Below the pieces are notes generated by a model. That model saw only the letters and a program-made list of their open reading frames with translations. It made no database searches and was not told where the DNA came from. 64,000 nucleotides of DNA, taken from an uncultured SAR86 cluster bacterium. Its GTDB lineage: Bacteria > Pseudomonadota > Gammaproteobacteria > Magnimaribacterales > D2472. A program made the position numbers and the translations under genes. Shown piece after piece: positions 1 to 64,000 of the stretch (positions are counted from its first letter, which is position 1; the number at the start of each line of letters is the position of its first letter). Location of the stretch: the NCBI GenBank assembly GCA_902541175.1, contig CACBPP010000002.1, positions 117,589 to 181,588 on the forward strand, given 5' to 3'.

Positions 1-1
1 T

Positions 2-751
2 ATATGTTTAATTTCTTTTTTCATTAATGCGGAGAGATTTGGAGATCCTGGCGAAATAATTGCTATAAAAGCTTCAGGTAATGATGTTGATAAATATTTA
101 ACAGTCGAAATTAATGAATCTTTGTATAAATTGATACCACTGCCATTTGAAAAACAAAATGATTCAATATATGTAGATGGTGAAAAAATAAATATTAATC
201 AAAAAGATTTTGGTGAATCCAGAATTACTATAGAAAACAATTCTATGGTCAATCTTAGTAAAGAAGATTCTGATAGGGCTTTTAAAGAATCTAAAATTAT
301 ACAAAAAGCACTCAATAACTATTCAAAATTTTTAGAGCCTGATTTGAATTTTATGAATCCTGTTGAGGGTATTATCTCAAGCAGATATGGTAAAAAGAGA
401 TATATCAATGATCAACCTAGATCTCCTCACCTGTCTTTGGATATTGCTGCAGCTGAAGGAACAAAAGTTGTGTCTCCTTCAAAAGGTAAAGTAATTTTAG
501 TTGGTGATTTCTTTTATGCGGGAAATTACATAATAATAGATCATGGGTTTGGTCTAATAAGTTCATACAGTCATTTATCGTCAGTCCTTGTTGATGAAAA
601 TGAATTAATTGAAAAAGGGCAAAAAATTGGAGAGATTGGATCAACTGGAAGAGTTACAGGACCTCATTTACATTGGACAGTTTATCTAAATAAAGTAAGA
701 ATCAATCCAGAGTCAATTATTAAGGATAACTTTTTAGAAAGCCTGCTTTAA
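2..751 (+). CDS. M23 (LytM-type) metallopeptidase, 5' end outside the window
   Basis: The reading frame is open from position 2, and the listed TTG at 122 is probably internal. C-terminal LytM motifs are present: HLSLDIAAAEGTKV, IIDHGFG and GSTGRVTGPHLHW. Confidence 0.8.
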   Translation: MCLISFFINAERFGDPGEIIAIKASGNDVDKYLTVEINESLYKLIPLPFEKQNDSIYVDGEKININQKDFGESRITIENNSMVNLSKEDSDRAFKESKIIQKALNNYSKFLEPDLNFMNPVEGIISSRYGKKRYINDQPRSPHLSLDIAAAEGTKVVSPSKGKVILVGDFFYAGNYIIIDHGFGLISSYSHLSSVLVDENELIEKGQKIGEIGSTGRVTGPHLHWTVYLNKVRINPESIIKDNFLESLL

Positions 752-1195
752 ATCCAATAGGATGTCGTTGAGCGCATCTTTTGTTTGTGGTCTAAATAAT
801 GAAAGTGATAATTCGCCATTAGGATTTATGAAAAAAGTAGCAGGTACTGCTGGAGGTGTTTGAATGCCCCAAATATCTCGAGGGTGAGTTACCAAAGAAG
901 GAACTTCTATATTAAACTTTTTTGCAATTGGTGCTAAATCTTCTTGATCGAGTTGATCAAAGTTAAAAGTGAATACAAATATATCTTTATTTTCATGCGC
1001 AAATTCATTAAGTTCTGGAATTTCTTTTATGCAAGGCGCACACCAGTCAGCCCAATAATTTATTACAACCCAGCTACCTTCCAGCTTTGTAAGATTGGTA
1101 TTTGATCCGTTAAATACTTCTATGTCATTTTTTTGACATGCAAAAAGAAGTAACAAACAGAAAAGTTGTATAATTTTAGACTTCATCGCGTACAT
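734..1195 (-). CDS. TlpA/ResA-like thiol:disulfide oxidoreductase lipoprotein
   Basis: It has the thioredoxin-fold motif WADWCAPC (CxxC) and an N-terminal signal with lipobox LLLFAC. The start is ambiguous between 1195 and 1186. Confidence 0.75.
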   Translation of the reverse strand: MYAMKSKIIQLFCLLLLFACQKNDIEVFNGSNTNLTKLEGSWVVINYWADWCAPCIKEIPELNEFAHENKDIFVFTFNFDQLDQEDLAPIAKKFNIEVPSLVTHPRDIWGIQTPPAVPATFFINPNGELSLSLFRPQTKDALNDILLDLKQAF

Positions 1196-1222
1196 AATAT
1201 AATTAAAACTTTAAATGTAAAC

Positions 1223-1819
1223 ATGGAAAATAATTTTTTATTAGTATTATTTTACTCTGCATCTGGATCAGTTAAAAATTTAGCACATGCTATTGCGGAT
1301 GGTATTGAGGATGTTGGCTTGGATGTTCGCCTCAGAACAGTTCCAAAAATATCATCAAACTTAGAACAAATTGAAGGCTATATTCCTGAATCAGGCGAAA
1401 TCTATTGTACCAAGGATGATTTAATTAACTGTAGCGGTCTTGCTTTGGGTTCTCCAACAAGGTTTGGTTCAATTTCATCCCCATTAAAATACTTTTTGGA
1501 CTCTACAGGTGATTTGTGGGCTACAAATGCATTAGAGAATAAACCTGGAATAGCATTTACATCAACAAGCTCTATGCACGGTGGTCAAGAAACAACTCTT
1601 TTTAGTTTAATTACTTTTATGTTACATCATGGAATGGTTGTAGCTGGAACGCCCTACTCTATTGATGAACTAAGTAAAACAAAGTCAGGTGGAACACCTT
1701 ACGGACCCTCTCATGTTGAAAATTTTAATTCCTCAAATGAATTAACAAAAGACGAATATGATATTGCAAAAAAAACTGGATCAAGGCTTGGCAAATTAGT
1801 AATGAAAATTAATGATTAG
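1223..1819 (+). CDS. wrbA: NAD(P)H:quinone oxidoreductase, WrbA-type flavodoxin-like protein
   Basis: The N-terminus LVLFYSASGSVKNLAHAIADG and the length of about 198 aa fit WrbA. I trimmed the start to the ATG at 1223, because the listed ORF start at 1166 overlaps the divergent gene. Confidence 0.75.
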   Translation: MENNFLLVLFYSASGSVKNLAHAIADGIEDVGLDVRLRTVPKISSNLEQIEGYIPESGEIYCTKDDLINCSGLALGSPTRFGSISSPLKYFLDSTGDLWATNALENKPGIAFTSTSSMHGGQETTLFSLITFMLHHGMVVAGTPYSIDELSKTKSGGTPYGPSHVENFNSSNELTKDEYDIAKKTGSRLGKLVMKIND

Positions 1820-2144
1820 TATTTCTAATTACAAACTCCTGTTAAATTTAATCTTTATATGTTTGTTTATTTCAAAATTTTTCAATGTTATTCAACAAAG
1901 AATTGATATATTTATGTACATCTTTTGGGCACTACCTATATTAATTTTTTACATCTTTATAAATAAATTAATAATTAAAGCCTATCAATGGTTTTGTTTT
2001 TTGTTGATCATATACTTTCTATCGTGCTCATTGAGAGTTTTTGGAACAGCCGCATACTGGTTAGATATTTTTGAATTATTTCTTATATGCTCATTATTTA
2101 TTAGCACCATGTATGGACCAAGAATTATAAATAATATGAACTAA
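1812..2144 (+). CDS. small multi-pass membrane protein (DUF2069-like by size and context)
   Basis: The 110 aa product is hydrophobic with 3-4 predicted TM segments. An ATGA-type overlap with the wrbA stop suggests co-translation. The family name is recalled from context, not tested. Confidence 0.5.
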   Translation: MISISNYKLLLNLIFICLFISKFFNVIQQRIDIFMYIFWALPILIFYIFINKLIIKAYQWFCFLLIIYFLSCSLRVFGTAAYWLDIFELFLICSLFISTMYGPRIINNMN

Positions 2145-2203
2145 AATGCGTTTACTTAGTCCAATATATGTCATATCATCATAATCTTTTTTTGGAGTAA
2201 TAA

Positions 2204-4042
2204 ATGAGCAAAGTTCAATCGGTATGGTCAAAAGCGGATAAATTTTTATCTTTATCAAGAAAACTAATTGTCAATACATTTACTGTAATTGTTCTTATAG
2301 TTATAACTTTTACAATAATTGGTGGTATTAGTTCATTTTTTACTAGCGAAGAAAAAATTGAGACTGATGGAAAAATTTTATGGTTTAAACCAATTGGCGT
2401 TGTCGTTGATTCATCTATCGACTCAACTCCATCATTTGATGCTCTGGTTATAGGTGGTACAACTGTCAAACAGCATGAACTAGGCGATCTCATAAAAGTT
2501 TTAAATTCAGCTGCTAAAGATGAAAATCTTTCAGCTGTATATCTAAATGTATCAGAATTAGGTATGTACTATTCATCTGCATTCGAAATTGCTAATGCTG
2601 TTAAAAATATTAGAGATAGTGGAAAAGAAGTAATAGCTTATGCAGAAACTTATGGAAATACTTCATATTTAATAAGTTCTCAGGCTAGTAAAGTTATGAT
2701 TAATGAGTATGGCATGGTTAACGCTGTAGGTTTCTCTAGGAAAAGAGAATTTTACAAAGATCTCTATGAAAATATAAATCTTAACTTCAATATTTTTGTT
2801 GCAGGCGACTTTAAAAGCGGCCCAGAACCCTTTACAAGAAATTCTATGTCAGATGAAGATAAGTTAGCATGGAATGATTTTGCTAATCCTTTGTGGTTAA
2901 AAATGACTAGTATGATGGAATCTGGTAGAGACTTGCCAATAGGCACTATGCAAAAATATGGTGACACACTTTGGGAGATGACTATAGAAAATCCTGAAAC
3001 TGCTGAAATTGCTCTTGAACTTGATTTAGTAGATATGGTTGTTACTAGAGAAGAACTTAGACAATGGATGTTCGAGAAATTTCCTAACGAAGAAAATGAT
3101 AAAAATAAATTTCCTGATTCAATCTCAATATACAAATATTTATCAACTATAGAAGATGTTGAATCGGATTCACAAAATAAAATCGCAATTGTTAATGTTG
3201 AAGGCACTATTGTTACTGGAGAAGCAGCATATAATGTTGCTGGTTCTGACACGATTGTAAAAAATATTAGAGATGCCATAAAAGATGACTCTGTTAAAGC
3301 TTTGGTGTTAAGAGTAAATAGTCCAGGTGGTGATGTTTGGGCTAGTGAATTAATAACGAATGCCTTAAGTGAATTTAAATCATCTGGCAGACCAATAGTT
3401 ACTTCAATGGGAGATATTGCAGCTTCTGGTGGAGTATGGGTAACAACCCTATCTGATGAAATATTGGCAAAAGAAGAAACAATAACTGGATCAATTGGTG
3501 TTTATGGAATAATTCCTACTCTAGACGGTATTTATGAGTGGGCAGGCATTCAAGTTGATGGAGTTTCATCAACAAAGGCAGGAGAATGGGATGAAAGATT
3601 GCCAATGCCAGAATATGTTACTCAAAGCATCCAAGCTAGTGTTGATAATATATATGATAAATTTGTTTCAAAGGTTTCTGATAATAGAGGTATGTCATAT
3701 AGAGAAGTACTATCAATAGCTGGGGGAAGAATTTGGTCTGGTGAAAAAGCATTAAAATTAGGATTAGTAGATAAAATTGGTGATCTTGATGACGCTATAA
3801 AATCAGCGGCTTCTTTTGCAGATCTTGATGATTATAAAATTGTCACATACTCAAAAGAAATGGATCCCTTTGAGATATTTTTAAGTGAACTAATTGATAA
3901 TTTTGGTGGGAAATTAAAACTAAGCAATGAGGCAAGAGTTTTTTCTAGAATTGTTAATTCTCAATACAAATTTATAAATCCTGATAAGAAAATTAATACT
4001 GCAATATATTGTTTTGAGTGTGAATATTTTAATACTAAATAA
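2204..4042 (+). CDS. sppA: signal peptide peptidase SppA, 67K type (tandem S49 domains)
   Basis: It is 612 aa with an N-terminal TM anchor and two S49 repeats. The second repeat carries LRVNSPGGDV and DIAASGG. Confidence 0.85.
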   Translation: MSKVQSVWSKADKFLSLSRKLIVNTFTVIVLIVITFTIIGGISSFFTSEEKIETDGKILWFKPIGVVVDSSIDSTPSFDALVIGGTTVKQHELGDLIKVLNSAAKDENLSAVYLNVSELGMYYSSAFEIANAVKNIRDSGKEVIAYAETYGNTSYLISSQASKVMINEYGMVNAVGFSRKREFYKDLYENINLNFNIFVAGDFKSGPEPFTRNSMSDEDKLAWNDFANPLWLKMTSMMESGRDLPIGTMQKYGDTLWEMTIENPETAEIALELDLVDMVVTREELRQWMFEKFPNEENDKNKFPDSISIYKYLSTIEDVESDSQNKIAIVNVEGTIVTGEAAYNVAGSDTIVKNIRDAIKDDSVKALVLRVNSPGGDVWASELITNALSEFKSSGRPIVTSMGDIAASGGVWVTTLSDEILAKEETITGSIGVYGIIPTLDGIYEWAGIQVDGVSSTKAGEWDERLPMPEYVTQSIQASVDNIYDKFVSKVSDNRGMSYREVLSIAGGRIWSGEKALKLGLVDKIGDLDDAIKSAASFADLDDYKIVTYSKEMDPFEIFLSELIDNFGGKLKLSNEARVFSRIVNSQYKFINPDKKINTAIYCFECEYFNTK

Positions 4043-4712
4043 TTTCTTTTATTAACGGTACTGTTATTTTTCTTTTTAGCTCCATCGACAGCTGATCTAG
4101 TTTACCGATAATCTCAATGAGATCTGACATATTTCTTTTTGTATATGTAACAAGATAATTAATTTCTTTATCTCCCAAATTAATTGATCTAAGTTGAGAG
4201 ACAAATTTTATTGCTTCTGGTAAGTTTGCATCACTAATAGGATAAAGTTCAATATGGTCAATTTTTTTTATTCGTGATCTTAAGTCGTCTAAATCAAAAT
4301 TAATTGATGATGGATTTTTGCATGAAGAAAAAATTAGTCGACAATTTGATGAAAGACAATCATTTATGAGATTAAAAATTCCAACTTCCCAATCTTTATT
4401 TGATGCAATTAAATCAATATCATCCAGGCATATAAGATCTAAACCCTCTAATGAATCTATAAAACCAGTTTCATGCTTAATTGCTTCAGAAATTGGTATG
4501 TAAACTGAAGATTTATTATCAGATGCATAATAATTACATGTAGATTGAAGTAAGAATGACTTTCCAGAGTCTCTAGCTCCATACAAAAAAATGTCATCAT
4601 TATTTTTCAAAGCTAATTTAACTTCTTCATTAGGTGAATCAAAGAAAAAGTCATCAAATGTGAATTTATTCTGTTTGCTCCATGGAAATGTTAATTGTTG
4701 CGGCTTATTCAT
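4035..4712 (-). CDS. hda: DnaA regulatory inactivator Hda
   Basis: It is a DnaA-like AAA+ protein of about 225 aa with N-terminal QLTFPW and Walker A-like LYGARDSGKSFLL. I trimmed the start to MNKPQQ at 4712 to avoid a deep overlap with pgsA. Confidence 0.8.
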   Translation of the reverse strand: MNKPQQLTFPWSKQNKFTFDDFFFDSPNEEVKLALKNNDDIFLYGARDSGKSFLLQSTCNYYASDNKSSVYIPISEAIKHETGFIDSLEGLDLICLDDIDLIASNKDWEVGIFNLINDCLSSNCRLIFSSCKNPSSINFDLDDLRSRIKKIDHIELYPISDANLPEAIKFVSQLRSINLGDKEINYLVTYTKRNMSDLIEIIGKLDQLSMELKRKITVPLIKEII

Positions 4713-5256
4713 TGTGATAAGTCCTAAGATCTTTAATCCAATTATATGTATATACAACTAAACTAAGTACAGTTACAAAAATTATAAATAAATCTAGAGC
4801 AAATAATGCAAAATCTATTTCAAGAATTTCTTTAAGGAAAATAATTGCAATATAGATTATCTGTAAAGTAGTTGTTAACTTACCAAGAAGGTTTGGAGTC
4901 GGTGTATCAGATTCAATAATTGTCATTCGAATCGCTGCTCCTAAAAGGATAGCAACATCTCTGCTAAAAAAAATAACAAAAATATAAAATGGAATAAATT
5001 GATTAAGCCATAATATAAAGATAGATCCTGACAAAAGAATTTTATCTGCAACTGGATCCAAAAGAGTGCCAAGCTCAGTTTGCCAATTCATTTTTCTTGC
5101 AATAAAGCCATCCAATCCATCAGTAACTGAAGCAACAATAAAGTAAATAATGCTTATTTCAAAATTTCCTAAATAAATATTATTTAATATTGGATAGACT
5201 AGAGCTATTCTAATAATAGTAAGTAAGTTAGGAATAAATATAAAATACTTTTTCAT
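4705..5256 (-). CDS. pgsA: CDP-diacylglycerol--glycerol-3-phosphate 3-phosphatidyltransferase
   Basis: The CDP-alcohol phosphatidyltransferase motif is present in DGLDGFIARKMNWQTELGTLLDPVADK, and the protein is multi-TM. Confidence 0.85.
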   Translation of the reverse strand: MKKYFIFIPNLLTIIRIALVYPILNNIYLGNFEISIIYFIVASVTDGLDGFIARKMNWQTELGTLLDPVADKILLSGSIFILWLNQFIPFYIFVIFFSRDVAILLGAAIRMTIIESDTPTPNLLGKLTTTLQIIYIAIIFLKEILEIDFALFALDLFIIFVTVLSLVVYTYNWIKDLRTYHNE

Positions 5257-6272
5257 CTAACAAAGTTAATATTTATCTCAGAATTATCTTTATATTGACT
5301 GACAATCTCAAAAAAATTACTTTCAGATATTTCTTTGGCAATTGAATCAAAGTCACCATAAATGCCTAGTTTGTAAAAAACAGTATCTATATCAAATCTA
5401 CTTACGTCTATGTCTCTTAACCCCACAAGATTCTCAATGACCTTGCGTGATCTTTCATAATCTTGATAAGAATTTATATTTGCTACTGAAATGTTAATTA
5501 CTCCTTTTTTTGATGTATTAATTACGTTTTCTCTGAGCATTTTGTTTATTCTGGTTTTAGTATGATTTTTAAATTGCTCAATAAAAGGATCGATAAAATC
5601 TCTTTCATTTAGTGTCATTTTTATATCACCACCAATCGACCACTGATCAATACCTGTTTTTGATATCTTAACTTTAATTAATTCATCAAAAATATATTTT
5701 TCCTTAATAATATCTTCGATATCAATAAGTTTCTCAAAATTAATTAGTTGATTGACATCGATCAGATCAAGCTCTGGGATTTCAAGAAAAATTCCTCTTA
5801 AAGTTGATTCATTTTTTAAATAGTTTTTTAACAAAACATCTAATTCAGAATTGTTTTGTGAGTTTGTTAAATAATATGGCTCATCATTACCTGAATCAAT
5901 TTCAATTAAAAATAATATTACAGGTCGAGAGCTGCTTAAAACTGGAATAGAAAGCTCTTTAAAAACTTCAATCAATAAATTTTTGTCAAAATCAACTTCT
6001 AAAAAACTCTTATTATCTATATTTTTAATTGAGTAACTTTTGATAAAATTTTTACGTGGATTACCTGCATTAATAATTTTCCATATATTTGATGGTGAAT
6101 CACTGCCGCTTAACCTATAAATCATGGTATTAAAAGAATTATTTAGTGATTTTTCTATTTGTGACACACTTTCGATTGGTTCTAAAACCACAAAAAGTTT
6201 ATCAAACTCCTTTCCAAAGCAAGTATTAGAAAAGATAATAAGGCTTAATAAAGTGTTTTTTAAAAATCTCAT
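5253..6272 (-). CDS. secreted protein of unknown function (DUF2066-like, conserved divergent neighbour of purM)
   Basis: From M12 (MRFLKNTLLSLIIFSNTCFG) there is a signal peptide. The position, divergent from purM and upstream of pgsA/hda, matches Pseudomonas-type synteny. I trimmed the start to 6272 to avoid overlapping the purM start. Confidence 0.55.
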   Translation of the reverse strand: MRFLKNTLLSLIIFSNTCFGKEFDKLFVVLEPIESVSQIEKSLNNSFNTMIYRLSGSDSPSNIWKIINAGNPRKNFIKSYSIKNIDNKSFLEVDFDKNLLIEVFKELSIPVLSSSRPVILFLIEIDSGNDEPYYLTNSQNNSELDVLLKNYLKNESTLRGIFLEIPELDLIDVNQLINFEKLIDIEDIIKEKYIFDELIKVKISKTGIDQWSIGGDIKMTLNERDFIDPFIEQFKNHTKTRINKMLRENVINTSKKGVINISVANINSYQDYERSRKVIENLVGLRDIDVSRFDIDTVFYKLGIYGDFDSIAKEISESNFFEIVSQYKDNSEININFVR

Positions 6273-6298
6273 ATTTTTAGTATATGAAGGTATTCTAA

Positions 6299-7330
6299 AT
6301 GACAAAAGAAATTATAGAAAATGATCCATACAAATCAGCAGGAGTTGATATCGATGCCGGTAACACCCTAGTAGATAAAATTAAAAAAAGTGTTGCTGTA
6401 TCTCACAATAAAAATGTCTTAGATAATATTGGAGGCTTTGCAGGCATGTACGAGCTTGATAAAGATATTGCAAATCCAGTTTTGGTTGCATGCACTGATG
6501 GTGTTGGAACAAAGGTTTCGCTAGCTCAGCAGTACAATGACCTATCAGGTATTGGTCAAGATCTTGTAGCTATGTGTGTGAATGATTTGATTGTATGTGG
6601 AGCAAAACCTCTTTTTTTTCTAGATTATTATGCATCATCTAAGCTCAATGTTAATGAGGCTGCTACTGTTGTAAAAAGCATTTCCAATGCATGTATCGAA
6701 TCTGATTGTGCACTTTTAGGTGGTGAAACTGCTGAAATGCCCGGTCATTATATTAATGATAATTTTGATCTTGCAGGATTTTCAGTTGGATGTGTTAGCA
6801 AGGATAAAATAATTAAAAATGACAATGTCATGTGTGGCAATGTATTGATAGGAATTGAATCAAGCGGTCCGCATTCAAACGGGTTCTCTTTAATAAGAAA
6901 AATCATTAAAGAATCTAAATTAACTGAAAAAGAAAAAACTAAAATAGCTAAAAAATGTCTTAAGCCAACTTTACTTTATCCCAGATTGATTATGGAGTTA
7001 ATTTCAAATTATAAGATTAATTCTCTCTCACATATTACTGGAGGGGGTCTAACAGAAAATCTACCAAGATCTATAACTAATGATCTCTGTGTAGAAATAG
7101 ATACTAGCTCGTGGGAAATGCCAGATATTTTTAAATGGTTGAAAGAAAACGGAAAAATATCTGATAATGATATGTACAGAATATTCAATTGTGGAATAGG
7201 TATGGTGCTTTTTGTTGATGAGGACGAAGTATTAAATATTTCTAAAAGAATAAAAGAATTAGAAATGAATAGTTTCATCATAGGAACGGTCAAAAATAAA
7301 AAGGAAGAATCTTCTGTAATATTTGTCTAA
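6299..7330 (+). CDS. purM: phosphoribosylformylglycinamidine cyclo-ligase (AIR synthetase)
   Basis: Motifs YKSAGVDIDAGN, GGFAGMYEL and ACTDGVGTK are present, and the 343 aa length fits. Confidence 0.95.
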   Translation: MTKEIIENDPYKSAGVDIDAGNTLVDKIKKSVAVSHNKNVLDNIGGFAGMYELDKDIANPVLVACTDGVGTKVSLAQQYNDLSGIGQDLVAMCVNDLIVCGAKPLFFLDYYASSKLNVNEAATVVKSISNACIESDCALLGGETAEMPGHYINDNFDLAGFSVGCVSKDKIIKNDNVMCGNVLIGIESSGPHSNGFSLIRKIIKESKLTEKEKTKIAKKCLKPTLLYPRLIMELISNYKINSLSHITGGGLTENLPRSITNDLCVEIDTSSWEMPDIFKWLKENGKISDNDMYRIFNCGIGMVLFVDEDEVLNISKRIKELEMNSFIIGTVKNKKEESSVIFV

Positions 7331-7339
7331 ATACTTAAA

Positions 7340-7990
7340 ATGAAAAAAATAGTAGTCTTGATATCGGGCAGTGGCTCCAATTTGGAAGCAATTATAGAAT
7401 CATGCACTGCAAAAAAGATAAACGGAAAGGTTATTCATGTAATATCTAACAATCCAGATGCTTTCGGACTTATAAGGGCATCAAAGTTTAATATTGCATC
7501 AAAAGTTATTGATCATAAAAAGTTTTCTTCAAGAATTGATTTTGAAAATTCGTTAGAGGAGTTCTTAGATACACTCAGTCCAGATTTAATCGTTTTAGCA
7601 GGGTTCATGAGAATACTTGGAACTAAAATTACATCTAAATTTTCAAATAAAATGATCAATCTTCATCCTTCTCTTCTTCCTGTGTATCCAGGATTACATA
7701 CTCATGAAAAAGTTCTTGAAAATAAAGATACTCGTCATGGCATTTCAATACATTATGTTTCATCTGAATTAGATGCTGGCCCATTAATTGCTCAAGGATT
7801 TATTGATATAAGTAAAGATGAGACTTTGGAAGATATTATTAAACGTATTCATAAGATTGAACACTTGTTACTACCAGAAGTTATAAATGAAATTTGCAAT
7901 GAAAATATTTATCTAGATAATAACGAAGTTAAATATCGAAATATTAATTTACACAATCAAAAAATAATTAAAAGAAGTTATGAAATCTAA
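7340..7990 (+). CDS. purN: phosphoribosylglycinamide formyltransferase
   Basis: Motifs VLISGSGSNLEAII and INLHPSLLP are present, and the gene directly follows purM. Confidence 0.93.
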   Translation: MKKIVVLISGSGSNLEAIIESCTAKKINGKVIHVISNNPDAFGLIRASKFNIASKVIDHKKFSSRIDFENSLEEFLDTLSPDLIVLAGFMRILGTKITSKFSNKMINLHPSLLPVYPGLHTHEKVLENKDTRHGISIHYVSSELDAGPLIAQGFIDISKDETLEDIIKRIHKIEHLLLPEVINEICNENIYLDNNEVKYRNINLHNQKIIKRSYEI

Positions 7991-8666
7991 TGTAATACGT
8001 TTTCTTTCGGTGATTCTTATATCAATCAATGCGGTTTCGTCTGAAATACCTCCTTATTCAGCAAAATATAATTTTGAATCAGAAGAAATATCAATTTCTG
8101 GAGTAAGAGAATTTTACAAAACTGAAAATGGTCACGAAATGAGATTCAAGGCGTCAAATCTATTTGCAAGTTTATTTTTTTTATCTAAGTTTGAAATTGA
8201 AAATGGGAATGTTATTTCAGATTCGTACGAAATAAAAATCAGACCAAAATTTCTTGATAGAGATCAATACTTAGATTTTGATTATAAGACTATGGAAGTT
8301 CGCTCTGAAGGGATTAACAATTGGGTTGCATCTTTGAAAGATAATTTAGTATATGATCCTTTAAATGTTCAAATAATGATAAGAACAAATGTAAAACATG
8401 GTCTAAAAAATTTCAAAATTAATATTGTGGATATGGAGGAAGGAGGATCGAAATTATACGAATTTAATGTTGTTGGACTTGAGGAATGTATCTTCAATCG
8501 AGAAACATTACAATGCGTTGTACTGGAAAGGTCAAGATTAAATAGTGATAGAAAGGTAACTTATTATCTTGCTGAAGAGCTCGAACACATGTTTATTAAA
8601 ATAATTGATGCAAGTCCTGAAAGGACAAATACATTAAAGCTTTTAGAGGTTTTAAGTCTTGGGTAA
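7980..8666 (+). CDS. secreted protein of unknown function (DUF3108-like, conserved purN neighbour)
   Basis: It has a signal peptide ([14 protein letters not shown]) and overlaps the purN stop by 11 nt. The family call rests on position and composition. Confidence 0.5.
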
Positions 8667-9221
8667 AGTAACGCCAGTTTGTCCTTGATATTTTCCATCA
8701 CGATCTTTGTAACTTATCTCACACTCTTCATCTGATTCAAAAAACAGCATTTGAGCTACTCCCTCTCCAGCATAAATTTTTGCAGGAAGATTAGTTGTAT
8801 TTGAGAACTCAAGAGTAACATGACCCTCCCATTCAGGTTCAAGTGGAGTAACGTTTACAATAATTCCACATCTTGCATATGTTGATTTTCCTAAACACAC
8901 AGTGAGAATATTCCTAGGAATTTTAAAGTACTCAACGGTTCTAGCTAAAGCAAAAGAATTTGGAGGAATAACACAAACATCAGAATTAATATCCACAAAA
9001 CTTTTTTCATCAAATGACTTTGGATCGACTATTGCAGAATGAATATTTGTAAAAACTTTAAATTCATTGGAGCATCTAACGTCATATCCATAACTAGAAA
9101 CTCCATAAGAAATTAGTTTATTGCCATCGTTATCAAGCCTAACTTGATTTTTTGAAAATGGATCAATCATATTATGCTCCAGTGACATTTTTTGAATCCA
9201 TTTATCTGATTTAATCGACAT
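8652..9221 (-). CDS. dcd: dCTP deaminase
   Basis: It is 189 aa with MSIKSDKWI at the N-terminus, [10 protein letters not shown], and GKYQGQTG near the C-terminus. Confidence 0.92.
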
Positions 9222-9807
9222 CTATTTGTATCCTTCCTTCTATTGCCCGAGCAATTGTAGTTCCATCAACATACTCTAACTCTCCTCCAATTGGAATACC
9301 ATAAGAAATTCTTGAAACCTTTGCACTTTTTATATGATCTTTTATAAATATTGCTGTTGCATCGCCTTCTACAGTACTACTGGTTGCAAGGATTACTTCT
9401 TTTACTTCATCACTATTAGTAATGTTTATGAGGTCATCAATACCCAAATCTTCCGGTCCAATACCATCAATTGGGGAAAGCCTACCTAATAAAACAAAAT
9501 ATCTACCTCTGAAGCCACCAGTTGATTCAATAGCTAATACATCAGATGGGCTCTCAACAACACAAATACTATTTATATCTCTTGTTGAGTCAGAGCAAAC
9601 TCCACATAAATTATTTGATGTAAGCATTCTACAATTTGAGCATCTTTGAATACTTTCGATGGCATCGGATAGAGTATTTGCTAATATGCTAGCACCATCT
9701 TTATTCCTATCAAGTAAATATAATGCCATTCTTTGAGCAGATTTTTTGCCAACACCAGGTAGGATAGTCAATGCATTTATGAGCTCATTTAATAGATCTT
9801 GATTCAT
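9211..9807 (-). CDS. recR: recombination protein RecR
   Basis: It has an HhH N-terminus ([13 protein letters not shown]), a C4 zinc finger ([16 protein letters not shown]) and a Toprim segment ([14 protein letters not shown]). Confidence 0.95.
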
Positions 9808-9810
9808 TTT

Positions 9811-11391
9811 TTACTTTGTAGGTTTAATGGTTTCTGGTTTTATCTTTCCATTAAATTTTTCAACGAAATCTTGTATTTCTATATCTTTGCTAATTTGATC
9901 TTTTGCCAAGTTTTCTTCTTGTTCAATTTTACTTTCATTTAATTGGATTGGAGAGTTAATTACATCTCCTTTCTCAATTTTAATATTAATTTTGTTTAAA
10001 AATATACTTTCCACGGTGGTTTTAAATTCCGACATGATATTCTCAGGAACTTCACCTAAATTTAAATCTGCTTTTAAAATCATACCTTCATCATTGTGAG
10101 AAAAAAACGACATATTTCCAAAATAATTTCTTGCAAAGGGACTTAATTGTAGAGAATTAAATAATTTCACCCAATCTTCGTTATTTTTAAGGAACTTTTT
10201 TTCGTTTAATTCTTCGGACTGAGGTCTATTAGTTTTTTTTATTTTTTTATCAACTTTTTTTAGACTTTTTTTTTCTGAATTGCTTGAACTATTGTCTTGG
10301 TTGTTTTCTGAAAGTTTTTGAAGAGGATTAAAAGTAAGCATTCTTAATAAACAAATTTCAAGACATTCTTTGGGGCTTGGATGTACAGAAAATCTAGTAA
10401 AAGAATTCATGCCTATTTCGTATAAAAGTTGACAAAACTCTTTGTCGATTTTCTTTGATATGCTTTTTATATTTTCACTTTCTGTATTATTTAGTACCTG
10501 TTCAAGTGAAACTTGATGAAGTATGCTTATCAAATCACGAAGAATAACATCATATTCTGGTAATAACTGTTCAATTTCAAATAGCTTGTCAAAAACTTTC
10601 TTACCATCTCCATCGACTACACCTTCCAGAAGCTCAAATAAAAGTGAATCATCGATTGTTCCCAACAATTTCTTTACTTCATTGCTATTAAGCTCTCCAT
10701 TACCATGCGCTATTGCTTGATCAAGAATCGTCAAAGCATCTCTTACAGATCCATTTGCAGATTTTGATATTAATTGAGGACTCTCATCATCATGTTTGAT
10801 TTTTTCTTTTTTAAGTATCTTAATTAAGTGGTTGTTCAGCATTTCTTCATTTACTGTTTTAAGGTTTAGCTGTAAACACCTTGATTGAACTGTCTTTGGG
10901 ATTTTTTCTGGATTGGTTGTTGCAAAAATAAATACAACATGTGGTGGTGGTTCTTCTAAGGTCTTTAAAAGAGCGTTGAAACTTGCAGGTGAAAGCATAT
11001 GAACTTCATCGATGAGAAAAATCTTATATCTTCCTTTTGCAGGTTTATATTCAACTGTTTCTATTAAGTCCCTTATTTTCTCAACTTGAGTATTGGATGC
11101 AGCATCAATTTCTAAAAAGTCAACGCTTCTTCCAGCACTTATTTCAATAGTATTAGAACATTTATTACACGGTACCGATGTTGGTTTGGTCTTACTCTCA
11201 CAGTTTAAACATTTTGCTAAAATTCTGGCAATAGTGGTCTTACCAACTCCCCTTGTACCTGAAAATATGAATGCCTGATGAATTTTTTCAGACTCAATAC
11301 TATTTACCAAAGCCCTCACGACGTGCTCTTGACCAATAACTTCTTCAAAGCATGATGGTCTATATTTTCTAGCTAAAACCTCATAAGACAT
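9811..11391 (-). CDS. dnaX: DNA polymerase III subunit tau (and possibly gamma)
   Basis: It carries Walker A GTRGVGKTT, a zinc module CLNC...CNKC, an SRC motif (VQSRCLQ) and a Lys-rich linker followed by the C-terminal tau part. At 526 aa it is short. Confidence 0.93.
   Translation of the reverse strand: MSYEVLARKYRPSCFEEVIGQEHVVRALVNSIESEKIHQAFIFSGTRGVGKTTIARILAKCLNCESKTKPTSVPCNKCSNTIEISAGRSVDFLEIDAASNTQVEKIRDLIETVEYKPAKGRYKIFLIDEVHMLSPASFNALLKTLEEPPPHVVFIFATTNPEKIPKTVQSRCLQLNLKTVNEEMLNNHLIKILKKEKIKHDDESPQLISKSANGSVRDALTILDQAIAHGNGELNSNEVKKLLGTIDDSLLFELLEGVVDGDGKKVFDKLFEIEQLLPEYDVILRDLISILHQVSLEQVLNNTESENIKSISKKIDKEFCQLLYEIGMNSFTRFSVHPSPKECLEICLLRMLTFNPLQKLSENNQDNSSSNSEKKSLKKVDKKIKKTNRPQSEELNEKKFLKNNEDWVKLFNSLQLSPFARNYFGNMSFFSHNDEGMILKADLNLGEVPENIMSEFKTTVESIFLNKINIKIEKGDVINSPIQLNESKIEQEENLAKDQISKDIEIQDFVEKFNGKIKPETIKPTK
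10250..10275 (-). other. candidate dnaX recoding/slippage site: A9 and A7 runs followed by a UGA in the -1 frame
   Basis: The minus-strand sequence is GAA AAA AAA AGT CTA AAA AAA GTT GAT. The -1 frame reads AAA AAA AAG TCT AAA AAA AGT TGA. The site is at about codon 373, just after clamp-loader domains I-III. Confidence 0.3.
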
Positions 11392-11400
11392 AGCATTGAA

Positions 11401-11853
11401 TCATAACATGTCATTACCAAAAACTGATTCGATTTCTTTAAATCTAAAGCCTCTATTTTGTAGAAAACTTTTTTGTTTTAATTTTTCTTTAGTATCAGGA
11501 CTAGGCCCATCTTTGAATTTTTTTAAAAAAGCTAATTTAGCAGCCGATTCCCAATCGCCCTCTTCAATAATTACACTATTTGTTACCGATTCATCAACAC
11601 CTTTTGATGACAATTCAAAAGCGATCTTTTTAGGCCCAAATCCCTTTCTTTTTCTAGCCGATACATAAGCTTCAGCATATCGAGTATTATTTACTAAGTT
11701 ATTATCACTAAGTTTTTCAATGACAGATTCTATTATTTTTTTATTTTCAAAGCGTGCAGATAGCTTTTCTTTAATTTCTTTAAATGAATGTTCTCTTCTC
11801 GATAATAAATCTAGAGATTTGTTATATATGATATTGAATAGATCATCTGACAT
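11401..11853 (-). CDS. recX: RecA regulator RecX
   Basis: It is 150 aa with a three-helical-repeat pattern (LLSRREHSFKEIKEKL, YAEAYVSARKRKGFGPKKIAFEL, FLQNRGF). Confidence 0.8.
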   Translation of the reverse strand: MSDDLFNIIYNKSLDLLSRREHSFKEIKEKLSARFENKKIIESVIEKLSDNNLVNNTRYAEAYVSARKRKGFGPKKIAFELSSKGVDESVTNSVIIEEGDWESAAKLAFLKKFKDGPSPDTKEKLKQKSFLQNRGFRFKEIESVFGNDML

Positions 11854-12308
11854 TATTCAAAAGGAATAACTCTTGATTTTCCATTTCTTTTTATAATTCT
11901 TACTTTTTGACCAGTAATATACGAAAAATTACTAACCTCTTGGATAATGGAAATAAAGCTGCCAGACTCGATCTCTATCAATAATTCAACTCCGTCTTTC
12001 TTTGTTGCTGCTGAACCAATCCCAGATCCAATAGCTGAACCTACCAAGCTTCCTACAACTGCAGCAATATCAGATTCTGGTTCTGAATCTGTTGTATTTT
12101 TGCCAACAACTGCCCCAATAGCTGCTCCAGCAGCAGCACCAACTTCTCTGTCACCTTCAATTGTTACCCTTGAAACATCCCTAATTGTTCCAAAAATCAC
12201 ATACTGTTGTTTTTGAGCATCTGATCTAGAAACAACATCTGGTTGCAATGAATTATTTACACAGGAGGATATAATGAAAGTAAGCACTATTAATAAAAAA
12301 TTTTTCAA
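11853..12308 (-). CDS. outer-membrane lipoprotein with glycine-zipper domain (SlyB/Pcp-like)
   Basis: It has lipobox FIISSC and Gly/Ala zipper stretches (GAAAGAAIGAVVG and VGSLVGSAIGSGIGSA). Confidence 0.7.
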   Translation of the reverse strand: MKNFLLIVLTFIISSCVNNSLQPDVVSRSDAQKQQYVIFGTIRDVSRVTIEGDREVGAAAGAAIGAVVGKNTTDSEPESDIAAVVGSLVGSAIGSGIGSAATKKDGVELLIEIESGSFISIIQEVSNFSYITGQKVRIIKRNGKSRVIPFE

Positions 12309-12709
12309 GATTCTTGGCCTTTAGATAATTTATAGTGTCTAATGAGATCGTCTTTTATAACATAGTATTTTCTATTTTTCTCAAAACCGTCTAAAAGCTT
12401 TACTTCATATATTTTTTCAAAATGTTTGGAGTTTAAAATTTCAATCCTGTCGCCTTTATTTAATCTAACTAAGTTTCTTGAATCTATAAAAGAGAATCTA
12501 TCCCAATCTGAAAATATTCTTGCTTGATAGGTATTATATGCATCACTAGAAAAGTAATACAAAACCTTACTTGTTGAAGGATTCAGTTTATTGCTTATTG
12601 ATTCTAAATACCATGTTTGACCCTGTTCAATAGACGGTAATGATTCTTTTGCATTAAATGTAGCAGTAAAGGAAAATATAATTGTAAGCAAAATAAATTT
12701 GGTTTTCAT
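12305..12709 (-). CDS. hypothetical secreted protein
   Basis: The 134 aa product has a signal peptide (MKTKFILLTIIFSFTATFNA). An ATGA-type overlap with the downstream gene supports translation. I recognised no family motif. Confidence 0.5.
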   Translation of the reverse strand: MKTKFILLTIIFSFTATFNAKESLPSIEQGQTWYLESISNKLNPSTSKVLYYFSSDAYNTYQARIFSDWDRFSFIDSRNLVRLNKGDRIEILNSKHFEKIYEVKLLDGFEKNRKYYVIKDDLIRHYKLSKGQES

Positions 12710-12779
12710 AATAATTTTGACAAATGATTTTTAAAAAAGTTCTTATATAAGGATATTTTAAAATTACAAAAAAATAAAG

Positions 12780-12810
12780 GTTGAAAAACTTAATAGTGGC
12801 TATAAATATA
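12780..12810 (+). promoter_or_regulatory. putative promoter of hsp20 (heat-shock type possible)
   Basis: GTTGAAA at 12780-12786 resembles the sigma-32 -35 element CTTGAAA. After a 13-nt spacer, CTATAAAT is only a weak match to CCCCATNT. A sigma-70 reading (TTGAAA plus TAAATA) is equally possible. Confidence 0.3.
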
Positions 12811-12817
12811 TACTGAT

Positions 12818-12902
12818 GAAGATGCCATAACGGATCTTCGCGTTAACAAGTGTATGCTTTTTCAGATACACATATATAAAGTCGCTTTTAAGGAGGACTA
12901 TT
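12818..12902 (+). promoter_or_regulatory. putative RNA thermometer in the hsp20 5' UTR (three hairpins, the last fourU-like and SD-occluding)
   Basis: Hairpin 1 pairs GAAGAT (12818-12823) with ATCTTC (12834-12839). Hairpin 2 pairs GTGTAT (12850-12855) with ATACAC (12866-12871). Hairpin 3 pairs AGTC(G)CUUU (12880-12888) with GGAGGACT (12892-12899), sequestering the SD AGGAGG 6 nt upstream of the ATG. Confidence 0.45.
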
Positions 12903-13355
12903 ATGATACTTAACTTTACAGACCCATTTTTCACAACACGAGTACTGGGGTTTGAACCTTTGTTTGATAGATTGCAAAGACTTTCTGAGTCTAACGAAAG
13001 ATCATCAAGCTATCCACCATATAACATTAGCAAAGATGGTAATTATTTTGCCATTGAGATTGCTGTAGCTGGATTGTCAAAAGATGATATCCAGATAGAG
13101 CTCGCTGAAGGAGTTCTTTCAGTAAGCTATGATGGGCCATCTACTGAAGTTGTTAATGGTGAAAATAAGGTTGTTTATCAAGGAATTGCTCAAAGAGCAT
13201 TTAAACAGCAATTTACCCTTTCTGAGGATGTTGTTGTTCAAGGCGCAGAACTTATTAATGGTTTATTAACTATTAGTCTTGAGAAAATTATTCCTGATGA
13301 AAAGAAACCTAGGATGATTGAGATCAAATCACCAAAAAGAATCTCAAGTAAATAA
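12903..13355 (+). CDS. ibpA: small heat-shock protein, Hsp20/IbpA family
   Basis: It is 150 aa with an alpha-crystallin domain (YPPYNI, FAIEIAVAGLSKDDIQIEL, GLLTISLEK) and a strong SD. Confidence 0.88.
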   Translation: MILNFTDPFFTTRVLGFEPLFDRLQRLSESNERSSSYPPYNISKDGNYFAIEIAVAGLSKDDIQIELAEGVLSVSYDGPSTEVVNGENKVVYQGIAQRAFKQQFTLSEDVVVQGAELINGLLTISLEKIIPDEKKPRMIEIKSPKRISSK

Positions 13356-13372
13356 CTTTTTTAATGTGAAAT

Positions 13373-13391
13373 GGGGTGCATAATGCACCCC
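13373..13391 (+). terminator. GC-rich stem-loop downstream of hsp20 (possible terminator or attenuator)
   Basis: GGGGTGCA-TAA-TGCACCCC forms a perfect 8-bp stem that stands out in AT-rich sequence. The downstream U-tract is weak (AAAUGUU). Confidence 0.4.
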
Positions 13392-13420
13392 AAATGTTAA
13401 ATAGGATAAAATTATATTTA

Positions 13421-15400
13421 ATGAAATTTCTTAAAATATCCTTTCTGTTATTATTTTGCTTAGCAATAAATGCAGTTACTGTTGATACCGGTCATGCAAA
13501 TGTCTCGTTGGTAAAGTATGAAAATGTAGACGAAGCTCAAAGCCAAACTCTAATTGGTATTAGAATGGATATGCAAGAGAATTGGCATACCTACTGGAAA
13601 AATCCTGGTGATTCAGGAGGCCCAATAAAAGTTAAATGGTCTCATGACGAGAGTGTTTCAATAAGCGAGTTATATTGGCCAACCCCAACTTTAATCCCAT
13701 ATGAACCACTTATGACATATGGTTATAAGAATTTTGTAATTTTTCCCTTTGAAATTAACAATTCCAACAATGTGAATTCACATATTGAGGCAAATATTGA
13801 TTTTTTAATATGTGATGATATTTGTGTCCCAGAAAAAGCATTTATCAAAACAAATCTTAATGAAATTAAAAACGATGCTTCGCTGTTTGATTGGTTTTTA
13901 AAAGTTCCATCTCAGACACTTCCTGTAAAGGCATCACTTAATAGTGAGTTTATTGATATAAGATTTTCTTGGCCTTTTGATGTTAGTTCTGCGATATTTT
14001 TTATCGACAATCAAGATATCGCTGAACATGCTGCTGATCAAAATCTTATTAAAGAAGAAAATAATTACCTGCTTAAGATTAAAAAATTAGATGATGTTAA
14101 ATCTCTTGAATATTTATCTGGAGTATTATCTATTAACGATAACGAGAGTTTTATAATTGATGCTAAAATTGAAAATGCTACTCAAAACTCTCTAAATATT
14201 TCGTTTTTACAAGCTTTAATTTTTGCGTTTGTAGGTGGCTTAATTTTAAATTTAATGCCATGCGTTTTTCCAATAATTTCATTAAAAGTTCTAAGTTTTG
14301 TTTCAATGAGCAACCAATCTCCATCAAAAATAAGAGCTCATGCCTTATCATTTTGCGCTGGAGTGATGATTTCATTTCTGCTTATTGGATCTGCAATGAT
14401 TTTGCTTAAACAAGCTGGTTTATATTTGGGCTGGGGATTTCAATTACAGTCACCGCTTATAGTTGGATTACTCAGTTTGTTAATGTTTGTAATTGGTTTA
14501 GTGCTTCTAAGCGATATGAATATAGGCTCATCATTGACTAGACTTGGTAGCATAGGAACCAACGGAAGTTTACTAGGTTCCTTTTCTACAGGTATTTTGG
14601 CTGTTATTGTTGCCTCACCATGCACAGCACCATTTATGGGCGCAGCACTTGGTTATGCATTAATTCAACCCTCTGGAATTACATTACCAGTATTTTCTGC
14701 ACTAGGTCTTGGTTTTGCATTTCCTTATTTTGTATTATCAGCCTCGCCAAGTTTGATAAATTATCTACCGAAACCAGGTAACTGGATGGTTGCTTTGAAA
14801 GAATTTTTTGCATTTCCCATGTTTGCGACATCAATATGGTTAATATGGGTATTTAGCGTTCAAACATCTTCAAACGAAGTGATTTTTCTTTTAATGACGA
14901 TTCTAATGATCTCTTTGTTAATATGGATTTCTACAAAGCTAAATAAATCTAGTTATAAATTAGTTATTTTTGTTATTGCAGCTTTCGTAATTTTCTTTCA
15001 ATTCAGGGATATTCCTTCAAACGAAATACAACCAACAAATGCGGTAAAACTTGAGAGTTACGATTATGTTCAATGGAATAAAAATATAGAAAATGAATAT
15101 AAAGACAAAAATCAAGCTTATTTAATTAATTTTACTGCTGCGTGGTGTATAACATGCCAAACAAATGACAAAATTGCCTTATCAAGACCAAATGTTAAAG
15201 AATACATTTATAAAAATAATATCCAATACATTGTTGCTGATTGGACTAACAAAAATGATGAAATTCTAAAAACTCTTGAATCCTATAATAGAAATGGTGT
15301 TCCGTTATATATTTTTTGGAAACCAGGTATGAGCGAGTCAAAAATTTTACCTGCAATTTTAACAGAACAGATTTTACTAGAAAGTTTCAACAACTCTTAA
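13421..15400 (+). CDS. dsbD: thiol:disulfide interchange protein DsbD (protein-disulfide reductase)
   Basis: It has an N-terminal periplasmic domain with LICDDICVPE, a TM core with LNLMPCVFP and ASPCTAPF, and a C-terminal thioredoxin domain with WCITCQ. I trimmed the start to MKFLKISF at 13421. Confidence 0.88.
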   Translation: MKFLKISFLLLFCLAINAVTVDTGHANVSLVKYENVDEAQSQTLIGIRMDMQENWHTYWKNPGDSGGPIKVKWSHDESVSISELYWPTPTLIPYEPLMTYGYKNFVIFPFEINNSNNVNSHIEANIDFLICDDICVPEKAFIKTNLNEIKNDASLFDWFLKVPSQTLPVKASLNSEFIDIRFSWPFDVSSAIFFIDNQDIAEHAADQNLIKEENNYLLKIKKLDDVKSLEYLSGVLSINDNESFIIDAKIENATQNSLNISFLQALIFAFVGGLILNLMPCVFPIISLKVLSFVSMSNQSPSKIRAHALSFCAGVMISFLLIGSAMILLKQAGLYLGWGFQLQSPLIVGLLSLLMFVIGLVLLSDMNIGSSLTRLGSIGTNGSLLGSFSTGILAVIVASPCTAPFMGAALGYALIQPSGITLPVFSALGLGFAFPYFVLSASPSLINYLPKPGNWMVALKEFFAFPMFATSIWLIWVFSVQTSSNEVIFLLMTILMISLLIWISTKLNKSSYKLVIFVIAAFVIFFQFRDIPSNEIQPTNAVKLESYDYVQWNKNIENEYKDKNQAYLINFTAAWCITCQTNDKIALSRPNVKEYIYKNNIQYIVADWTNKNDEILKTLESYNRNGVPLYIFWKPGMSESKILPAILTEQILLESFNNS

Positions 15401-15442
15401 ATAATAATATAATTCGAATTTATAAATTTAATAGGGAATAAT

Positions 15443-16144
15443 ATGTTTGGTACACCTTTTCAAATATTTGGCACAGTTCACCTTATAACTATATTTTCAG
15501 TGATTATAGTTTCAGTATTTTTACCAAAGATCTATAAAAATAAATCTGAAAGTGATAAATCACTTATGAGCAAAATAATCGCAGGAATAATAGCTGCACA
15601 TGTCATTATTTCACCATATAAAGATCTTTATCTGTTAGCAAATCCTTATGATTGGAGAGAAACAATTCCACTACATATGTGTGATCTTTCTGAAATATTT
15701 CTAATTTGGTTTTTATTAGGTGGGCCAAGGATACTATATCTGTGTGCATTTTTTTGGGGCCTAGGTGGAGCATCTATGGCAATTCTTACTCCAGACATAA
15801 GTCATCATGATTTAGATTACATATTTTTTATGATTGGTCATGGAATGATTATTGTTGGAATAATGTATGCAACAGTTTCTCTTGGTAATAGACCTTATGC
15901 AAAAGATATATTAAAAGTGTCAGCAATTACTGCTTTTATATTATTGCCAATAGTTTATGTGATTAATTTAATGTTAGGTGATCCTGCAAATTTTTGGTAT
16001 TTGATGGCTAAACCAGATGGAGCTTCTCTAATGGATGTATTTCCAGAACCGCCATTGCATTTGTTAGTTACAACGCCTCTAGCAATTGCAGTTTTTTACT
16101 TAATATATTTACCTTATTTTATAAAAGATAAAGCTGCAAGATAA
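15443..16144 (+). CDS. integral membrane protein (YwaF/TIGR02206-like)
   Basis: It is 233 aa with about 7 TM segments and the motif IPLHMCDLSEIF. The family is assigned from memory of the LPLHxC signature. Confidence 0.5.
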   Translation: MFGTPFQIFGTVHLITIFSVIIVSVFLPKIYKNKSESDKSLMSKIIAGIIAAHVIISPYKDLYLLANPYDWRETIPLHMCDLSEIFLIWFLLGGPRILYLCAFFWGLGGASMAILTPDISHHDLDYIFFMIGHGMIIVGIMYATVSLGNRPYAKDILKVSAITAFILLPIVYVINLMLGDPANFWYLMAKPDGASLMDVFPEPPLHLLVTTPLAIAVFYLIYLPYFIKDKAAR

Positions 16145-16195
16145 CTCATAATTTTGCTTAAATTTATAAAATAAACATAAAATAACAACATTATT

Positions 16196-17281
16196 ATGGA
16201 AAATTTTATAAATCTTATCTCTGAAGTCTGGAATAAAGGATTCTTAGGTATTGATCTAGGATCAATAATTTCTTCTTTGTTGGTTATTTTAATAGCATTT
16301 CTTTTTAGAGGTTTTATTATTTCAATAATTCTTAATTCTCTTGAAAGGCTTGCCAGTAAAACAAAATCAAAGATAGATGACGAAATTCTTAATGCATTAA
16401 GAAGGCCAATTGGATTAGTACCTATCACAATTGCTTTATATATTTGCACTTTAATATTACCTCTTTCGGGTTTAATTGGTGACATAGCAACAAATATAGT
16501 AAAAGCCTTTGTAATTTTTACTATTTTTAGTGCCTTGGCAAATAGTGTAAAACCAATTTTCGCTGCCCTCTCCACAAGCTCATGGCTTACAGCATCAATG
16601 CAAATGTGGCTTGAAAGAGCTTCAAAATTTATTGTTTGGGTAATTGGAGCAGCAATAATATTAGATATATTTGGTATTCAAATTGGTCCACTCGTTGCTG
16701 GTTTGGGATTGTTTTCTGTGGCAGTAGCATTAGGTGCACAAGATTTCTTCAAAAATCTAATCTCAGGAATATTAATAATTGGTGAACATAGATTTCAGCC
16801 GGGTGACAGAATTGAGGTAAGTGGACAGCTCCATGGAATTGTAGAAAGTATTGGCTTTAGATCAACTGTCATTAGAACTTTTGACACTGCACCAATGGTT
16901 ATACCTAATAAAGATTTATCTGACGTTAAAGTAATTAACCATGGTGAAATGATTAATAGAAGAATCAATTGGAAAATTAATCTTATTTACTCAACAAGCG
17001 TTGAACAACTTGAGTCGATAAGAAATGAAATAAAAGATTACATAATTAAAAGTAATGACTTTACTTCAGAGGGCGATTTAGATCCTGTTGTAAGAATTGT
17101 TGAATTGGGTGGTAGCTCTATTGATTTAATGATTGTTGCTTATGCTGATCCAATGGGATTTGCTGCATTTAACGAAGTAAAAGAAAACTTGATATTCAAT
17201 ATAATGAAAATTGTAAAGAGCAACAAATCTGAATTTGCCTACCCTTCAACTTCTCTATATGTTGAATCCATGCCAAAATAA
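16196..17281 (+). CDS. mechanosensitive ion channel, MscS family
   Basis: The pore helix and beta-domain signature is present (LGAQDFFKNLISGILIIGEHRFQPGDRIEV), preceded by several N-terminal TM helices. Confidence 0.85.
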   Translation: MENFINLISEVWNKGFLGIDLGSIISSLLVILIAFLFRGFIISIILNSLERLASKTKSKIDDEILNALRRPIGLVPITIALYICTLILPLSGLIGDIATNIVKAFVIFTIFSALANSVKPIFAALSTSSWLTASMQMWLERASKFIVWVIGAAIILDIFGIQIGPLVAGLGLFSVAVALGAQDFFKNLISGILIIGEHRFQPGDRIEVSGQLHGIVESIGFRSTVIRTFDTAPMVIPNKDLSDVKVINHGEMINRRINWKINLIYSTSVEQLESIRNEIKDYIIKSNDFTSEGDLDPVVRIVELGGSSIDLMIVAYADPMGFAAFNEVKENLIFNIMKIVKSNKSEFAYPSTSLYVESMPK

Positions 17282-17293
17282 AATTGATGAATT

Positions 17294-19060
17294 ATGAACG
17301 ATCAAATCATATTATCCTCAACTTTGATTGCTCTTCTGTGTTTGTTTATATGGGGAAAAATTAGATATGATGCGCTAGCGGTCGGTGCATTATTTGTTTT
17401 AGTAGTTCTCGAAATAATACCTGGTAATGAAGCTTTTGCTGGATTTGCTCATCCTGCTGTTATTACCGTCGCACTTGTTCTTATAATTAGCCAAGGTCTA
17501 AGTAATTCAGGTATAGCAGGTCTTGTAGGTAAGCTTATTGGAGGTAGGGAGTTTACAGAAATCCAATTTATGATTTCTCTGCTATTAATAGCTGCTATTT
17601 TGTCATCATTTATTAATAATATAGGTGCTTTAGCAATTCTCTTGCCCATAACACTTAATATATGTCAAAAGATGGAATGGCATCCCTCTAAGTACCTAAT
17701 GCCCTTAGCCTTTGCTTGCATTTTAGGTGGAATGAATACCGCAATTGGAACTCCACCAAATATAATAATATCTGAATATAAGGCATCTATATCAAGCTCT
17801 GGGTTTAATTTCTTTGATTTTTCGTATGTTGGTCTAGCAGTAACAATAATTTGCATTCTTTTCATTGCTTTTATTGGAAATAGGTTAATTTTTTTAAGAA
17901 AAGAGATGCCTTCAACTGAGCATTTAATTGATCTTAAAGGGTACTTATTTGAGGTGCTCGTAAATGAAAAAAGCTCTTCAATTGGCATGACTTTATATGC
18001 ATTTAAAACACAAGCTGGAGAAGATACAGAAATCCTTGGAATAGTATCCGAAAATGGCTCAATCAAGAAAGTTCAAAATAATATGAGAATTAAAGCAGGG
18101 CAAATATTGGTTATTAAGACTCCTCCCGATGATCTTGCAAATATTCTAGATATTTTTGATTTCTCCATTCCCAAAGAACTTCATTCATTTGACGAAGATG
18201 ATCTTGAAGAAATTGAAGTTATGATCACTCCCGGTTCTAGATTGATTGGAAGAAAGTATGATTTTTTTCAAAAGCTCGCTTTTGAAGAGTTAAATCTTCT
18301 TGGACTATGGAGAAAGGGTTCAAAATATAGAACCAGACTTACAAGAGAACAATTTAGAGCCGGTGATGTATTACTTCTAGGAGTTAGAGATCTCGCTGAA
18401 GAAGATGTCTCTAATAAAATTAAACATTTAGGTTTAATGCCCCTAAGACAAAGAGAACTTCAAACAATACCAAGTAGAAGTAGGCTTATTAAGGGGCTGT
18501 TATTCTTTTTATTATCAATCTTTTTAGTCTCATTCAACTATTTAAGTGCGGCACCAGCATTTTTATTATGTGTTTTAGCTTTTGCAAGAATTAAAATTAT
18601 TGACAGTGATTTTTACAGAAAAATAGATTGGCCAATTATTGTTATGTTAGCAGCAATGATACCAATCGGAACTGCGCTTCAAACAACAGGAGTGAGTAGC
18701 TTGATTGCAACTTCAATATCCACGTATGCATCAAGCCTGAGTTTGTTTTGGATACTCCTCATTATCTTAATTGTTACCATGGTAACAACCGATATTATCA
18801 ATAATGCAGCAACAGCTGTGATTATGGCTCCAATATCAACTGGAATAGCATTAGAATTAGGGTATGCTATCGAGCCTTTTTTAATGGTCGTCGCAGTTGG
18901 GGCAAGTTGTGCATTTTTAACTCCAATCGGGCATCAATGTAATACTGTTGTAATGGGTCCAGGTAATTATAAATTTACTGATTACTGGCGTATGGGTTTA
19001 CCTATGGATATTTTAATAATATTGGCGTCTATACCAATGATATTATTTGTATGGACTTGA
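17294..19060 (+). CDS. SLC13/DASS-type anion permease with two central TrkA-C domains
   Basis: It is 588 aa, with about 5 TM segments on each side of a cytoplasmic insert. The insert holds two RCK-C-like repeats (LFEVLVNEKSSSIGMTL and IEVMITPGSRLIGRKY...GDVLLLG). Confidence 0.75.
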   Translation: MNDQIILSSTLIALLCLFIWGKIRYDALAVGALFVLVVLEIIPGNEAFAGFAHPAVITVALVLIISQGLSNSGIAGLVGKLIGGREFTEIQFMISLLLIAAILSSFINNIGALAILLPITLNICQKMEWHPSKYLMPLAFACILGGMNTAIGTPPNIIISEYKASISSSGFNFFDFSYVGLAVTIICILFIAFIGNRLIFLRKEMPSTEHLIDLKGYLFEVLVNEKSSSIGMTLYAFKTQAGEDTEILGIVSENGSIKKVQNNMRIKAGQILVIKTPPDDLANILDIFDFSIPKELHSFDEDDLEEIEVMITPGSRLIGRKYDFFQKLAFEELNLLGLWRKGSKYRTRLTREQFRAGDVLLLGVRDLAEEDVSNKIKHLGLMPLRQRELQTIPSRSRLIKGLLFFLLSIFLVSFNYLSAAPAFLLCVLAFARIKIIDSDFYRKIDWPIIVMLAAMIPIGTALQTTGVSSLIATSISTYASSLSLFWILLIILIVTMVTTDIINNAATAVIMAPISTGIALELGYAIEPFLMVVAVGASCAFLTPIGHQCNTVVMGPGNYKFTDYWRMGLPMDILIILASIPMILFVWT

Positions 19061-19063
19061 TAA

Positions 19064-19279
19064 ATGGATGATAGATATAAAAGATTAAACAGTGCAACTG
19101 GAGAGCCATTTCAAGCAGGCTATCAAGATGAAACTGGAAGAATTTTTCTTAGGTATCTAGATAAACAAGGTAATGATGGGTATTATCTTGAAGAATGGAA
19201 AAAAGACATTAATACTTTTATAAACAAAGCTGATGAATTAAATATTAGTTACGACTTAAATCAGCAATTGAATCAATAA
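19064..19279 (+). CDS. hypothetical small protein
   Basis: The 71 aa ORF starts 3 nt after the permease stop. No motif was recognised, and its 3' end overlaps the convergent hydrolase gene by 35 nt. Confidence 0.3.
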   Translation: MDDRYKRLNSATGEPFQAGYQDETGRIFLRYLDKQGNDGYYLEEWKKDINTFINKADELNISYDLNQQLNQ

Positions 19280-20450
19280 TTTCAGGATATTTTACATAGA
19301 ATTCGTAAGATTCTCCCTCCTCATCTGTGAAAGGAGTAATCACATCTGATCCAGACTCTATAGTTCCTGATGCTATCAACATCCTGCCAATAGCAATAGC
19401 ATTTTCGATGCCTGCCCATCTAAGATATTTCATTATGCCCCACTTCTGAGTAGAACCATTGTCTTGTTCTGCATATTTAGAGATTCTTGTTACAACAATA
19501 TCATTTTCTCTGTCTACAAAAGTATATTGTCCGAACTTTCCACTGGTATTAAATATTTTTGATTCTTCATCATACTTTGAGACCCACCAGTGCAGAGAAT
19601 AGTAACGTTTATAATCTGTAAATCTGCTTGGTGTTTCCCATACCACCTGAAAAGTTTCATCTACAAATTCTTTAGACACAATTTGTTCATCATTCCACTT
19701 ACCGTCTCGAGCAAATAATAAACCTAGCTTAGAATAATCTCTTGCTGACATGTCCACGCAACAATATGTCATCACATTTCCTTTTTCGTCTTTCCATAAC
19801 TTATAGTCATCTATATCCAGAGGTTCTAAGATTCTTTCTTCAAAAAGTACATCAGCTTTTTTACCAGTTGCTTGAAATAAAATGTCACCTAGTAGCATCG
19901 AATTGACATTGTTATATTCAAATTTTTCACCAGCATCTTTTTCTACACCAACTTTTTTTGCATATTGAAGATGGTCTACTTGAAAAAACATTTTTTCATG
20001 TTCGTGAGATGGAAAATCAAGACCACTAGACATATCGAGAAGATCTCTTAAAGTGATATCTGACCTTTCGTCATCAAAATAATCTAGATAATCTGAAACT
20101 TTATCATCGAGACTATTAATCTCACCACGATCAAGCGAAATTCCAATTAACGCAGCATAATAACTTTTAGCCATTGACCAAGATGTACCATGAGAATCAA
20201 GATCATATCCATCAGCATATTTTTCTGAAATTATTTTGCCATTTTTAATTACAACAACTGCTTGAGTTGCATCATCTGAAAATGATAAATCCATTAATTT
20301 ATCAATTTTATTGGGATTTACACCCTCTGCTTCTGGTGATGAAATATCCCAATTTTCACTATTTGGGAAGTAATCTGCTAAAACATTTAATGCAAGCGGA
20401 GGTAACAGTATTAATATTAAAAAAGGTCTAATATGATTGATTAATTTCAT
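19245..20450 (-). CDS. serine hydrolase, beta-lactamase/transpeptidase-like family (secreted)
   Basis: It has a signal peptide and an S-x-x-K nucleophile motif within GTSWSMAKSYY. It is 401 aa. Confidence 0.7.
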   Translation of the reverse strand: MKLINHIRPFLILILLPPLALNVLADYFPNSENWDISSPEAEGVNPNKIDKLMDLSFSDDATQAVVVIKNGKIISEKYADGYDLDSHGTSWSMAKSYYAALIGISLDRGEINSLDDKVSDYLDYFDDERSDITLRDLLDMSSGLDFPSHEHEKMFFQVDHLQYAKKVGVEKDAGEKFEYNNVNSMLLGDILFQATGKKADVLFEERILEPLDIDDYKLWKDEKGNVMTYCCVDMSARDYSKLGLLFARDGKWNDEQIVSKEFVDETFQVVWETPSRFTDYKRYYSLHWWVSKYDEESKIFNTSGKFGQYTFVDRENDIVVTRISKYAEQDNGSTQKWGIMKYLRWAGIENAIAIGRMLIASGTIESGSDVITPFTDEEGESYEFYVKYPEIIDSIADLSRN

Positions 20451-20570
20451 AGTAAAAATTTAAAAAAATATTGAAGATATATGTTTAATATAATCATTTT
20501 TATATTTAAAGCAAATGATTGATGATATAAATTATATTGATATTTAATTATAAATAAATATAATAATACT

Positions 20571-21026
20571 ATGGGCACTATACAAAAATACTTAATCTTT
20601 TCTTTAATAATTTCTTTTACAAGTTTGGATCTATCTTCAGAAACTCATACTGTTAAGATGCTTAATCAAGGTGTTACTGGTGTAATGGTTTTTGAGCCTG
20701 CATTTTTAAAAATTAATGTTGGTGACACCGTTACATTTGAGTCTACTGATGCTGCTCATAATTCTGCATCTATCCCTGGTATGATTCCATCTGGTGCTTC
20801 ACCTTGGAACGGACAATTAAGTAGAGATATTTCAGTAACCTTTGAAATTCCAGGTGTTTACGGATATCAATGTACACCTCATGCAATGATGGCTATGGTT
20901 GGTGTAATACAAGTAGGTGATGATAATTCAAATATAGAAACTGCTAAAAATGTTGCAGTACAATTTAAGTCTACATTTGTAATGAATCAAACAAGACTTG
21001 ATGAATATCTTGCAAAAATTAATTAA
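20571..21026 (+). CDS. pseudoazurin (type 1 blue copper protein)
   Basis: It has a signal peptide and a cupredoxin fold. The ligand pattern is His in TDAAHNS plus C-T-P-H-x4-M in YQCTPHAMMAM, with the Cys-to-Met spacing of +8 seen in pseudoazurins. Confidence 0.85.
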   Translation: MGTIQKYLIFSLIISFTSLDLSSETHTVKMLNQGVTGVMVFEPAFLKINVGDTVTFESTDAAHNSASIPGMIPSGASPWNGQLSRDISVTFEIPGVYGYQCTPHAMMAMVGVIQVGDDNSNIETAKNVAVQFKSTFVMNQTRLDEYLAKIN

Positions 21027-21068
21027 TATTATTTAACAAATTTTTTGTGTAAAATTACTCCTCTTTAT

Positions 21069-21145
21069 GGGCGAGTAACTCAGTTGGTTAGAGTGTCTGC
21101 TCGACACGCAGGAAGTCGGGAGTTCGAATCTCTCCTCGCCCACCA
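21069..21145 (+). tRNA. tRNA-Val (anticodon GAC), encoded CCA
   Basis: A manual cloverleaf fits. The acceptor stem is GGGCGAG/CTCGCCC, the D arm is ACTC-AGTTGGTTA-GAGT, the anticodon stem is TCTGC/GCAGG with loop TCGACAC, and the T arm is GGGAG-TTCGAAT-CTCTC. The discriminator is A, followed by CCA. Loop position 33 reads C rather than U. Confidence 0.85.
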
Positions 21146-21151
21146 ACTTAA

Positions 21152-21877
21152 TTATTTTTTAATTTGATCTGCAACCCAACTTATCGACCAGTTATGACCA
21201 AGTCTTCTTCCGTTATAGGTTTTAGGTAATCTTGTTACTTTGCTACCCTCAACCTCTATAATTTGAGGATCATAATCTAGATTATTAAATGCGCCATCCA
21301 ATTCTTTAATTGTTCTCCACTGAAAGAGAGTTACATTATCTCTAACAAATTTAGGTGCAGAATAATTACAAATCTTATTAAAAAGACCTAATCTAAAATC
21401 AGATGGTATAGGTCCAGTTAAAGGTCCTGCCACTGCATGCAAGGTCAATGGTATTTCATTTATCCATGTCTCTGAAAACATTGCTATGATCATTGCACCA
21501 TAACTGTGGCCCATTAAAACTACCTGATCAATGTTTTTGTTTTGAGCTAATACACTGTTAATTTCACTAAAAAGAATTGCATAAGCTCTGTTTGGGCATA
21601 AATTATCGTTGTAACGAAAGAAGCTCACTAGATTTTGCTTGTTGTCTAATGTTATTAATGGGTATACCCATTCGTACCCCTCACTATCACTACCGTGAAC
21701 ACCAATAAAAAGTGTATTTTGCATCTCTGATTCTTCCTCAAGATAGTGCAAACCATTATCAAGAGAGATCAAACTTCTTCCGCTATTAAATACCTCTTTT
21801 AAATCAAGCTCTTTAAGAGATATATCAGATTTTATATCAAAGGAAATTATTAAAATGATCCACAAATATATTTTCAT
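21152..21877 (-). CDS. secreted alpha/beta-hydrolase (lipase/esterase-like)
   Basis: The nucleophile elbow G-H-S-Y-G is present in VVLMGHSYGAMII, and a signal peptide begins at MKIYLWIILIISF. I trimmed the start to 21877 so it does not overlap sbcB. Confidence 0.7.
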   Translation of the reverse strand: MKIYLWIILIISFDIKSDISLKELDLKEVFNSGRSLISLDNGLHYLEEESEMQNTLFIGVHGSDSEGYEWVYPLITLDNKQNLVSFFRYNDNLCPNRAYAILFSEINSVLAQNKNIDQVVLMGHSYGAMIIAMFSETWINEIPLTLHAVAGPLTGPIPSDFRLGLFNKICNYSAPKFVRDNVTLFQWRTIKELDGAFNNLDYDPQIIEVEGSKVTRLPKTYNGRRLGHNWSISWVADQIKK

Positions 21878-21878
21878 T

Positions 21879-23276
21879 TTACTTTTGCATTGATAGTAGT
21901 TGTTCTTTTGTTGCAACGAGAATAGCTTTATCTTCTTTATTATTTCTTTCATCTAAAAGTTTTTCAATTTCATTGAGCGCCTTATCAACAGAGCCCCATT
22001 TTCCATCTGTATAAACTCTCTCATTAATTAAATCATCAAATCTTGTTTTAATATCATCAGGAATATCTGTTTGATATTTATCACAAATAATTCTTTCAGC
22101 TAAAAGTCGAAATCTTTCATCTTCAAAATTTCTTGAGATTTTAATAAGTTGCTCAAGATTATCAGTATGGTGAAATTCTTTCATCAGATCTTGATCTCTA
22201 TAGGAAGGAAAACCACCAGAATATATGGTTCCTTCAACATAATCTGGTTCTGGAAAATTCATAATTCTATCCTCCATAGCCTGAGAAACTCGTGTGAAGA
22301 AGTCTTGATTAGACTTAACTATATCCGCTCGTCTTTGAAGCTCTTCATGAGTTATATCAAAGTGATTATTATTTGTAAGATGTTTGCTTGAGCATATTGG
22401 AATAGTTTTGTTAATTTTATATTTTTTTAAAGGTAAGTCCCTTCCTCCAGATTGAATCATTTTATTAATTTCTGTGAAGTCTAGATCAATAATTTCATTT
22501 GGATCAAAACTCAAATCAAAGAAACAAATATCATTAGGTCTGGAGTCATCAGCACCACAAATTACAACAGGATACTTAAAAGGATGGCGCCTGTAGACCT
22601 CACCAAGAGCAAGAAATTCATCAGAATATAAAAGATTTTTAACACCCTCCTTTGTTGAAATATCCAAAAATGAATCAAAAACTTCAGGTATTTTATCTTT
22701 AATAACTTTGCATAGCCCAATCATAAATTTGCAGTCTGAAATTGCATCATGTGCATCACTGGCATCAATACCATGTTCATTTGCTAAATGTTCCAACTTA
22801 ATACTAAAAGCAGGTCCATCTTCGAATAAGGGAATTGATATTTCGTCTGAAAAAAATGCAGCTATATTATGAATCATCAACATTAAATCAAGTCTTCCAT
22901 TTTGATTTGTATTTGTAATGTATGGCTCTAATAGATTGCACCAAAACTGCCTTCTGATGAGCTCTTCATCAAAAGCATGTCCGTTGTATGTTACAAATAT
23001 TGATGGCAAGTCTATACACCAGTCTTTCCATTGATGTTGAATATCTTTCATCATTTGATAATGAGAAGTATTGGATGAAAAGGAATTAATCTTTTTATTA
23101 GTAAGCATTGCTTTGGGTTGAGGGATAATCCAAGGCAAAGGTTTACTACCAATATTCTGTTCGTCTAAAACTTTTAATGTGTTATCAGTAAAAATTGAAC
23201 CACATTGTATTATTTGACTAAAATCTTTATGAATTCCAGTTGTTTCAGTATCGTAAAATATTAAATTGCGAGACAA
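21879..23276 (-). CDS. sbcB: exodeoxyribonuclease I
   Basis: The DEDDh exonuclease N-terminus is present (FYDTETTGI, YNGHAFDEEL, HDAISD). The 465 aa length fits ExoI. Confidence 0.88.
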   Translation of the reverse strand: MSRNLIFYDTETTGIHKDFSQIIQCGSIFTDNTLKVLDEQNIGSKPLPWIIPQPKAMLTNKKINSFSSNTSHYQMMKDIQHQWKDWCIDLPSIFVTYNGHAFDEELIRRQFWCNLLEPYITNTNQNGRLDLMLMIHNIAAFFSDEISIPLFEDGPAFSIKLEHLANEHGIDASDAHDAISDCKFMIGLCKVIKDKIPEVFDSFLDISTKEGVKNLLYSDEFLALGEVYRRHPFKYPVVICGADDSRPNDICFFDLSFDPNEIIDLDFTEINKMIQSGGRDLPLKKYKINKTIPICSSKHLTNNNHFDITHEELQRRADIVKSNQDFFTRVSQAMEDRIMNFPEPDYVEGTIYSGGFPSYRDQDLMKEFHHTDNLEQLIKISRNFEDERFRLLAERIICDKYQTDIPDDIKTRFDDLINERVYTDGKWGSVDKALNEIEKLLDERNNKEDKAILVATKEQLLSMQK

Positions 23277-23280
23277 TTCT

Positions 23281-24498
23281 TTAACTCATATATTTACCTA
23301 GCTCATATCTTGCGACGGCTCTTCTATGGACTTCATCAGGGCCATCAGCGAGTCTCAGTGTTCTCATATGAGCATACATAGATGCAAGTGGTGTGAGTTG
23401 TGATACCCCTTCTCCACCATGAATTTGAATTGCTCTATCTATAATCTTTAGCGCTACATTAGGTGCGTATACTTTGATTTGTGCAATTTCGCTTGCTGCA
23501 ATTTTATTTCCAACTGTATCCATTTTAACTGCGGCATCCAATGTTAAGAATCTTGCAGCATTAAGTTCAATTCTTGACTCAGCTATGTAATCAAAATTTG
23601 CTCCAAGTTGTGCTAAGTTTTTACCAAATGCTACTTTATTTGGATCCATACCCCTTTTGCACATTAGTTCAATGGCAACCTCACCTGCACCAATTGCTCT
23701 CATACAATGATGAATACGTCCTGGCCCTAAACGACCTTGTGCAATCTCAAACCCTCTTCCTTCACCAAGTAAAAGATTTTCCTTTGGTACTCTTACATTG
23801 GTAAATTTCATATGTGCATGTCCATGAGGTGCATCGTCATAGCCAAATACATGCATCATTTTAATAATTTCTACACCCTCAGTTTCCATAGGTACAAGTA
23901 TCATTGAGTGTCTTTGATGTTTTGGATTGTCAGGATTAGTTACACACATAAATATGAGAATTTTACATCTTGGGTCACCAGCTCCTGATGTCCACCACTT
24001 CTCACCATTTATTACATATTCATCTCCATCCAAAACTGCTGTTGCTTGCATATTTGTTGCATCTGATGAAGCTGTTCCTGGTTCAGTCATACTAAATGCA
24101 GATCTTATCTCACCATCAAGTAATGGTTTAAGCCACTTTTCTTGATGTTGCTCGTTTCCATATCTTGCAATAACTTCCATGTTTCCTGTATCGGGCGCAC
24201 TACAATTCATTGCCTCAGAAGCGATATGTGATTTTCCCATTTCTTCTGCAAGATGAGCATATTCATAATTTGATAGGCCTGCTCCAAATTCACTTTCTGG
24301 TAAAAAAAGGTTCCAAAGGCCTTTTGCTCTTGCTTTTTCCTTTAACTCATCAATAACTGATGGATAACTGCTCCATCTATCTTTTCCAACGTTAATTTGC
24401 TCATGAAATACATGCTCTTTTGGTCTAACTTCAGAGTCAATAAAATCTTTTACTTTTTCAACTAATTCAACTGCTTCAGGTCTTAATTCAGGCATCAT
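23281..24498 (-). CDS. acyl-CoA dehydrogenase family protein (FadE/ACAD10-11-like)
   Basis: Motifs [29 protein letters not shown] and the C-terminal [13 protein letters not shown] are present. Confidence 0.85.
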
Positions 24499-24547
24499 GA
24501 GGTTAAATCTCCCTTTATATCAAAAATTTTGTTACTATTATAAATAC

Positions 24548-24573
24548 TATGAATAGTACTAAAGTAATTCATA
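24548..24573. promoter_or_regulatory. candidate LysR-type operator (imperfect dyad) in the divergent ACAD/LysR intergenic region
   Basis: TATGAAT (24548-24554) and ATTCATA (24567-24573) form an inverted repeat separated by 12 nt, with an inner TACT..AGTA dyad. The site lies 64 nt upstream of the LysR-family gene. Confidence 0.3.
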
Positions 24574-24636
24574 CTTATAATAGCTTTATGTTACTTACAA
24601 ATCTATATGATCTAAATATTTATTTAAGGCAATAAA

Positions 24637-25539
24637 ATGAAAATAAGTTCTTTTGATTTAAACCTTTTTGTAATCCTTAATGCTATCTATACAGAAGGCA
24701 GTCTTACTAAGGCTGCTGAAGTCGTTGGAATTACACAGCCTGCTGTTAGTAATGCTTTATCAAGACTGAGAGAAAAGTTCAATGACGACCTATTCGTAAG
24801 AACTGGTTCTGGAATGGTGCCTACTCAGAAAACTGAAAACATGATACAAGATGTCCAAAGTGCTTTAACTTTGATACAACAAAGCGTCAATGAGCCTGAT
24901 ACTTTTGATCCTTCAACAACAAAAAGAAACTTCAAATTATCGTTGGGAGATGTTTCTGAGGGAAGAGTTTTACCTTACCTAATGAAAGAAATATATAAGA
25001 AAGCTCCAAATATCTCAATTGGAAGTTATGCATACCTTAGAAGCGATCAAGTTCATGCTCTTTCTACGAATAATTTAGATTTTGTGGTTGATCCAGTTAT
25101 ACCAAGATCTGATGAAATCAATTCTGAGAAAGTTTTTGAGGATGATTTTGTTGTTATGCATAGAGAAGGACATGATTTATCAAAAATTAAAAGTCCAAGC
25201 GTAAACGATATACTTGAACAAAAACATCTTCATGTCTCAGGAAGAAAAAGAGGCCTTCATTTAATAGATGTTGAGCTTGATAAAATTGGTTATAGAAGAA
25301 AGGTTGCCTTGAGATGTCAACATTTTTTGATTGCTCCAACTATTATCCAGTCAACTGATCTAGTTTTAATGGGGACTAGAAGTTTTGCTAACAGAAATAA
25401 TCTGCCATTTGTTGAAATACCGATCGAGATTCCTTTAATGGAATACTTTTTAATCTGGCATAAAAGTGATGAAGGTGATGGCGGCCACATTTGGATGAAA
25501 GATCTAATTGTAAGAGCTTTCAAAGACGCTCAAAGATAA
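24637..25539 (+). CDS. LysR-family transcriptional regulator
   Basis: It has an N-terminal wHTH (GSLTKAAEVVGITQPAVSNALSRLRE), is 300 aa, and is divergent from an ACAD gene. Confidence 0.9.
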   Translation: MKISSFDLNLFVILNAIYTEGSLTKAAEVVGITQPAVSNALSRLREKFNDDLFVRTGSGMVPTQKTENMIQDVQSALTLIQQSVNEPDTFDPSTTKRNFKLSLGDVSEGRVLPYLMKEIYKKAPNISIGSYAYLRSDQVHALSTNNLDFVVDPVIPRSDEINSEKVFEDDFVVMHREGHDLSKIKSPSVNDILEQKHLHVSGRKRGLHLIDVELDKIGYRRKVALRCQHFLIAPTIIQSTDLVLMGTRSFANRNNLPFVEIPIEIPLMEYFLIWHKSDEGDGGHIWMKDLIVRAFKDAQR

Positions 25540-25540
25540 T

Positions 25541-26338
25541 CTAACTAAGATCATGATTGGCGGTTTTAACTATTCCACCATCAGATGTTATGGTCTCTCC
25601 AACAGTATAAGCTCCAGCTCGAGAACATAAAAAAATTGCCAATCCTGCCATATCTTCAGGAGTTCCAACTCTTTTTCTTGGATTTCTTTTTGCTATTTCA
25701 GAATAATCATAACCTACAGCTGGTCCGAGCATATCACTTGGATAAGGTCCAGGAGCAATAGCGTTAACCAAAATATTTTCTTTAACTAATTTTGCAGCCA
25801 AAACTCTTGTTAAATGATGAACAGCAGCCTTTGATGCTCCATAAGGATATGTTTCCATTGATGGAACATTTAACCCATCGATAGAGCCTATATTAATTAC
25901 TCTGGATGGATCATCATCACTCCCATTTTTAGACAATAAGTTTTTAAATTTCTGTGTTAAGAAAAAAATAGACTTCACATTTAGATCCATAACCTTATCC
26001 CAGCCTTTTTCAGAGAAACTTTCTAGAGGTTCGCCCCATGCAGCTCCTGCATTATTAACTAAAAAATCAATGGCATCTTCCTTTTCAGTAATCTGATTAA
26101 CAAACTCATCAATACCATCCATTGAACTCAAGTCACATGGAACTGGTATACATTCTTGATTATATTTTTCAGACAATTCTCTAGCCTTTTCAATCAAAGC
26201 CGGAGCTTTTCTTGCTGAAATATAAACTTTTACTCCATTTGCTAAAAAGCCTGAAGTTATCATTTCTCCAATTCCTCTTGAACCGCCTGTAACAACAGCA
26301 ACTTTTCCAGATATGTTAAATAAACTTGTGATTTCCAT
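25541..26338 (-). CDS. SDR-family oxidoreductase
   Basis: The cofactor motif VTGGSRGIG, NNAG and the catalytic YGASKAAV (YxxxK) are present. Confidence 0.88.
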   Translation of the reverse strand: MEITSLFNISGKVAVVTGGSRGIGEMITSGFLANGVKVYISARKAPALIEKARELSEKYNQECIPVPCDLSSMDGIDEFVNQITEKEDAIDFLVNNAGAAWGEPLESFSEKGWDKVMDLNVKSIFFLTQKFKNLLSKNGSDDDPSRVINIGSIDGLNVPSMETYPYGASKAAVHHLTRVLAAKLVKENILVNAIAPGPYPSDMLGPAVGYDYSEIAKRNPRKRVGTPEDMAGLAIFLCSRAGAYTVGETITSDGGIVKTANHDLS

Positions 26339-26426
26339 TTGTATTCCCTATAAATTTGAAACTAAATTATATTGTATTTTTGGGAACGAAACATAATCTC
26401 CATTAATAACTAAGGTAAAATAAATT

Positions 26427-27374
26427 ATGGATTTCCTAATCAACTTCCTAGGTTTAGTTGCTTCCTTAGCTGTATTAATTTGGGGTGCAGACAAATTTGT
26501 AGATAACTCATCTTTAATTGCAAAGAAGATTGGAGTTAGTGAATTAACAATAGGATTGACTATAGTTGCATTGGGTACTTCCGCTCCTGAAATATTCGTA
26601 GGAATTTCTTCTGTCTTAAATAACAGTGAAAGCATTGCGATGGGCGCAGTTGTTGGATCAAACATATCTAACATTGCACTAATATTTGGAGTTTCATGTA
26701 TAGGTATTTCTTTTTTACCAAAAAAAACACCAGTAGTTCAGCTAATGCCTTTTTTAGTTTCAGCATTAATTCTTGGATACGTATTAATTGATTTAAACGT
26801 CTCAAAATTTGATGGAATCCTTTTGTTATTAAGCTTTTGTTATTTTTTGTATGTAATAAATGCAAATAGAAATACGCAAACATTAATTGATGAGCAACAA
26901 GATAAAAATAATTCAATTACTTTAATTTTTTTGACCATAGGATTAATTTCATTAATCTTTGGTTCAAGATATGCAGTCATTTATGCAGAAAAAATTGCTA
27001 TTTTGTTAAATATTTCAGAATTGATTATTGGATTAACTATCATTGCTATTGGAACAAGCCTTCCAGAATTAGCAGCAACAATAAGCGCGGTTTTAAAAAA
27101 GAAAACTGATATGGTAGTTGGAAATGTTATTGGATCAAATGTGTTAAACATTACATTAGTTGTTCCAATTATTGGTTTTTTTTCAAGCGTTCAGCTAGAT
27201 CAAGTTCTATTAAGCAGGGACTACACAATAATGATCTCAGCAACAATTGTTTTTATGTTGATAGTGCTATTTTATTCAAACAAAGTATTTTCAGTGAATG
27301 CTATTCGCCTAATTGGTATATTATTTGTTAGTAGTTATATTTTATATTTATTAAGTTTGAGTAACTTAATTTAA
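26427..27374 (+). CDS. calcium/cation antiporter, CaCA family (YrbG-like)
   Basis: Two alpha-repeats are present (LGTSAPE and IGTSLPE), with about 10 TM segments in 315 aa. Confidence 0.85.
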   Translation: MDFLINFLGLVASLAVLIWGADKFVDNSSLIAKKIGVSELTIGLTIVALGTSAPEIFVGISSVLNNSESIAMGAVVGSNISNIALIFGVSCIGISFLPKKTPVVQLMPFLVSALILGYVLIDLNVSKFDGILLLLSFCYFLYVINANRNTQTLIDEQQDKNNSITLIFLTIGLISLIFGSRYAVIYAEKIAILLNISELIIGLTIIAIGTSLPELAATISAVLKKKTDMVVGNVIGSNVLNITLVVPIIGFFSSVQLDQVLLSRDYTIMISATIVFMLIVLFYSNKVFSVNAIRLIGILFVSSYILYLLSLSNLI

Positions 27375-27779
27375 TTTCTTTTGAAGATATAACAGCGTTA
27401 TTCCAACAAAAAAAGCGATGACTTCAAAAACAAAGTAAGGATTATAGAAGCCAGGGGTTGTTGGAAGCATAGAAAAGATTACTCTACCAAATGCAATTGA
27501 TCCAACTAAAAAGGTTATAAATTTAATTGAGAAAATACCTATGTTTCTTTTAAAAATACCCACTAGACACATAATGCCCAAACATAAGTTTAAACCACCA
27601 TATAATCCAGCTATTTCAGAATATCCTAATGGAGATGTTATTGAGAGACCTACAGCATTTAAAAAACTTGGATAGCCAAGCTCAAGAGCGCCAAGTAAGG
27701 GATCTAATATTGCCCAAACTCCAATCATGGCATATATAAATGCCATAAATAAAAGGTACAATCTAATAATCCAGATCAA
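27366..27779 (-). CDS. small membrane protein (DUF4345-like)
   Basis: It is 137 aa with 4 TM segments and a GLYGGLNL motif. The family is assigned from memory. Confidence 0.45.
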   Translation of the reverse strand: MIWIIRLYLLFMAFIYAMIGVWAILDPLLGALELGYPSFLNAVGLSITSPLGYSEIAGLYGGLNLCLGIMCLVGIFKRNIGIFSIKFITFLVGSIAFGRVIFSMLPTTPGFYNPYFVFEVIAFFVGITLLYLQKKLN

Positions 27780-27816
27780 CTTTTTTTCTCCAACTTTTTA
27801 AAATAAAATTAATAAT

Positions 27817-28320
27817 ATGTTAAAGAGTGTAATCAAATATATTAATATTTCATACTTTTTTTTAATTTGTATTAATATTAATGGAAATATTATGCTTGAT
27901 GAAAATGACAAATTAACCACACCACTTCCGTTGCCCTACAATGGAGAAATTTATAGTGTTGAATTCCTGGATAACTTTATTGATAAATCAATTAAAGAGG
28001 GAAAACAACCAATACTTATTTTTGGAGCAAATTGGTGCCCGGATTGTAGGATATTCTCTGGAACAATGAATATTCCTAAAATTGAAAAACATATTAATGA
28101 AGAATTTAATGTTCTTTATATAGACGTTCTTAGATATGAAATTAATATGAATTTAATGGAGGAATTTGGAATTGCTTCTGCTGAGGGGATTCCAAGAGTT
28201 TTGGTCTTTGATAAAAACAGAAATGTAATAAATAACTCAAATACTACAGAATGGAGAACTGCTAGAGATAGATCAAGTCAGGAAATATTTGATTTTTTCC
28301 AAAATATGGTCACAAATTAA
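27817..28320 (+). CDS. thioredoxin-fold protein (secreted)
   Basis: The CxxC motif is present in FGANWCPDCR, and the N-terminus is hydrophobic. Confidence 0.65.
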   Translation: MLKSVIKYINISYFFLICININGNIMLDENDKLTTPLPLPYNGEIYSVEFLDNFIDKSIKEGKQPILIFGANWCPDCRIFSGTMNIPKIEKHINEEFNVLYIDVLRYEINMNLMEEFGIASAEGIPRVLVFDKNRNVINNSNTTEWRTARDRSSQEIFDFFQNMVTN

Positions 28321-29591
28321 TCGAATTGTTTTTCAACACTTGCAAAAAGTAAATAAAAGGTCCCACCGAATAAAAGTACAAATGTACAGACATAAAATAT
28401 AGAACTCCAAGAGTTAGTTATTTCAAGAATATATCCTGCAGCTATTGGGCTTATAATTGCTGCAAGCATTCCAATGCTTCCTGCGATTCCTACCAATGAA
28501 CCAGTATATTTAGGACCTAAATCAGCATGATTAACTCCAAAACCACCTGCACATATGCCAGAACATACATTAATTAAGCTCAATAATATGACAACATTTA
28601 TAAGAGAATCCTCCAACGATATTAGATATAACAATAATGCCGAACCAAAAAAGCCTATTGAATTTACACTTCTTCTTACGTTTAGTAAGCCATATCCCCT
28701 TTTAATTAAGCCATCAGCTAAAAAGCCTCCCAATATTAAAGAAAAAATTGCAACAAGACTTGGTATAAGTATTGAATAAATGAATACATTTGATCCTAAG
28801 TCTATCCCCATTCCACCTTGGGCAACAGGAGCGTTAACATATTTTGGTAAGTAAGAAAGAAATGTATATAAAGACCAATTATTACAAAATGTTGCAACGG
28901 CTATTGCCATAAAAGGAGCATTTCTTATAAGTTTTAAAAGCGGAATTGTTGGAGCAGATTCTTTAGAAGGTGCTTCAGTCTTTATATAATGTAATTCTTC
29001 ATCTGAAAGAAGCTTATTATCCTCTGGAAAAGATGTAACTATTCTATTCCAGAAAAAATACCAAAAAAATCCTAGTAATCCAAATGAATAAAAGACCCAT
29101 TCCCATGAGTAATTTGCGATTATTAATGCTGCAACTGCAAATCCAAATAGTGTACCGGCAGCTATACCACTATTAGTAAAACCTATGGCTCTTGTTCTTT
29201 CTTGAAATGGTATCCATCTAGCATATATCGCATGCCATGAAGGAAAAGTAACCCCTTCTCCAAGACCCATTAGAATTCTAATTAATATTAACCACCACAA
29301 TCCTTGGTATGCAAAAAAAGGAGTAATGATTGTAAATAATGACCAAATTAGTAGAGCATATCCAAGAACCTTTTTACCGCCATATTTATCAGCTAAATAT
29401 CCGCCAAGAATCATTGTAATCATATATCCAAAATAAAATGATCCCAAAATAATACCAACCTGCGATTCAGACCATCCAAACTGCTCTTGCATAGGAATGA
29501 TTGCAACAGAAATATTAACTCTATCTATATAACAAATAAAAACTGCTAAGAATGATAAAAAAACTACTTTAAACCTATAAGGTATTATCAT
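28317..29591 (-). CDS. MFS transporter, anion:cation symporter (ACS) type
   Basis: It has 12 TM segments, the N-terminus ICYIDRVNISVAIIPM, and the loop motif GGYLADKYGGKKV. An ATGA overlap with the P450 stop suggests coupling. Confidence 0.8.
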   Translation of the reverse strand: MIIPYRFKVVFLSFLAVFICYIDRVNISVAIIPMQEQFGWSESQVGIILGSFYFGYMITMILGGYLADKYGGKKVLGYALLIWSLFTIITPFFAYQGLWWLILIRILMGLGEGVTFPSWHAIYARWIPFQERTRAIGFTNSGIAAGTLFGFAVAALIIANYSWEWVFYSFGLLGFFWYFFWNRIVTSFPEDNKLLSDEELHYIKTEAPSKESAPTIPLLKLIRNAPFMAIAVATFCNNWSLYTFLSYLPKYVNAPVAQGGMGIDLGSNVFIYSILIPSLVAIFSLILGGFLADGLIKRGYGLLNVRRSVNSIGFFGSALLLYLISLEDSLINVVILLSLINVCSGICAGGFGVNHADLGPKYTGSLVGIAGSIGMLAAIISPIAAGYILEITNSWSSIFYVCTFVLLFGGTFYLLFASVEKQFD

Positions 29592-30946
29592 TCTTTGGTG
29601 AATTTAATTGGCATTTCTTGGATAGCGTGAACAAAATTATTTGGAGCCACCTTCCATTCACCATTCATTTCAAAATCTGGAAATCTCTTAAGAAATTGTG
29701 AATAAAATTCATTCAATTGCATCAAAGCAATTGGTTTACCAAGGCATGTATGCCTGCCTATACCAAAAGCAAGATGTTTTTCTGCATTTTCTCTTTGAAT
29801 ATTAAATTCATCTGGTTTATCAAAAATTTCTGGATCTCTATTTGCGGCTCCATACCATAATGCTATCTTTTCATGAGGACCAATCTTTTGACCACCTATT
29901 TCTGTTTCAATAAGAGATGTTCTTCTCATATGAATTACTGGTGAAACACATCTTACAGTCTCATTTATAAAACCTGGAAGTAAGTCATAATTATTAATTA
30001 ATAACTCTTTTTGATGCTGATTCTCATGAAGAAGTTTAATGCCGCCGCTCATTGTATTTCTTGTAGTGTCGTTACCTGCAAAAATTATTAACAGCCAAGA
30101 TCCATCTAGAAATTCATCAGAAAGCTCTTCACCTTCTATTTTTGCGTTAGCAATAGCACTCAAAAGATCATTTGAGGGATTCTTTCTTTTGTTTTTAAGA
30201 ATGAACCTTCCGTAATCAAACATTTCATCAACCATTGCATTAAACATATCTATCATCGCTGGATCTGGGGTTGAATCTGTCTTGCCCTCATTTTGCTCTT
30301 TTATCATTTCATAAGTAAAGTATTGGGCTAATTCAAGAAATTCCATCCAAGAGACTAATTTTTGTCTGTCTTCATCCGGAATTCCAAGTATTTCTGAGAG
30401 AGTATAAATAGGTAATTGTTGAGATACTTCTTTAACAAGATTGCACTCACCCATTGGAGCAATTTGATCCAATAACTCAGTAACTTTCAAAGAAACTTTT
30501 TGTTTTAATTCATCTACGTACCCAGGTTTAAAAAATGGCATATGTTCTTTTCTGAGATTAATATGCATCTCTCCATCTAAATTTAACATATGGTCTATAG
30601 TTGATTTAAATAATTTAGGATGTCTATTTTCTTCTGATCCTAGTGTTAGCATATTGCCAGTAGCATATTGCGACGAAAAAATTTTTGGATTCATTGATAC
30701 GTACTTTATATCTTCATATTTAGTTAATACCCAATAACCCGGCTCAGGATCCATAGGCATAGGATCATGAAAATATATTGGTGCATTTTCTCTAAGCTCT
30801 TTATAAAGACTGAAGGGTTGCCCTTTAGTGAAGAGTTCTAAATCATTTAATTTACCTGATGCATCAAAGTTATGCTTTTCTTCAAAAGCAGGAGAATTGA
30901 TCTCATGATCAATAATTTCATCTGATAATATAAATCCCCTAGACAT
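29588..30946 (-). CDS. cytochrome P450 monooxygenase
   Basis: It carries I-helix AGNDTT, ExxR (ETVR) and the heme-thiolate loop FGIGRHTCLG. Confidence 0.9.
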   Translation of the reverse strand: MSRGFILSDEIIDHEINSPAFEEKHNFDASGKLNDLELFTKGQPFSLYKELRENAPIYFHDPMPMDPEPGYWVLTKYEDIKYVSMNPKIFSSQYATGNMLTLGSEENRHPKLFKSTIDHMLNLDGEMHINLRKEHMPFFKPGYVDELKQKVSLKVTELLDQIAPMGECNLVKEVSQQLPIYTLSEILGIPDEDRQKLVSWMEFLELAQYFTYEMIKEQNEGKTDSTPDPAMIDMFNAMVDEMFDYGRFILKNKRKNPSNDLLSAIANAKIEGEELSDEFLDGSWLLIIFAGNDTTRNTMSGGIKLLHENQHQKELLINNYDLLPGFINETVRCVSPVIHMRRTSLIETEIGGQKIGPHEKIALWYGAANRDPEIFDKPDEFNIQRENAEKHLAFGIGRHTCLGKPIALMQLNEFYSQFLKRFPDFEMNGEWKVAPNNFVHAIQEMPIKFTKE

Positions 30947-30969
30947 ACAGTAATTATAATTGATAATTT

Positions 30970-31950
30970 TTAAAGTCTCTCATATTCAATCCAATCAATT
31001 ATAAATCTATGACTATCAGGATTTTCTTTATTTGAGCAGGCTCGATCACTGCAAAATGCATCAAAATCAACCCAATAATCATCATATTTACCTCCAACCG
31101 CTACATTTAAAATCATGTAGTAATCTCTATTGAATGGGTACTTATATTTTTGAAATTCTGGATGATCAGAATTTATAGTGAAATATGGATCTGGAGAATT
31201 ATCAAGATAAAAAGCAATGTAATTTTCCTTCCATACCAAAGATATAGAATGAAATTTGTCCTGGAAGCGAACCTGCCTTGGAATTAAAGCTTCACCCACA
31301 AGTGTAGATTTTTTGTTCCATTGTTTGCCAAAATGAAGAGCAGAGCTTGAAATATTAGATATTCTGCCTCTATTTTCTAAAATATCAATTTCTCCTCCAA
31401 CTGGCCATCTAATATCTTCACTTGGCATCAACCAAAATGCAGGCCAAAATCCAATTCCTTTTGGAACCTTGAAGCATATTGAAATTTTTGATGGATAGGA
31501 AAAAGATTTAAGATTTTTGGTATTAATTCTTGCTGAGGTAAAGTTATATGCAGCTTCACCGCTGCTAATTCTTGATTTATCTTTTCTATATATAGGTTGT
31601 ATTTTTAAATACCCATTTTCAATAAAAAGATTTTTAGACGTATTGGTATTACCTTCTGAATTTCTTGGCTTTGTATAATACTGAAGTTCTCCATTGCCCC
31701 AACCACTAATAAATTCTTTTCCATCGTAAAAACCATTTGTTGTCGAATAATTCCATGTATTAGGTGATAAAAAGTTTTTGTTAAATTCTTCAGACCATAC
31801 TAAATCTTCCTTGCTTGCTCTTTGCTTGCAATAAGAGGTTCTATCCTCTTTATATGCATCTAAATTAACTATTGTGGTTTCAATAATATCTCCTTCATCA
31901 GAGCTAATGAATAACGAGAATGAAAAAAGAAATAACTTTAAAATTTTCAT
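30970..31950 (-). CDS. glycoside hydrolase family 16 (laminarinase-type beta-1,3-glucanase), secreted
   Basis: The catalytic motif E-I-D-I-L-E is present in WPVGGEIDILEN, with a signal peptide MKILKLFLFSFSLFISS. The listed ORF start at 32058 runs through tRNA-Leu, so I trimmed it to the ATG at 31950. The ATG at 31962 is an alternative. Confidence 0.85.
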   Translation of the reverse strand: MKILKLFLFSFSLFISSDEGDIIETTIVNLDAYKEDRTSYCKQRASKEDLVWSEEFNKNFLSPNTWNYSTTNGFYDGKEFISGWGNGELQYYTKPRNSEGNTNTSKNLFIENGYLKIQPIYRKDKSRISSGEAAYNFTSARINTKNLKSFSYPSKISICFKVPKGIGFWPAFWLMPSEDIRWPVGGEIDILENRGRISNISSSALHFGKQWNKKSTLVGEALIPRQVRFQDKFHSISLVWKENYIAFYLDNSPDPYFTINSDHPEFQKYKYPFNRDYYMILNVAVGGKYDDYWVDFDAFCSDRACSNKENPDSHRFIIDWIEYERL

Positions 31951-31961
31951 TTTGTATTTCA

Positions 31962-32046
31962 TGGTAGGGATGGAGGGAGTCGAACCCCCACGCCTTGCGG
32001 CACTTGGTTCTAAGCCAAGCGTGTCTACCAGTTCCACCACATCCCC
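31962..32046 (-). tRNA. tRNA-Leu (anticodon UAG), class II with long variable arm, encoded CCA
   Basis: The reverse complement folds as acceptor GGGGATG/CATCCCT (G1-U72 wobble) with a 3-bp D stem GTG/CAC. The anticodon stem is CTTGG/CCAAG with loop CTTAGAA. The variable arm is TGCCGCAAGGCGT, the T arm is GGGGG-TTCGACT-CCCTC, and it ends in A-CCA. Confidence 0.9.
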
Positions 32047-32056
32047 AGGCATATGC

Positions 32057-32086
32057 ATTATATATAGATATATTGTCTAAGTGGAA
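32057..32086 (-). promoter_or_regulatory. putative sigma-70 promoter of tRNA-Leu (and possibly the downstream genes)
   Basis: On the minus strand, TTCCAC (-35, 32086-32081) and a perfect TATAAT (-10, 32062-32057) are separated by an 18-nt spacer. The -10 element ends 10 nt before tRNA position 1. Confidence 0.4.
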
Positions 32087-32092
32087 AAATTT

Positions 32093-32491
32093 TTAAAGAT
32101 CGTAATTAAGTAAATTTTTTCTTTGTCTGTGAATTATTGTCAGGCCGATGAGTGTAAGAACACCTAAAATTGTTGCGATGACATCATGAAAATGATAACC
32201 CTCGTAATATAATCCACAAGCTTTTCCTAGTAGCATGAATGCACACAAATAAATTAAAACTGTTCCGAGTTGGACTTTTGATGAGGAAAAAATAAACCGA
32301 ATAAGAATATAGCCAGATGCTACAAAGACTCCAGACATTGTTCTAATAAAATTAGCTAAGGGAGTATATCTTTCTACACCATCAAAGGCTGGATACCAAG
32401 ACACAAACTCTGGTCCAAACATTGCCCATAAACCCATTACCATTGAAGTAACACCAATTATGAGTAAATATCCTTTAATTATAAAGCTCAT
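32093..32491 (-). CDS. small membrane protein (4 TM)
   Basis: The profile is hydrophobic. I trimmed the start to MSFIIKGYLL at 32491, which gives an ATGA overlap with the upstream small ORF. Confidence 0.5.
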   Translation of the reverse strand: MSFIIKGYLLIIGVTSMVMGLWAMFGPEFVSWYPAFDGVERYTPLANFIRTMSGVFVASGYILIRFIFSSSKVQLGTVLIYLCAFMLLGKACGLYYEGYHFHDVIATILGVLTLIGLTIIHRQRKNLLNYDL

Positions 32492-32700
32492 AAAACTCCC
32501 AGCATATACAATGCAAGCATGAAAGAAAGGCCGCCAAATGCCATCCATATGTACATTTCTTTATAATTGTTAAATTTATATGAATTAATTGCAAGAAAAC
32601 AGCAAAAAATTGGTGCTATTACAAGAATTCCATACCCAACTAATATAGCTAGAGGAATAAACGCAAGGAATAAAAAAACCTGTAAAACAAACCTATTCAC
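32488..32700 (-). CDS. small membrane protein (2 TM)
   Basis: The 70 aa product is hydrophobic and is translationally coupled (ATGA) to the next gene. No family was recognised. Confidence 0.4.
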   Translation of the reverse strand: MNRFVLQVFLFLAFIPLAILVGYGILVIAPIFCCFLAINSYKFNNYKEMYIWMAFGGLSFMLALYMLGVL

Positions 32701-32721
32701 ATTTATATATTAAATAAATTG

Positions 32722-33375
32722 TTAATTTTGAACAACTTTATCGTTGTTTATAGAATTCTGAACACTCGATATCTGTGTTTGAATCTCTAATATCACCTGA
32801 TTTAGTTGATTTCTATAGTTATTAAGTGCCTGAACAGAATCATCAAGCAATATCAATTGAGTATCAATATTATTCAAACTTAATTTCAGGGAAATTAAGT
32901 CCTCAGAAGATAGACCTAGGTCATCAATTTTTTTTATATTTTTATTAACACTATCTTGTGTTGATAACAAATTCTTTTGATTTGTTTCGATATCATTTCT
33001 TATAGTTAACAACAATTTTTCTATTTCATTAGTTTGTTCTTTAAGTTTTTGAATATCTACTTTATTTCTTTTATTGCTTAAATCCCATAATTTTCTTATT
33101 TCTTTATCAAGAAATTGTATTGATGAAGTTATATCAGTCATAGAATCATTATTTGTTTCATCAACAATGTTAATTTGCTCTTCAATAAGTGAAAGTCTCT
33201 CATCCACTAATTTCATTGATGATTTGTTATTTTCAGACTCAAAAGTTTGCCATATAGCTAAAAATAAAATGCTCATAAACGCAATTACATATATAAATCC
33301 TATTAGAAGACCCCCTTTTGAAGATTTCTCAAGGTAAGAAGGTAGATTTTTTGTAATTTTAAGTTTACTAGCCAT
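32722..33375 (-). CDS. membrane-anchored coiled-coil protein, unknown function
   Basis: An N-terminal TM segment (LLIGFIYVIAFMSILFLAIW) is followed by about 170 aa of heptad-like, Asn/Gln/Leu-rich sequence. Confidence 0.5.
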   Translation of the reverse strand: MASKLKITKNLPSYLEKSSKGGLLIGFIYVIAFMSILFLAIWQTFESENNKSSMKLVDERLSLIEEQINIVDETNNDSMTDITSSIQFLDKEIRKLWDLSNKRNKVDIQKLKEQTNEIEKLLLTIRNDIETNQKNLLSTQDSVNKNIKKIDDLGLSSEDLISLKLSLNNIDTQLILLDDSVQALNNYRNQLNQVILEIQTQISSVQNSINNDKVVQN

Positions 33376-33444
33376 TGATAATTAAAATTCAAACGTATTT
33401 AGCATATAATAATTGTTTATTTTACCTTAACTTAAAACTTTATA

Positions 33445-34557
33445 ATGAATTTAGATTTTTCAGACGATCAAAAGTTTCTTCAAGAAGAAGCAAGAAAATT
33501 CTTAGAAAAAGAAAATTCCCTATTGCGAAATAGGACAGTTTTAGAAAATCAGTCATATTTTGATCAAGAGCTATGGTCGAAGATTGTTGAGCTTGGGTGG
33601 ACTGGTATTAGAATTCCTGAAGAATTTGATGGTCTTGGTTTAGGACATCTGGAGCTATGTGTTATTGCTGAAGAGCTTGGAAGATTTTTAGCCCCAGTTC
33701 CTTTCTCATCTTCTGTATATTTATTCACAGAAGCAATAATTAAGTATGGAAGCGAGGAAATGAAGAAAGATCTTCTTCCGAAATTAGTATCTGGAGATGT
33801 TATTGGAACCTTGGCGGTAACAGAAGATCTATTTGCACCTTCACAAGATAATATTAAATTATCTTGTGAATCAGGAAAAATAAATGGCAAGAAAATTGCT
33901 GTGCCTGACGCGAGCATTGCAACTCATGCATTAGTTGTTGCTAAATCAGAAAAAGGTATTTGTCTTCAAATTGCTGATTTATCTCATGAAGGGGTTTCAA
34001 TTGAACACCAGGAGAATATTGATGAAAGCAGAGGTCATTTCTCAATAACATTCGACGGTGTAGACACTCAAGCTATTGGTGATGACATTTCTGGATGGGA
34101 TATTTATGAATCAATTATTAATCAAGCAGCAGTTCTCTTTGCTTATGAACAAATTGGAGGTTCTCAAGCATCACTTGATATGGCCGTTAATTATGCAAAA
34201 GAAAGATATGCTTTTGGACGACCAATAGGCTCCTATCAAGCAATTAAGCATAAACTTGCTGATATGTATATTGCGCTCACTCTTGCAAAATCAAATTGTT
34301 ACTATGCTGCTTGGGCATTATCAACTGATTCAGCTGATCTCCCTTCAGCATCAGCAACAGCACGTGTTAGTGCAATCAAAGCTTATCAATTATGTTCCCA
34401 AGAAAATATTCAAACTCATGGCGGAAATGGATTTACATGGGAATATGATTGCCATATGTTTTATAGACGATCTAAGCTTTTATCATTAAATCTTGGGTCT
34501 CTAAGTAATTGGAGAGAAAAATTAGTTACTAGTTTAGAACAATCAAATATTAATTAG
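33445..34557 (+). CDS. acyl-CoA dehydrogenase-fold protein with degenerate cofactor/catalytic motifs (possible non-catalytic subunit)
   Basis: The ACAD fold is recognisable (QTHGGNGFTWEYDCHMFYRR). The usual xTEPxAGSD motif reads AVTEDLFAPSQDN, and I could align no Glu at either known catalytic-base position. Confidence 0.75.
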   Translation: MNLDFSDDQKFLQEEARKFLEKENSLLRNRTVLENQSYFDQELWSKIVELGWTGIRIPEEFDGLGLGHLELCVIAEELGRFLAPVPFSSSVYLFTEAIIKYGSEEMKKDLLPKLVSGDVIGTLAVTEDLFAPSQDNIKLSCESGKINGKKIAVPDASIATHALVVAKSEKGICLQIADLSHEGVSIEHQENIDESRGHFSITFDGVDTQAIGDDISGWDIYESIINQAAVLFAYEQIGGSQASLDMAVNYAKERYAFGRPIGSYQAIKHKLADMYIALTLAKSNCYYAAWALSTDSADLPSASATARVSAIKAYQLCSQENIQTHGGNGFTWEYDCHMFYRRSKLLSLNLGSLSNWREKLVTSLEQSNIN

Positions 34558-34567
34558 GAAAGTAAAT

Positions 34568-35791
34568 ATGGATTTTAACGACACAAAAGAAGAAGCAAAA
34601 TTTAGAAAAAAATGTAGAGATTGGCTTGAAAAAAATGCTACCTATAAAGAAGATTCAACACCTCAAAATGATGATTTTGCAAATAAAGATAAAATGAAAG
34701 CAGCTAAAGCATGGCAAAAAAAGAAATATGATGCTGGATGGGCAATGCTTCATTGGCCAGAAGAATATGGTGGAATTGGTGCTAGTTCAATGGAAAGGAT
34801 TATATGGGCTAACGAAGAAGCTAAGTTTGATGTGCCAAAGGGAATTTTTGAAATTGGTTTAGGTATGTGTGGTCCAGTGATGATGGAGTATGCTTCGGAG
34901 GAGCAAAAAGAAAGATATTTACCACCAATGGCTGAAGGTAAAGAAATTTGGTGTCAATTGTTTTCTGAACCTTCAGCAGGTTCAGATGTAGCTGGTCTCA
35001 GAAGTAAAGCAGTTCAAAAAGGTGATAAGTGGATTATTAATGGTCAGAAAGTCTGGACATCTGGTGCTCATTTTTCAGATTATGGAATTTTGGTGGTAAG
35101 ACATGATCCAGGCATAGAAAAACACAAAGGTATGACATTCTTCTTTGTTGATATGAAATCACCAGGCATTGAGATAAAGCCAATAAAGCAAATTACTGGT
35201 GGTTCAAGTTTCAATGAGGTTTATTTCACTGATGTAGAAATTCCTGACTCTCAAAGACTTGGAGAAATTGGTGATGGCTGGAAAGTTGCCATAACAACAT
35301 TAATGAATGAAAGACTTGCCGTTGGCGATGCAGGTGGAGCGGATGTTGAGGATGCCTTTAGATGGGCAAAAACTCAAGATAATCTAGGAGAGCCCCTTTT
35401 AAATAACAAAGCAGCGAGAGAATCTATTGCTGATTGGTATTGTGAAAAAAGTGGCCTTAAAAATACAAAGCTAAGAACAATGTCTGCACTTTCTAGAGGA
35501 GATACTCCTGGTCCTGAGGCATCAATAACTAAGATTGTGAGCGCTGGAAAACTTCAAAATATTGGTAATTTTGGAATAGATTCACTCGACATGGCTGGCA
35601 TGCTAAGAACAGATAATAATGATGTAAAAGGTTTTCAAAATGCCTGGTTGGGCGCACCTGGAATGAGAATAGCTGGTGGAACAGATGAAATCCTAAGAAA
35701 CATCATTGCTGAAAGAGTGCTTGGACTTCCTCAAGATCCACGAGCTGATAAAGGTGTTGCATTTAAAGACATACCATCTGGTAATTCTTAG
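34568..35791 (+). CDS. acyl-CoA dehydrogenase
   Basis: It has an intact LFSEPSAGSDVAG, KVWTSGAHFSD, a helix-G LMNER that could supply an IVD-type catalytic Glu, and the C-terminal AGGTDEILRNIIAERVLG. It starts 10 nt after the previous ACAD gene. Confidence 0.85.
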   Translation: MDFNDTKEEAKFRKKCRDWLEKNATYKEDSTPQNDDFANKDKMKAAKAWQKKKYDAGWAMLHWPEEYGGIGASSMERIIWANEEAKFDVPKGIFEIGLGMCGPVMMEYASEEQKERYLPPMAEGKEIWCQLFSEPSAGSDVAGLRSKAVQKGDKWIINGQKVWTSGAHFSDYGILVVRHDPGIEKHKGMTFFFVDMKSPGIEIKPIKQITGGSSFNEVYFTDVEIPDSQRLGEIGDGWKVAITTLMNERLAVGDAGGADVEDAFRWAKTQDNLGEPLLNNKAARESIADWYCEKSGLKNTKLRTMSALSRGDTPGPEASITKIVSAGKLQNIGNFGIDSLDMAGMLRTDNNDVKGFQNAWLGAPGMRIAGGTDEILRNIIAERVLGLPQDPRADKGVAFKDIPSGNS

Positions 35792-35796
35792 TTAAT

Positions 35797-37512
35797 TTAT
35801 CTAAATTTGCTAAGGAATTGGAGAAATTCAACCGAACCTCCTTCTATTTGCATGTCTCCTGATGCAATAGATGTAACGGGGTTGGATAATCCAGTTAAAA
35901 CTTTTTTAAGTTCTATTTCGTCGGTAAAAACAGTAATCGAGCACATATCTTGATTTGAATTACTGATAACTGCTACTTGATTTCTTATGGTAATGTTTTT
36001 TGTTAATCCTGAAGAAAAAATAAAACAAACAGTTATGTTTTCTTCAATATTTTTCGGATTATATCTTGTAGATAAAACATCAAATAATGTGCTCATTGAA
36101 ATATATTCTAATAGTTCTTCAGAAGTCCTATCCAACAATGAAGGTTCAACATAATCTGAGCTCAACTCAAAAGCTGAGGTTAAAAAATAGTTTCTTTTAT
36201 TTGGATTTGATGATCTTGAACCTTCGTATAACAAAGCATCTATTCTTAAGTTTCTTACTTCCTCGGTAAAATTATCTAATGCGATTAAATAATCACTCAG
36301 TTCAAGTGCCCATTGCATATCATTATTACTAACCGCGATCCTTAGATCCTCAATCAAAACATTTATGTCTCCAGCAAGATTTAACACTCTTTTTGCTTTT
36401 TCTTCTCTTGAAAGCGGATCTAGTTCAGATGGATTACCGCTAAACCATCCTAAGTATCCATTAAATATGCTCTTAACAGACCATCTAACAGTTCCATAGA
36501 ATTCTTTTAAATATGGGGAATTTACTATGCTATCGGGTAATTCTATCTTTTCAGCAATCTCATCTGGATACATTCCTTGATTCATTAATCTAATTGTTTG
36601 GTCGTGAACATATTGAATAGCATCTCTGTAAACATTTAAGACATCTTGTATTACATCCTTTCCTATAATTGGTTTAGTGTGACTTGGAAAAAGAAATTCT
36701 GGATTAAATGTTTTCATATGATCTAGGCTTTCTATCCAGCCTTTTACATCTCTATGTGTGGTACCTCTTATGGTGTATAAGTTTGGAAAAGTCTTATATA
36801 CATTATCTCCTGGCATTAGAGATTTGTGATTAGGCAACCATACAAAAATCTGATCATTTGTTTCACCAGGTGCATGATACATCTCAATTTCTATACCAGA
36901 AATATTGATTTTTAGCTCATCTTCAAAAGTTAAATCTGGCTTTACATATCCTGTTGGTGATTTTGAAACACTTAAGTTTGGACCTATGCCAACATTAATT
37001 AAATCTTCTTCAGGTAAGGTAGTGCCAAACATTCTTGTGCTACGAGCAGCAATAATAGGATTAAGAATCCCCATTATTCTTTGAACATAAAAGTCAGTAT
37101 CTTCATGAGCGATAATTTGCGGCCTTTCTTCTTGAATATTAAGATAATATTGTGTCCCAAAAGTATGATCTCCATGGTTGTGCGTGTAAATAATCGCTTT
37201 AATTGGATTTGAATTTTTTTGTTTGAATAAGTTATAGACCTTTTCCGCCTCGTACATGCTATCAGCAGCATCAATAATAATGTTTCCACCATTACCCTCA
37301 ACCATTATTGAATTTGCAATGCCAAATCCAATTGCAAAGTGAATGAGTCCGCCAGGAGTATCATAAGATAATACTTTTTGCTCAAATTCTTCTGAATGAG
37401 AAATAAGATCTTCAACTTCAGATGAATAAGGAATATCAATTTTTTTACTATCAGAATTTGAACATCCTGTAACGACGACAAGTATTAAAAATATTTTAAA
37501 GAATTTATGCAA
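35797..37512 (-). CDS. alkyl/aryl-sulfatase of the metallo-beta-lactamase family (SdsA1/BDS1-like), lipoprotein
   Basis: The MBL motif H-N-H-G-D-H is present in IIYTHNHGDHTFG, with lipobox VVTGC. The C-terminal region is of the SCP2-like type. It is 571 aa. Confidence 0.75.
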   Translation of the reverse strand: MHKFFKIFLILVVVTGCSNSDSKKIDIPYSSEVEDLISHSEEFEQKVLSYDTPGGLIHFAIGFGIANSIMVEGNGGNIIIDAADSMYEAEKVYNLFKQKNSNPIKAIIYTHNHGDHTFGTQYYLNIQEERPQIIAHEDTDFYVQRIMGILNPIIAARSTRMFGTTLPEEDLINVGIGPNLSVSKSPTGYVKPDLTFEDELKINISGIEIEMYHAPGETNDQIFVWLPNHKSLMPGDNVYKTFPNLYTIRGTTHRDVKGWIESLDHMKTFNPEFLFPSHTKPIIGKDVIQDVLNVYRDAIQYVHDQTIRLMNQGMYPDEIAEKIELPDSIVNSPYLKEFYGTVRWSVKSIFNGYLGWFSGNPSELDPLSREEKAKRVLNLAGDINVLIEDLRIAVSNNDMQWALELSDYLIALDNFTEEVRNLRIDALLYEGSRSSNPNKRNYFLTSAFELSSDYVEPSLLDRTSEELLEYISMSTLFDVLSTRYNPKNIEENITVCFIFSSGLTKNITIRNQVAVISNSNQDMCSITVFTDEIELKKVLTGLSNPVTSIASGDMQIEGGSVEFLQFLSKFR

Positions 37513-37521
37513 AATATACTT

Positions 37522-38034
37522 TTATAAAAAGCTTATCATTATCTCATCTACTAACATATTCGACGCATCGTCAGAAGATATTGATCTGCTAGAACCATCT
37601 CTCCATACTGTCACAACAGTCCAAAGTGTTTTGTCATCATCAAGATTTCTTAGATTTACTCTTAGTATGTTTTGAGTAACGTTATATACGTCATCTCTAT
37701 ACCTATAATAATCATAGTAATATCTTGAGTAGTAAAAATTCAACGGATCGGACTCTACTGTTTCTTTTGTAGTAAAATTTATATCGAAAACAATATTTGA
37801 ATCTTTATTGTATTTAAGGCCTCTTTGTTCAACTGCTGTTTTGAGATTTTCTTTAAATCTTTCAAGCACAATGGGGTTTACTTCAGCGCTTATATTTGTA
37901 TTGTTTATCTTTATATTAAATTCGTTATAATTACTTAAATTAAAAGTCTCGATTGAATCGGTCTTAATATTCGATTGAGTTGCAGTACAGCCTATAAGTA
38001 TTATTAAGCTTAAAAGTGATGTAATTTTATTCAT
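37522..38034 (-). CDS. lipoprotein of unknown function (DUF4136-like)
   Basis: It has lipobox LIGC and is 170 aa with a Tyr/Asp-rich middle. The family guess is weak. Confidence 0.45.
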   Translation of the reverse strand: MNKITSLLSLIILIGCTATQSNIKTDSIETFNLSNYNEFNIKINNTNISAEVNPIVLERFKENLKTAVEQRGLKYNKDSNIVFDINFTTKETVESDPLNFYYSRYYYDYYRYRDDVYNVTQNILRVNLRNLDDDKTLWTVVTVWRDGSSRSISSDDASNMLVDEIMISFL

Positions 38035-38054
38035 AAATTATTTATTATTGAAAT

Positions 38055-40919
38055 ATGTTTAACTTAGAAGATCAGAAATATATTAAATTATTAGACCTTA
38101 ATGCTCAAATATATACTGAATCTAATTTCAATTGCAAGCATATTCATCTAGATTCAAAAAGTGATGAAAAAGTCTTTATGGTTGCCTTTAGAACTATTCC
38201 TGAAGATTCAACTGGAGTTGCACATATCTTAGAACATACAGCTCTATGTGGATCAAAAAAGTATCCTGTCAGAGATCCATTTTTCATGATGATAAGAAGA
38301 TCTTTAAATACGTTTATGAATGCTTTTACTTCAAGTGATTGGACAGCATATCCTTTTGCCACACAAAATGATAAAGACTTTAATAACCTTTTAAGTGTTT
38401 ATTTAGATTCTTCTTTCTTTCCAAATTTAGATGAACTTGATTTCCTTCAGGAAGGCCATAGGCTCGAATTCTCCGAAAGTAATAACGCAGATAGCGATTT
38501 AGAAATTAAAGGGGTGGTTTACAATGAAATGAAAGGAGCTATGAGCTCTATAACTAGCCAGTTGTGGCATGGCCTATCAAAGCACCTATATAACTCATCA
38601 ACTTATAAACATAATAGTGGTGGAAATCCTGAAAACATTATAGATCTAACTCATGATTACCTTGTAGAATTCCACAAAAAACATTATCACCCGTCGAATG
38701 CAACTTTTTTTACATTTGGTAACGTTGATCCTACTGAAATTCAAGAATTCATAAATGAGAATGTTTTAAAAAGCTTTCAGCCATCATCTGAGACTATAAG
38801 TGTGAAAAACGAAAATAGAATCAGTGAACCAAAAACTATTACCGAATACTATAATCCCATGCCAGAAGATGAAAATAATCATCATGTCGTATTAAGCTGG
38901 CTTTTGGGAGAAAGTCATAATCCAGTAGAATTATTAGAATCGTATTTAGTTTCAAACATACTTTTAGATAATTCTGCATCGCCTTTAAGAAAGACGCTTG
39001 AAAATACCGATTTGGGTAAATCTTTATCTCCATTAACTGGTCTAGAAGCTGATCATAAAGAGCTAGTATTTGCTGCAGGTCTTGAAGGTGTAAATTCCAA
39101 TAAGCAACTTGAGGTTGAAGAATTAATTCTAAATTGTTTAAAAAATGTTGTCTCAAATGGCATTTCTGAAGAACTTGTTCAATCATCACTTCATCAACTT
39201 GAAATAAAGCAAAGAGAGATAACGGGTTCCGGTATGCCTTATGGTCTTCAAATTATGTTAGGTTGTCTTCCAGCCTGCTTACACAATGATGACCCTCTTA
39301 AAGTCTTAGATCTAGATGCATCATTTGATGTAATTAAAAATAATCTTAAAAAAGAAAACTATATTGAAAATCTTATTGAAAAGAAAATTATTAATAATCA
39401 ACATAGAGTGAACTACTGTCTTGCGCCTGATATTGAATTCAATTCAAAAAAAGAAATGGAAATCCAAGCAAAAATTGATCAAAAATCAAAAAACTTGTCC
39501 GTTGATGACAAAGAAAGAATAATTGAACTAGCTAAAAACTTAAAAGCTAGACAAGAAAAATCTGATAATCCAGAAATTTTACCCAAGGTAACTAAAGCAG
39601 ACATACCAAAATCTCGAGAATATGCAAAATCTCAATCTTTTAAAAATGACAATAAAAATTTCTATTACAACGTTGGTACAAATGGCATTACTTATCATTC
39701 AATAATTCTTCCATGCGATCCGCTGACTAAAGAGGAGTTCAAAATTGCCTCGTTATTTACAAATACATTAACTGATGTTGGGATTGGTGATAAAAGCTAT
39801 GAGGATGTCCAAAAAATGCAGTCTGCGGTAACTGGGGGTATTTCAGCAAGTTTTACACTCATTCCAGATGATAATCAATCGACTCATTCTTTAGGATTAA
39901 AAATCACATCTAAATCACTAGAAGATAATGAAAAGAAAATGCAAGATTTAATGATTGAAACTGCAAAGAACCCTAATTTTTCTGATAAAAATAGAATTAA
40001 AGATATGCTTAACTTCATATCATCAGACAATGAAAAGTCTTTAATACAAAATGGACATATTCTTTCTATGAGCAATGCTGCAGCTCAAATTAATAACATT
40101 TCAGCTACCAATGATTTCGTATCAGGTATAAATTTTATTACCAATACAAACAAGCTCTCAAAGAATATCGAAACGGAATCTAATCTTGATAAGTACATTC
40201 AATTATTAAATGGTATAAAAAATAAAATTGATTCAAATCCATCTTATTCATTTACTGCATCTTCTCTTGATATAGATCACTCAAATATTAACTTTGAGTT
40301 TGACGATAAAGATACCAACTTTAGTGTTCAGAATTATTTTGATATACAAGAAGAATCCATAGGATGGATTACAGGTGCTCAAGTTACTTATTGTTCTGAG
40401 GCTTTTCCGACGGTCGATTTTTTTCATAAAGATGCGCCAGCTTTGAGCGTTTTAGGTGCTGTTTTAAGAAATGGATATTTACATTCAGCAATCAGAGAGA
40501 AAGGTGGGGCTTATGGTTCCGGAGCGATGCAAGACTCCAATAACAAAGTATTTAAATTCTTTTCATATCGTGATCCAAGATGTTCTGAAACGTTTGAAGA
40601 GTTTCAAAAATCCAGAGAATGGTCACTCAAAAATATTACTCAAGAGCAGCTTGACGAGGGTGTTTTAGGAATAATATCAAGTATAGATAAGCCGCTATCT
40701 CCATTTGGAGAGGCGATGAGTGATTTCTCTATGAATCTTGATAAAAAAGATTTAGACGCAAGATTAAGAATTAGGTCATTAGTAAAAAGCTGTTCACTTG
40801 ATGATCTAGTAAATGTCTCTCAAAAATATTTGTTTAATGAATCAAAGAGATCTGTTATTGCAGGCGAAAATTATATTGATGAGATGAAAAAATTAAATTT
40901 CAAAATACAAAATATTTAA
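38055..40919 (+). CDS. M16C insulinase-family metalloprotease (PreP/presequence-protease-like)
   Basis: The inverted zinc motif HxxEH is present in HILEHTALCGS. The 954 aa length is typical of M16C. Confidence 0.85.
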   Translation: MFNLEDQKYIKLLDLNAQIYTESNFNCKHIHLDSKSDEKVFMVAFRTIPEDSTGVAHILEHTALCGSKKYPVRDPFFMMIRRSLNTFMNAFTSSDWTAYPFATQNDKDFNNLLSVYLDSSFFPNLDELDFLQEGHRLEFSESNNADSDLEIKGVVYNEMKGAMSSITSQLWHGLSKHLYNSSTYKHNSGGNPENIIDLTHDYLVEFHKKHYHPSNATFFTFGNVDPTEIQEFINENVLKSFQPSSETISVKNENRISEPKTITEYYNPMPEDENNHHVVLSWLLGESHNPVELLESYLVSNILLDNSASPLRKTLENTDLGKSLSPLTGLEADHKELVFAAGLEGVNSNKQLEVEELILNCLKNVVSNGISEELVQSSLHQLEIKQREITGSGMPYGLQIMLGCLPACLHNDDPLKVLDLDASFDVIKNNLKKENYIENLIEKKIINNQHRVNYCLAPDIEFNSKKEMEIQAKIDQKSKNLSVDDKERIIELAKNLKARQEKSDNPEILPKVTKADIPKSREYAKSQSFKNDNKNFYYNVGTNGITYHSIILPCDPLTKEEFKIASLFTNTLTDVGIGDKSYEDVQKMQSAVTGGISASFTLIPDDNQSTHSLGLKITSKSLEDNEKKMQDLMIETAKNPNFSDKNRIKDMLNFISSDNEKSLIQNGHILSMSNAAAQINNISATNDFVSGINFITNTNKLSKNIETESNLDKYIQLLNGIKNKIDSNPSYSFTASSLDIDHSNINFEFDDKDTNFSVQNYFDIQEESIGWITGAQVTYCSEAFPTVDFFHKDAPALSVLGAVLRNGYLHSAIREKGGAYGSGAMQDSNNKVFKFFSYRDPRCSETFEEFQKSREWSLKNITQEQLDEGVLGIISSIDKPLSPFGEAMSDFSMNLDKKDLDARLRIRSLVKSCSLDDLVNVSQKYLFNESKRSVIAGENYIDEMKKLNFKIQNI

Positions 40920-41525
40920 TTAAAAAAATATAAATTTCTTCCTTTTTAAATCTTTTTCACAACCCCAGTACTGTTTTTGATACTTAGTTGATCTTGCTTG
41001 AACTCTATCTGCAACTTTTATTAACCATTGTTTTTTTCTATAAGTTTTTCTTTCAAACCCTGTATAACCCTCGTGATATGCTAAATACAGTGACCTTGCA
41101 TCAGACCTCTCAAAACCTTGATAGTAACCCTTGCTTGCGTACCAACCTATAAAGTCTGCTGAATCTGCAAAATCTTTTCTGTTCGCCCTAGTATTTCCAG
41201 TTTCATCCTTATAATCATCCCAGGTTTTAGTAAGTGCTTGAGAATATCCAACAGCTGAAGATGGTCTAAACCAAGGTATAAAACCAAGGATTTTTTCTCT
41301 ATCAGGTTTGGCATCTGATTGGAAACTTGACTCCTGATGAACAAATGACATCAATACATAAGGTGGTATTTTCCATCTTTTTTCGCTTTTAATGACTGCT
41401 TTGTACCAACTTCTTTTTTCTTTGAAAATCAGACATATATTGTCAGGATTCTCCGGAGGTCTTGTAGCACAAGATTGAATAATCAATATTATTAATATGA
41501 AGTAACTATACTTAAATCTTTTCAT
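40920..41525 (-). CDS. lipoprotein with SLT-type lytic transglycosylase-like domain
   Basis: It has lipobox IIQSC and a catalytic-Glu context (FVHQESSFQSDA). It overlaps the ligase stop by 14 nt. Confidence 0.6.
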   Translation of the reverse strand: MKRFKYSYFILIILIIQSCATRPPENPDNICLIFKEKRSWYKAVIKSEKRWKIPPYVLMSFVHQESSFQSDAKPDREKILGFIPWFRPSSAVGYSQALTKTWDDYKDETGNTRANRKDFADSADFIGWYASKGYYQGFERSDARSLYLAYHEGYTGFERKTYRKKQWLIKVADRVQARSTKYQKQYWGCEKDLKRKKFIFF

Positions 41526-42798
41526 CCTCTTTAAATCCTCTAAAGTTTTTAAATCTTGGAAATCTTAAGCTATAGTGCTCGCCCTCAATACTTTGAGTTA
41601 TAGCATCTGCTCTAATTTCTACCATTCTTCCAATAAGTTTATCTTTTGCAGCCCAAAATCTTTCTCTATCATCATCAGTAAGGCCACTTCCAACGCTTAA
41701 AGAAAAGAACTTACCATCGTCTTTGCCTTCTACATGAAATGCACCTAACTTACCCTCATGCTTCCCTGACCCCTCTTGAATATCAATAACCTTCAGCGTT
41801 ACCTCAATGAAAGGTTTAATTTTTAACCAAGCATGACTTCTTTTACACTCATAAAAATTATCATTAGGTTTAATCATTAAGCCTTCAAAGCCTTTTTCAA
41901 GTGCTTCTTTATTCATGTTAGAAAATTTAGCTTTTCCATCATCATTATCAAAGTTAATAATTTCATAATCTACAAGCTTTATTGCATCATCAAATGATTT
42001 AGCTAATTCATTAAGTTGTTTTTTTCTTTCAATTGAAGTTAGTATACTTTTTCCATTATTAAATTCTTTGAGTGGAAGAATATCAAACAAAGCAAGATAG
42101 GCATCGTCAGTTTTTGCTCCAGATTTTCTATAAACTTGTTTCATTAAAGCTTGAAAATCATCGCTCATCACCTCTCCATCGAAAACAAGATTATTAAATT
42201 CTTTTTTACTTAGAGCGCTTTCAATATGTGGAAAATTATTAAATATCTTTCCATTTCGACTGTATAAAGTAGCTCTTCCATTTTTAACAATCGCAATAAC
42301 TCTTACACCATCATATTTGTACTCTACCAAACAATCGCCCTTAATTTTTTTTGGATGTTTAGCACCGTCATGAGCTAACATACATGAAAAAATAGGTACT
42401 CTAAATTCCAAGTCCATTTTTTTTGCAACGTTATTTACTGTCTTTTCACTTACTCCACATCTTAGGTCCTTGATAAGAATTCTTCTATACCAATAATTCC
42501 ACTGATCTGTCTTTGATGATTCAATTAATTCAATAATCAAATCTCTAGCAGCATGGCCAGTTTTGTCTCTATCTATTAATTGATTTGCAGCTTTCTTAAA
42601 ATCACTCCAATCTAAACCAACTCCATCTTCAATACATTCAGGCACTTGTTTTACTCCAAATGTGGTCAAAGGATCTAAACACATAACAAGTCCCTCTTGA
42701 AAAATTTTATCGTTAAGGTGCTTTTCTATCACTCCCTCTTTAAATAGCCGACTATTATCACTTTCAAGTTCTACAATAATCTTCCAAGGTTCTATCAT
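41512..42798 (-). CDS. ATP-dependent DNA ligase (compact three-domain type, cytoplasmic)
   Basis: All nucleotidyltransferase motifs are present: I EYKYDGVR, III LVFDGEV, IIIa LALFDIL, IV EGLMIK, V WLKIKP and VI LRFPRF. A helical N-terminal domain of about 150 aa ends in ILIKDLRCGVSEKTV. There is no signal peptide. Confidence 0.9.
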   Translation of the reverse strand: MIEPWKIIVELESDNSRLFKEGVIEKHLNDKIFQEGLVMCLDPLTTFGVKQVPECIEDGVGLDWSDFKKAANQLIDRDKTGHAARDLIIELIESSKTDQWNYWYRRILIKDLRCGVSEKTVNNVAKKMDLEFRVPIFSCMLAHDGAKHPKKIKGDCLVEYKYDGVRVIAIVKNGRATLYSRNGKIFNNFPHIESALSKKEFNNLVFDGEVMSDDFQALMKQVYRKSGAKTDDAYLALFDILPLKEFNNGKSILTSIERKKQLNELAKSFDDAIKLVDYEIINFDNDDGKAKFSNMNKEALEKGFEGLMIKPNDNFYECKRSHAWLKIKPFIEVTLKVIDIQEGSGKHEGKLGAFHVEGKDDGKFFSLSVGSGLTDDDRERFWAAKDKLIGRMVEIRADAITQSIEGEHYSLRFPRFKNFRGFKEDEKI

Positions 42799-42802
42799 TT
42801 AT

Positions 42803-43426
42803 TTAATTTTCCTCATCAGAAATATTAAGTTGTTTTAATCTTGCTGTATCTTGAGCTCTAGACTCAATATGTGAAATCATTTGTTTTGTTATTGGAGTTC
42901 TGTCTTGATCACAAAGTGTTGCATAAAATTTTTCTGCAAAGTTAATTGAAAATTCGATCATTTGTTTCACTGTATTTAAAGGATCATCTACAACATTTAA
43001 ATCAGATACAACTGCAATTGCAAACGATTTAGTTTCATCATCAAAAGTTCCCGGTTTTAAAGCGTTTATGACCCGAAATTTTTCTATTTTATTATCTTGA
43101 TAAAAAGCAAAGTAATTATTCACAGTTTTTGCTCCATAATTTGATAAAAAACCAAACAATTGATCCATGTCAAACATAGATCTATCCATAGAAATTAAAT
43201 TTAATATTACTAATTCCTGGTCATTTGACTGATTTATATCAAAATCAAAAGATTGTTGATTTTTATGTGGCTCATCTGAAATATTTAAATCGGATGGATC
43301 TTGGACTTTCTCAATTTTAACTTTTAAATTACCATCATTTGAGACTTTTCTTATGAATAAAAAAGTAATTATAAGAAATATCAAAATAGCGAGTCCTATT
43401 AGATATATCTCTGAATTTACACTCAT
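42803..43426 (-). CDS. zipA: cell division protein ZipA (short form)
   Basis: It has an N-terminal TM anchor and a C-terminal FtsZ-binding domain. INALKPGTFDDETKSF matches E. coli MVKPGTFDPEMKDF. It is 207 aa and lacks the long P/Q linker. Confidence 0.85.
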   Translation of the reverse strand: MSVNSEIYLIGLAILIFLIITFLFIRKVSNDGNLKVKIEKVQDPSDLNISDEPHKNQQSFDFDINQSNDQELVILNLISMDRSMFDMDQLFGFLSNYGAKTVNNYFAFYQDNKIEKFRVINALKPGTFDDETKSFAIAVVSDLNVVDDPLNTVKQMIEFSINFAEKFYATLCDQDRTPITKQMISHIESRAQDTARLKQLNISDEEN

Positions 43427-45625
43427 TTACGATTCAGCCAACTCGAGAGCTTGATTTACATCCACCGATACCATCCTTGAAACTCCAGCCTCTTGCATTG
43501 TTACACCCATAAGGTAGTCGCTTCTTTCCATTGAAACTTTATTGTGAGTTATGAATATAAACTGAACAGTTTTTGACATCTCCTCGACCATATTTATAAA
43601 TCTTAATGTATTCAAGTCATCCAAAGGAGCGTCTACTTCATCTAGCAAACAAAAAGGTGCTGGATTTAAGTCAAAAATTGCAAAAACTAAGGCCAATGCA
43701 GTTAGGGCTTTTTCACCACCAGACAGTTGAGATATTGATGAGTTTTTCTTTCCAGGAGGTCTTGCCATTAAAATCACACCGGCATTTAAAGCATCCTCCT
43801 CAGTCAAGGTTAATTCAGCTACCCCGCCACCAAAGAGTTTTGGAAACATCTCTTTTAGTTTTGAGTTAACAGAGTCAAAGCTTTCCTTAAAAATTGTTTT
43901 AGTTTCTTGATCTATCTTTTTTATTGCACCAGTAAGTTTTTCTAAAGCTTCTGTTAAGTCATTATATTGTTCATCTAGCTCTTCTTTTCTTTTTGATTCC
44001 TCTTCTATTTCTTCTGGCGCGGCTAAGTTAATAGCTCCTAATTTTATTATTTTTGTCTCAATATTGACCAGCTTATCCTCAAGCTCTTCTATAGTCATAT
44101 CTTCATATTCAGAAAAATCTATTTTATCTATGTCTATTCCAGCTTCTTTAATTTTTTTATTTGAATTATCTAAATTAATTTCGTAAGTTTTTTGCTCTAT
44201 TCTTATGTTTGTGATCTTTTCAGAAATTGTTCTGGCATCTAAATCTGCAATAGATTTTTTATTTTCAAACTCCCTCAATTCTTCATTAAATTTAGATTGT
44301 TTTTGCCTTAGGGAAATTAAAACTGATTCAGCACTAGAACTTTTATCTACAAAGTCTCTCATTTCATCTTCGATAGACTTTTTCAATTTTTCAGCATTTA
44401 AAATTTGATCCTCAAGATCATTTTGTCTTGATAAATATTCCTCAGTTAATGTCTTTGATTGAGCAGTCGCTATATTTAGAATATCTGTAAGTAAGCTTTT
44501 TAATTCAATTGCTTTTTCTCTGATATTTTCATTTTTTATTCCATATTTCTCTATTGTATTTATCATGCTGTCAAGGATATGCATTGCCTTTTCGCTTGGA
44601 CTTAACTCTTCAAAATTCTTTTCAGTTTCTTTAGCTTTTTCATAATTTTGTTTTACTTTTTCTAAATTAGACTTTGTTTCCTGTTCATTTTTATTGATGT
44701 TGTGAAGATTTGCCTCCCTTTTAGCTATTTCAGCACCTACAGCATAGAAATTCTTTTGAGCTTCTTCATATTCGCTCAGAACAGATTCATTTTCGGTTCT
44801 AAATTGATCTATTTGAGATTGTATGGTTTCAGATTCAGCATTTTTTATCTGCAAGTCTCTGTTTAATGAATCTAATTTTTTTTGAAGATCATCTCTACTA
44901 CTTTTAGCTTCAATAGAAAATAAAACGGCCTTGTCCAGTTCAAGTTTTGCTTTATCTTTTTTAAGTTCATTATATTTTTCAGCAGCTTTTGCCTGATTCT
45001 CAAGTCTTTTTATTAATCTTCCTATTTCATCTCTGATATCTTTTACTCGTGATAAATTTTCTCTGGTTCTTTTAATTCTAGATTCTGTTTCTTTTCTTCT
45101 TTCTCTATACTTTGATACTCCTGCAGCCTCTTCAATATGCGTTCTTAACTCATCTGGTTTTGCACTTACAAGCTTGGTGACCATCCCTTGTTCAATAATT
45201 GCATAAGAGCTTGGTCCAAGGCCGGTACCAAGGAATATATCTTGTACATCTTTCCTTCTACATTTTGTATTGTTTATAAAATAGTCAGACTGAGCGTCTC
45301 TTGTCATAACTCTTTTAATTGATACTTCATTAAATGATGCATACTCTCCCCCTATTTTCGCACTCGAGTTATCAAATAAGAGCTCGATACTGCATTGACC
45401 AGAAGCTTTTCTGTTCTCTGAGCCGTTGAAGATTACATCCACCATTGATTCACCTCTAAGATTTTTTGCTGATAATTCACCAAGCACCCATCTAACAGCA
45501 TCAATTACGTTTGATTTTCCACAACCATTTGGACCTACAACGCCGACCATATTTGTTGGGAAAGATATCTTCGTTGGATCAACGAAACTTTTAAAACCTG
45601 AAAGTTTTATATGTTTAAGCTGCAT
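43427..45625 (-). CDS. smc: chromosome partition protein Smc, unusually short (732 aa) with no recognisable hinge
   Basis: The N-terminal head is MQLKHIKLSGFKSFVD...VVGPNGCGKSNVIDAVRWVLGE. The C-terminal head has the signature LSGGEKALTALAL, Walker B CLLDEVDAPLDD and ITHNK. Between the heads lies only about 390 aa of heptad-rich sequence. Confidence 0.85.
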   Translation of the reverse strand: MQLKHIKLSGFKSFVDPTKISFPTNMVGVVGPNGCGKSNVIDAVRWVLGELSAKNLRGESMVDVIFNGSENRKASGQCSIELLFDNSSAKIGGEYASFNEVSIKRVMTRDAQSDYFINNTKCRRKDVQDIFLGTGLGPSSYAIIEQGMVTKLVSAKPDELRTHIEEAAGVSKYRERRKETESRIKRTRENLSRVKDIRDEIGRLIKRLENQAKAAEKYNELKKDKAKLELDKAVLFSIEAKSSRDDLQKKLDSLNRDLQIKNAESETIQSQIDQFRTENESVLSEYEEAQKNFYAVGAEIAKREANLHNINKNEQETKSNLEKVKQNYEKAKETEKNFEELSPSEKAMHILDSMINTIEKYGIKNENIREKAIELKSLLTDILNIATAQSKTLTEEYLSRQNDLEDQILNAEKLKKSIEDEMRDFVDKSSSAESVLISLRQKQSKFNEELREFENKKSIADLDARTISEKITNIRIEQKTYEINLDNSNKKIKEAGIDIDKIDFSEYEDMTIEELEDKLVNIETKIIKLGAINLAAPEEIEEESKRKEELDEQYNDLTEALEKLTGAIKKIDQETKTIFKESFDSVNSKLKEMFPKLFGGGVAELTLTEEDALNAGVILMARPPGKKNSSISQLSGGEKALTALALVFAIFDLNPAPFCLLDEVDAPLDDLNTLRFINMVEEMSKTVQFIFITHNKVSMERSDYLMGVTMQEAGVSRMVSVDVNQALELAES

Positions 45626-45650
45626 TTAAAGAATCAATTTAATATCACCA

Positions 45651-46436
45651 TTATAACTCTTGTGGGGTTTTAAACCATTCATTTAAATTAATTTTGTATG
45701 AATTAAAAGGTATATCTTGATTAGGAAATATTTTGTTTTCTACAAAAAATATTTGCTGATCATCCAAGCAATTAATTTTAATTTTCATCTCAATAGATTC
45801 TTGATTTAAATATGCAGAAGCTAAGTCAAATCCAGGTATCACGCTGTCTAGATTATTTAATGAAATATTATCTTTGTTTTTGAATTCTTTTTTGGCAATC
45901 GGTATTTCAGGACCATTTGCTATGAAAAGAGTAACTTCTCCATTTCTAATAGAACACGGATACAATGAGCTAGAGTCTATCTTAAAACTAGAGCTCTTAA
46001 ATTTAGGAAATTTCTCATCTCTTAAAGCAGCATATAAGTTATAGAAGATAAGTTTTTCATTATTTGATTTAAAGAATCTCTCTGAAAAAGCTATTAAACT
46101 CTCAGCTGACTTAAGTTTTTTTAAATCTATTGATTTGCCAATAAGGCCTACTAGCCAATTTTTTAATTCATCTTCATCAAGAATATTTTCTAGTTGTTTT
46201 AGATATTCAACAGATATTCCTTCATCAATATAAATTTCATCAAAAATTTTATTATTTAGTGCTTGTTTTTCATAAGAACCAACAAATGCAAATTTACTTA
46301 TAAACATAAATAGGCATAAGGAAAGGATTAACAATGATGATCCAAAGATCAGTCCTTTGTTTATGGTTTTCTGAGCCAAAATATAAGCGATTATTGGCAA
46401 AGCGGCTAATATTGTTAATAAATAAAAAATAAACAT
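45651..46436 (-). CDS. ccmI: CcmI-like cytochrome c maturation protein (assigned by position)
   Basis: It directly follows ccmH with a 1-nt overlap and has two N-terminal TM helices, as in the CcmI-1 module. The C-terminal part is not obviously TPR. Confidence 0.45.
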   Translation of the reverse strand: MFIFYLLTILAALPIIAYILAQKTINKGLIFGSSLLILSLCLFMFISKFAFVGSYEKQALNNKIFDEIYIDEGISVEYLKQLENILDEDELKNWLVGLIGKSIDLKKLKSAESLIAFSERFFKSNNEKLIFYNLYAALRDEKFPKFKSSSFKIDSSSLYPCSIRNGEVTLFIANGPEIPIAKKEFKNKDNISLNNLDSVIPGFDLASAYLNQESIEMKIKINCLDDQQIFFVENKIFPNQDIPFNSYKINLNEWFKTPQEL

Positions 46437-46804
46437 TATTTTTTTCTAAAGAAAAAAATTAAAAATGCTAAAAGTAAAAAAACGAATGGAGAATACCATA
46501 AAATATAGGTTGTATTATTTAGCTCAGGTTCGTATAAAGAATCTTGTCCAAATCTTGACGAAACATAGTCTTTAATTTCTTGATCAGTTTTGTTTTCATT
46601 GATCATTTGAGCAATCTTAATTTTTAAATCTTCAGATATTGGAGCATTTGAACTTGATAAAGAACCAGAAGTACATTTAGGGCATCTTATATCTTTTATT
46701 AAATTATTAAATCTATTTTCATCATACTCATCTTCAAAATAATATAAGTTGTCTGATGAAATATTTAATGATAAGAATAATATGAATGTATATAAACACC
46801 GCAT
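46436..46804 (-). CDS. ccmH: cytochrome c-type biogenesis protein CcmH
   Basis: Motifs RCPKCTSGSLSSSNAPIS (CxxC followed by SNAP) and a C-terminal TM segment are present. Confidence 0.88.
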   Translation of the reverse strand: MRCLYTFILFLSLNISSDNLYYFEDEYDENRFNNLIKDIRCPKCTSGSLSSSNAPISEDLKIKIAQMINENKTDQEIKDYVSSRFGQDSLYEPELNNTTYILWYSPFVFLLLAFLIFFFRKK

Positions 46805-47326
46805 CTAAAACATTTTCCTATCTTTAATGATTGGCAAAAACACATCATTCCATATTTGATCATTTACCTCACCTTGATAATGAGCAACAACTCTACCATC
46901 GCTTATCAAAAAAGTTTCTGGTGCACCCGTAACACCTAAATCAAGTGCCAAGTTTCCTTTATAATCATGCAATATTGTCTGATATGGATTGCCATATTTT
47001 TTTAACCAAATGATGGCATCTTCTTGTTCATCTTTATAATTTAATCCAATAACAGGTATGCCATTTTTGCTTAAGCTTGTTAGGTACGGATGTTCTATGA
47101 TGCAAGTTATACACCAGCTAGCCCATACATTTAAGACATAGTCACCATTTAAAAGGTCATTGTTAACTGTCATTGTATTATCAAGAACTTTTAATTCAAA
47201 CTCAGGAATCTGAAACTGATCATAGTCAGCCCCAGGATATGTATCTTCATTAGTTAAAATCATAAAAAATAATAATAAGAAAATTGTTGGGACTATAAAA
47301 ACTATTAATTTTAATAATAAGTTCAT
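46805..47326 (-). CDS. ccmG: thiol:disulfide oxidoreductase CcmG/DsbE
   Basis: Motifs WASWCITC and GVTGAPETFLI are present, with an N-terminal anchor. Confidence 0.9.
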   Translation of the reverse strand: MNLLLKLIVFIVPTIFLLLFFMILTNEDTYPGADYDQFQIPEFELKVLDNTMTVNNDLLNGDYVLNVWASWCITCIIEHPYLTSLSKNGIPVIGLNYKDEQEDAIIWLKKYGNPYQTILHDYKGNLALDLGVTGAPETFLISDGRVVAHYQGEVNDQIWNDVFLPIIKDRKMF

Positions 47327-49221
47327 GTTTTGACACTATTTGAAAAAACTAATATTACTCCAGCTAAACCCATCAATAATGCTGATAACCAAATCCATCT
47401 TATTAAGTAGTTAATTTGGATATTCACTATCCAACTTCCATCATCAAGCTGGTCTCCAATTGTTATGTAAATATCTCTCAAAAATGTTATGTGAATTGCT
47501 GTTTCTGTTGTGATTTGGCCCCTTGTAAAATATCTTCTTTTTTCTGGTTTAAGATTAAATGTTCTTCCGGTTTGGTCTTCCACAAGAAATGTTGCTTTTA
47601 TTGAATCATAATTAGCGTTATTTTCCACACCAATATCTTTAAAAGAAATTTTTAAGTCTTTGTATGACTCAGTAGTATTCAAATTAATACTTAAAGCTCT
47701 TTCAGTACTCAAAAGACTATTGAATGAAATAGATATTAAAAGTAATCCTAGTGACATATGAGCTATGACACTAAAGGGATTTATAAATTTCTTAGTAAAA
47801 ATAAAGTTAACAATTTCGTATATATATCTAAATATAATTAATGATCCTGCAAATATCGAAGCAAGTATTGAAATACTATGGGATTCAAAATATTGCATAA
47901 CAAATATAGTGAATGCTAATGATAATAAAATTGAAAAAGATATCGGCGGCGAAATAAATTTGAAGTTGATGCTTCTTGACCATTTTGAATCAACCGAGAA
48001 AAATAAAAAAATTGCAGCTAAAGCAACTATTGGGATAAATATTGCATTATAAAATGGCGCACCAACACTAATTTTTTGATCAAATAAAAATTCGTAAATT
48101 AATGGGTACGTAACGCCCAGCATCACGGAAAAGATAAGAGCTCCAAAAAGAATATTATTTATAGAAATAAATGATTGTTTTGAAAATTTCTTAATTCTTG
48201 ATAAGGATTGAATGCTTGATAATCTCAAAATAAATAAAAAAACTGATGTAAAAACAATTAATCCAATAAATCCAAGAAGATATAGACCTCTGTCAGGATC
48301 ATTTGCAAATGCATGAACGCTATCAATAATTCCAGATCTAACAATAAATGCTCCAAACAAACTGAGCGAAAACACTAAAATTGATAATAAAATTGTCCAA
48401 ATTCTTAGCTGCGATGATTTTATTGATACTCCAAGAGAATGAATAAATGCAGTAGCCGCAAGCCATGGCATTAATGCAACATTTTCAACAGGATCCCAAA
48501 ACCAATATCCTCCCCAACCCAATTCATAGTAAGCCCACCAACTCCCAAGAGTAATGCCAACTGTAAGAAAAACCCATGCAGAAACTGACCATGTTTTTAC
48601 TAAAGCTTCCCAGTTTATTTTGGAATCGCCATAGAGTAAAAAAGCTATTGCGCTAGCAAACGGAATTACAAATCCGACGTATCCCAGATAAAGAGTTGGA
48701 GGATGAATTGCTAAGGCAGGATCTTGTAAGACTGGATTAATATCAGCTCCATTTAAAGGTGGAATTGGAAGTATTGTCTCAAAAGGATTTGATGTTGCTA
48801 ACAAAAATATTAAAAATCCAACCAATATGAAAGAAATTACTCCCATTGTTTTAGGCTTTAAAACTTCATTATTTTTTACCCTAATATTGAATAAGAAACC
48901 CCATAAAGATAAAAAAACAATCCATAGAAACATTGAGCCTTCATGTGCACTCCATATCGAAGAAATTTTATAAAAAATTGGAAGTGCTGTATTTGAGTGA
49001 TTTGCAATATATTGAACACTAAAATTATCTGTAATAGCCAGCCAAACATATATTAAAAATGAGGATAGAAGAAAAAAGAATCCATGCGAATATGTTCTGA
49101 CAATCAAGTTTGATATGTAGCTAGAATTTGATGAAGGAGTAAGGATAGAGAAATAACCAACGAGTAAAAATAAGCCGGTAGCTAAAACTGATAAAAAATG
49201 AGAGATTTCAATTATCATCAT
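47323..49221 (-). CDS. ccmF: cytochrome c heme lyase subunit CcmF
   Basis: It is a 632 aa polytopic protein with the WWD motif GWGGYWFWDPVEN. Confidence 0.93.
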   Translation of the reverse strand: MMIIEISHFLSVLATGLFLLVGYFSILTPSSNSSYISNLIVRTYSHGFFFLLSSFLIYVWLAITDNFSVQYIANHSNTALPIFYKISSIWSAHEGSMFLWIVFLSLWGFLFNIRVKNNEVLKPKTMGVISFILVGFLIFLLATSNPFETILPIPPLNGADINPVLQDPALAIHPPTLYLGYVGFVIPFASAIAFLLYGDSKINWEALVKTWSVSAWVFLTVGITLGSWWAYYELGWGGYWFWDPVENVALMPWLAATAFIHSLGVSIKSSQLRIWTILLSILVFSLSLFGAFIVRSGIIDSVHAFANDPDRGLYLLGFIGLIVFTSVFLFILRLSSIQSLSRIKKFSKQSFISINNILFGALIFSVMLGVTYPLIYEFLFDQKISVGAPFYNAIFIPIVALAAIFLFFSVDSKWSRSINFKFISPPISFSILLSLAFTIFVMQYFESHSISILASIFAGSLIIFRYIYEIVNFIFTKKFINPFSVIAHMSLGLLLISISFNSLLSTERALSINLNTTESYKDLKISFKDIGVENNANYDSIKATFLVEDQTGRTFNLKPEKRRYFTRGQITTETAIHITFLRDIYITIGDQLDDGSWIVNIQINYLIRWIWLSALLMGLAGVILVFSNSVKT

Positions 49222-49618
49222 TTATCTCAATATTCGGAGGCATATAGTTTTCATCATGCTTGGCTAAAACTTCTTCTGCATACAATATTTTATCTCTTAA
49301 ATTTCCTAAAACGACAACACCGCTGTCTTCTTTAAATAAATCTGGAACTATGCCCTCATATTCAACTTTAATTGAGTTTTCATAATCAGTGATGACAAAA
49401 GAAATTGAAGATGAAATTCTTTCTACTGAACCACTTAAAACCATACCGCCAACCTTAATTCTTTTATCAGCTGGTATATTTCTATCTTTAAGTTCAGTTG
49501 GCGTAAAAAAATAATCTAAATTAGAGTTTAATGAGTAAAGTATTAGTGAAATACCTGAAACTGAAAATAAAAATACAAAAAGAATGCTGTATATTCTTTT
49601 CTTTCTAATTGGGTTCAT
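49208..49618 (-). CDS. ccmE: heme chaperone CcmE
   Basis: It has an N-terminal anchor, an OB-fold, and the heme-binding His context LAKHDENYMPP. Confidence 0.92.
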   Translation of the reverse strand: MNPIRKKRIYSILFVFLFSVSGISLILYSLNSNLDYFFTPTELKDRNIPADKRIKVGGMVLSGSVERISSSISFVITDYENSIKVEYEGIVPDLFKEDSGVVVLGNLRDKILYAEEVLAKHDENYMPPNIEINDDN

Positions 49619-49730
49619 TTAATTTATCTTTAATTTTTTTAATTTTTACAGTGAAGCCTATAAAAAAGCCCAATAAACTAATAAATACTAGTATTACTAC
49701 GCTCCAAACATATAAACCGTGACCATTCAT
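49605..49730 (-). CDS. ccmD: heme exporter protein CcmD (41 aa, absent from the supplied ORF track)
   Basis: My hand translation of the minus strand gives MNGHGLYVWSVVILVFISLLGFFIGFTVKIKKIKDKLNEPN. It has one TM helix and a basic tail, sits between ccmC and ccmE, and overlaps the ccmE start by 14 nt. Confidence 0.75.
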   Translation of the reverse strand: MNGHGLYVWSVVILVFISLLGFFIGFTVKIKKIKDKLNEPN

Positions 49731-49764
49731 ATATATGGCCTCATAAATAGAATTAAATGCAAAA

Positions 49765-50496
49765 TTAAACATAATCTTTCACCCAAGATTTATTTTTTTC
49801 TCTATGGAGTATTTGATATTTTGATGAAAGCAAAACTAAACAAATTACTAAGCCAAAAAATCCGATAATTGAACCCATCAGAGGATACAACATTACTGGA
49901 TCAATACTGGGTTTATCAGTTAATGTTATAGAAGCAGATTGATGAAGTGTGCTCCACCAATCAACTGATTTTTTAATTATAGGTATGTTTACAGCTCCAA
50001 CTATTACTAACCATGACAGCAATTTATCTGCTTTTTCATGATTGCTGAATGAATTATGAAGCGATATCAAACCTAAATACATGATAAATAGAATTAAAGT
50101 AGATGTTATTCTTGCATCCCATTGCCACCATGTACCCCAGGTGGGTATTCCCCATATAGATCCTGATATTAATGCAATAAATGTTGTCATAGCTCCAATT
50201 GGCGCAATCGCAATGATTAAGTATGCTGCAAGCTTAACCCTCCAAATTAAATAAGTGATGCTGGATATTGCCATTGCTAAATATAATGTCTGAGATAAGA
50301 ATGAGGCGGGAACATGCAGATAGATAATTCTATATGAGTTTCCTTGAACAAAGTCTTCTGGTGTAAAAAAAAGACCCCAAATAATAGACATAATATAAAT
50401 TACCAAAGAGAAGTAAAAAATATATTTATAAAACCTACTTACTTGATATAAGTATGTTTTTGGAGATGCAAATTGATGTATAAATTTTTTAATCAC
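49765..50496 (-). CDS. ccmC: heme exporter protein CcmC
   Basis: The WWD motif WGTWWQWDARITS is present, in a 243 aa polytopic protein. Confidence 0.92.
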   Translation of the reverse strand: MIKKFIHQFASPKTYLYQVSRFYKYIFYFSLVIYIMSIIWGLFFTPEDFVQGNSYRIIYLHVPASFLSQTLYLAMAISSITYLIWRVKLAAYLIIAIAPIGAMTTFIALISGSIWGIPTWGTWWQWDARITSTLILFIMYLGLISLHNSFSNHEKADKLLSWLVIVGAVNIPIIKKSVDWWSTLHQSASITLTDKPSIDPVMLYPLMGSIIGFFGLVICLVLLSSKYQILHREKNKSWVKDYV

Positions 50497-50517
50497 TTTG
50501 TTTTGTACTGAAAGACT

Positions 50518-51159
50518 TTATTCCAAATGAGCCTTAATAACATAGGATACTACTATAGGTATTGCTACTATTATAATAGATAAGCTTCCCAATAATAAAA
50601 AAATAAAACTTCGATAATTTATATCTAATTGAATTGCAATTAGCCCTTTTCCTAGTACGATCAAAACAGGTAGTGCTAAAGGCATAGTAACCAATGCACC
50701 GAGAACAGAACCTTTATTTAAACTAAGTGCATTACCTAAAACAAATAAATTTAAGAAAATATAAGAGCTTATTATTGCTAGAGGAAAAATTGATAAGCTT
50801 AAAGATAAATCTTCTGTAGTACCCAGAGAAAAAACGAAACTTAAGATTGAAATAGGCAATCCTATTAAAAGCCAATGTGTGAATATTTTAGTTACGATGA
50901 TAATAGAGAATGATGGATTTTTGATTAGAGTTTGTTCAAGAGATCCATCGTTATAATCTTCAGAAAAAATGTCCTCTGTAGCTAGCATCATTGATATTAG
51001 TATGGCAATCCAAAGTACAGAAAAAAATCCTATTTCTAATTTATTTTGAAGGAATTCAACAGTTAAAGGATATGCAAGCATAATTAACCAGAAAACTAAA
51101 ATCGGTCCTAGCCAGCTTCTTGTTTTCTTTCTTAATTTTAGAAATTCTAACTTAAACAT
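50518..51159 (-). CDS. ccmB: heme exporter permease CcmB
   Basis: It is 213 aa with 6 TM segments and lies between ccmA and ccmC. Confidence 0.85.
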   Translation of the reverse strand: MFKLEFLKLRKKTRSWLGPILVFWLIMLAYPLTVEFLQNKLEIGFFSVLWIAILISMMLATEDIFSEDYNDGSLEQTLIKNPSFSIIIVTKIFTHWLLIGLPISILSFVFSLGTTEDLSLSLSIFPLAIISSYIFLNLFVLGNALSLNKGSVLGALVTMPLALPVLIVLGKGLIAIQLDINYRSFIFLLLGSLSIIIVAIPIVVSYVIKAHLE

Positions 51160-51166
51160 GTTTATT

Positions 51167-51745
51167 TTATTTTGGTATCTCTAAAATCTTAGAATTAATG
51201 TTACAAGGAATGTGTGAAGTAAAAACCAATGACTTATTCTTATCTAATTCATTATTTAAAAATGAAGTAAGTACTGTATGAGCGCCATCATCTAACCCCA
51301 CAAAAGGTTCATCCAAGATTATTAAATCAGAATTATTAAGAAATACTCTTAACAAAGCTAACTTTTTTTGTTGTCCAAATGATAAATTAGATACAGTGAC
51401 ATCTCTATATTTATTGAGTTCTAATTTATCAAGATAGGATTTAAGCATGTCACAATTAGTTAGTTGCATTAAGTTAATGTTATCGTCAAGAGTTAAGTAG
51501 GTTTTTAAAGCATTTTTATGTCCTAGGTAACATATCTCTTTTGTTGATTTATTTTCTATAGTACCTTTTACTGGTTCGGTAATTCCTAAAATAATTCTAA
51601 TTAATGTAGATTTACCCGATCCATTTCTACCTTTAATATGAAGCGCCTCTCCATGGTTGATATCAAATGATATATTATGAAAAAGCTTATTTTCATTAAT
51701 TTTATAACCAATATTTTGTGCAACTATTAAAGAGTTTTTATTCAT
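51167..51745 (-). CDS. ccmA: heme exporter ATP-binding protein CcmA
   Basis: It carries Walker A GRNGSGKST, signature LSFGQQKKLAL and Walker B LIILDEP. Confidence 0.9.
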   Translation of the reverse strand: MNKNSLIVAQNIGYKINENKLFHNISFDINHGEALHIKGRNGSGKSTLIRIILGITEPVKGTIENKSTKEICYLGHKNALKTYLTLDDNINLMQLTNCDMLKSYLDKLELNKYRDVTVSNLSFGQQKKLALLRVFLNNSDLIILDEPFVGLDDGAHTVLTSFLNNELDKNKSLVFTSHIPCNINSKILEIPK

Positions 51746-52254
51746 TAGAATATTTCAAGATTTGTAGTCCTTATTATAAGTGCTGGTAAGGGATTTTGTG
51801 GATCAATTCTTGTATAAAATCTTTTTGAGATTTCCTTAAAGGGGTCAGAACCAAAATCTCCAATTCCACCTACTGAAAAATATAGCCTCTTACTAAAAAA
51901 AATACCCTGTTCTAATTTAGGTATGTTTCTTAAAGTTGTGGATATTTTTTTTATGTTTTGTAAAAAATTCTTTTTCTCTTTAAATCGAAACCAACCCCAA
52001 GCTGAAAGATCAAGCATAGCAATCTTCTTTAATGCATTCTTAGCTTTTAGGTTTGGGAATGCAGAGGGAGGTAAAAATACTATTAAACTTCCACTTGAAT
52101 TAGTTACCAATTCATCTAACTTTTTTTCATAAGAAACATTATTTGAAAAATTCGCAAAAATATATTCTTCGTCTTTATTAGAGACTGGACACTTTAATGT
52201 CTTAAGCCTTTCTTCAGAGCCAAGAACTATATAAGTTACTAATCCTTGGCTCAA
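51745..52254 (-). CDS. hypothetical protein, co-transcribed with ccmA
   Basis: The 169 aa product is linked by a TAATG overlap to the ccmA start and starts 6 nt after metY. No confident motif was found, only a faint GT-A-like C-terminal pattern. Confidence 0.4.
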   Translation of the reverse strand: MSQGLVTYIVLGSEERLKTLKCPVSNKDEEYIFANFSNNVSYEKKLDELVTNSSGSLIVFLPPSAFPNLKAKNALKKIAMLDLSAWGWFRFKEKKNFLQNIKKISTTLRNIPKLEQGIFFSKRLYFSVGGIGDFGSDPFKEISKRFYTRIDPQNPLPALIIRTTNLEIF

Positions 52255-52260
52255 AATTAA

Positions 52261-53553
52261 TTAAATTTTCGATAAAGCTTGTTCGAAGTCAGCGATAATA
52301 TCATCGGTATGCTCAAGTCCAATTGAAAGCCTTACAAAACCAGGTGTTATCCCAGCAGAGAGTAATTCTTCCTCTGATAATTGACTATGAGTTGTACTAC
52401 CTGGATGAATAGCTAAACTTCTTGAATCGCCAATGTTTGCAACATGATAAACCATTTCAAGAGCGTTAATAAACTTCTCACCTGACTCTCTTCCGCCTTT
52501 AATCTCAAAACCCATTAGACCTCCGTTTCCACGAGTAAGATATTTTTCAGCTCTTTCTTTTGCATAACCGTCCATTACAGATGGGTAAATAACTCTTTCA
52601 ACAGAATCATGCTCTGATAGATACTTAGCAATCACCTCAGCATTTGCAGAATGCTCTCTCATTCTTAAAGCAAGGGTTTCAAGCCCTTGAATAAACATAA
52701 ATGCATTAAATGGACTCATTGCTGCTCCCATATCTCTTAAAATTGTTGTTCTTGCTTTAAGAATATATGCAATAGGTCCTAAAGGTTTTACAGCTTCAGT
52801 CCATACTGCACCACCATAAGAAGGATCTGGTGAATTTAATGCAGGTTGTCTATCTGGAAAAGCCTCCCAGTCAAAATTCCCACTATCAACGATAATACCT
52901 CCAATAGAAGTTCCATGACCTCCAATGAATTTTGTTGTTGAATGAATTAAAACAGCCGCACCATGATCAAATGGTTTACAAATTACTGGTGCTGCAGTAT
53001 TGTCAACAATTAAGGGAATGCCAAGTGGTCTTCCAATCTCAGCGACTTCGCTTATAGGAAAAACTTCAAAACTAGGATTTGGAAGAACCTCACCATAATA
53101 AGCTCTTGTGTTTTCATCAGTAGCTTCTGCAAAATTATTTGGGTCAGCAGGATCTACGAATCTAACTTCAATTCCCATATCCGACATAGGGTTTTTAAAT
53201 TGATTATAAGTTCCTCCATATAAATGAGATGAAGCAACAATGTTGTCCCCTTTTCTTGCAATATTTTGAATAGCGTAAGCGGATGCTGCTTGACCAGAAG
53301 CAACAGCTAGAGCACCTACTCCACCTTCAAGTGCTGCAATTCTATCTTCTAGAACAGCGCATGTAGGATTCATGATCCTTGAATAAATATTCCCTAGTTC
53401 TGATAATGCAAATAGATTAGCTGCATGATCACAATCATCAAACTGAAAACTGGATGTTTGGTGGATTGGTACAGCAACAGAATTAGTTGAATCATCTTTT
53501 CTCCATCCTGCATGGAGTCCAATTGTCTCTGGATTAGTGTATGTTTTGCTCAT
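52261..53553 (-). CDS. metY: O-acetylhomoserine aminocarboxypropyltransferase (sulfhydrylase)
   Basis: It is a Cys/Met-metabolism PLP enzyme with NPTCAVLEDRIAALEGG and the PLP-lysine context HSTTKFIGGHG. It is 430 aa with a strong SD (AGGAG). Confidence 0.9.
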   Translation of the reverse strand: MSKTYTNPETIGLHAGWRKDDSTNSVAVPIHQTSSFQFDDCDHAANLFALSELGNIYSRIMNPTCAVLEDRIAALEGGVGALAVASGQAASAYAIQNIARKGDNIVASSHLYGGTYNQFKNPMSDMGIEVRFVDPADPNNFAEATDENTRAYYGEVLPNPSFEVFPISEVAEIGRPLGIPLIVDNTAAPVICKPFDHGAAVLIHSTTKFIGGHGTSIGGIIVDSGNFDWEAFPDRQPALNSPDPSYGGAVWTEAVKPLGPIAYILKARTTILRDMGAAMSPFNAFMFIQGLETLALRMREHSANAEVIAKYLSEHDSVERVIYPSVMDGYAKERAEKYLTRGNGGLMGFEIKGGRESGEKFINALEMVYHVANIGDSRSLAIHPGSTTHSQLSEEELLSAGITPGFVRLSIGLEHTDDIIADFEQALSKI

Positions 53554-53682
53554 TATTTATGCTCCTCTTTCAAAAATTTAGTTCAATTAGTATAGTAAAT
53601 ATTCATGTATAACAACACCCTTATTGGATATATACTGGTATATTGATAGCAAATAATTATAATTAGCCAAGGAAATTAAATT

Positions 53683-54081
53683 ATGGCCAAAAAATATACA
53701 AATTTTAGAATTGGTGGCTCTCCATCAAAAGTTACTGATGACTATACAGTATGGACAAATGACTTACTTCAAAGGGTCATTGCAAGTAAAACTGTTATTC
53801 AGCCTGGCAAATCAACTATTGGTCATAAGTTAATAGATTCAGACGTCGTATACGTAATTACTAATGGTCGCGGCACTATGGAAATAGTTGAATATATGAA
53901 TTCTGATGAAGGCCACGGTTCGAATCCGTCCTATGGCATTGAACACAAAGATTCCTATGAGCTCTCTGCTGGTGATGTCGTTTTAGTAGAGTCTGGTGAC
54001 TATTGTAAAGTTGTTAATGATTCTGAACATGATCAATTAACCTATCTAAGGATATTTGACAGAGGTGGCTGGAGAAAATAA
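53683..54081 (+). CDS. small cupin-like protein, unknown function
   Basis: The 132 aa product has a beta-rich pattern with GHKL...VVYVITNGRGTMEI and GDVVLVESG, suggestive of a cupin barrel. Confidence 0.4.
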   Translation: MAKKYTNFRIGGSPSKVTDDYTVWTNDLLQRVIASKTVIQPGKSTIGHKLIDSDVVYVITNGRGTMEIVEYMNSDEGHGSNPSYGIEHKDSYELSAGDVVLVESGDYCKVVNDSEHDQLTYLRIFDRGGWRK

Positions 54082-54495
54082 ATGCTAAAGGCACAAATGA
54101 ATTCTGATAAATTAGCTGTTGGATTATCAACAGCTTGTGTAATTCATTGTTTTTTTGCTCCTTCATTAATTGTATTGTCATACAGTTTTTTATCTTTTTC
54201 TGTTGATAGTGAATTGGTACATTATTTGATCTTACTTTTTGCATTTCCTATTAGTATTCTTGCTTTGGGGCTTGGATATAAAAATCATAAAGAAACATCA
54301 TATTTCATAATTGGCATCACAGGATTGATGGTATTACTTTCTGCAGTTTTATTTTCAGATACAATATTTGGTGAAGCAGGCGAAAGAGCTCTTACTTTAA
54401 TTGGCTCAATGATTGTTGCATATGCACACTTCAAAAATCACAGAATTTGTAAGCAAATGGAATGTGATTGCCATGATAATCTAAAATCTAGTTAA
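54082..54495 (+). CDS. MerC-domain membrane protein
   Basis: It has 4 TM segments, with the first helix carrying ACVIHCFFAP and a Cys/His-rich tail (CKQMECDCHD). Its ATG directly abuts the stop of the upstream cupin-like gene. Confidence 0.5.
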   Translation: MLKAQMNSDKLAVGLSTACVIHCFFAPSLIVLSYSFLSFSVDSELVHYLILLFAFPISILALGLGYKNHKETSYFIIGITGLMVLLSAVLFSDTIFGEAGERALTLIGSMIVAYAHFKNHRICKQMECDCHDNLKSS

Positions 54496-55492
54496 AAATC
54501 TCAAATTTCGCCACCATTGGTAGGTGATCAGAGATACCATATTTTTTTGTAGGATTAAAATTAATTGGTTTTCCAGTATCATTATAGGAATTGGATTTTG
54601 TTCTATATATTTCTATAGTGTCTTCGATATAAGAAATTCCTCTATCTTTAGATAAAAAAATAGTATCCAAAAATTCCCATGTTTTGCCATAGTTGTAATA
54701 AAAAGAGCCTTTACAATCATCACATGCATAAATATGAGCAACACTCCAGTAAATTTCTTGAGATTTATATATGTTTAGTTTGCTATCCTCTTTTGTGTTT
54801 ACATTAAAATCACCAAGAGCAATAGTTGGGTAATTATGGCTACTAAGTAATCCAGACAGAACATCTAAGGAATCAATTCTCATTGATACATCGTGAAACC
54901 CAGAAGGAAAATGGACATTGTATATTTTTAATTTTTTTCCATTTACTTCTATAGTTGCATCAAGAATTGGCCTGGTATCCTTACCCTCAAACTCACCTGA
55001 AAACTTTATATAGTGCAACTTAGAATCAATAATATTAAACCTGCTTATCAAAGCAGTATCGATGCCTCTGTAATCCTTTCCTTCTATTAAAACAGAATCA
55101 ATATACCCATATGGCTTTAATAGATCTAATAATTGACTAAGAATATTATTATTTTCAACTTCCTGAAGAGCAATTATGTCTGGTCCATTTTGACCATAAG
55201 AAATAATACTGTTTGCAATATTTCTTAACTTGGCATTTTTTGTTTCTTCATTCCAGTCTAAATATAAGCATTCATTTTTCCATGAGTTAACTCTTATTTT
55301 GTTACATGATTTTTTATGAGCTTCCGATTGTTTAAACTCAATTGGAAGATATGCTTTGTCATCTTTTTTTATGTCGTCTAAAGTATCAAATAAATTATCT
55401 ACATTTAATGTCATAGCACTAAATTCATAACCAAAAGTCTTTGCAGGCACAATCAAAAATAAAACTAGAAGTGTCTTTAAAAAACTACTCAT
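54488..55492 (-). CDS. endonuclease/exonuclease/phosphatase (EEP) family protein, secreted
   Basis: Motifs IIALQEVEN, LGDFN and the C-terminal SDHLP are present. A signal peptide begins at MSSFLKTLLVLFLIV, so I trimmed the start to 55492. Confidence 0.75.
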   Translation of the reverse strand: MSSFLKTLLVLFLIVPAKTFGYEFSAMTLNVDNLFDTLDDIKKDDKAYLPIEFKQSEAHKKSCNKIRVNSWKNECLYLDWNEETKNAKLRNIANSIISYGQNGPDIIALQEVENNNILSQLLDLLKPYGYIDSVLIEGKDYRGIDTALISRFNIIDSKLHYIKFSGEFEGKDTRPILDATIEVNGKKLKIYNVHFPSGFHDVSMRIDSLDVLSGLLSSHNYPTIALGDFNVNTKEDSKLNIYKSQEIYWSVAHIYACDDCKGSFYYNYGKTWEFLDTIFLSKDRGISYIEDTIEIYRTKSNSYNDTGKPINFNPTKKYGISDHLPMVAKFEIFN

Positions 55493-55964
55493 TAATATCT
55501 TTAATATGAAGCTTGATATCAAAAGGAATATCTATCATTTTTCTCTGTTCTAAGTAAACATTTTGTAAATGTTTAACTTTTTCATCTGAAAAATTAACTA
55601 CTTTCCTTTTATTAAGGTCAATATGAGCTAAAACTGTTTCAAATATAGCCGCTAAATCTAAATTTTCATTTTGCAAAATACCAATGAAGTGTAATAATTT
55701 TTTGTTACTCTTATAGAGAGTAAAAGACGGAAAAACATTCTCTCCCAATGTAAATTCATCTAAGTATCTAATACTATCTTCTAGAGTAAATGTTGAAAAA
55801 CCGCTTTTTAAATAGTCTTCGTCAAAACCTAGTTCTTCTATGTAAAAGGATGTATATACACTATCAAAGAGCTTGTAATAATAATTTACATTCATGTGGC
55901 CATTGTGGTCACACATTTCTTGAGTAACTTTTATAGTATCGTGAACATAAGGTAGTGATTTCAT
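55485..55964 (-). CDS. hotdog-fold acyl-CoA thioesterase (4HBT-like)
   Basis: It is 159 aa with the N-terminal active-site context CDHNGHMNVNYYYKLFD. Confidence 0.65.
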   Translation of the reverse strand: MKSLPYVHDTIKVTQEMCDHNGHMNVNYYYKLFDSVYTSFYIEELGFDEDYLKSGFSTFTLEDSIRYLDEFTLGENVFPSFTLYKSNKKLLHFIGILQNENLDLAAIFETVLAHIDLNKRKVVNFSDEKVKHLQNVYLEQRKMIDIPFDIKLHIKDINE

Positions 55965-55977
55965 ATTTAAATTATAA

Positions 55978-56007
55978 ATAAAAAAAAGCCCAGAATAATA
56001 CTGGGCT
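55978..56007 (-). terminator. rho-independent terminator of the TonB-dependent receptor gene
   Basis: The stem AGCCCAG/CTGGGCT has a 7-nt loop and is followed on the minus strand by a T8 run. Confidence 0.75.
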
Positions 56008-56027
56008 TTTAAATAATAAAGTACTAA

Positions 56028-58844
56028 TTAAAATTCAGCACCAAATTGTAGACCCCAAGTTCTAGGATCTGTGAAGTTTCCATATAATTGGCCACCTTGG
56101 ATATTACTTCCAGATCTTATGCTATTAATTATTCTGTCATCAGTTAAATTCTTAGCATATAAACCAACATACCAATCTCCGTTATTTGGAGTAAATCTAA
56201 TAAGCGAATCCCACATTTTTTGCTCAGGAACATCAAATCTTGAGTAATTAAATGGATCACCATTTACCTCGTCTCTGAATCTATAAGAAAGCCTCCACGA
56301 AGTTTCACCATTTTCTGTTGGGAATACTTGTGTCAAAGAGAGACTGTAGGAAAGATCTGCTACACCAGGTAAAGGATTACCAGCAACACTCACAGGAACT
56401 CCTAATGATGCAGCTGCAGGACAATCAACACCTGCCGCAGGAGCAAAGCGTGGAGAACTACAGTTAAATCCAGCAGATTTAAAACCTGTGACTCCATTAT
56501 CAAAAACAGCGCCAGTTTGGAATCCTGTGCCAGCAGTATCAACTGGTCCTAAGTATCTTATAATACTATTAGCATCCCATGGGTTTAGGTAATTAATTGT
56601 AGCTGGTGCATCCGTAATTTCTGCATCAACCATTAACCATGAAAGTTCTAATTGTGTTGTTTCAGATAAAAATACATTCATTTGACCCTCAAAACCAGTG
56701 ATTTCAGCATCAACGTTGTTGTTAAATGATTGCGTATCTCTAATCGTTGCAAGCAACATACCTTCGTTATCATTTTTATAAAGGTTCATATTAAGAAGCA
56801 TTGCACCGTCAAGTAATCTAGCTTTTAAACCAAAGTCTAGTACAGCAGTTTCTTCCTTATCATAAGGGATAGGATCATCACCTGCGTTTACACCAGCACC
56901 CTTGGTAGCAGTTGCATAACTTGCGTATACCATAACATCGTCTCTCAGATATTTTTGAATTGCAATTTTTCCGTTAGTAGCTGATTCATTTTGAACTAGG
57001 TAGTCTACTAATCCAGGTACTTTCATTCTGTCATCGTATAAAAAACCACCAGCACGAATCCAATCAGTTGAAAGAATACCACCATTATAAGTTGTGGTAG
57101 CATTAGTTAAATCATCAAAACGTAATCCAAAGGTAAGTTTAGTAGTATCATTTAGATCGTAATAAAGCTCACCATAAAGAGCTTGAGATTTAATTCTTAC
57201 ATGTTGATCACTTAAAGTACCTCTAATATCCATAGGAACTGTTACATCAGGTAATTTACCAAGATCACCGATTGATTTTTGCCATGCTTGAAGTGCTGCT
57301 ATATCTTCTTGAGATACTGGAAGGCCCATTGCAAGCATAGTAGCGGTAGTTTGTGCATCGGTTGCACCTCCAACTACAGCTAATAAACCTTGATAGAAAG
57401 GAACACCACCTTTGGCACCAAAGTCTACACCTAATAGCGCAGTAACTGTTGGGTAATAAGGATGTGAACTAAAGTCACCAATATATTGAGTACCTGGAGT
57501 TTGAACTCTGTACTCGTTATCATTTCTTGAATCATACATGTAGTAACCAACTGTATAATTAAGAGGTCCATCAAAATCTGAAATTATGTTAATTTCAGCT
57601 TGTTGTGATTCATACAATACATCTGAAAAGTCATATGTTCTGTCGGTTGTTACATATTCGCAGAATCCAAAACGAGGAGTTCCAAAGCACTGTTCTGACT
57701 CAACAGGTGGTAGACCTAATAATACGCCAGCACCTATAAATGGTGAGTATGAAACACTACCATCATTATCATTCATTTGTTGGAACATTCTTGTTTCATA
57801 TGAATATTTTGCAGTCATAGTCAGGCTATCACTTAGTTCTTTTACCAACTCTAGGTTTGAAAATTCTATTTTTTGAAGGTGAGTTGGCTCTCTATTTACA
57901 GATAACTCTCCAAGCTCAAGAGCTGGAGGTGTTGCTCCATAATCGTTAGTAATGGTTCCGGGATATAAAGCTGCAATAAACGAGAATAATCCAGCACCTA
58001 TACCTCTACTATCAGCAGCGGTATTAGGAGTTCCTCTTTCCCACGGCGAACAACCAAAAAATGCATCTTGTTTACAGAAAGAAACTTCTTCTTGAGGTCT
58101 ATTATCATCACTTTTTTGACCTGAATATGTAAATCTTAATTCAGTAGTATCGTTAATGTCCCAGTCAATAGAAAGTCTGACTGCTTCATCGTTTCTATCA
58201 TCCATAACATTTCCAGTGAAAGGATTATCAACCATTCCATCTCTAGTGTTTGTCATAAATGCTAGCCTTCCTCTTACATCATCAGAAAAAGGAACATTTA
58301 TTGCACCTTGAACAGTTTCTTTATCATATGAACCACCTTCGAATCTAATAGAACCTTCAAATTCATCAGTAGGTCTTTTGGTAATTAAATTGATAACACC
58401 TGCAACTGAGTTTCTACCAAAAAGTGTACCTTGAGGACCATTAAGAACCTCAATACGCTCAAGATCCATGAATCCCATATCTGTCATGATACTTGGATTC
58501 ACACTATGCCCATTAACACTTGTTACTATTGAACTAACAACAGCAGCACCAACACCATAAGATCCAATACCTCTCATAACAAACCCTGAACCAGAACCGA
58601 TTCCTTTTGCTACTTCAAAGCCTGGAACAACTTCAGCTAAGTCTGAAAGATCATATAACTGATCAGCTTCAAGTTGATCTGATGTTATAGCAGTGATTGA
58701 AACTGCAATATCTTGAGTTGATTCCTCTTTCTTAGTAGCTGTAACAACAACTTCTTCAATTTCTTGTGCAAAAGAAGAAATAGAGAAAGCTAATGTTAAA
58801 AGAGAAATAGAAAATAATTTACTAGTAAAATTTATGTTAAACAT
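56028..58844 (-). CDS. TonB-dependent outer-membrane receptor (paralog 1)
   Basis: It has a signal peptide and a plug N-terminus (AQEIEEVVVTATKKEESTQD, IEVLNGPQGTLFGRN). The C-terminal beta-barrel ends in TWGLQFGAEF. I trimmed the start to the ATG at 58844, which has the SD GGGGGA. Confidence 0.9.
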   Translation of the reverse strand: MFNINFTSKLFSISLLTLAFSISSFAQEIEEVVVTATKKEESTQDIAVSITAITSDQLEADQLYDLSDLAEVVPGFEVAKGIGSGSGFVMRGIGSYGVGAAVVSSIVTSVNGHSVNPSIMTDMGFMDLERIEVLNGPQGTLFGRNSVAGVINLITKRPTDEFEGSIRFEGGSYDKETVQGAINVPFSDDVRGRLAFMTNTRDGMVDNPFTGNVMDDRNDEAVRLSIDWDINDTTELRFTYSGQKSDDNRPQEEVSFCKQDAFFGCSPWERGTPNTAADSRGIGAGLFSFIAALYPGTITNDYGATPPALELGELSVNREPTHLQKIEFSNLELVKELSDSLTMTAKYSYETRMFQQMNDNDGSVSYSPFIGAGVLLGLPPVESEQCFGTPRFGFCEYVTTDRTYDFSDVLYESQQAEINIISDFDGPLNYTVGYYMYDSRNDNEYRVQTPGTQYIGDFSSHPYYPTVTALLGVDFGAKGGVPFYQGLLAVVGGATDAQTTATMLAMGLPVSQEDIAALQAWQKSIGDLGKLPDVTVPMDIRGTLSDQHVRIKSQALYGELYYDLNDTTKLTFGLRFDDLTNATTTYNGGILSTDWIRAGGFLYDDRMKVPGLVDYLVQNESATNGKIAIQKYLRDDVMVYASYATATKGAGVNAGDDPIPYDKEETAVLDFGLKARLLDGAMLLNMNLYKNDNEGMLLATIRDTQSFNNNVDAEITGFEGQMNVFLSETTQLELSWLMVDAEITDAPATINYLNPWDANSIIRYLGPVDTAGTGFQTGAVFDNGVTGFKSAGFNCSSPRFAPAAGVDCPAAASLGVPVSVAGNPLPGVADLSYSLSLTQVFPTENGETSWRLSYRFRDEVNGDPFNYSRFDVPEQKMWDSLIRFTPNNGDWYVGLYAKNLTDDRIINSIRSGSNIQGGQLYGNFTDPRTWGLQFGAEF

Positions 58845-58954
58845 GAATATCCCCCAATGTTTAAATTGTTTTGCATATTTTATGCTTAAAAGTAGCTTTA
58901 GGACAACAAATTTAGATAAAAAATATATATAAAAATAGATGTATTTTTGATAAA

Positions 58955-58986
58955 CCAAACAAAAAAGGCTGGTAAAACCAGCCTTT
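58955..58986 (-). terminator. rho-independent terminator between the two receptor genes
   Basis: The stem AAGGCTGG/CCAGCCTT has loop TAAAA and is followed on the minus strand by TTTTGTTTGG. Confidence 0.7.
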
Positions 58987-59004
58987 AATCACTTTACTTA
59001 ACAA

Positions 59005-61746
59005 TTAGAAGGTAGTTCCAAATGCAATTCCCCAGGTTCTTGGATCAGTTATAGTTGCAAATTTATTACCGCCTTGTAATCCACTTGCAAGATACCAAGA
59101 GCCTATGTATCTATCATTAGTAAGATTTTTGCCCTCCAGCCTTACAAACCAATTACCACCATTTGGTCTATAAGTTACCGTTGCGTCGAAAAATTCATGT
59201 TCTGGCATTTTTAACCATGGCTGATTAAACACTGTGCCTTCTCTCTCATCCATAAATCTATAGGCAATTCTTGCAGTTGTAATACCATTGTCTCCAACAA
59301 AATCTTTATTAAGTCCAATGCTATAAGAAAGTTCCGGTGATTGAGGTAATTTATTACCTGATACATCTACAGGAACACCCAAATCATCGCCTTTACATCC
59401 TGCAGCACCAGTAGGATCAAATGGATTAAATGGAGCAAGACACATAAACCCAGCAAATTTATAAACAAGACCTGCATCAGTTGCGCCAACTGACAAAACA
59501 CCACCAGTAGAAGCGATTGGAAGCATTAAGCCTCCACCGAGAGCAGCAGGAAGAGGAACTCTTGCAGTTGCATTATTGATATTAACTGGATTGATTAAAC
59601 TTAAGCTGGTTATCTCGGTATCAACTTTTAATAATGTTAAATCAATACTTAATGTTTCGTTTAAATACAACAACATATTACCTTCAAACCCTTCTATCTC
59701 CGCGTCTGTATTAACATTCCTTGATCCCGCATTCACAATGGATGAAATCAACATGCCATCAGTGGTATTTTGGAAATAAGTTGCATTTAGCAACATTGCT
59801 CCATCAAGGAATATGCCTTTTGCGCCAACTTCAAATACAGCTGTTTCTTCTTGATCGTAAGGATCTGGTGTTCCGGTTGAATTAGGATTATTACCACCTG
59901 CTTTTACGGCAGTGGTATAACTTGTATAAACCATTCTGTTGTCATCAAGGTCATGTTGTAATGCCAGCTTATAACCAAGTGCATCATCAGATTCAGTAAC
60001 CTGAGTTGGGAAGAATCCATACTCAGAAGTGACTTTTTGTGAGTCAGGATAATTTGGACAACTTGCAAATGTTAAACATGATGCAACACTATCTTTTACA
60101 ACATCATCGTTATATCTAATACCAAGAGTAAACATGGTATCGTCTGAAAGTTCATAGTACATCTCACCAAGAATTGCTTTTGATTTAATTCTTACATGAT
60201 CTTCATTAACAAAACCTTGAATTTGTAAGGGTGTTGTATAACCAGTTAAAACTGATGGTAGTGCGTCAGCACTAAAGGCAGCTAAAGCCCAAGCAACATG
60301 AAAATCAGTTGAACCAGATCCGGTAAGAGCTCCTCCAAATAAGGCATTGTTATATGGATGAACACTTGAATCACGTATCAAGTTCCATGCGGCTGTTTGA
60401 ACTTGGTAAATATTTGTTGTTGTTAAATCATAATAATAATAACCTATCTGGTAATTTAAAGGTCCGTCAAAGTCAGATATCAATGTTACTTCACCTTGCC
60501 AAGTTTCGGTTTCAGTAAATGCAAATTCATATGTTCTATCAGTAGTATTAATTTCACAGAATGTATTATGAAAACCTCCATAACAACCTTCCCACTGCAT
60601 TGGAATTGCAGATGCTGGATGCCCAGCTGGAAATAATCCCGGAAATGGTTGAGGCGCCACTGCATAATCATTATCACCAACATGCTCATAATCTCTTACG
60701 CTATATGTACTTTTTACCTCTAATCTATGATCGTCATTAAGCTCATGATCTAATTTCACTTGAGCAAATTGATATGTTTGCTTTAGAACAGGATCTCTAT
60801 TGAGATTTACTACTTCTATATCATTGGTAGGCACTACTCCAGCATAAGAATTATATGTTGGATTAGGTGTTAAAGCTGCTGCAAAATTAAAGAATCCTGC
60901 AGTACTTCCGTTAACATGAGCCGGTTGACCAAATACACCTTTATCAAAAGGACTACACCCAAATAAAGGATCTTGTTGACAAACATTATGACCAATATTT
61001 TGTCTATCATCATCAGCCTTTTGATAATCATATGTTAATTCCATTGAAGTAGAATCACTTATATCAAAGTCAATCGATAATCTTGCACCTAAAGCATCTC
61101 TTCCATCAATGTCATTTCCAGTATATAAATTTTTAACAACTCCATCTCTTTCAAATGTAGTTGCAGCCAATCTCATACCAACTCTATCTGAAAGTGGTAC
61201 ATTGAAAACCATATTTGTTCTTGTTGAATTTAGATTACCCATTGAAACTTCAAAAGAACCTTCAAGCTCTGATGTTGGTCTAGCAGTAACAATATTTACC
61301 AAGCCTTGAACAGCATTTCTTCCAGATAATGTTCCTTGAGGTCCTTTTAAAACCTCAATTCTCTCAAGATCATGAAAACCTGTATCAGCAAGAGCAGATG
61401 ATCCGAATTCGTGACCATTCATTGAGACCACCAATGATCCAACTACTGCTGCTCCTACACCATATGAACCAACGCCCCTCATTGAGTAAGATGCGCCAGA
61501 ACCAATAGCTTTATCAACAATCAATCCAGGTACTACTTCAGCTAAATCGCTAAAGTCATCAATCATATTCTTGTCAATATCAGAAGATGTAAACGCCTCA
61601 ATAGAAACTGGAATATCTTGAACAGATTTTTCTTGTTTTGTTGCAGTCACAACTACTTCTTCTATTTCTTGAGCGGTTACGAATGCTGTAAAAATTAATG
61701 AAAAGCATAATGAAAAATTAAATGCTATTTTTGAATACTTATACAT
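59005..61746 (-). CDS. TonB-dependent outer-membrane receptor (paralog 2)
   Basis: The architecture matches paralog 1: AQEIEEVVVTATKQEKSVQD, IEVLKGPQGTLSGRN and terminal TWGIAFGTTF. The SD is AGGGGGGA. Confidence 0.9.
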   Translation of the reverse strand: MYKYSKIAFNFSLCFSLIFTAFVTAQEIEEVVVTATKQEKSVQDIPVSIEAFTSSDIDKNMIDDFSDLAEVVPGLIVDKAIGSGASYSMRGVGSYGVGAAVVGSLVVSMNGHEFGSSALADTGFHDLERIEVLKGPQGTLSGRNAVQGLVNIVTARPTSELEGSFEVSMGNLNSTRTNMVFNVPLSDRVGMRLAATTFERDGVVKNLYTGNDIDGRDALGARLSIDFDISDSTSMELTYDYQKADDDRQNIGHNVCQQDPLFGCSPFDKGVFGQPAHVNGSTAGFFNFAAALTPNPTYNSYAGVVPTNDIEVVNLNRDPVLKQTYQFAQVKLDHELNDDHRLEVKSTYSVRDYEHVGDNDYAVAPQPFPGLFPAGHPASAIPMQWEGCYGGFHNTFCEINTTDRTYEFAFTETETWQGEVTLISDFDGPLNYQIGYYYYDLTTTNIYQVQTAAWNLIRDSSVHPYNNALFGGALTGSGSTDFHVAWALAAFSADALPSVLTGYTTPLQIQGFVNEDHVRIKSKAILGEMYYELSDDTMFTLGIRYNDDVVKDSVASCLTFASCPNYPDSQKVTSEYGFFPTQVTESDDALGYKLALQHDLDDNRMVYTSYTTAVKAGGNNPNSTGTPDPYDQEETAVFEVGAKGIFLDGAMLLNATYFQNTTDGMLISSIVNAGSRNVNTDAEIEGFEGNMLLYLNETLSIDLTLLKVDTEITSLSLINPVNINNATARVPLPAALGGGLMLPIASTGGVLSVGATDAGLVYKFAGFMCLAPFNPFDPTGAAGCKGDDLGVPVDVSGNKLPQSPELSYSIGLNKDFVGDNGITTARIAYRFMDEREGTVFNQPWLKMPEHEFFDATVTYRPNGGNWFVRLEGKNLTNDRYIGSWYLASGLQGGNKFATITDPRTWGIAFGTTF

Positions 61747-61889
61747 AGTGTTTCCCCCCTAAATGGATTAATAACTAGTATTCAAATGACTATAGCATTC
61801 GAAATAAGTATTTAAAATATATATAAAATATAGTTATATCTAATGATATGTTTTTTTTATTTAACGTTTATGTCTTATTAAATTACCTA

Positions 61890-62081
61890 TTAGTTAGACC
61901 AAGGATGGCACTTGCTAATTCTAATTACAGATAAATAAGTTCCTTTGAATATTCCATACTTAAGAATAACCTCTATCGCATATGCAGAACACGTAGGGTG
62001 AAATCGACATGATGGAGGAAACATAGGTGATATAAAATACCTATAAAATCTAATTGGAAGTATAAAAATTCTTGCTAGCAT
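61890..62081 (-). CDS. yidD: membrane protein insertion efficiency factor YidD
   Basis: It is 63 aa with [25 protein letters not shown]. Its start overlaps the thrS stop (TAATG). Confidence 0.88.
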
Positions 62082-64000
62082 TACTGAAGAGCTGAGTTTT
62101 CTTTGGTAATTTGTTTAATAGCTGCTTTAAGGTCTACAACTTCAGTATCAGTACTTCCAATTCTTCTAATGGAAACGGTTTTATCTTTTTTTTCGTTATT
62201 TCCAATTGCTAAAATAATTGGAACTTTTCTATTACTATGCTCCCTTATTTTATAACTAATCTTTTCATTCCTAAGGTCAGCTTCTGCCAAAATGCCCTCT
62301 TTTTTTAATGATTCCACGATCTCTAACGAATAATCATTTACATCAGAAATAATTGATGCCACAACAACTTGATGAGGAGATAACCAAAAAGGAAGCTTTC
62401 CAGCATAATTTTCAATTAAGATGCCAATAAATCTCTCAAAAGATCCCAAAACAGCCCTATGTATCATAACTGGTGTGTGTTTTTTTCCATCCTCTCCAAC
62501 GTAACTAGCATCAAGCCTTTCGGCTAGGTTGAAATCTAATTGAAAGGTACCACATTGCCATTCTCTTCCTATTGCATCGGTGAGAACAAAATCTAGTTTT
62601 GGTCCGTAAAATGCTCCATCACCCTCATCAATTCTGTATGGATATCCTAAATTTTTAATTGCTGCTTCAAGAGCCTCTTCGGCTTTATCCCATGTCTCAT
62701 CTGAGCCAACTCTCATCTCAGGTCTTGTAGATAATTTAATATCAAAATTTTTAAATCCTAAATCAGCATATATAGTAGAAAGAAATTTAATGAATAAGCC
62801 TGTTTCTGATTCTATTTGGTTCTCAGTGCAAAAAATATGTCCATCATCTTGGGTAAAAGCCCTTACCCTCATCAAACCATGCATAGTTCCCGAAGGTTCA
62901 TATCTATGACATAAACCAAATTCTGCGTACCTCAAAGGCAAATCTTTATATGACTTTATACCTTGATTATAAATTTGAACGTGACCAGGACAATTCATTG
63001 GCTTTAGAGCATTAACTCTTTTCTCGTTAGCATGCTCTTCATCGATTTCTGTTATGAACATATTTTCTCTGTATTTATCCCAATGACCTGAAGCTTCCCA
63101 TAATTTTCTATCTATCACTTGAGGTGTATTTACTTCAATGTAGTTATTTTCTTTTAATCTATCTCTAACAAAATTTCTCAACTTTCTGTATAAGGTCCAG
63201 CCATCTGGGTGCCAAAATACCATTCCTGGAGCTTCGTCTTGAAAATGAAACAAATCCATCTCTTTTCCAAGTTTTCTGTGATCTCTTTTTAGCGCCTCTT
63301 CTATGTTATCTAGATAATTTTGTAAATCTTTATCATTACTAAATGCTGTTCCATAAATTCTTGTAAGCATTGAATTTTTAGAATCGCCCTTCCAATATGC
63401 GCCTGATACTTTTGTTAATTTAAATGAGCCAATAAATCCTAAATTTGGCAAATGCGGACCTCTACATAAATCAACAAACTCCTCGTCATCCTGATAATAA
63501 AGTTGAAAATTATCATCTTGATCTGACTCATTGATAATAATTTCTTTGTATGGTTCTTTGTTTGATTTGAATATCTTTAAAGCTTCTTTTTTTGAAACTA
63601 GTTTTTTTGTAATTAATGACTTAGTTTTAATGATTTTTTTCATTTCTTCTTCAATCTTACCTAGATCATCAGAAGATATAGACTCATTGGATTCAACATC
63701 ATAATAAAAACCATCTTGAACTGTAGGACCTATTGCTAATTTTGATTTTGGATAAAGGTTTTTAATAGCCCTTGCTAATACCTGAGCAGAAAGTGTATGA
63801 CGCATAATTTCAAGACCTTCATCACTATCAATGGTGATTATTGAAACTGATGCATCAGCATCTATGGCATCATGCAGATCTCTTTGGACACCATCAATTG
63901 TTACAGCTATAGCAGATTTGGCAAGACCAGGTCCAATATCTTTCGCAAGATCATAGCCTGAAGATCCCTTAGGCAATTCTCTTGAACTGTTATCTGGTAA
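62081..64000 (-). CDS. thrS: threonine--tRNA ligase, 5' end outside the window
   Basis: The frame stays open to position 64000, where upstream codons read [12 protein letters not shown], matching the usual ITLPDGS start region. Motifs [19 protein letters not shown] and [17 protein letters not shown] are present. Confidence 0.93.

Follow-up and report, generated by a model that had tools for sequence, protein, structure and literature searches.

The window, meaning the whole 64,000-nucleotide stretch of DNA that was analysed, comes from a genome of the SAR86 family D2472. It contains a compact reverse-strand operon in which a predicted ATP-dependent DNA ligase gene fills the position between zipA and a lytic transglycosylase gene, hereafter the slot. 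The genes and features at the locus are as follows.

38055..40919, forward strand: M16C (PreP-like) peptidase by family match, convergent with the ligase operon, conserved downstream context.
40920..41525, reverse strand: SLT_4-family lytic transglycosylase, 201 aa, downstream border of the slot (SLT_4, 1e-72).
41512..42798, reverse strand: predicted ATP-dependent DNA ligase, 428 aa, of the Pmar-Lig / T4-like phage type (Pfam PF01068 and PF14743, full-length PDB alignment, motifs).
42799..42802, reverse strand: spacer of 4 nt, ATAA on the coding strand, from the zipA stop to the ligase start codon (ORF coordinates).
42803..43426, reverse strand: short zipA, 207 aa, upstream border of the slot (ZipA_C, 1e-11).
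43427..45625, reverse strand: smc, shortened to 732 aa, abutting zipA (TIGR02168, 814 bits).
45651..49221, reverse strand: upstream context block from ccmF to the gene of a 261-aa protein, conserved, with Pfam labels showing the same gene order on related contigs; its four genes are listed next.
45651-46436, reverse strand: 261-aa protein, family unassigned, no match in the Pfam search.
46436-46804, reverse strand: ccmH-like gene.
46805-47326, reverse strand: thioredoxin-like gene.
47323-49221, reverse strand: ccmF (CcmF match).

The first-pass annotation had placed the ligase 4 nt past zipA and had zipA adjoining smc, and the coordinates agree on both points, with 0 nt between zipA and smc. 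It did not mention that the start of the SLT_4 gene overlaps the 3′ end of the ligase gene by 14 nt. The 4-nt junction is also visible in a 99%-identical locus (L003), and the spacer from zipA to the ligase measures 0-20 nt in 12 of 13 representative loci covering both ligase types, the other one (L058) having a 1-nt overlap. LigA overlaps the SLT_4 gene by 23 nt in the nine LigA-type loci whose junctions were read. The zipA gene is kept upstream of both ligase types; of the protein encoded in the window only the C-terminal FtsZ-binding domain is recognisable (TIGR02205, 25 bits, below the cut-off of 119.65). No Pfam hinge domain was detected in the 732-aa SMC protein, and the SLT_4 protein has a lipoprotein-like N-terminus.

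The ligase ORF, as it appears in the ORF listing of the window, is intact and ATG-initiated. Pfam matches were obtained for DNA_ligase_A_M (PF01068, 1.6e-23) and DNA_ligase_OB_2 (PF14743, 4.9e-12), giving a nucleotidyltransferase domain at about residues 149-328 and an OB_2 domain at 342-420. No Pfam family matched residues 1-148, in which a helical DNA-binding domain is predicted at about 1-140. At E ≤ 0.01 the ORF contains none of the NAD-ligase families (PF01653 adenylation, LigA-type OB, Zn finger, HhH, BRCT). The best PDB match is 6RAU with an E value of 7.8e-131, so the ORF is not a chance reading frame, and full-length alignments were also found to 6RAS and 6RAR. A single unbroken alignment pairs residues 6-428 with 10-442 of 6RAU, DNA-binding domain included, and the identity to the crystallised enzyme, Pmar-Lig, is about 50% over trimmed columns.

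All motifs that had been reported for the 428-aa ORF are present and their positions could be mapped. Motif I is KYDGVR at 161-166, and the adenylation lysine K161 aligns with the lysine of KLDGVR in Pmar-Lig; FDGE at 206 (III), LFDIL at 237 (IIIa), EGLMIK at 305 (IV) and WLKIKP at 324 (V) follow, and motif VI, RFPRF at 412, lies within the OB domain. In a 38-sequence alignment of the family, no variation is seen at K and DG in motif I, D and E in motif III, FD in motif IIIa, EG and K in motif IV, K.KP in motif V or SLRFP in motif VI. The assignment as an enzyme that lacks a signal peptide and is not of the LigE type also holds: the N-terminus, MIEPWKIIVELESDNSRLFKEG, read directly, is hydrophilic and has no hydrophobic signal-like stretch, and the LigE model NF006592 reaches 76 bits where 200 are required. 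These features point to a functional ATP-dependent DNA ligase, for which ATP specificity and nick sealing are taken from the homologous Pmar-Lig.

We examined the slot between zipA and the SLT_4 gene in 77 SAR86 species loci, and the flanks are identical in all of them. The slot is occupied by the ATP ligase in 43 loci, by a full-length LigA in 30 and by a LigA cut by the contig end in 2; both ligases together occur in 0 of 77, and the last two loci end ahead of the ligase gene. Occupancy is strictly either/or in the 75 loci to which a ligase type could be assigned. The 43 ATP-type loci are from species-level SAGs and MAGs of independent studies, and many metagenome contigs carry the gene as well. 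The slot LigA is 673-719 aa long, compared with 428 aa for the ATP ligase, with LigA domain matches of 1e-92 to 1e-96; in the six loci searched with Pfam it has Nlig-Ia, adenylation, OB, HhH and BRCT domains. Each of the 33 metagenome contigs that reach past zipA has one or the other ligase directly after it. In a small sample of 34 metagenome contigs, the ligase type was that of the nearest reference species whenever ZipA identity was at least 85%, and no case of within-species ligase polymorphism was seen at that identity. Since LigA occupies the same slot in other species and no locus has both enzymes, displacement in situ is seen directly: the ATP ligase replaced ligA at its exact position. 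The non-orthologous displacement that the first-pass annotation had proposed from the window is thereby confirmed by the SAR86 relatives that hold a full-length LigA in this very slot.

A LigA gene was also sought outside the slot. In the window, there is none among the ten large ORFs scanned, and tblastn with seven SAR86 LigAs returned nothing below E = 0.2; the only ORF of LigA-like length (674 aa, 13376-15400) is DsbD. A search of the window and of 832 kb from ATP-type loci found no LigA remnants, and no remnants of a displaced gene were found in either direction. Two database searches gave 147 representatives of SAR86-type LigA clusters, and every one of them shares at least 93% identity with a slot-located LigA; all 13 contigs inspected, drawn from five LigA sequence groups, have the canonical LigA context. 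Marker counts are given in Supplementary Table 1 of Ramfelt et al. 2024, a CheckM marker table of incomplete SAGs and MAGs, of which 47 genomes were covered here. In this part of the table, the TIGR00575 count is 0 for SAR86A and for two genomes of g__SCGC-AAA076-P13, with highest completeness estimates of about 97%, 93% and 99%, and it is 1 for most other genomes among the 47, the second genome column included. The loci of SCGC AAA076-P13 and AAA168-P09 are ATP-type, with the GCA accessions of the table paired to loci by GTDB genus and species names rather than by accession identity. The slot ligase is most likely the sole DNA ligase of ATP-type genomes, that of the window included, and would thus use ATP both to join Okazaki fragments and to mend nicks in repair, which implies a replicative role.

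The closest relatives outside SAR86 (51-59% identity) are uncultured marine phage ligases on IMG/VR contigs. These contigs also carry genes for an endolysin, a RuvC-like resolvase, a dNMP kinase, an exonuclease, polynucleotide kinase and RNA ligase as well as tail-fibre genes. A 47%-identical relative sits amid homologues of UvsW, gp45, gp44 and RegA, a T4-like replication module, and the phage homologue on L098 has a match to PHROG 114, the family of ATP-dependent DNA ligases. A named phage donor was not found: INPHARED isolates reach at most 35% identity and are mostly SPO1-like Bacillus phages, and every close relative comes from an uncultured IMG/VR contig. In neighbour-joining trees, the SAR86 ligase and Pmar-Lig each group with different uncultured phage ligases, with moderate support for the phage sister groups (137-156 of 200 bootstraps). 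An exclusive clade of the two, as expected for direct transfer between Prochlorococcus and SAR86, appeared in 0 of 200 bootstraps. Three top representatives (45-49% identity) were inspected for other cellular lineages with the family in a ligA slot, and all had a T4-like phage context or lay on contigs that were too short. The enzyme had initially been described as possibly of phage or picoplankton type, and the placement agrees, in that it belongs to the Pmar-Lig / T4-like phage family and has marine phage ligases as its nearest relatives outside SAR86. Apparently the SAR86 and Prochlorococcus ligases are separate acquisitions, that of SAR86 from marine T4-like phages.

With the M16C peptidase and SMC as species-tree proxy, the slot ligase type changed at least four times among sister SAR86 lineages. 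The ATP-ligase tree largely follows the flanking-gene tree and ligase divergence follows smc divergence; the LigA tree is also roughly congruent with the flanking genes. The dN/dS of the ligase is 0.045-0.08, versus 0.03-0.07 for smc. A lineage-wide replacement had been envisaged at first; the displacement stands, but with the repeated changes among sister lineages it is not fixed. The switches may have come about by repeated recombinational cassette swaps, by long-lived polymorphism or by differential loss from a tandem ancestor.

The explanation that we prefer, with a probability of roughly 0.8 for the whole of it, is that a phage-type ATP ligase displaced ligA in a D2472 ancestor and is now a core gene and most likely the sole ligase. 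In an ancestor within D2472, a marine phage ligase gene would have replaced ligA precisely, ORF for ORF, in the smc-zipA-ligA-SLT_4 operon, and since then the ATP ligase would have been passed on as a core gene, with purifying selection acting strongly on it. Catalysis would proceed by adenylation of lysine-161, transfer of AMP to the 5′ phosphate and attack by the 3′ OH. It is unlikely, although most bacterial ATP ligases (LigB, C, D, E) are indeed accessory, that the gene encodes an accessory repair ligase located beside zipA by chance, with the replicative LigA moved to another locus. Such an arrangement does not fit a slot that is strictly either/or in 75 typed species loci. If the ATP-type lineages, over half of the species sampled, had a relocated LigA, its sequences should form additional LigA groups in other contexts, whereas all the SAR86-type LigA clusters that were found trace back to the canonical slot. 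The zero counts for TIGR00575 in three D2472 genomes, as given in the part of the table used and with highest completeness estimates of 93-99%, point the same way, and the characterised genes around the ligase include neither Ku nor another NHEJ partner.

The ligase might also have another substrate, acting as an RNA ligase or in RNA-DNA hybrid repair, while an unrecognised ligase serves replication. A weak RNA_ligase hit in Pfam, which falls slightly short of the 27-bit cut-off (6.6e-06, 26.8 bits), hints in this direction, but we consider such a role very improbable: Pmar-Lig, homologous over its full length, has been crystallised bound to nicked DNA and is a reported nick sealer, the OB_2 domain with motif VI is of the DNA-ligase type, and the enzyme occupies the ligA slot. 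The phage contigs of the closest non-SAR86 homologues could suggest that the gene was recently inserted with a phage or genomic island, or that the locus is a chimera of assembly or SAG origin, in either case without a stable cellular role. The comparison among loci in effect refutes this. The ligase flanks contain no phage genes, the gene is packed in by the 4-nt spacer and the 14-nt overlap, and its GC content is the same as that of the remaining window. Moreover, it recurs in all 43 ATP-type loci, which stem from independent studies, and on the metagenome contigs, its tree and divergence largely follow the flanking genes and smc, and its dN/dS is about 0.05. Displacement of ligA by a phage-type enzyme that became the cell's own thus accounts best for the locus. 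Going further, we lean slightly toward the view that the NAD- and ATP-dependent replicative ligases of D2472 are interchangeable cassettes for one slot. They would have been swapped, or differentially retained, on four or more occasions among sister lineages, with exactly one ligase per genome.

LigA is treated as a universal and essential bacterial enzyme, is an antibiotic target and serves as a single-copy completeness marker. The use of NAD versus ATP by ligases is cited as a divide between bacterial and archaeal/eukaryotic replication. If the cassette view is true, repeated natural reciprocal swaps of the cofactor type of the replicative ligase have taken place in one of the ocean's most abundant bacteria, providing a comparative system for why bacteria normally use NAD+ ligases. 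Because sister SAR86 species differ only in the slot ligase, they form natural matched pairs for the costs and benefits of each cofactor type, in which gene size, NAD+ economy and the activity of each ligase can be tested. In addition, ATP-type SAR86 genomes will systematically come out one marker short wherever TIGR00575 is part of the completeness estimate. The first-pass annotation spoke of a rare natural exception; it is rare but not the first, since this kind of replacement is already known from high-light Prochlorococcus (bioRxiv 10.1101/2020.05.11.089284). Literature searches on SAR86 and DNA ligase found nothing relevant. The swap has so far been reported only in high-light Prochlorococcus, and no report was found of the SAR86 case, its separate phage acquisition or its at least four switches. 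That a second, apparently separate exception exists in another phylum, within a clade abundant worldwide, suggests Prochlorococcus is not a one-off, and phage-ligase replacement may recur in streamlined surface-ocean bacteria.

The closest known system is Pmar-Lig, or AD-Lig P, of high-light Prochlorococcus marinus, with structures 6RAR, 6RAS, 6RAU and 6RCE (Williamson & Leiros, NAR 2019, PMC6698739); 6rau and 6rce are also cited as the P. marinus ligase elsewhere (PMC7470946). Pmar-Lig is reported to be ATP- and Mg-dependent and nick-active, with more than 10 times the activity of Prochlorococcus LigA (Hjerde et al., bioRxiv 2020, 10.1101/2020.05.11.089284). According to the same study, high-light Prochlorococcus has this enzyme family in the syntenic position of its relatives' full-length NAD ligase, and genomes with AD-Lig P appear to be without an intact LigA; truncated NAD-ligase copies occur in genomic islands, and there are extra LigB- and WGR-type ATP ligases (10.1101/2020.05.11.089284). 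Like Pmar-Lig (type length about 430-450 aa), the 428-aa SAR86 ligase has a small N-terminal DNA-binding domain without a Pfam model, followed by PF01068 and PF14743, and like it, it sits in the syntenic slot of LigA. The slots themselves differ: smc-zipA-[lig]-SLT_4 in SAR86 and, in the other phylum, a position downstream of recA between two small hypothetical genes. Whereas Prochlorococcus shows a single ecotype split, the SAR86 types alternate among sister lineages with at least four changes.

T4-like phage ligases (T4 gp30 and those of uncultured marine myophages) belong to the same family, and a pared-down seven-helix DNA-binding domain is common to Pmar-Lig and T4 ligase (PMC7470946). 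In contrast to the phage genes, the SAR86 gene is chromosomal, lies in a cell-division and chromosome-segregation operon, is vertically inherited and apparently provides the cell's own ligase. With LigA it shares the genomic slot and presumably the same nick-sealing job in replication and repair, but homology is limited to the nucleotidyltransferase/OB superfamily core; the Ia, Zn-finger, HhH and BRCT domains are lacking, and ATP rather than NAD+ is the likely cofactor. The bacterial ATP ligases LigB, C, D and E, which are mostly accessory (PMC7470946; 10.1101/2020.05.11.089284), have the nucleotidyltransferase superfamily in common with the SAR86 enzyme, and their NCBIfam models match it partially, though with scores well short of the cut-offs: 95.7 against a cut-off of 227.75 for the NHEJ ligase model TIGR02779, 81.5 against 373.2 for the LigD model TIGR02776, and 62.3 against 400 for TIGR04120 (cisplatin-damage-response ATP-dependent ligase). 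Compared with LigB, C, D and E, the SAR86 ligase lacks the large DNA_ligase_A_N domain. It also lacks the polymerase and phosphoesterase domains of LigD, and unlike LigE, which has a signal peptide, about 280 aa and no DNA-binding domain, it is a 428-aa enzyme with an N-terminal domain.

The ligase gene lies in an operon with the following members.

41512-42798 (-), ATP-dependent DNA ligase, 428 aa, assigned by Pfam, motifs and PDB match
42803-43426 (-), zipA, 207 aa, upstream of the ligase, its stop 4 nt before the ligase start
43427-45625 (-), smc, 732 aa, upstream, abutting zipA
40920-41525 (-), SLT_4 lytic transglycosylase, lipoprotein-like, downstream, its start overlapping the last 14 nt of the ligase gene (41512-41525)

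The first-pass annotation had placed an ATP-dependent ligase with six quoted motif strings directly after smc-zipA, and both position and description are confirmed as written. The strings occur at ligase positions 161, 206, 237, 305, 324 and 412, and their core residues are invariant in an alignment of 38 family members. Among Pfam models, the ATP-dependent ligase adenylation domain (PF01068, 1.6e-23, residues 149-328) and DNA_ligase_OB_2 (PF14743, 4.9e-12, residues 342-420) matched the ORF, whereas the NAD-ligase families gave no match. The NCBIfam models for LigD, LigC, LigE and related accessory ATP-ligase classes all scored far under their cut-offs. The top solved structures were 6RAU, 6RAS and 6RAR (with 6RCE), which show Pmar-Lig, the ATP-dependent ligase of high-light Prochlorococcus marinus, captured on nicked DNA (PMC7470946). 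Ligase residues 6-428 align with 10-442 of 6RAU in one unbroken stretch (E 7.8e-131), and identity to Pmar-Lig is about 50% over trimmed alignment columns. In close SAR86 species pairs, dN/dS of the ligase (0.045-0.08) was in the same range as that of smc (0.03-0.07). It is an unbroken gene under constraint and belongs to the Pmar-Lig/T4 type.

The GC content of the window (ca. 31%) and its TonB-dependent receptors, a gene class characteristic of SAR86 genomes, are consistent with the host assignment. Two such genes (976 and 913 aa) lie adjacent at 56028-61746 (-) and are unrelated to the ligase finding. Two single-cell assemblies at NCBI also have contigs that encode exactly this ligase protein. 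Entries for related genomes in a published supplement carry the GTDB labels o__SAR86 and f__D2472.

Scanning GTDB species-representative genomes with the window SMC gave 77 loci for comparison, most titled SAR86 cluster bacteria and the remainder unclassified Gammaproteobacteria or Proteobacteria MAGs; the SMC of several, e.g., isolate AG-891-I20, shares 99% identity with that of the window. The flanks are the same in all 77: ccm genes, a 260-aa gene, smc, zipA, the ligase slot and SLT_4; a convergent M16 peptidase, if present, comes next. The slot holds a homologue of the window ligase in 43 species (71-99% identity; ATP-type) and a 673-719-aa ORF in 30 (LigA-type), plus two in which such an ORF is cut by the contig end; two loci stop short of the ligase gene, and none contains both ligases. 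Six of the long ORFs, from all clades sampled, are full-length LigA by Pfam (Nlig-Ia, adenylation 1e-92 to 1e-96, OB, HhH and BRCT). The proposed in-situ displacement of ligA is thus supported directly. As an independent sample, 34 metagenome contigs were retrieved with a ZipA query; all 33 that reach past zipA had one ligase or the other directly after it. Two metagenome contigs, CENN01028183.1 and OZSS01025219.1, are ATP-type with ZipA only 61-65% identical to any reference species and ligase 74-76% identical to the references, which indicates further ATP-type SAR86 lineages outside the 77 species loci.

The replacement is exact to the ORF in the 13 representative loci whose junctions were read. 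For both ligase types, the zipA stop lies 0-20 nt from the ligase start (one locus has a 1-nt overlap). The overlap with SLT_4 is 23 nt for LigA in each of the nine LigA-type loci read; for the ATP ligase it is 14 nt in the window's clade and 1-4 nt in the sister clade. In two loci of the window's clade the ORF caller set earlier starts, but the junction sequence is identical. No remnant of the missing ligase was found by tblastn in loci of either type. In two LigA-type MAG loci the ligA frame is split into two ORFs:

L044:11622-13777, split ligA, 510 + 189 aa
L040:5458-7513, split ligA, 189 + 473 aa

Faulty assembly or a spurious frameshift could explain these, as could decay of ligA, possibly as an intermediate state.

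Whether ATP-type genomes carry LigA elsewhere was addressed by three indirect tests. A collection of 5.8 billion proteins was searched twice with SAR86 LigAs, one query per major clade. Each of the 147 LigA cluster representatives returned had a counterpart of 93% or higher identity among the LigAs placed in the canonical slot, and the context was canonical in all 13 contigs inspected, covering five LigA sequence groups. More than half of the species sampled are ATP-type; had these lineages retained a relocated native LigA, extra sequence groups should have shown up in other contexts. The marker-gene counts of Ramfelt et al. 2024 (Supplementary Table 1, PMC11582366) include a TIGR00575 (LigA) row, which is 0 for GCA_000252525.1 (g__SAR86A) and for GCA_000384935.1 and GCA_000385055.1 (both g__SCGC-AAA076-P13), with highest completeness estimates of about 97%, 93% and 99%, respectively, and 1 for most other genomes among those listed. 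Matched to the table by name, SCGC AAA076-P13 (L055) and SCGC AAA168-P09 (L059) are ATP-type and a SAR86B MAG (L046) is LigA-type; the text of that paper does not mention DNA ligase. Within the 64-kb window, ORF scan and tblastn found no LigA. The tests agree and support, indirectly, that ATP-type genomes lack LigA elsewhere and that the ATP ligase is their sole replicative ligase. Formally, these genomes could still encode another ATP ligase elsewhere, or an NAD ligase that is foreign or has diverged strongly. We give the full explanation, a phage-type ATP ligase replacing LigA as sole replicative ligase, a probability of about 0.8. LigA serves as a single-copy SAR86 completeness marker in the table of Ramfelt et al.; if ATP-type genomes always lack TIGR00575, marker-based completeness is slightly underestimated in a large part of family D2472.

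The suggestion of a phage or picoplankton type was borne out. The nearest non-SAR86 homologues (51-59% identity) are on IMG/VR viral contigs, several with scanned neighbours matching endolysin, RuvC-like resolvase, dNMP kinase, exonuclease, polynucleotide kinase, RNA ligase and virion or tail-fibre families. A 47%-identical representative is flanked by UvsW, gp45, gp44 and RegA homologues, a T4-like replication module; cultured phages reach at most 35%. In a neighbour-joining tree the SAR86 ATP ligases were monophyletic (200/200 bootstraps) and grouped with phage contigs L080-82 (137/200), and with L087 and L103 as well (156/200), while Pmar-Lig joined other phage contigs, L093 and L098 (156/200). 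An exclusive SAR86 and Pmar-Lig clade appeared in 0/200. The most economical reading is separate capture of related phage ligases by SAR86 and high-light Prochlorococcus.

As species-tree proxy we used concatenated SMC and M16 (57 taxa, 1686 columns). The outgroup lineages are all LigA-type, two large sister clades (SMC of 732 and 995 aa) each hold both types, and Fitch parsimony required at least four type changes in 99 of 100 bootstrap trees. The ATP-ligase tree agrees for the most part with the flank tree, identities of ligase and SMC being 0.75 vs 0.75 between clades and 0.84 vs 0.85 inside the window's clade, and the LigAs of the 732 clade are likewise monophyletic. Because both gene trees look vertical, the history could be one of repeated recombinational cassette swaps between related lineages, of long-term persistence of both alleles, or of differential loss from a tandem intermediate. 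LigA-type species adjoin ATP-type sisters in the zipA and SLT_4 trees, so any exchanged segment was essentially the ligase ORF alone.

The operon neighbours have features of their own. SLT_4 is linked to whichever ligase occupies the slot, and its start within the ligase 3' end, here and with LigA elsewhere, suggests that, in an smc-zipA operon, translation of a cell-wall enzyme is coupled to that of the ligase. SAR86 SMCs are unusually short, with 732 aa in the window, 995 aa in L042:8001-10988 and 810 aa in L036:8001-10433, against 1181 positions in TIGR02168. Pfam SMC_hinge was undetected at E <= 0.01 in all three, and the window SMC matches TIGR02168 in two stretches (best, model positions 1-373), which suggests a shortened coiled coil and a hinge that is either lost or has diverged strongly. 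The window ZipA scores 25 bits against a TIGR02205 cut-off of 119.65, only its C-terminal FtsZ-binding domain being recognisable; zipA is the fastest-evolving operon gene, its dN/dS reaching about 0.25 and its identity being 38-70% in comparisons that give 66-90% for smc.

We found no report of ligase replacement in SAR86 in the literature searched, coverage of which was limited. The finding would surprise many bacteriologists, but the principle has published precedent. According to Hjerde et al. (bioRxiv 2020, 10.1101/2020.05.11.089284), high-light Prochlorococcus lacks intact LigA, and its ATP-dependent AD-Lig P (Pmar-Lig) occupies exactly the place in the genome that LigA holds in low-light strains and is more than 10 times as active as that LigA. 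They presented it as the first known bacterium to depend on an ATP ligase for its replication. The event in SAR86 is of this kind and involves the same enzyme family. Here, however, the host belongs to the Gammaproteobacteria, the slot is in the smc-zipA operon, the capture is apparently independent, and both ligase types alternate among sister species, a natural comparison for asking why bacteria normally use NAD+ ligases. This variable slot, with at least four switches, is an apparently unreported feature added to the Prochlorococcus precedent.

What the first reader, a model, noticed from the sequence alone, without database searches (positions are those of the whole stretch)
43427..45625. 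Smc orthologue shortened to 732 aa with no recognisable hinge domain
Seen directly: one uninterrupted ORF has canonical Smc head halves. These include an N-terminus nearly colinear with Pseudomonas Smc, Walker A GPNGCGKS, the signature LSGGEKAL and Walker B LLDEVDAPLDD. The roughly 390 residues between the heads are heptad-like, Lys/Glu/Asn-rich sequence.

I cannot find the hinge hallmarks, namely the Gly-rich GxxGxxxDL segment and the GRxTFLPL-type motif. There is also no CxxC zinc hook. The only break is a short Pro-containing segment around ELSPSEKAMHILDSMINTIEKYGIKN.

Established knowledge: bacterial Smc is typically about 1,100-1,200 aa, and hinge-mediated dimerisation is considered central to ring formation and DNA entrapment.

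Inference: this is a hinge-less mini-Smc with RecN-like topology, retained at the housekeeping locus next to zipA.
Basis: partly seen in the sequence, partly recalled or inferred. Interest (0 to 1): 0.72.

Follow-up and report, generated by a model that had tools for sequence, protein, structure and literature searches.

The report
Hinge-less, half-length Smc of SAR86
A widespread marine bacterium (SAR86) keeps its chromosome-organising Smc protein at the usual locus, but with the hinge and the outer half of both arms replaced by a small conserved helical cap, so nature has dropped a part usually considered defining for this protein family.

Summary
The ORF lies on the minus strand (43427-45625, 732 aa). 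It has intact Smc ATPase motifs and scores 814 bits against the bacterial SMC equivalog model (cut-off 567).

No hinge is detectable. Pfam finds none, and profile-profile comparison with 136 canonical hinges gives 7% probability against 100% for a positive control. The AlphaFold2 model shows only two short helices (about 55 aa) between two roughly 24-nm arm helices.

It is neither an assembly artefact nor a decaying gene:
- More than 120 independent metagenome, single-cell and long-read contigs encode the same 732-aa protein.
- dN/dS is about 0.05 in the arms and cap.
- The ccm-smc-zipA-ligase locus is conserved.

All SAR86 relatives examined are hinge-less, in discrete length classes of 727/732, 810 and 995 aa. 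The 995-aa form equals the short form plus one duplicated module in each arm strand (+120 and +143 aa). Both modules copy the head-proximal arm, so these arms change length by paired modules.

The likeliest function is a miniature Smc-kleisin complex that dimerises through the cap and/or aligned arms. This is inferred, because the ScpAB partners could not be searched genome-wide.

A 2025 paper already reported hinge-less oceanic SMCs, assigned to Actinobacteria. I therefore rate this a new variant of a known kind.

The parts
43427..45625 (-). smc CDS, 732 aa plus stop codon (stop at 43427-43429)
   Evidence: ORF list and translation. SMC_prok_B scores 814.5 bits against a cut-off of 567. More than 120 near-identical 732-aa clusters come from independent contigs.
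45116..45625 (-). N-terminal half of the ATPase head (residues 1-170), including Walker A at 45512-45535 and Q-loop Q146
   Evidence: Motifs in the sequence. 67% identical to the canonical Smc P0123. Beta/alpha head fold in the AF2 model.
44624..45115 (-). N-arm: one continuous helix, residues 171-334 (about 24 nm)
   Evidence: AF2 model, pLDDT 81-92. Heptad contrast 0.70. Specifically similar to the head-proximal N-arm of canonical Smc (z = 8.5) and not to the distal arm (z = 0.9).
44450..44623 (-). Cap that replaces the hinge (residues 335-392). It consists of a break at ELSPSEK, helix 343-360, a loop, helix 366-388, and a break.
   Evidence: AF2 shows no beta strands; confidence is low (10-residue block mean pLDDT 47-71; <50 at 336-343 and 386-391). 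hhalign against a hinge profile gives 6.9% probability. The motifs LSPkEKA.HllD and ELK.LL..IL.IAsaQSKslT are conserved across 60 distinct 727/732/995-aa sequences. No solved homologue exists. dN/dS is 0.05-0.16.
44144..44449 (-). C-arm helix, residues 393-494
   Evidence: AF2 model. Specifically similar to the head-proximal C-arm of canonical Smc (z = 8.8) and not to the distal arm (z = -0.8).
44021..44143 (-). Joint-like discontinuity (residues 495-535) ending in the conserved loop LGAINLAAP
   Evidence: AF2 shows breaks at 495-511 and 530-535. G530, I532, N533, A535 and A536 are invariant across 57 Smc sequences, canonical ones included. The best fold match is the Smc head + coiled coil + joint structure 5xei.
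43430..44020 (-). Neck helix and C-terminal half of the head (residues 536-732), with the signature motif at 43709-43726 and Walker B/D-loop at 43619-43648
   Evidence: Motifs in the sequence. 66% identical to the canonical Smc. Head motif residues are invariant in the alignment.
42803..43426 (-). zipA-like gene (207 aa). It starts at the base next to the smc stop codon and marks positional orthology.
   Evidence: Pfam ZipA_C 1e-11. Found downstream of smc in 727, 732, 995 and three of the five sampled 810-aa loci, and in the P0191 and P0204 contigs.
41512..42798 (-). ATP-dependent DNA ligase (428 aa) occupying the slot that holds NAD-dependent ligA in relatives. This is context, not part of Smc.
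   Evidence: Pfam DNA_ligase_A_M 1.6e-23. NAD-dependent LigA sits at this position in L022, L037 and L042. Census of loci.

Best explanation
This is the genuine, functional Smc (bacterial condensin ATPase) orthologue of a SAR86 gammaproteobacterium. The hinge and the distal half of both arm helices, about 500 of the roughly 1,170 canonical residues, have been replaced by a conserved two-helix cap of about 55 aa.

The retained parts are the complete ABC-type head, the neck, the joint and the head-proximal arm of about 164 residues (about 24 nm).

**Shown:**
- Orthology to Smc.
- Absence of a hinge.
- Purifying selection on the whole protein.
- A lineage-wide hinge-less state across SAR86.
- Arm length that changes by paired duplicated modules.

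**Inferred:**
- The protein still forms a homodimer. The dimer is closed at the far end by the cap (for example a small helical bundle) and/or by arms zipped into a rod. At the near end it is closed by ATP-engaged heads bridged by a kleisin (ScpA with ScpB).
- It works as a small-lumen Smc-kleisin DNA-entrapping or loop-extruding motor for a genome of about 1.3 Mb.
For: **It is Smc.**
- SMC_prok_B scores 814.5 bits against a cut-off of 567.
- The top PDB sequence hits are bacterial Smc heads at 3e-106.
- The top fold hits are Smc head + coiled coil + joint structures.
- Residues 1-338 and 399-732 align without gaps to residues 1-338 and 838-1171 of a canonical 1,171-aa Smc.
- The retained arms match only the proximal canonical arms, with z = 8.5 and 8.8.
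- Head motifs and neck/joint residues are invariant across 57 sequences.

**It has no hinge.**
- Pfam finds none at E <= 1 in any SAR86 class, while the control P0236 scores 4.7e-12.
- hhalign gives 7-11% probability for the SAR86 classes against 100% for the control.
- The AF2 model has no strand between residues 171 and 598.

**It is real and functional.**
- More than 120 clusters of identical length come from ENA, JGI, Tara and NCBI, and from SAGs and long-read MAGs.
- For the closest pair compared, dN/dS is 0.01-0.02 in the heads and about 0.05 in the arms and cap.
- Cap motifs are conserved across 60 distinct sequences.
- Synteny is conserved.

**Function without the hinge fold is plausible.**
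- Replacing the B. subtilis hinge with a Rad50 zinc hook supports normal growth on rich medium (PMC5344682).
- Natural prokaryotic Smc arm lengths show a minor mode at 163 aa (PMC5344682).
Against: - Dimerisation through the cap is not tested. The AF2 confidence there is low (10-residue block mean pLDDT 47-71; <50 at 336-343 and 386-391) and only a monomer could be modelled.
- ScpA, ScpB, ParB and any second SMC-type complex could not be searched genome-wide. None lies in the 64-kb window.
- Abrogating hinge dimerisation inactivates B. subtilis Smc (PMC5344682).
- Engineered B. subtilis arms were functional only near 253-267 aa or at 321 aa and above, not near 160 aa.
Confidence: 0.7

Rival explanations
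1. An open, non-ring SMC. The cap merely closes each hairpin and does not dimerise. The two subunits meet only at the ATP-engaged heads, with or without a kleisin. The protein would then act as a DNA clamp or bridge rather than a topological ring.
For: The AF2 monomer folds the cap back as two short helices at low confidence. Nothing in the sequence proves an intermolecular interface. No solved homologue of the cap exists.
Against: The cap motifs are at least as conserved as the arms across the 727/732/995-aa classes. That is more than a passive turn would need. The 995-aa class keeps the same cap at the end of longer arms. Loss of distal dimerisation inactivates B. subtilis Smc (PMC5344682).
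Confidence: 0.17
2. A specialised paralogue or SMC-like protein (with a RecN-, SbcC- or MksB-like role). The real condensin would be encoded elsewhere in the genome.
For: The topology resembles RecN. Public annotations are inconsistent ('recombination protein RecF', 'AAA family ATPase'). The rest of the genome was not visible.
Against: It passes the Smc equivalog cut-off, while RecN (35 bits against 408) and the Rad50 models fail by a wide margin. It sits in the smc-zipA-ligase slot in every SAR86 class. Its nearest full-length relatives are canonical gammaproteobacterial Smc at about 45% identity. For a different hinge-less cluster, no co-occurring regular SMC was found in GORG single-cell genomes (PMC12153180).
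Confidence: 0.08
3. A cryptic, highly diverged hinge is hidden in residues 335-400.
For: MAFFT placed residues 339-393 opposite hinge columns 596-659 of a canonical Smc. Smith-Waterman of the cap against the hinge gives z = 2.6.
Against: Only about 55 residues are available, whereas a hinge needs about 150-170. Pfam finds no hit at E <= 1. hhalign probability is 6.9%, and the matched columns are flanking coiled coil rather than the hinge core. AF2 predicts helices only. z = 2.6 is within noise.
Confidence: 0.03
4. An assembly collapse or a decaying pseudogene.
For: None was found.
Against: The length is identical in more than 120 clusters from independent assemblies. These include single-cell genomes, long-read or polished MAGs, and contigs up to 1.37 Mb. 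The frame is intact and dN/dS is about 0.03 over the whole gene.
Confidence: 0.02

Closest known systems
Canonical bacterial Smc of Smc-ScpAB (TIGR02168; for example B. subtilis or Pseudomonas Smc, about 1,170-1,190 aa)
   Same: The head, all ATPase motifs, the neck, the joint and the head-proximal arm are shared. The locus next to zipA is also shared. Heads are 66-67% identical to a canonical gammaproteobacterial Smc.
   Different: It lacks the hinge and the distal halves of the arms, about 500 aa. A two-helix cap of about 55 aa takes their place. The arm is about 24 nm, against about 47-50 nm in canonical Smc.
Engineered B. subtilis Mini-Smc and Smc(Zh), the zinc-hook chimera (Burmann et al. 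2017, PMC5344682)
   Same: Both have shortened arms. Both show that the hinge fold can be replaced by an unrelated distal closure. The natural arm of about 164 aa coincides with the minor natural length mode at 163 aa.
   Different: This one is natural rather than engineered. It has no zinc hook and no cysteines in the arms. Its arm is shorter than any functional engineered construct reported there (253-267 aa, or 321 aa and above).
'Hinge-less' oceanic SMC cluster from OM-RGC (Environ Microbiome 2025, PMC12153180)
   Same: Both have an SMC head, an antiparallel coiled coil, no hinge and no CxxC. Both are abundant in the ocean and show no evidence of a viral origin.
   Different: That cluster is assigned to Actinomycetes and branches with actinobacterial Smc. 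The protein here is gammaproteobacterial: SAR86 single-cell genomes, smc-zipA synteny, and nearest relatives among gammaproteobacterial Smc. The supplementary files held as text give sequence identifiers but no sequences, so identity with that cluster could not be tested.
RecN
   Same: Both have an SMC-type head, short antiparallel coiled coil and no hinge.
   Different: It scores 35 bits against the RecN cut-off of 408. The best fold and sequence matches are Smc, not RecN. The locus and the joint are Smc-like.
Rad50/SbcC
   Same: Both have a head and a hinge-less coiled coil.
   Different: There is no CxxC zinc hook, because no cysteine lies between residues 123 and 658. Rad50 models score 34-50 bits against cut-offs of 700 to over 1,000.
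Archaea-specific SMC-related proteins (ASRP, NF045487)
   Same: Both are short SMC-derived proteins lacking a canonical hinge (my recollection of that family, plus the weak hit found here).
   Different: It scores 71.6 bits against a cut-off of 300. The protein here is bacterial and is an orthologue of Smc itself, not a separate family.

Membership tests
Bacterial Smc (NCBIfam TIGR02168 SMC_prok_B, equivalog) | Whole-protein score above the curated equivalog cut-off | tested here: met
   814.5 bits against a cut-off of 567.35. The sister classes score 735-842 bits.
Bacterial Smc | ABC-type head with Walker A, Q-loop, signature motif, Walker B, D-loop and H-loop | tested here: met
   GPNGCGKS at 31, Q146, LSGGEK at 634, LLDEVD at 660, DAPLD, and H694. 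All are invariant across 57 sequences.
Bacterial Smc | Long antiparallel coiled-coil arm with a head-proximal joint | tested here: met
   AF2 helices 171-334 and 393-494, with a joint-like break at 495-535. Heptad contrast is 0.69 against 0.41 for shuffled sequence. The arm is only about half the canonical length.
Bacterial Smc | Central hinge dimerisation domain (Pfam PF06470) | tested here: not met
   Pfam finds no hit at E <= 1, while control P0236 scores 4.7e-12. hhalign gives 6.9% against 100% for the control. The AF2 model has no beta strands there.
Bacterial Smc | Positional orthology (the smc-zipA-ligase neighbourhood of gammaproteobacteria) | tested here: met
   ccmF-dsbE-ccmH-x-smc-zipA-ligase-SLT is conserved in the 727, 732 and 995-aa loci; the sampled 810-aa loci keep ccmF-dsbE-ccmH-smc-ligase-SLT but lack x, and zipA is detected in three of five.
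Bacterial Smc | Kleisin and kite partners ScpA and ScpB in the same genome | not testable with these tools
   No ScpA or ScpB Pfam hit in the roughly 63 window ORFs scanned.
RecN (TIGR00634) | Score above the equivalog cut-off | tested here: not met
   35.1 bits against a cut-off of 407.85.
Rad50/SbcC | CxxC zinc hook at the coiled-coil apex | tested here: not met
   Cysteines occur only at residues 35, 78, 122 and 659. Rad50 models score far below their cut-offs.
MukB/MksB | MukB- or MksB-type head and hinge domains | tested here: not met
   No MukB or Mks family appears among the Pfam or NCBIfam hits for this protein.
Published hinge-less oceanic SMC cluster (PMC12153180) | SMC head plus coiled coil, no hinge, no CxxC, abundant in ocean metagenomes | tested here: met
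   Description of the cluster.
Published hinge-less oceanic SMC cluster (PMC12153180) | Same clade (actinobacterial placement and annotation) | tested here: inconclusive
   The protein here is SAR86/gammaproteobacterial. The supplementary files held as text list sequence identifiers but not sequences, so a direct comparison was impossible.

The most novel reading that the evidence does not exclude
SAR86 Smc would be a natural minimal SMC motor. The hinge has been replaced by a new dimerisation cap of about 55 aa. Arm length is tuned in evolution by gaining or losing one matched module at a time: about 105-111 helical residues per strand plus a joint-like break. This would be a natural counterpart of the step of about 100 aa seen in engineered Smc. 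The more radical version is that the protein does not close a ring at the distal end at all. A housekeeping Smc would then work without hinge-mediated topological entrapment.
Probability: 0.3. Interest if true: 0.85.

Novelty: new variant of a known kind. Interest (0 to 1): 0.66.

Why it matters
The hinge is treated as a defining and essential part of SMC proteins, both for dimerisation and as a proposed DNA gate.

Here one of the most abundant bacterial clades of the surface ocean keeps a strongly selected Smc orthologue without a hinge. It retains only the head-proximal half of the arm.

The clade also provides a natural series of arm lengths: 727/732, 810 and 995 aa. The longest form was built by duplicating matched N- and C-strand modules.

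This gives SMC mechanists three things:
1. A naturally minimised motor to express and image.
2. A candidate minimal distal closure domain.
3. An evolutionary test of the idea that arm length is quantised.

It also explains why annotation pipelines call these genes 'AAA family ATPase' or 'RecF'.

Tried and rejected
- **Self-BLAST of the 995-aa protein** reported no off-diagonal hits. I replaced it with segment-wise Smith-Waterman plus shuffles, which was clearly positive.
I rebuilt the alignments from permitted proteins.
- **The AFDB Foldseek library** was unavailable.
- **Approximate ScpA and ScpB probes recalled from memory** found nothing by tblastn in the window or in 77 loci. This was only a lead and is not evidence of absence.
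- **A Pfam scan of about 63 window ORFs** found no ScpA, ScpB, MukBEF or MksBEF.
- **Literature searches.** SAR86 + SMC + hinge returned one irrelevant paper. The 15 top-ranked papers from a broader SAR86/ScpA/ScpB/kleisin/MukB search did not mention SAR86.
- **The supplementary files of PMC12153180 held as text** give cluster identifiers but no sequences.
- **Direction of the 732/995 length change** was attempted from trees and left unresolved. A 27-taxon CcmF tree, a 33-sequence SMC-head tree and an SLT tree place the 732-aa clade next to the ATP-ligase 995-aa clade. The SMC-head tree covering all usable loci makes the 732 and 995 classes reciprocal sisters.
- **Rejected readings:** cryptic hinge, zinc hook, RecN/Rad50/MukB membership, assembly artefact, pseudogene.
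Full report
**1. The observation**

The window is AT-rich (about 31% GC) and tightly packed with genes. The ORF at 43427-45625 is on the minus strand and is 732 aa with an ATG start.
- Walker A GPNGCGKS at 31-38
- Q-loop Q146
- signature LSGGEK at 634
- Walker B/D-loop LLDEVDAPLDD at 660-670
- H-loop H694
- the Pro-containing segment ELSPSEK at 340-346

Between residues 166 and 560 the sequence is rich in Glu, Lys, Ile, Leu and Asn. It has only two prolines (P343, P537) and no cysteine. Its heptad contrast is 0.69, against 0.41 +/- 0.03 for shuffles.

Pfam reports SMC_N (2.3e-55) and no SMC_hinge. NCBIfam's bacterial Smc equivalog model scores 814.5 bits against a cut-off of 567.35, in two stretches. 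RecN scores 35 bits against 408, and the Rad50 models score 34-50 bits against cut-offs of 700 or more.

**2. It is real, selected, and belongs to SAR86**

A search of 5.8 billion proteins returned more than 120 clusters at 98-100% identity, all exactly 732 aa. They come from ENA, JGI, Tara and NCBI contigs up to 1.37 Mb. Source names vary: 'SAR86 cluster bacterium', 'chromosome segregation protein', 'AAA family ATPase' and 'recombination protein RecF'.

A scan of GTDB species representatives gave 77 loci. Their titles name SAR86 or unclassified (Gamma)proteobacteria, and many are GORG single-cell genomes or long-read or polished MAGs. This excludes an assembly collapse.

dN/dS between the window and L007 is 0.01-0.02 in the heads and about 0.05 in the arms and central cap. 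Other pairs give at most 0.19, with saturated dS.

The gene order ccmF-dsbE-ccmH-(261-aa ORF)-smc-zipA-ligase-SLT is conserved in the 727, 732 and 995-aa loci. The sampled 810-aa loci keep the same order but lack the 261-aa ORF, and zipA is detected in three of the five. These are therefore positional orthologues of Smc.

**3. No hinge**

A hinge-bearing 1,003-aa relative (P0236) serves as positive control. It scores 4.7e-12 on Pfam SMC_hinge and 100% in hhalign against a profile of 136 canonical hinge regions. The results for the hinge-less proteins are:

| Protein or class | Pfam SMC_hinge | hhalign probability |
|---|---|---|
| 727/732-aa class | none (E <= 1) | 6.9% |
| 810-aa class | none (E <= 1) | 11% |
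| 995-aa class | none (E <= 1) | 7% |
| P0204 (736 aa) | none (E <= 0.1) | 1.9% |
| P0143 (827 aa) | none (E <= 0.1) | 3.9% |
| P0191 (906 aa) | none (E <= 0.1) | 0.7% |

 The weak hhalign matches fall on flanking coiled coil, not on the hinge core.

The AlphaFold2 model has mean pLDDT 81.6 and this layout:
- the head
- one continuous N-arm helix, 171-334
- a low-confidence break at 335-342
- two short helices, 343-360 and 366-388
- a break
- the C-arm helix, 393-494
- a joint-like discontinuity, 495-535, ending in the invariant LGAINLAAP loop
- the neck helix leading back into the head

There is no strand anywhere between residues 171 and 598. The best fold matches are Smc head + coiled coil + joint crystal structures (5xei, 5xns, 5h68). 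The best sequence matches in the PDB are bacterial Smc heads at 3e-106. The cap has no solved homologue.

**4. What was lost**

Against a canonical 1,171-aa gammaproteobacterial Smc (P0123), residues 1-338 align without gaps to 1-338, and residues 399-732 align without gaps to 838-1171.

Segment tests confirm that the retained arms are the head-proximal halves:
- N-arm against the proximal N-arm gives z = 8.5. Against the distal N-arm it gives z = 0.9.
- C-arm against the proximal C-arm gives z = 8.8. Against the distal C-arm it gives z = -0.8.
- The cap matches nothing significantly.

About 500 residues (distal arms plus hinge) were therefore replaced by about 55-60. The N-arm helix of 164 residues corresponds to about 24 nm. 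This coincides with the minor mode at 163 aa in the natural distribution of prokaryotic Smc arm lengths (PMC5344682). That survey located arms by hinge homology and so could not have included hinge-less proteins.

**5. A lineage-wide state with quantised arms**

SAR86 orthologues fall into discrete lengths: 732 aa, 727 aa, 810 aa and 995 aa. All pass the Smc equivalog cut-off, scoring 799-842 bits.

The 995-aa form equals the short form plus 120 aa inserted just before the cap and 143 aa inserted just after it. Both inserts are tandem duplicates:
- L048 residues 294-370 match 414-490 (z = 13).
- L048 residues 589-712 match 732-845 (z = 19).
- The landmark motifs YSIG, LSPK, TYEINL, INLAxP and DE(Y/F)L each recur at offsets of exactly 120 or 143 residues.

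The inserts resemble the proximal canonical arms (z = 5.0 and 8.5) and not the distal ones (z = 2.2 and 0.1). They are therefore regrown copies, not relics of the lost distal arm.

The AF2 model of a 995-aa protein shows one extra helical segment per strand: 343-453 (111 residues) on the N strand, and roughly 104 residues of helix 485-614 on the C strand once the cap's second helix is subtracted. It also shows an extra joint-like break. This is close to the step of about 100 aa and the superhelical period of 91-99 aa reported for engineered and natural Smc arms (PMC5344682).

The short 727-aa forms are basal in two SMC-head trees and the CcmF tree; in the shorter SLT4 tree the NAD-ligase 995-aa clade is basal instead. 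The simplest history is a hinge-less ancestor of about 730 aa followed by expansion through duplication.

Whether the 732-aa clade kept the short state or reverted from a 995-aa ancestor is unresolved. The reduced-taxon trees (a 33-sequence SMC-head tree, CcmF and SLT4) and the shared ATP-dependent ligase favour reversion. The SMC-head tree covering all usable loci makes the 732 and 995 classes sisters.

Further hinge-less proteins that pass the Smc model exist in marine metagenomes:
- P0204 (736 aa; a 458-member cluster; ccmG-ccmH-smc-zipA context)
- P0143 (827 aa)
- P0191 (906 aa; 151 members; a different upstream context but still smc-zipA)

**6. How it most likely works**

Shown:
- The ATPase machinery is intact.
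- The neck and joint residues are conserved with canonical Smc: E165, E166, G169, Y173, T180, E181, R183, N190, R193, E200, L208, G530, I532, N533, A535, A536 and R546 are invariant.
- The cap motifs LSPkEKA.HllD and ELK.LL..IL.IAsaQSKslT are amphipathic and conserved across 60 distinct sequences of three length classes.

From published knowledge:
- ScpA binds the Smc neck and head.
- The joint is a ParB interface (title of PMC9449133).
- Distal dimerisation is required, but the hinge fold is not. A Rad50 zinc hook substitutes for it in B. subtilis (PMC5344682).

Inferred: SAR86 Smc is a miniature Smc-kleisin complex. Its far end is closed by the cap and/or by zipped arms.

The main rival is an open, heads-only dimer. 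A paralogue role, a cryptic hinge and an artefact are each unlikely, for the reasons given under the rival explanations.

**7. Comparison with what is known, and novelty**

By descent this is Smc, on the evidence of sequence score, fold and locus. It fails one defining architectural feature, the hinge, so it should be filed as a hinge-less derivative rather than a canonical member.

It resembles RecN or Rad50 in outline only. It fails their family models and has no zinc hook.

A 2025 study reported an abundant 'hinge-less' SMC cluster in ocean metagenomes. It assigned that cluster to Actinobacteria and did not characterise it further (PMC12153180).

Three points appear not to have been described in the papers I could search:
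- the SAR86/gammaproteobacterial identity
- the positional orthology
- the modular, duplication-driven arm-length series

I therefore rate the finding a new variant of a known kind, with interest about 0.66.

**8. Limits**

- No multimer prediction was possible.
- Only 64 kb of the genome was visible, so ScpAB, ParB and alternative condensins remain unchecked.
- The trees are neighbour-joining trees on single genes.
- dS is saturated for most pairs.

Noticed in passing
window 41512-42798 (-); compare L022 8805-10955, L037 9082-11133, L042 9622-11777: The slot after zipA holds a 428-aa ATP-dependent DNA ligase, where gammaproteobacteria normally keep NAD-dependent ligA. Related SAR86 loci have NAD-dependent LigA at this position. 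Counts among species-representative loci are: 727-aa class 7 of 7 NAD; 810-aa class 12 of 12 NAD; 732-aa class 22 ATP and 2 NAD; 995-aa class 21 ATP and 9 NAD. This looks like an in-situ replacement of the replicative-type ligase, with a mosaic distribution that suggests recombination. Whether another ligA exists elsewhere in the genome is unknown.
   Followed up: partly
window 42803-43426 (-): ZipA is also miniaturised. It is 207 aa, with a ZipA_C domain (1e-11), but scores only 25 bits against the 120-bit cut-off of the full-length ZipA model. Its start codon abuts the smc stop codon.
   Followed up: no
window 45651-46436 (-): A 261-aa ORF between ccmH and smc has no significant Pfam or NCBIfam match. 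It is conserved in the 727, 732 and 995-aa loci at 32-98% identity. tblastn does not detect it in the 810-aa loci.
   Followed up: partly
L042 9622-11154 and 11208-11777: In this 995-aa-class MAG the NAD-dependent ligase is split into two ORFs. One carries the adenylation and OB domains, the other the HhH and BRCT domains. This could be a frameshift, an assembly error or a genuine split.
   Followed up: no
P0191 (L078 2367-5087), P0204 (L080 1387-3597), P0143: Other marine gammaproteobacterial lineages carry hinge-less proteins of 906, 736 and 827 aa that pass the Smc model, each next to zipA where the context is known. P0191 has a different upstream context (queF) and groups apart from the SAR86 clade in the head tree, which hints at independent hinge loss.
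   Followed up: partly
P0236 (1,003 aa, marine metagenome): This Smc keeps a recognisable hinge (PF06470, 4.7e-12) but has clearly shortened arms. It shows that arm shortening and hinge loss can be uncoupled.
   Followed up: no
window 43427-45625 (public annotations of the same protein): Sources name the identical or near-identical protein inconsistently. Names include 'recombination protein RecF [SAR86]', 'AAA family ATPase', 'chromosome segregation protein', and in one case 'hypothetical protein [Prochlorococcus sp.]', which probably reflects a mis-binned contig.
   Followed up: no
window 56028-61746 (-), 23281-24498 (-), 33445-35791 (+): Gene content matches SAR86 as I recall it from the literature (not checked here): two large TonB-dependent receptors, several acyl-CoA dehydrogenases, a GH16 glycoside hydrolase, a cytochrome P450 and an alkyl sulfatase.
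   Followed up: no
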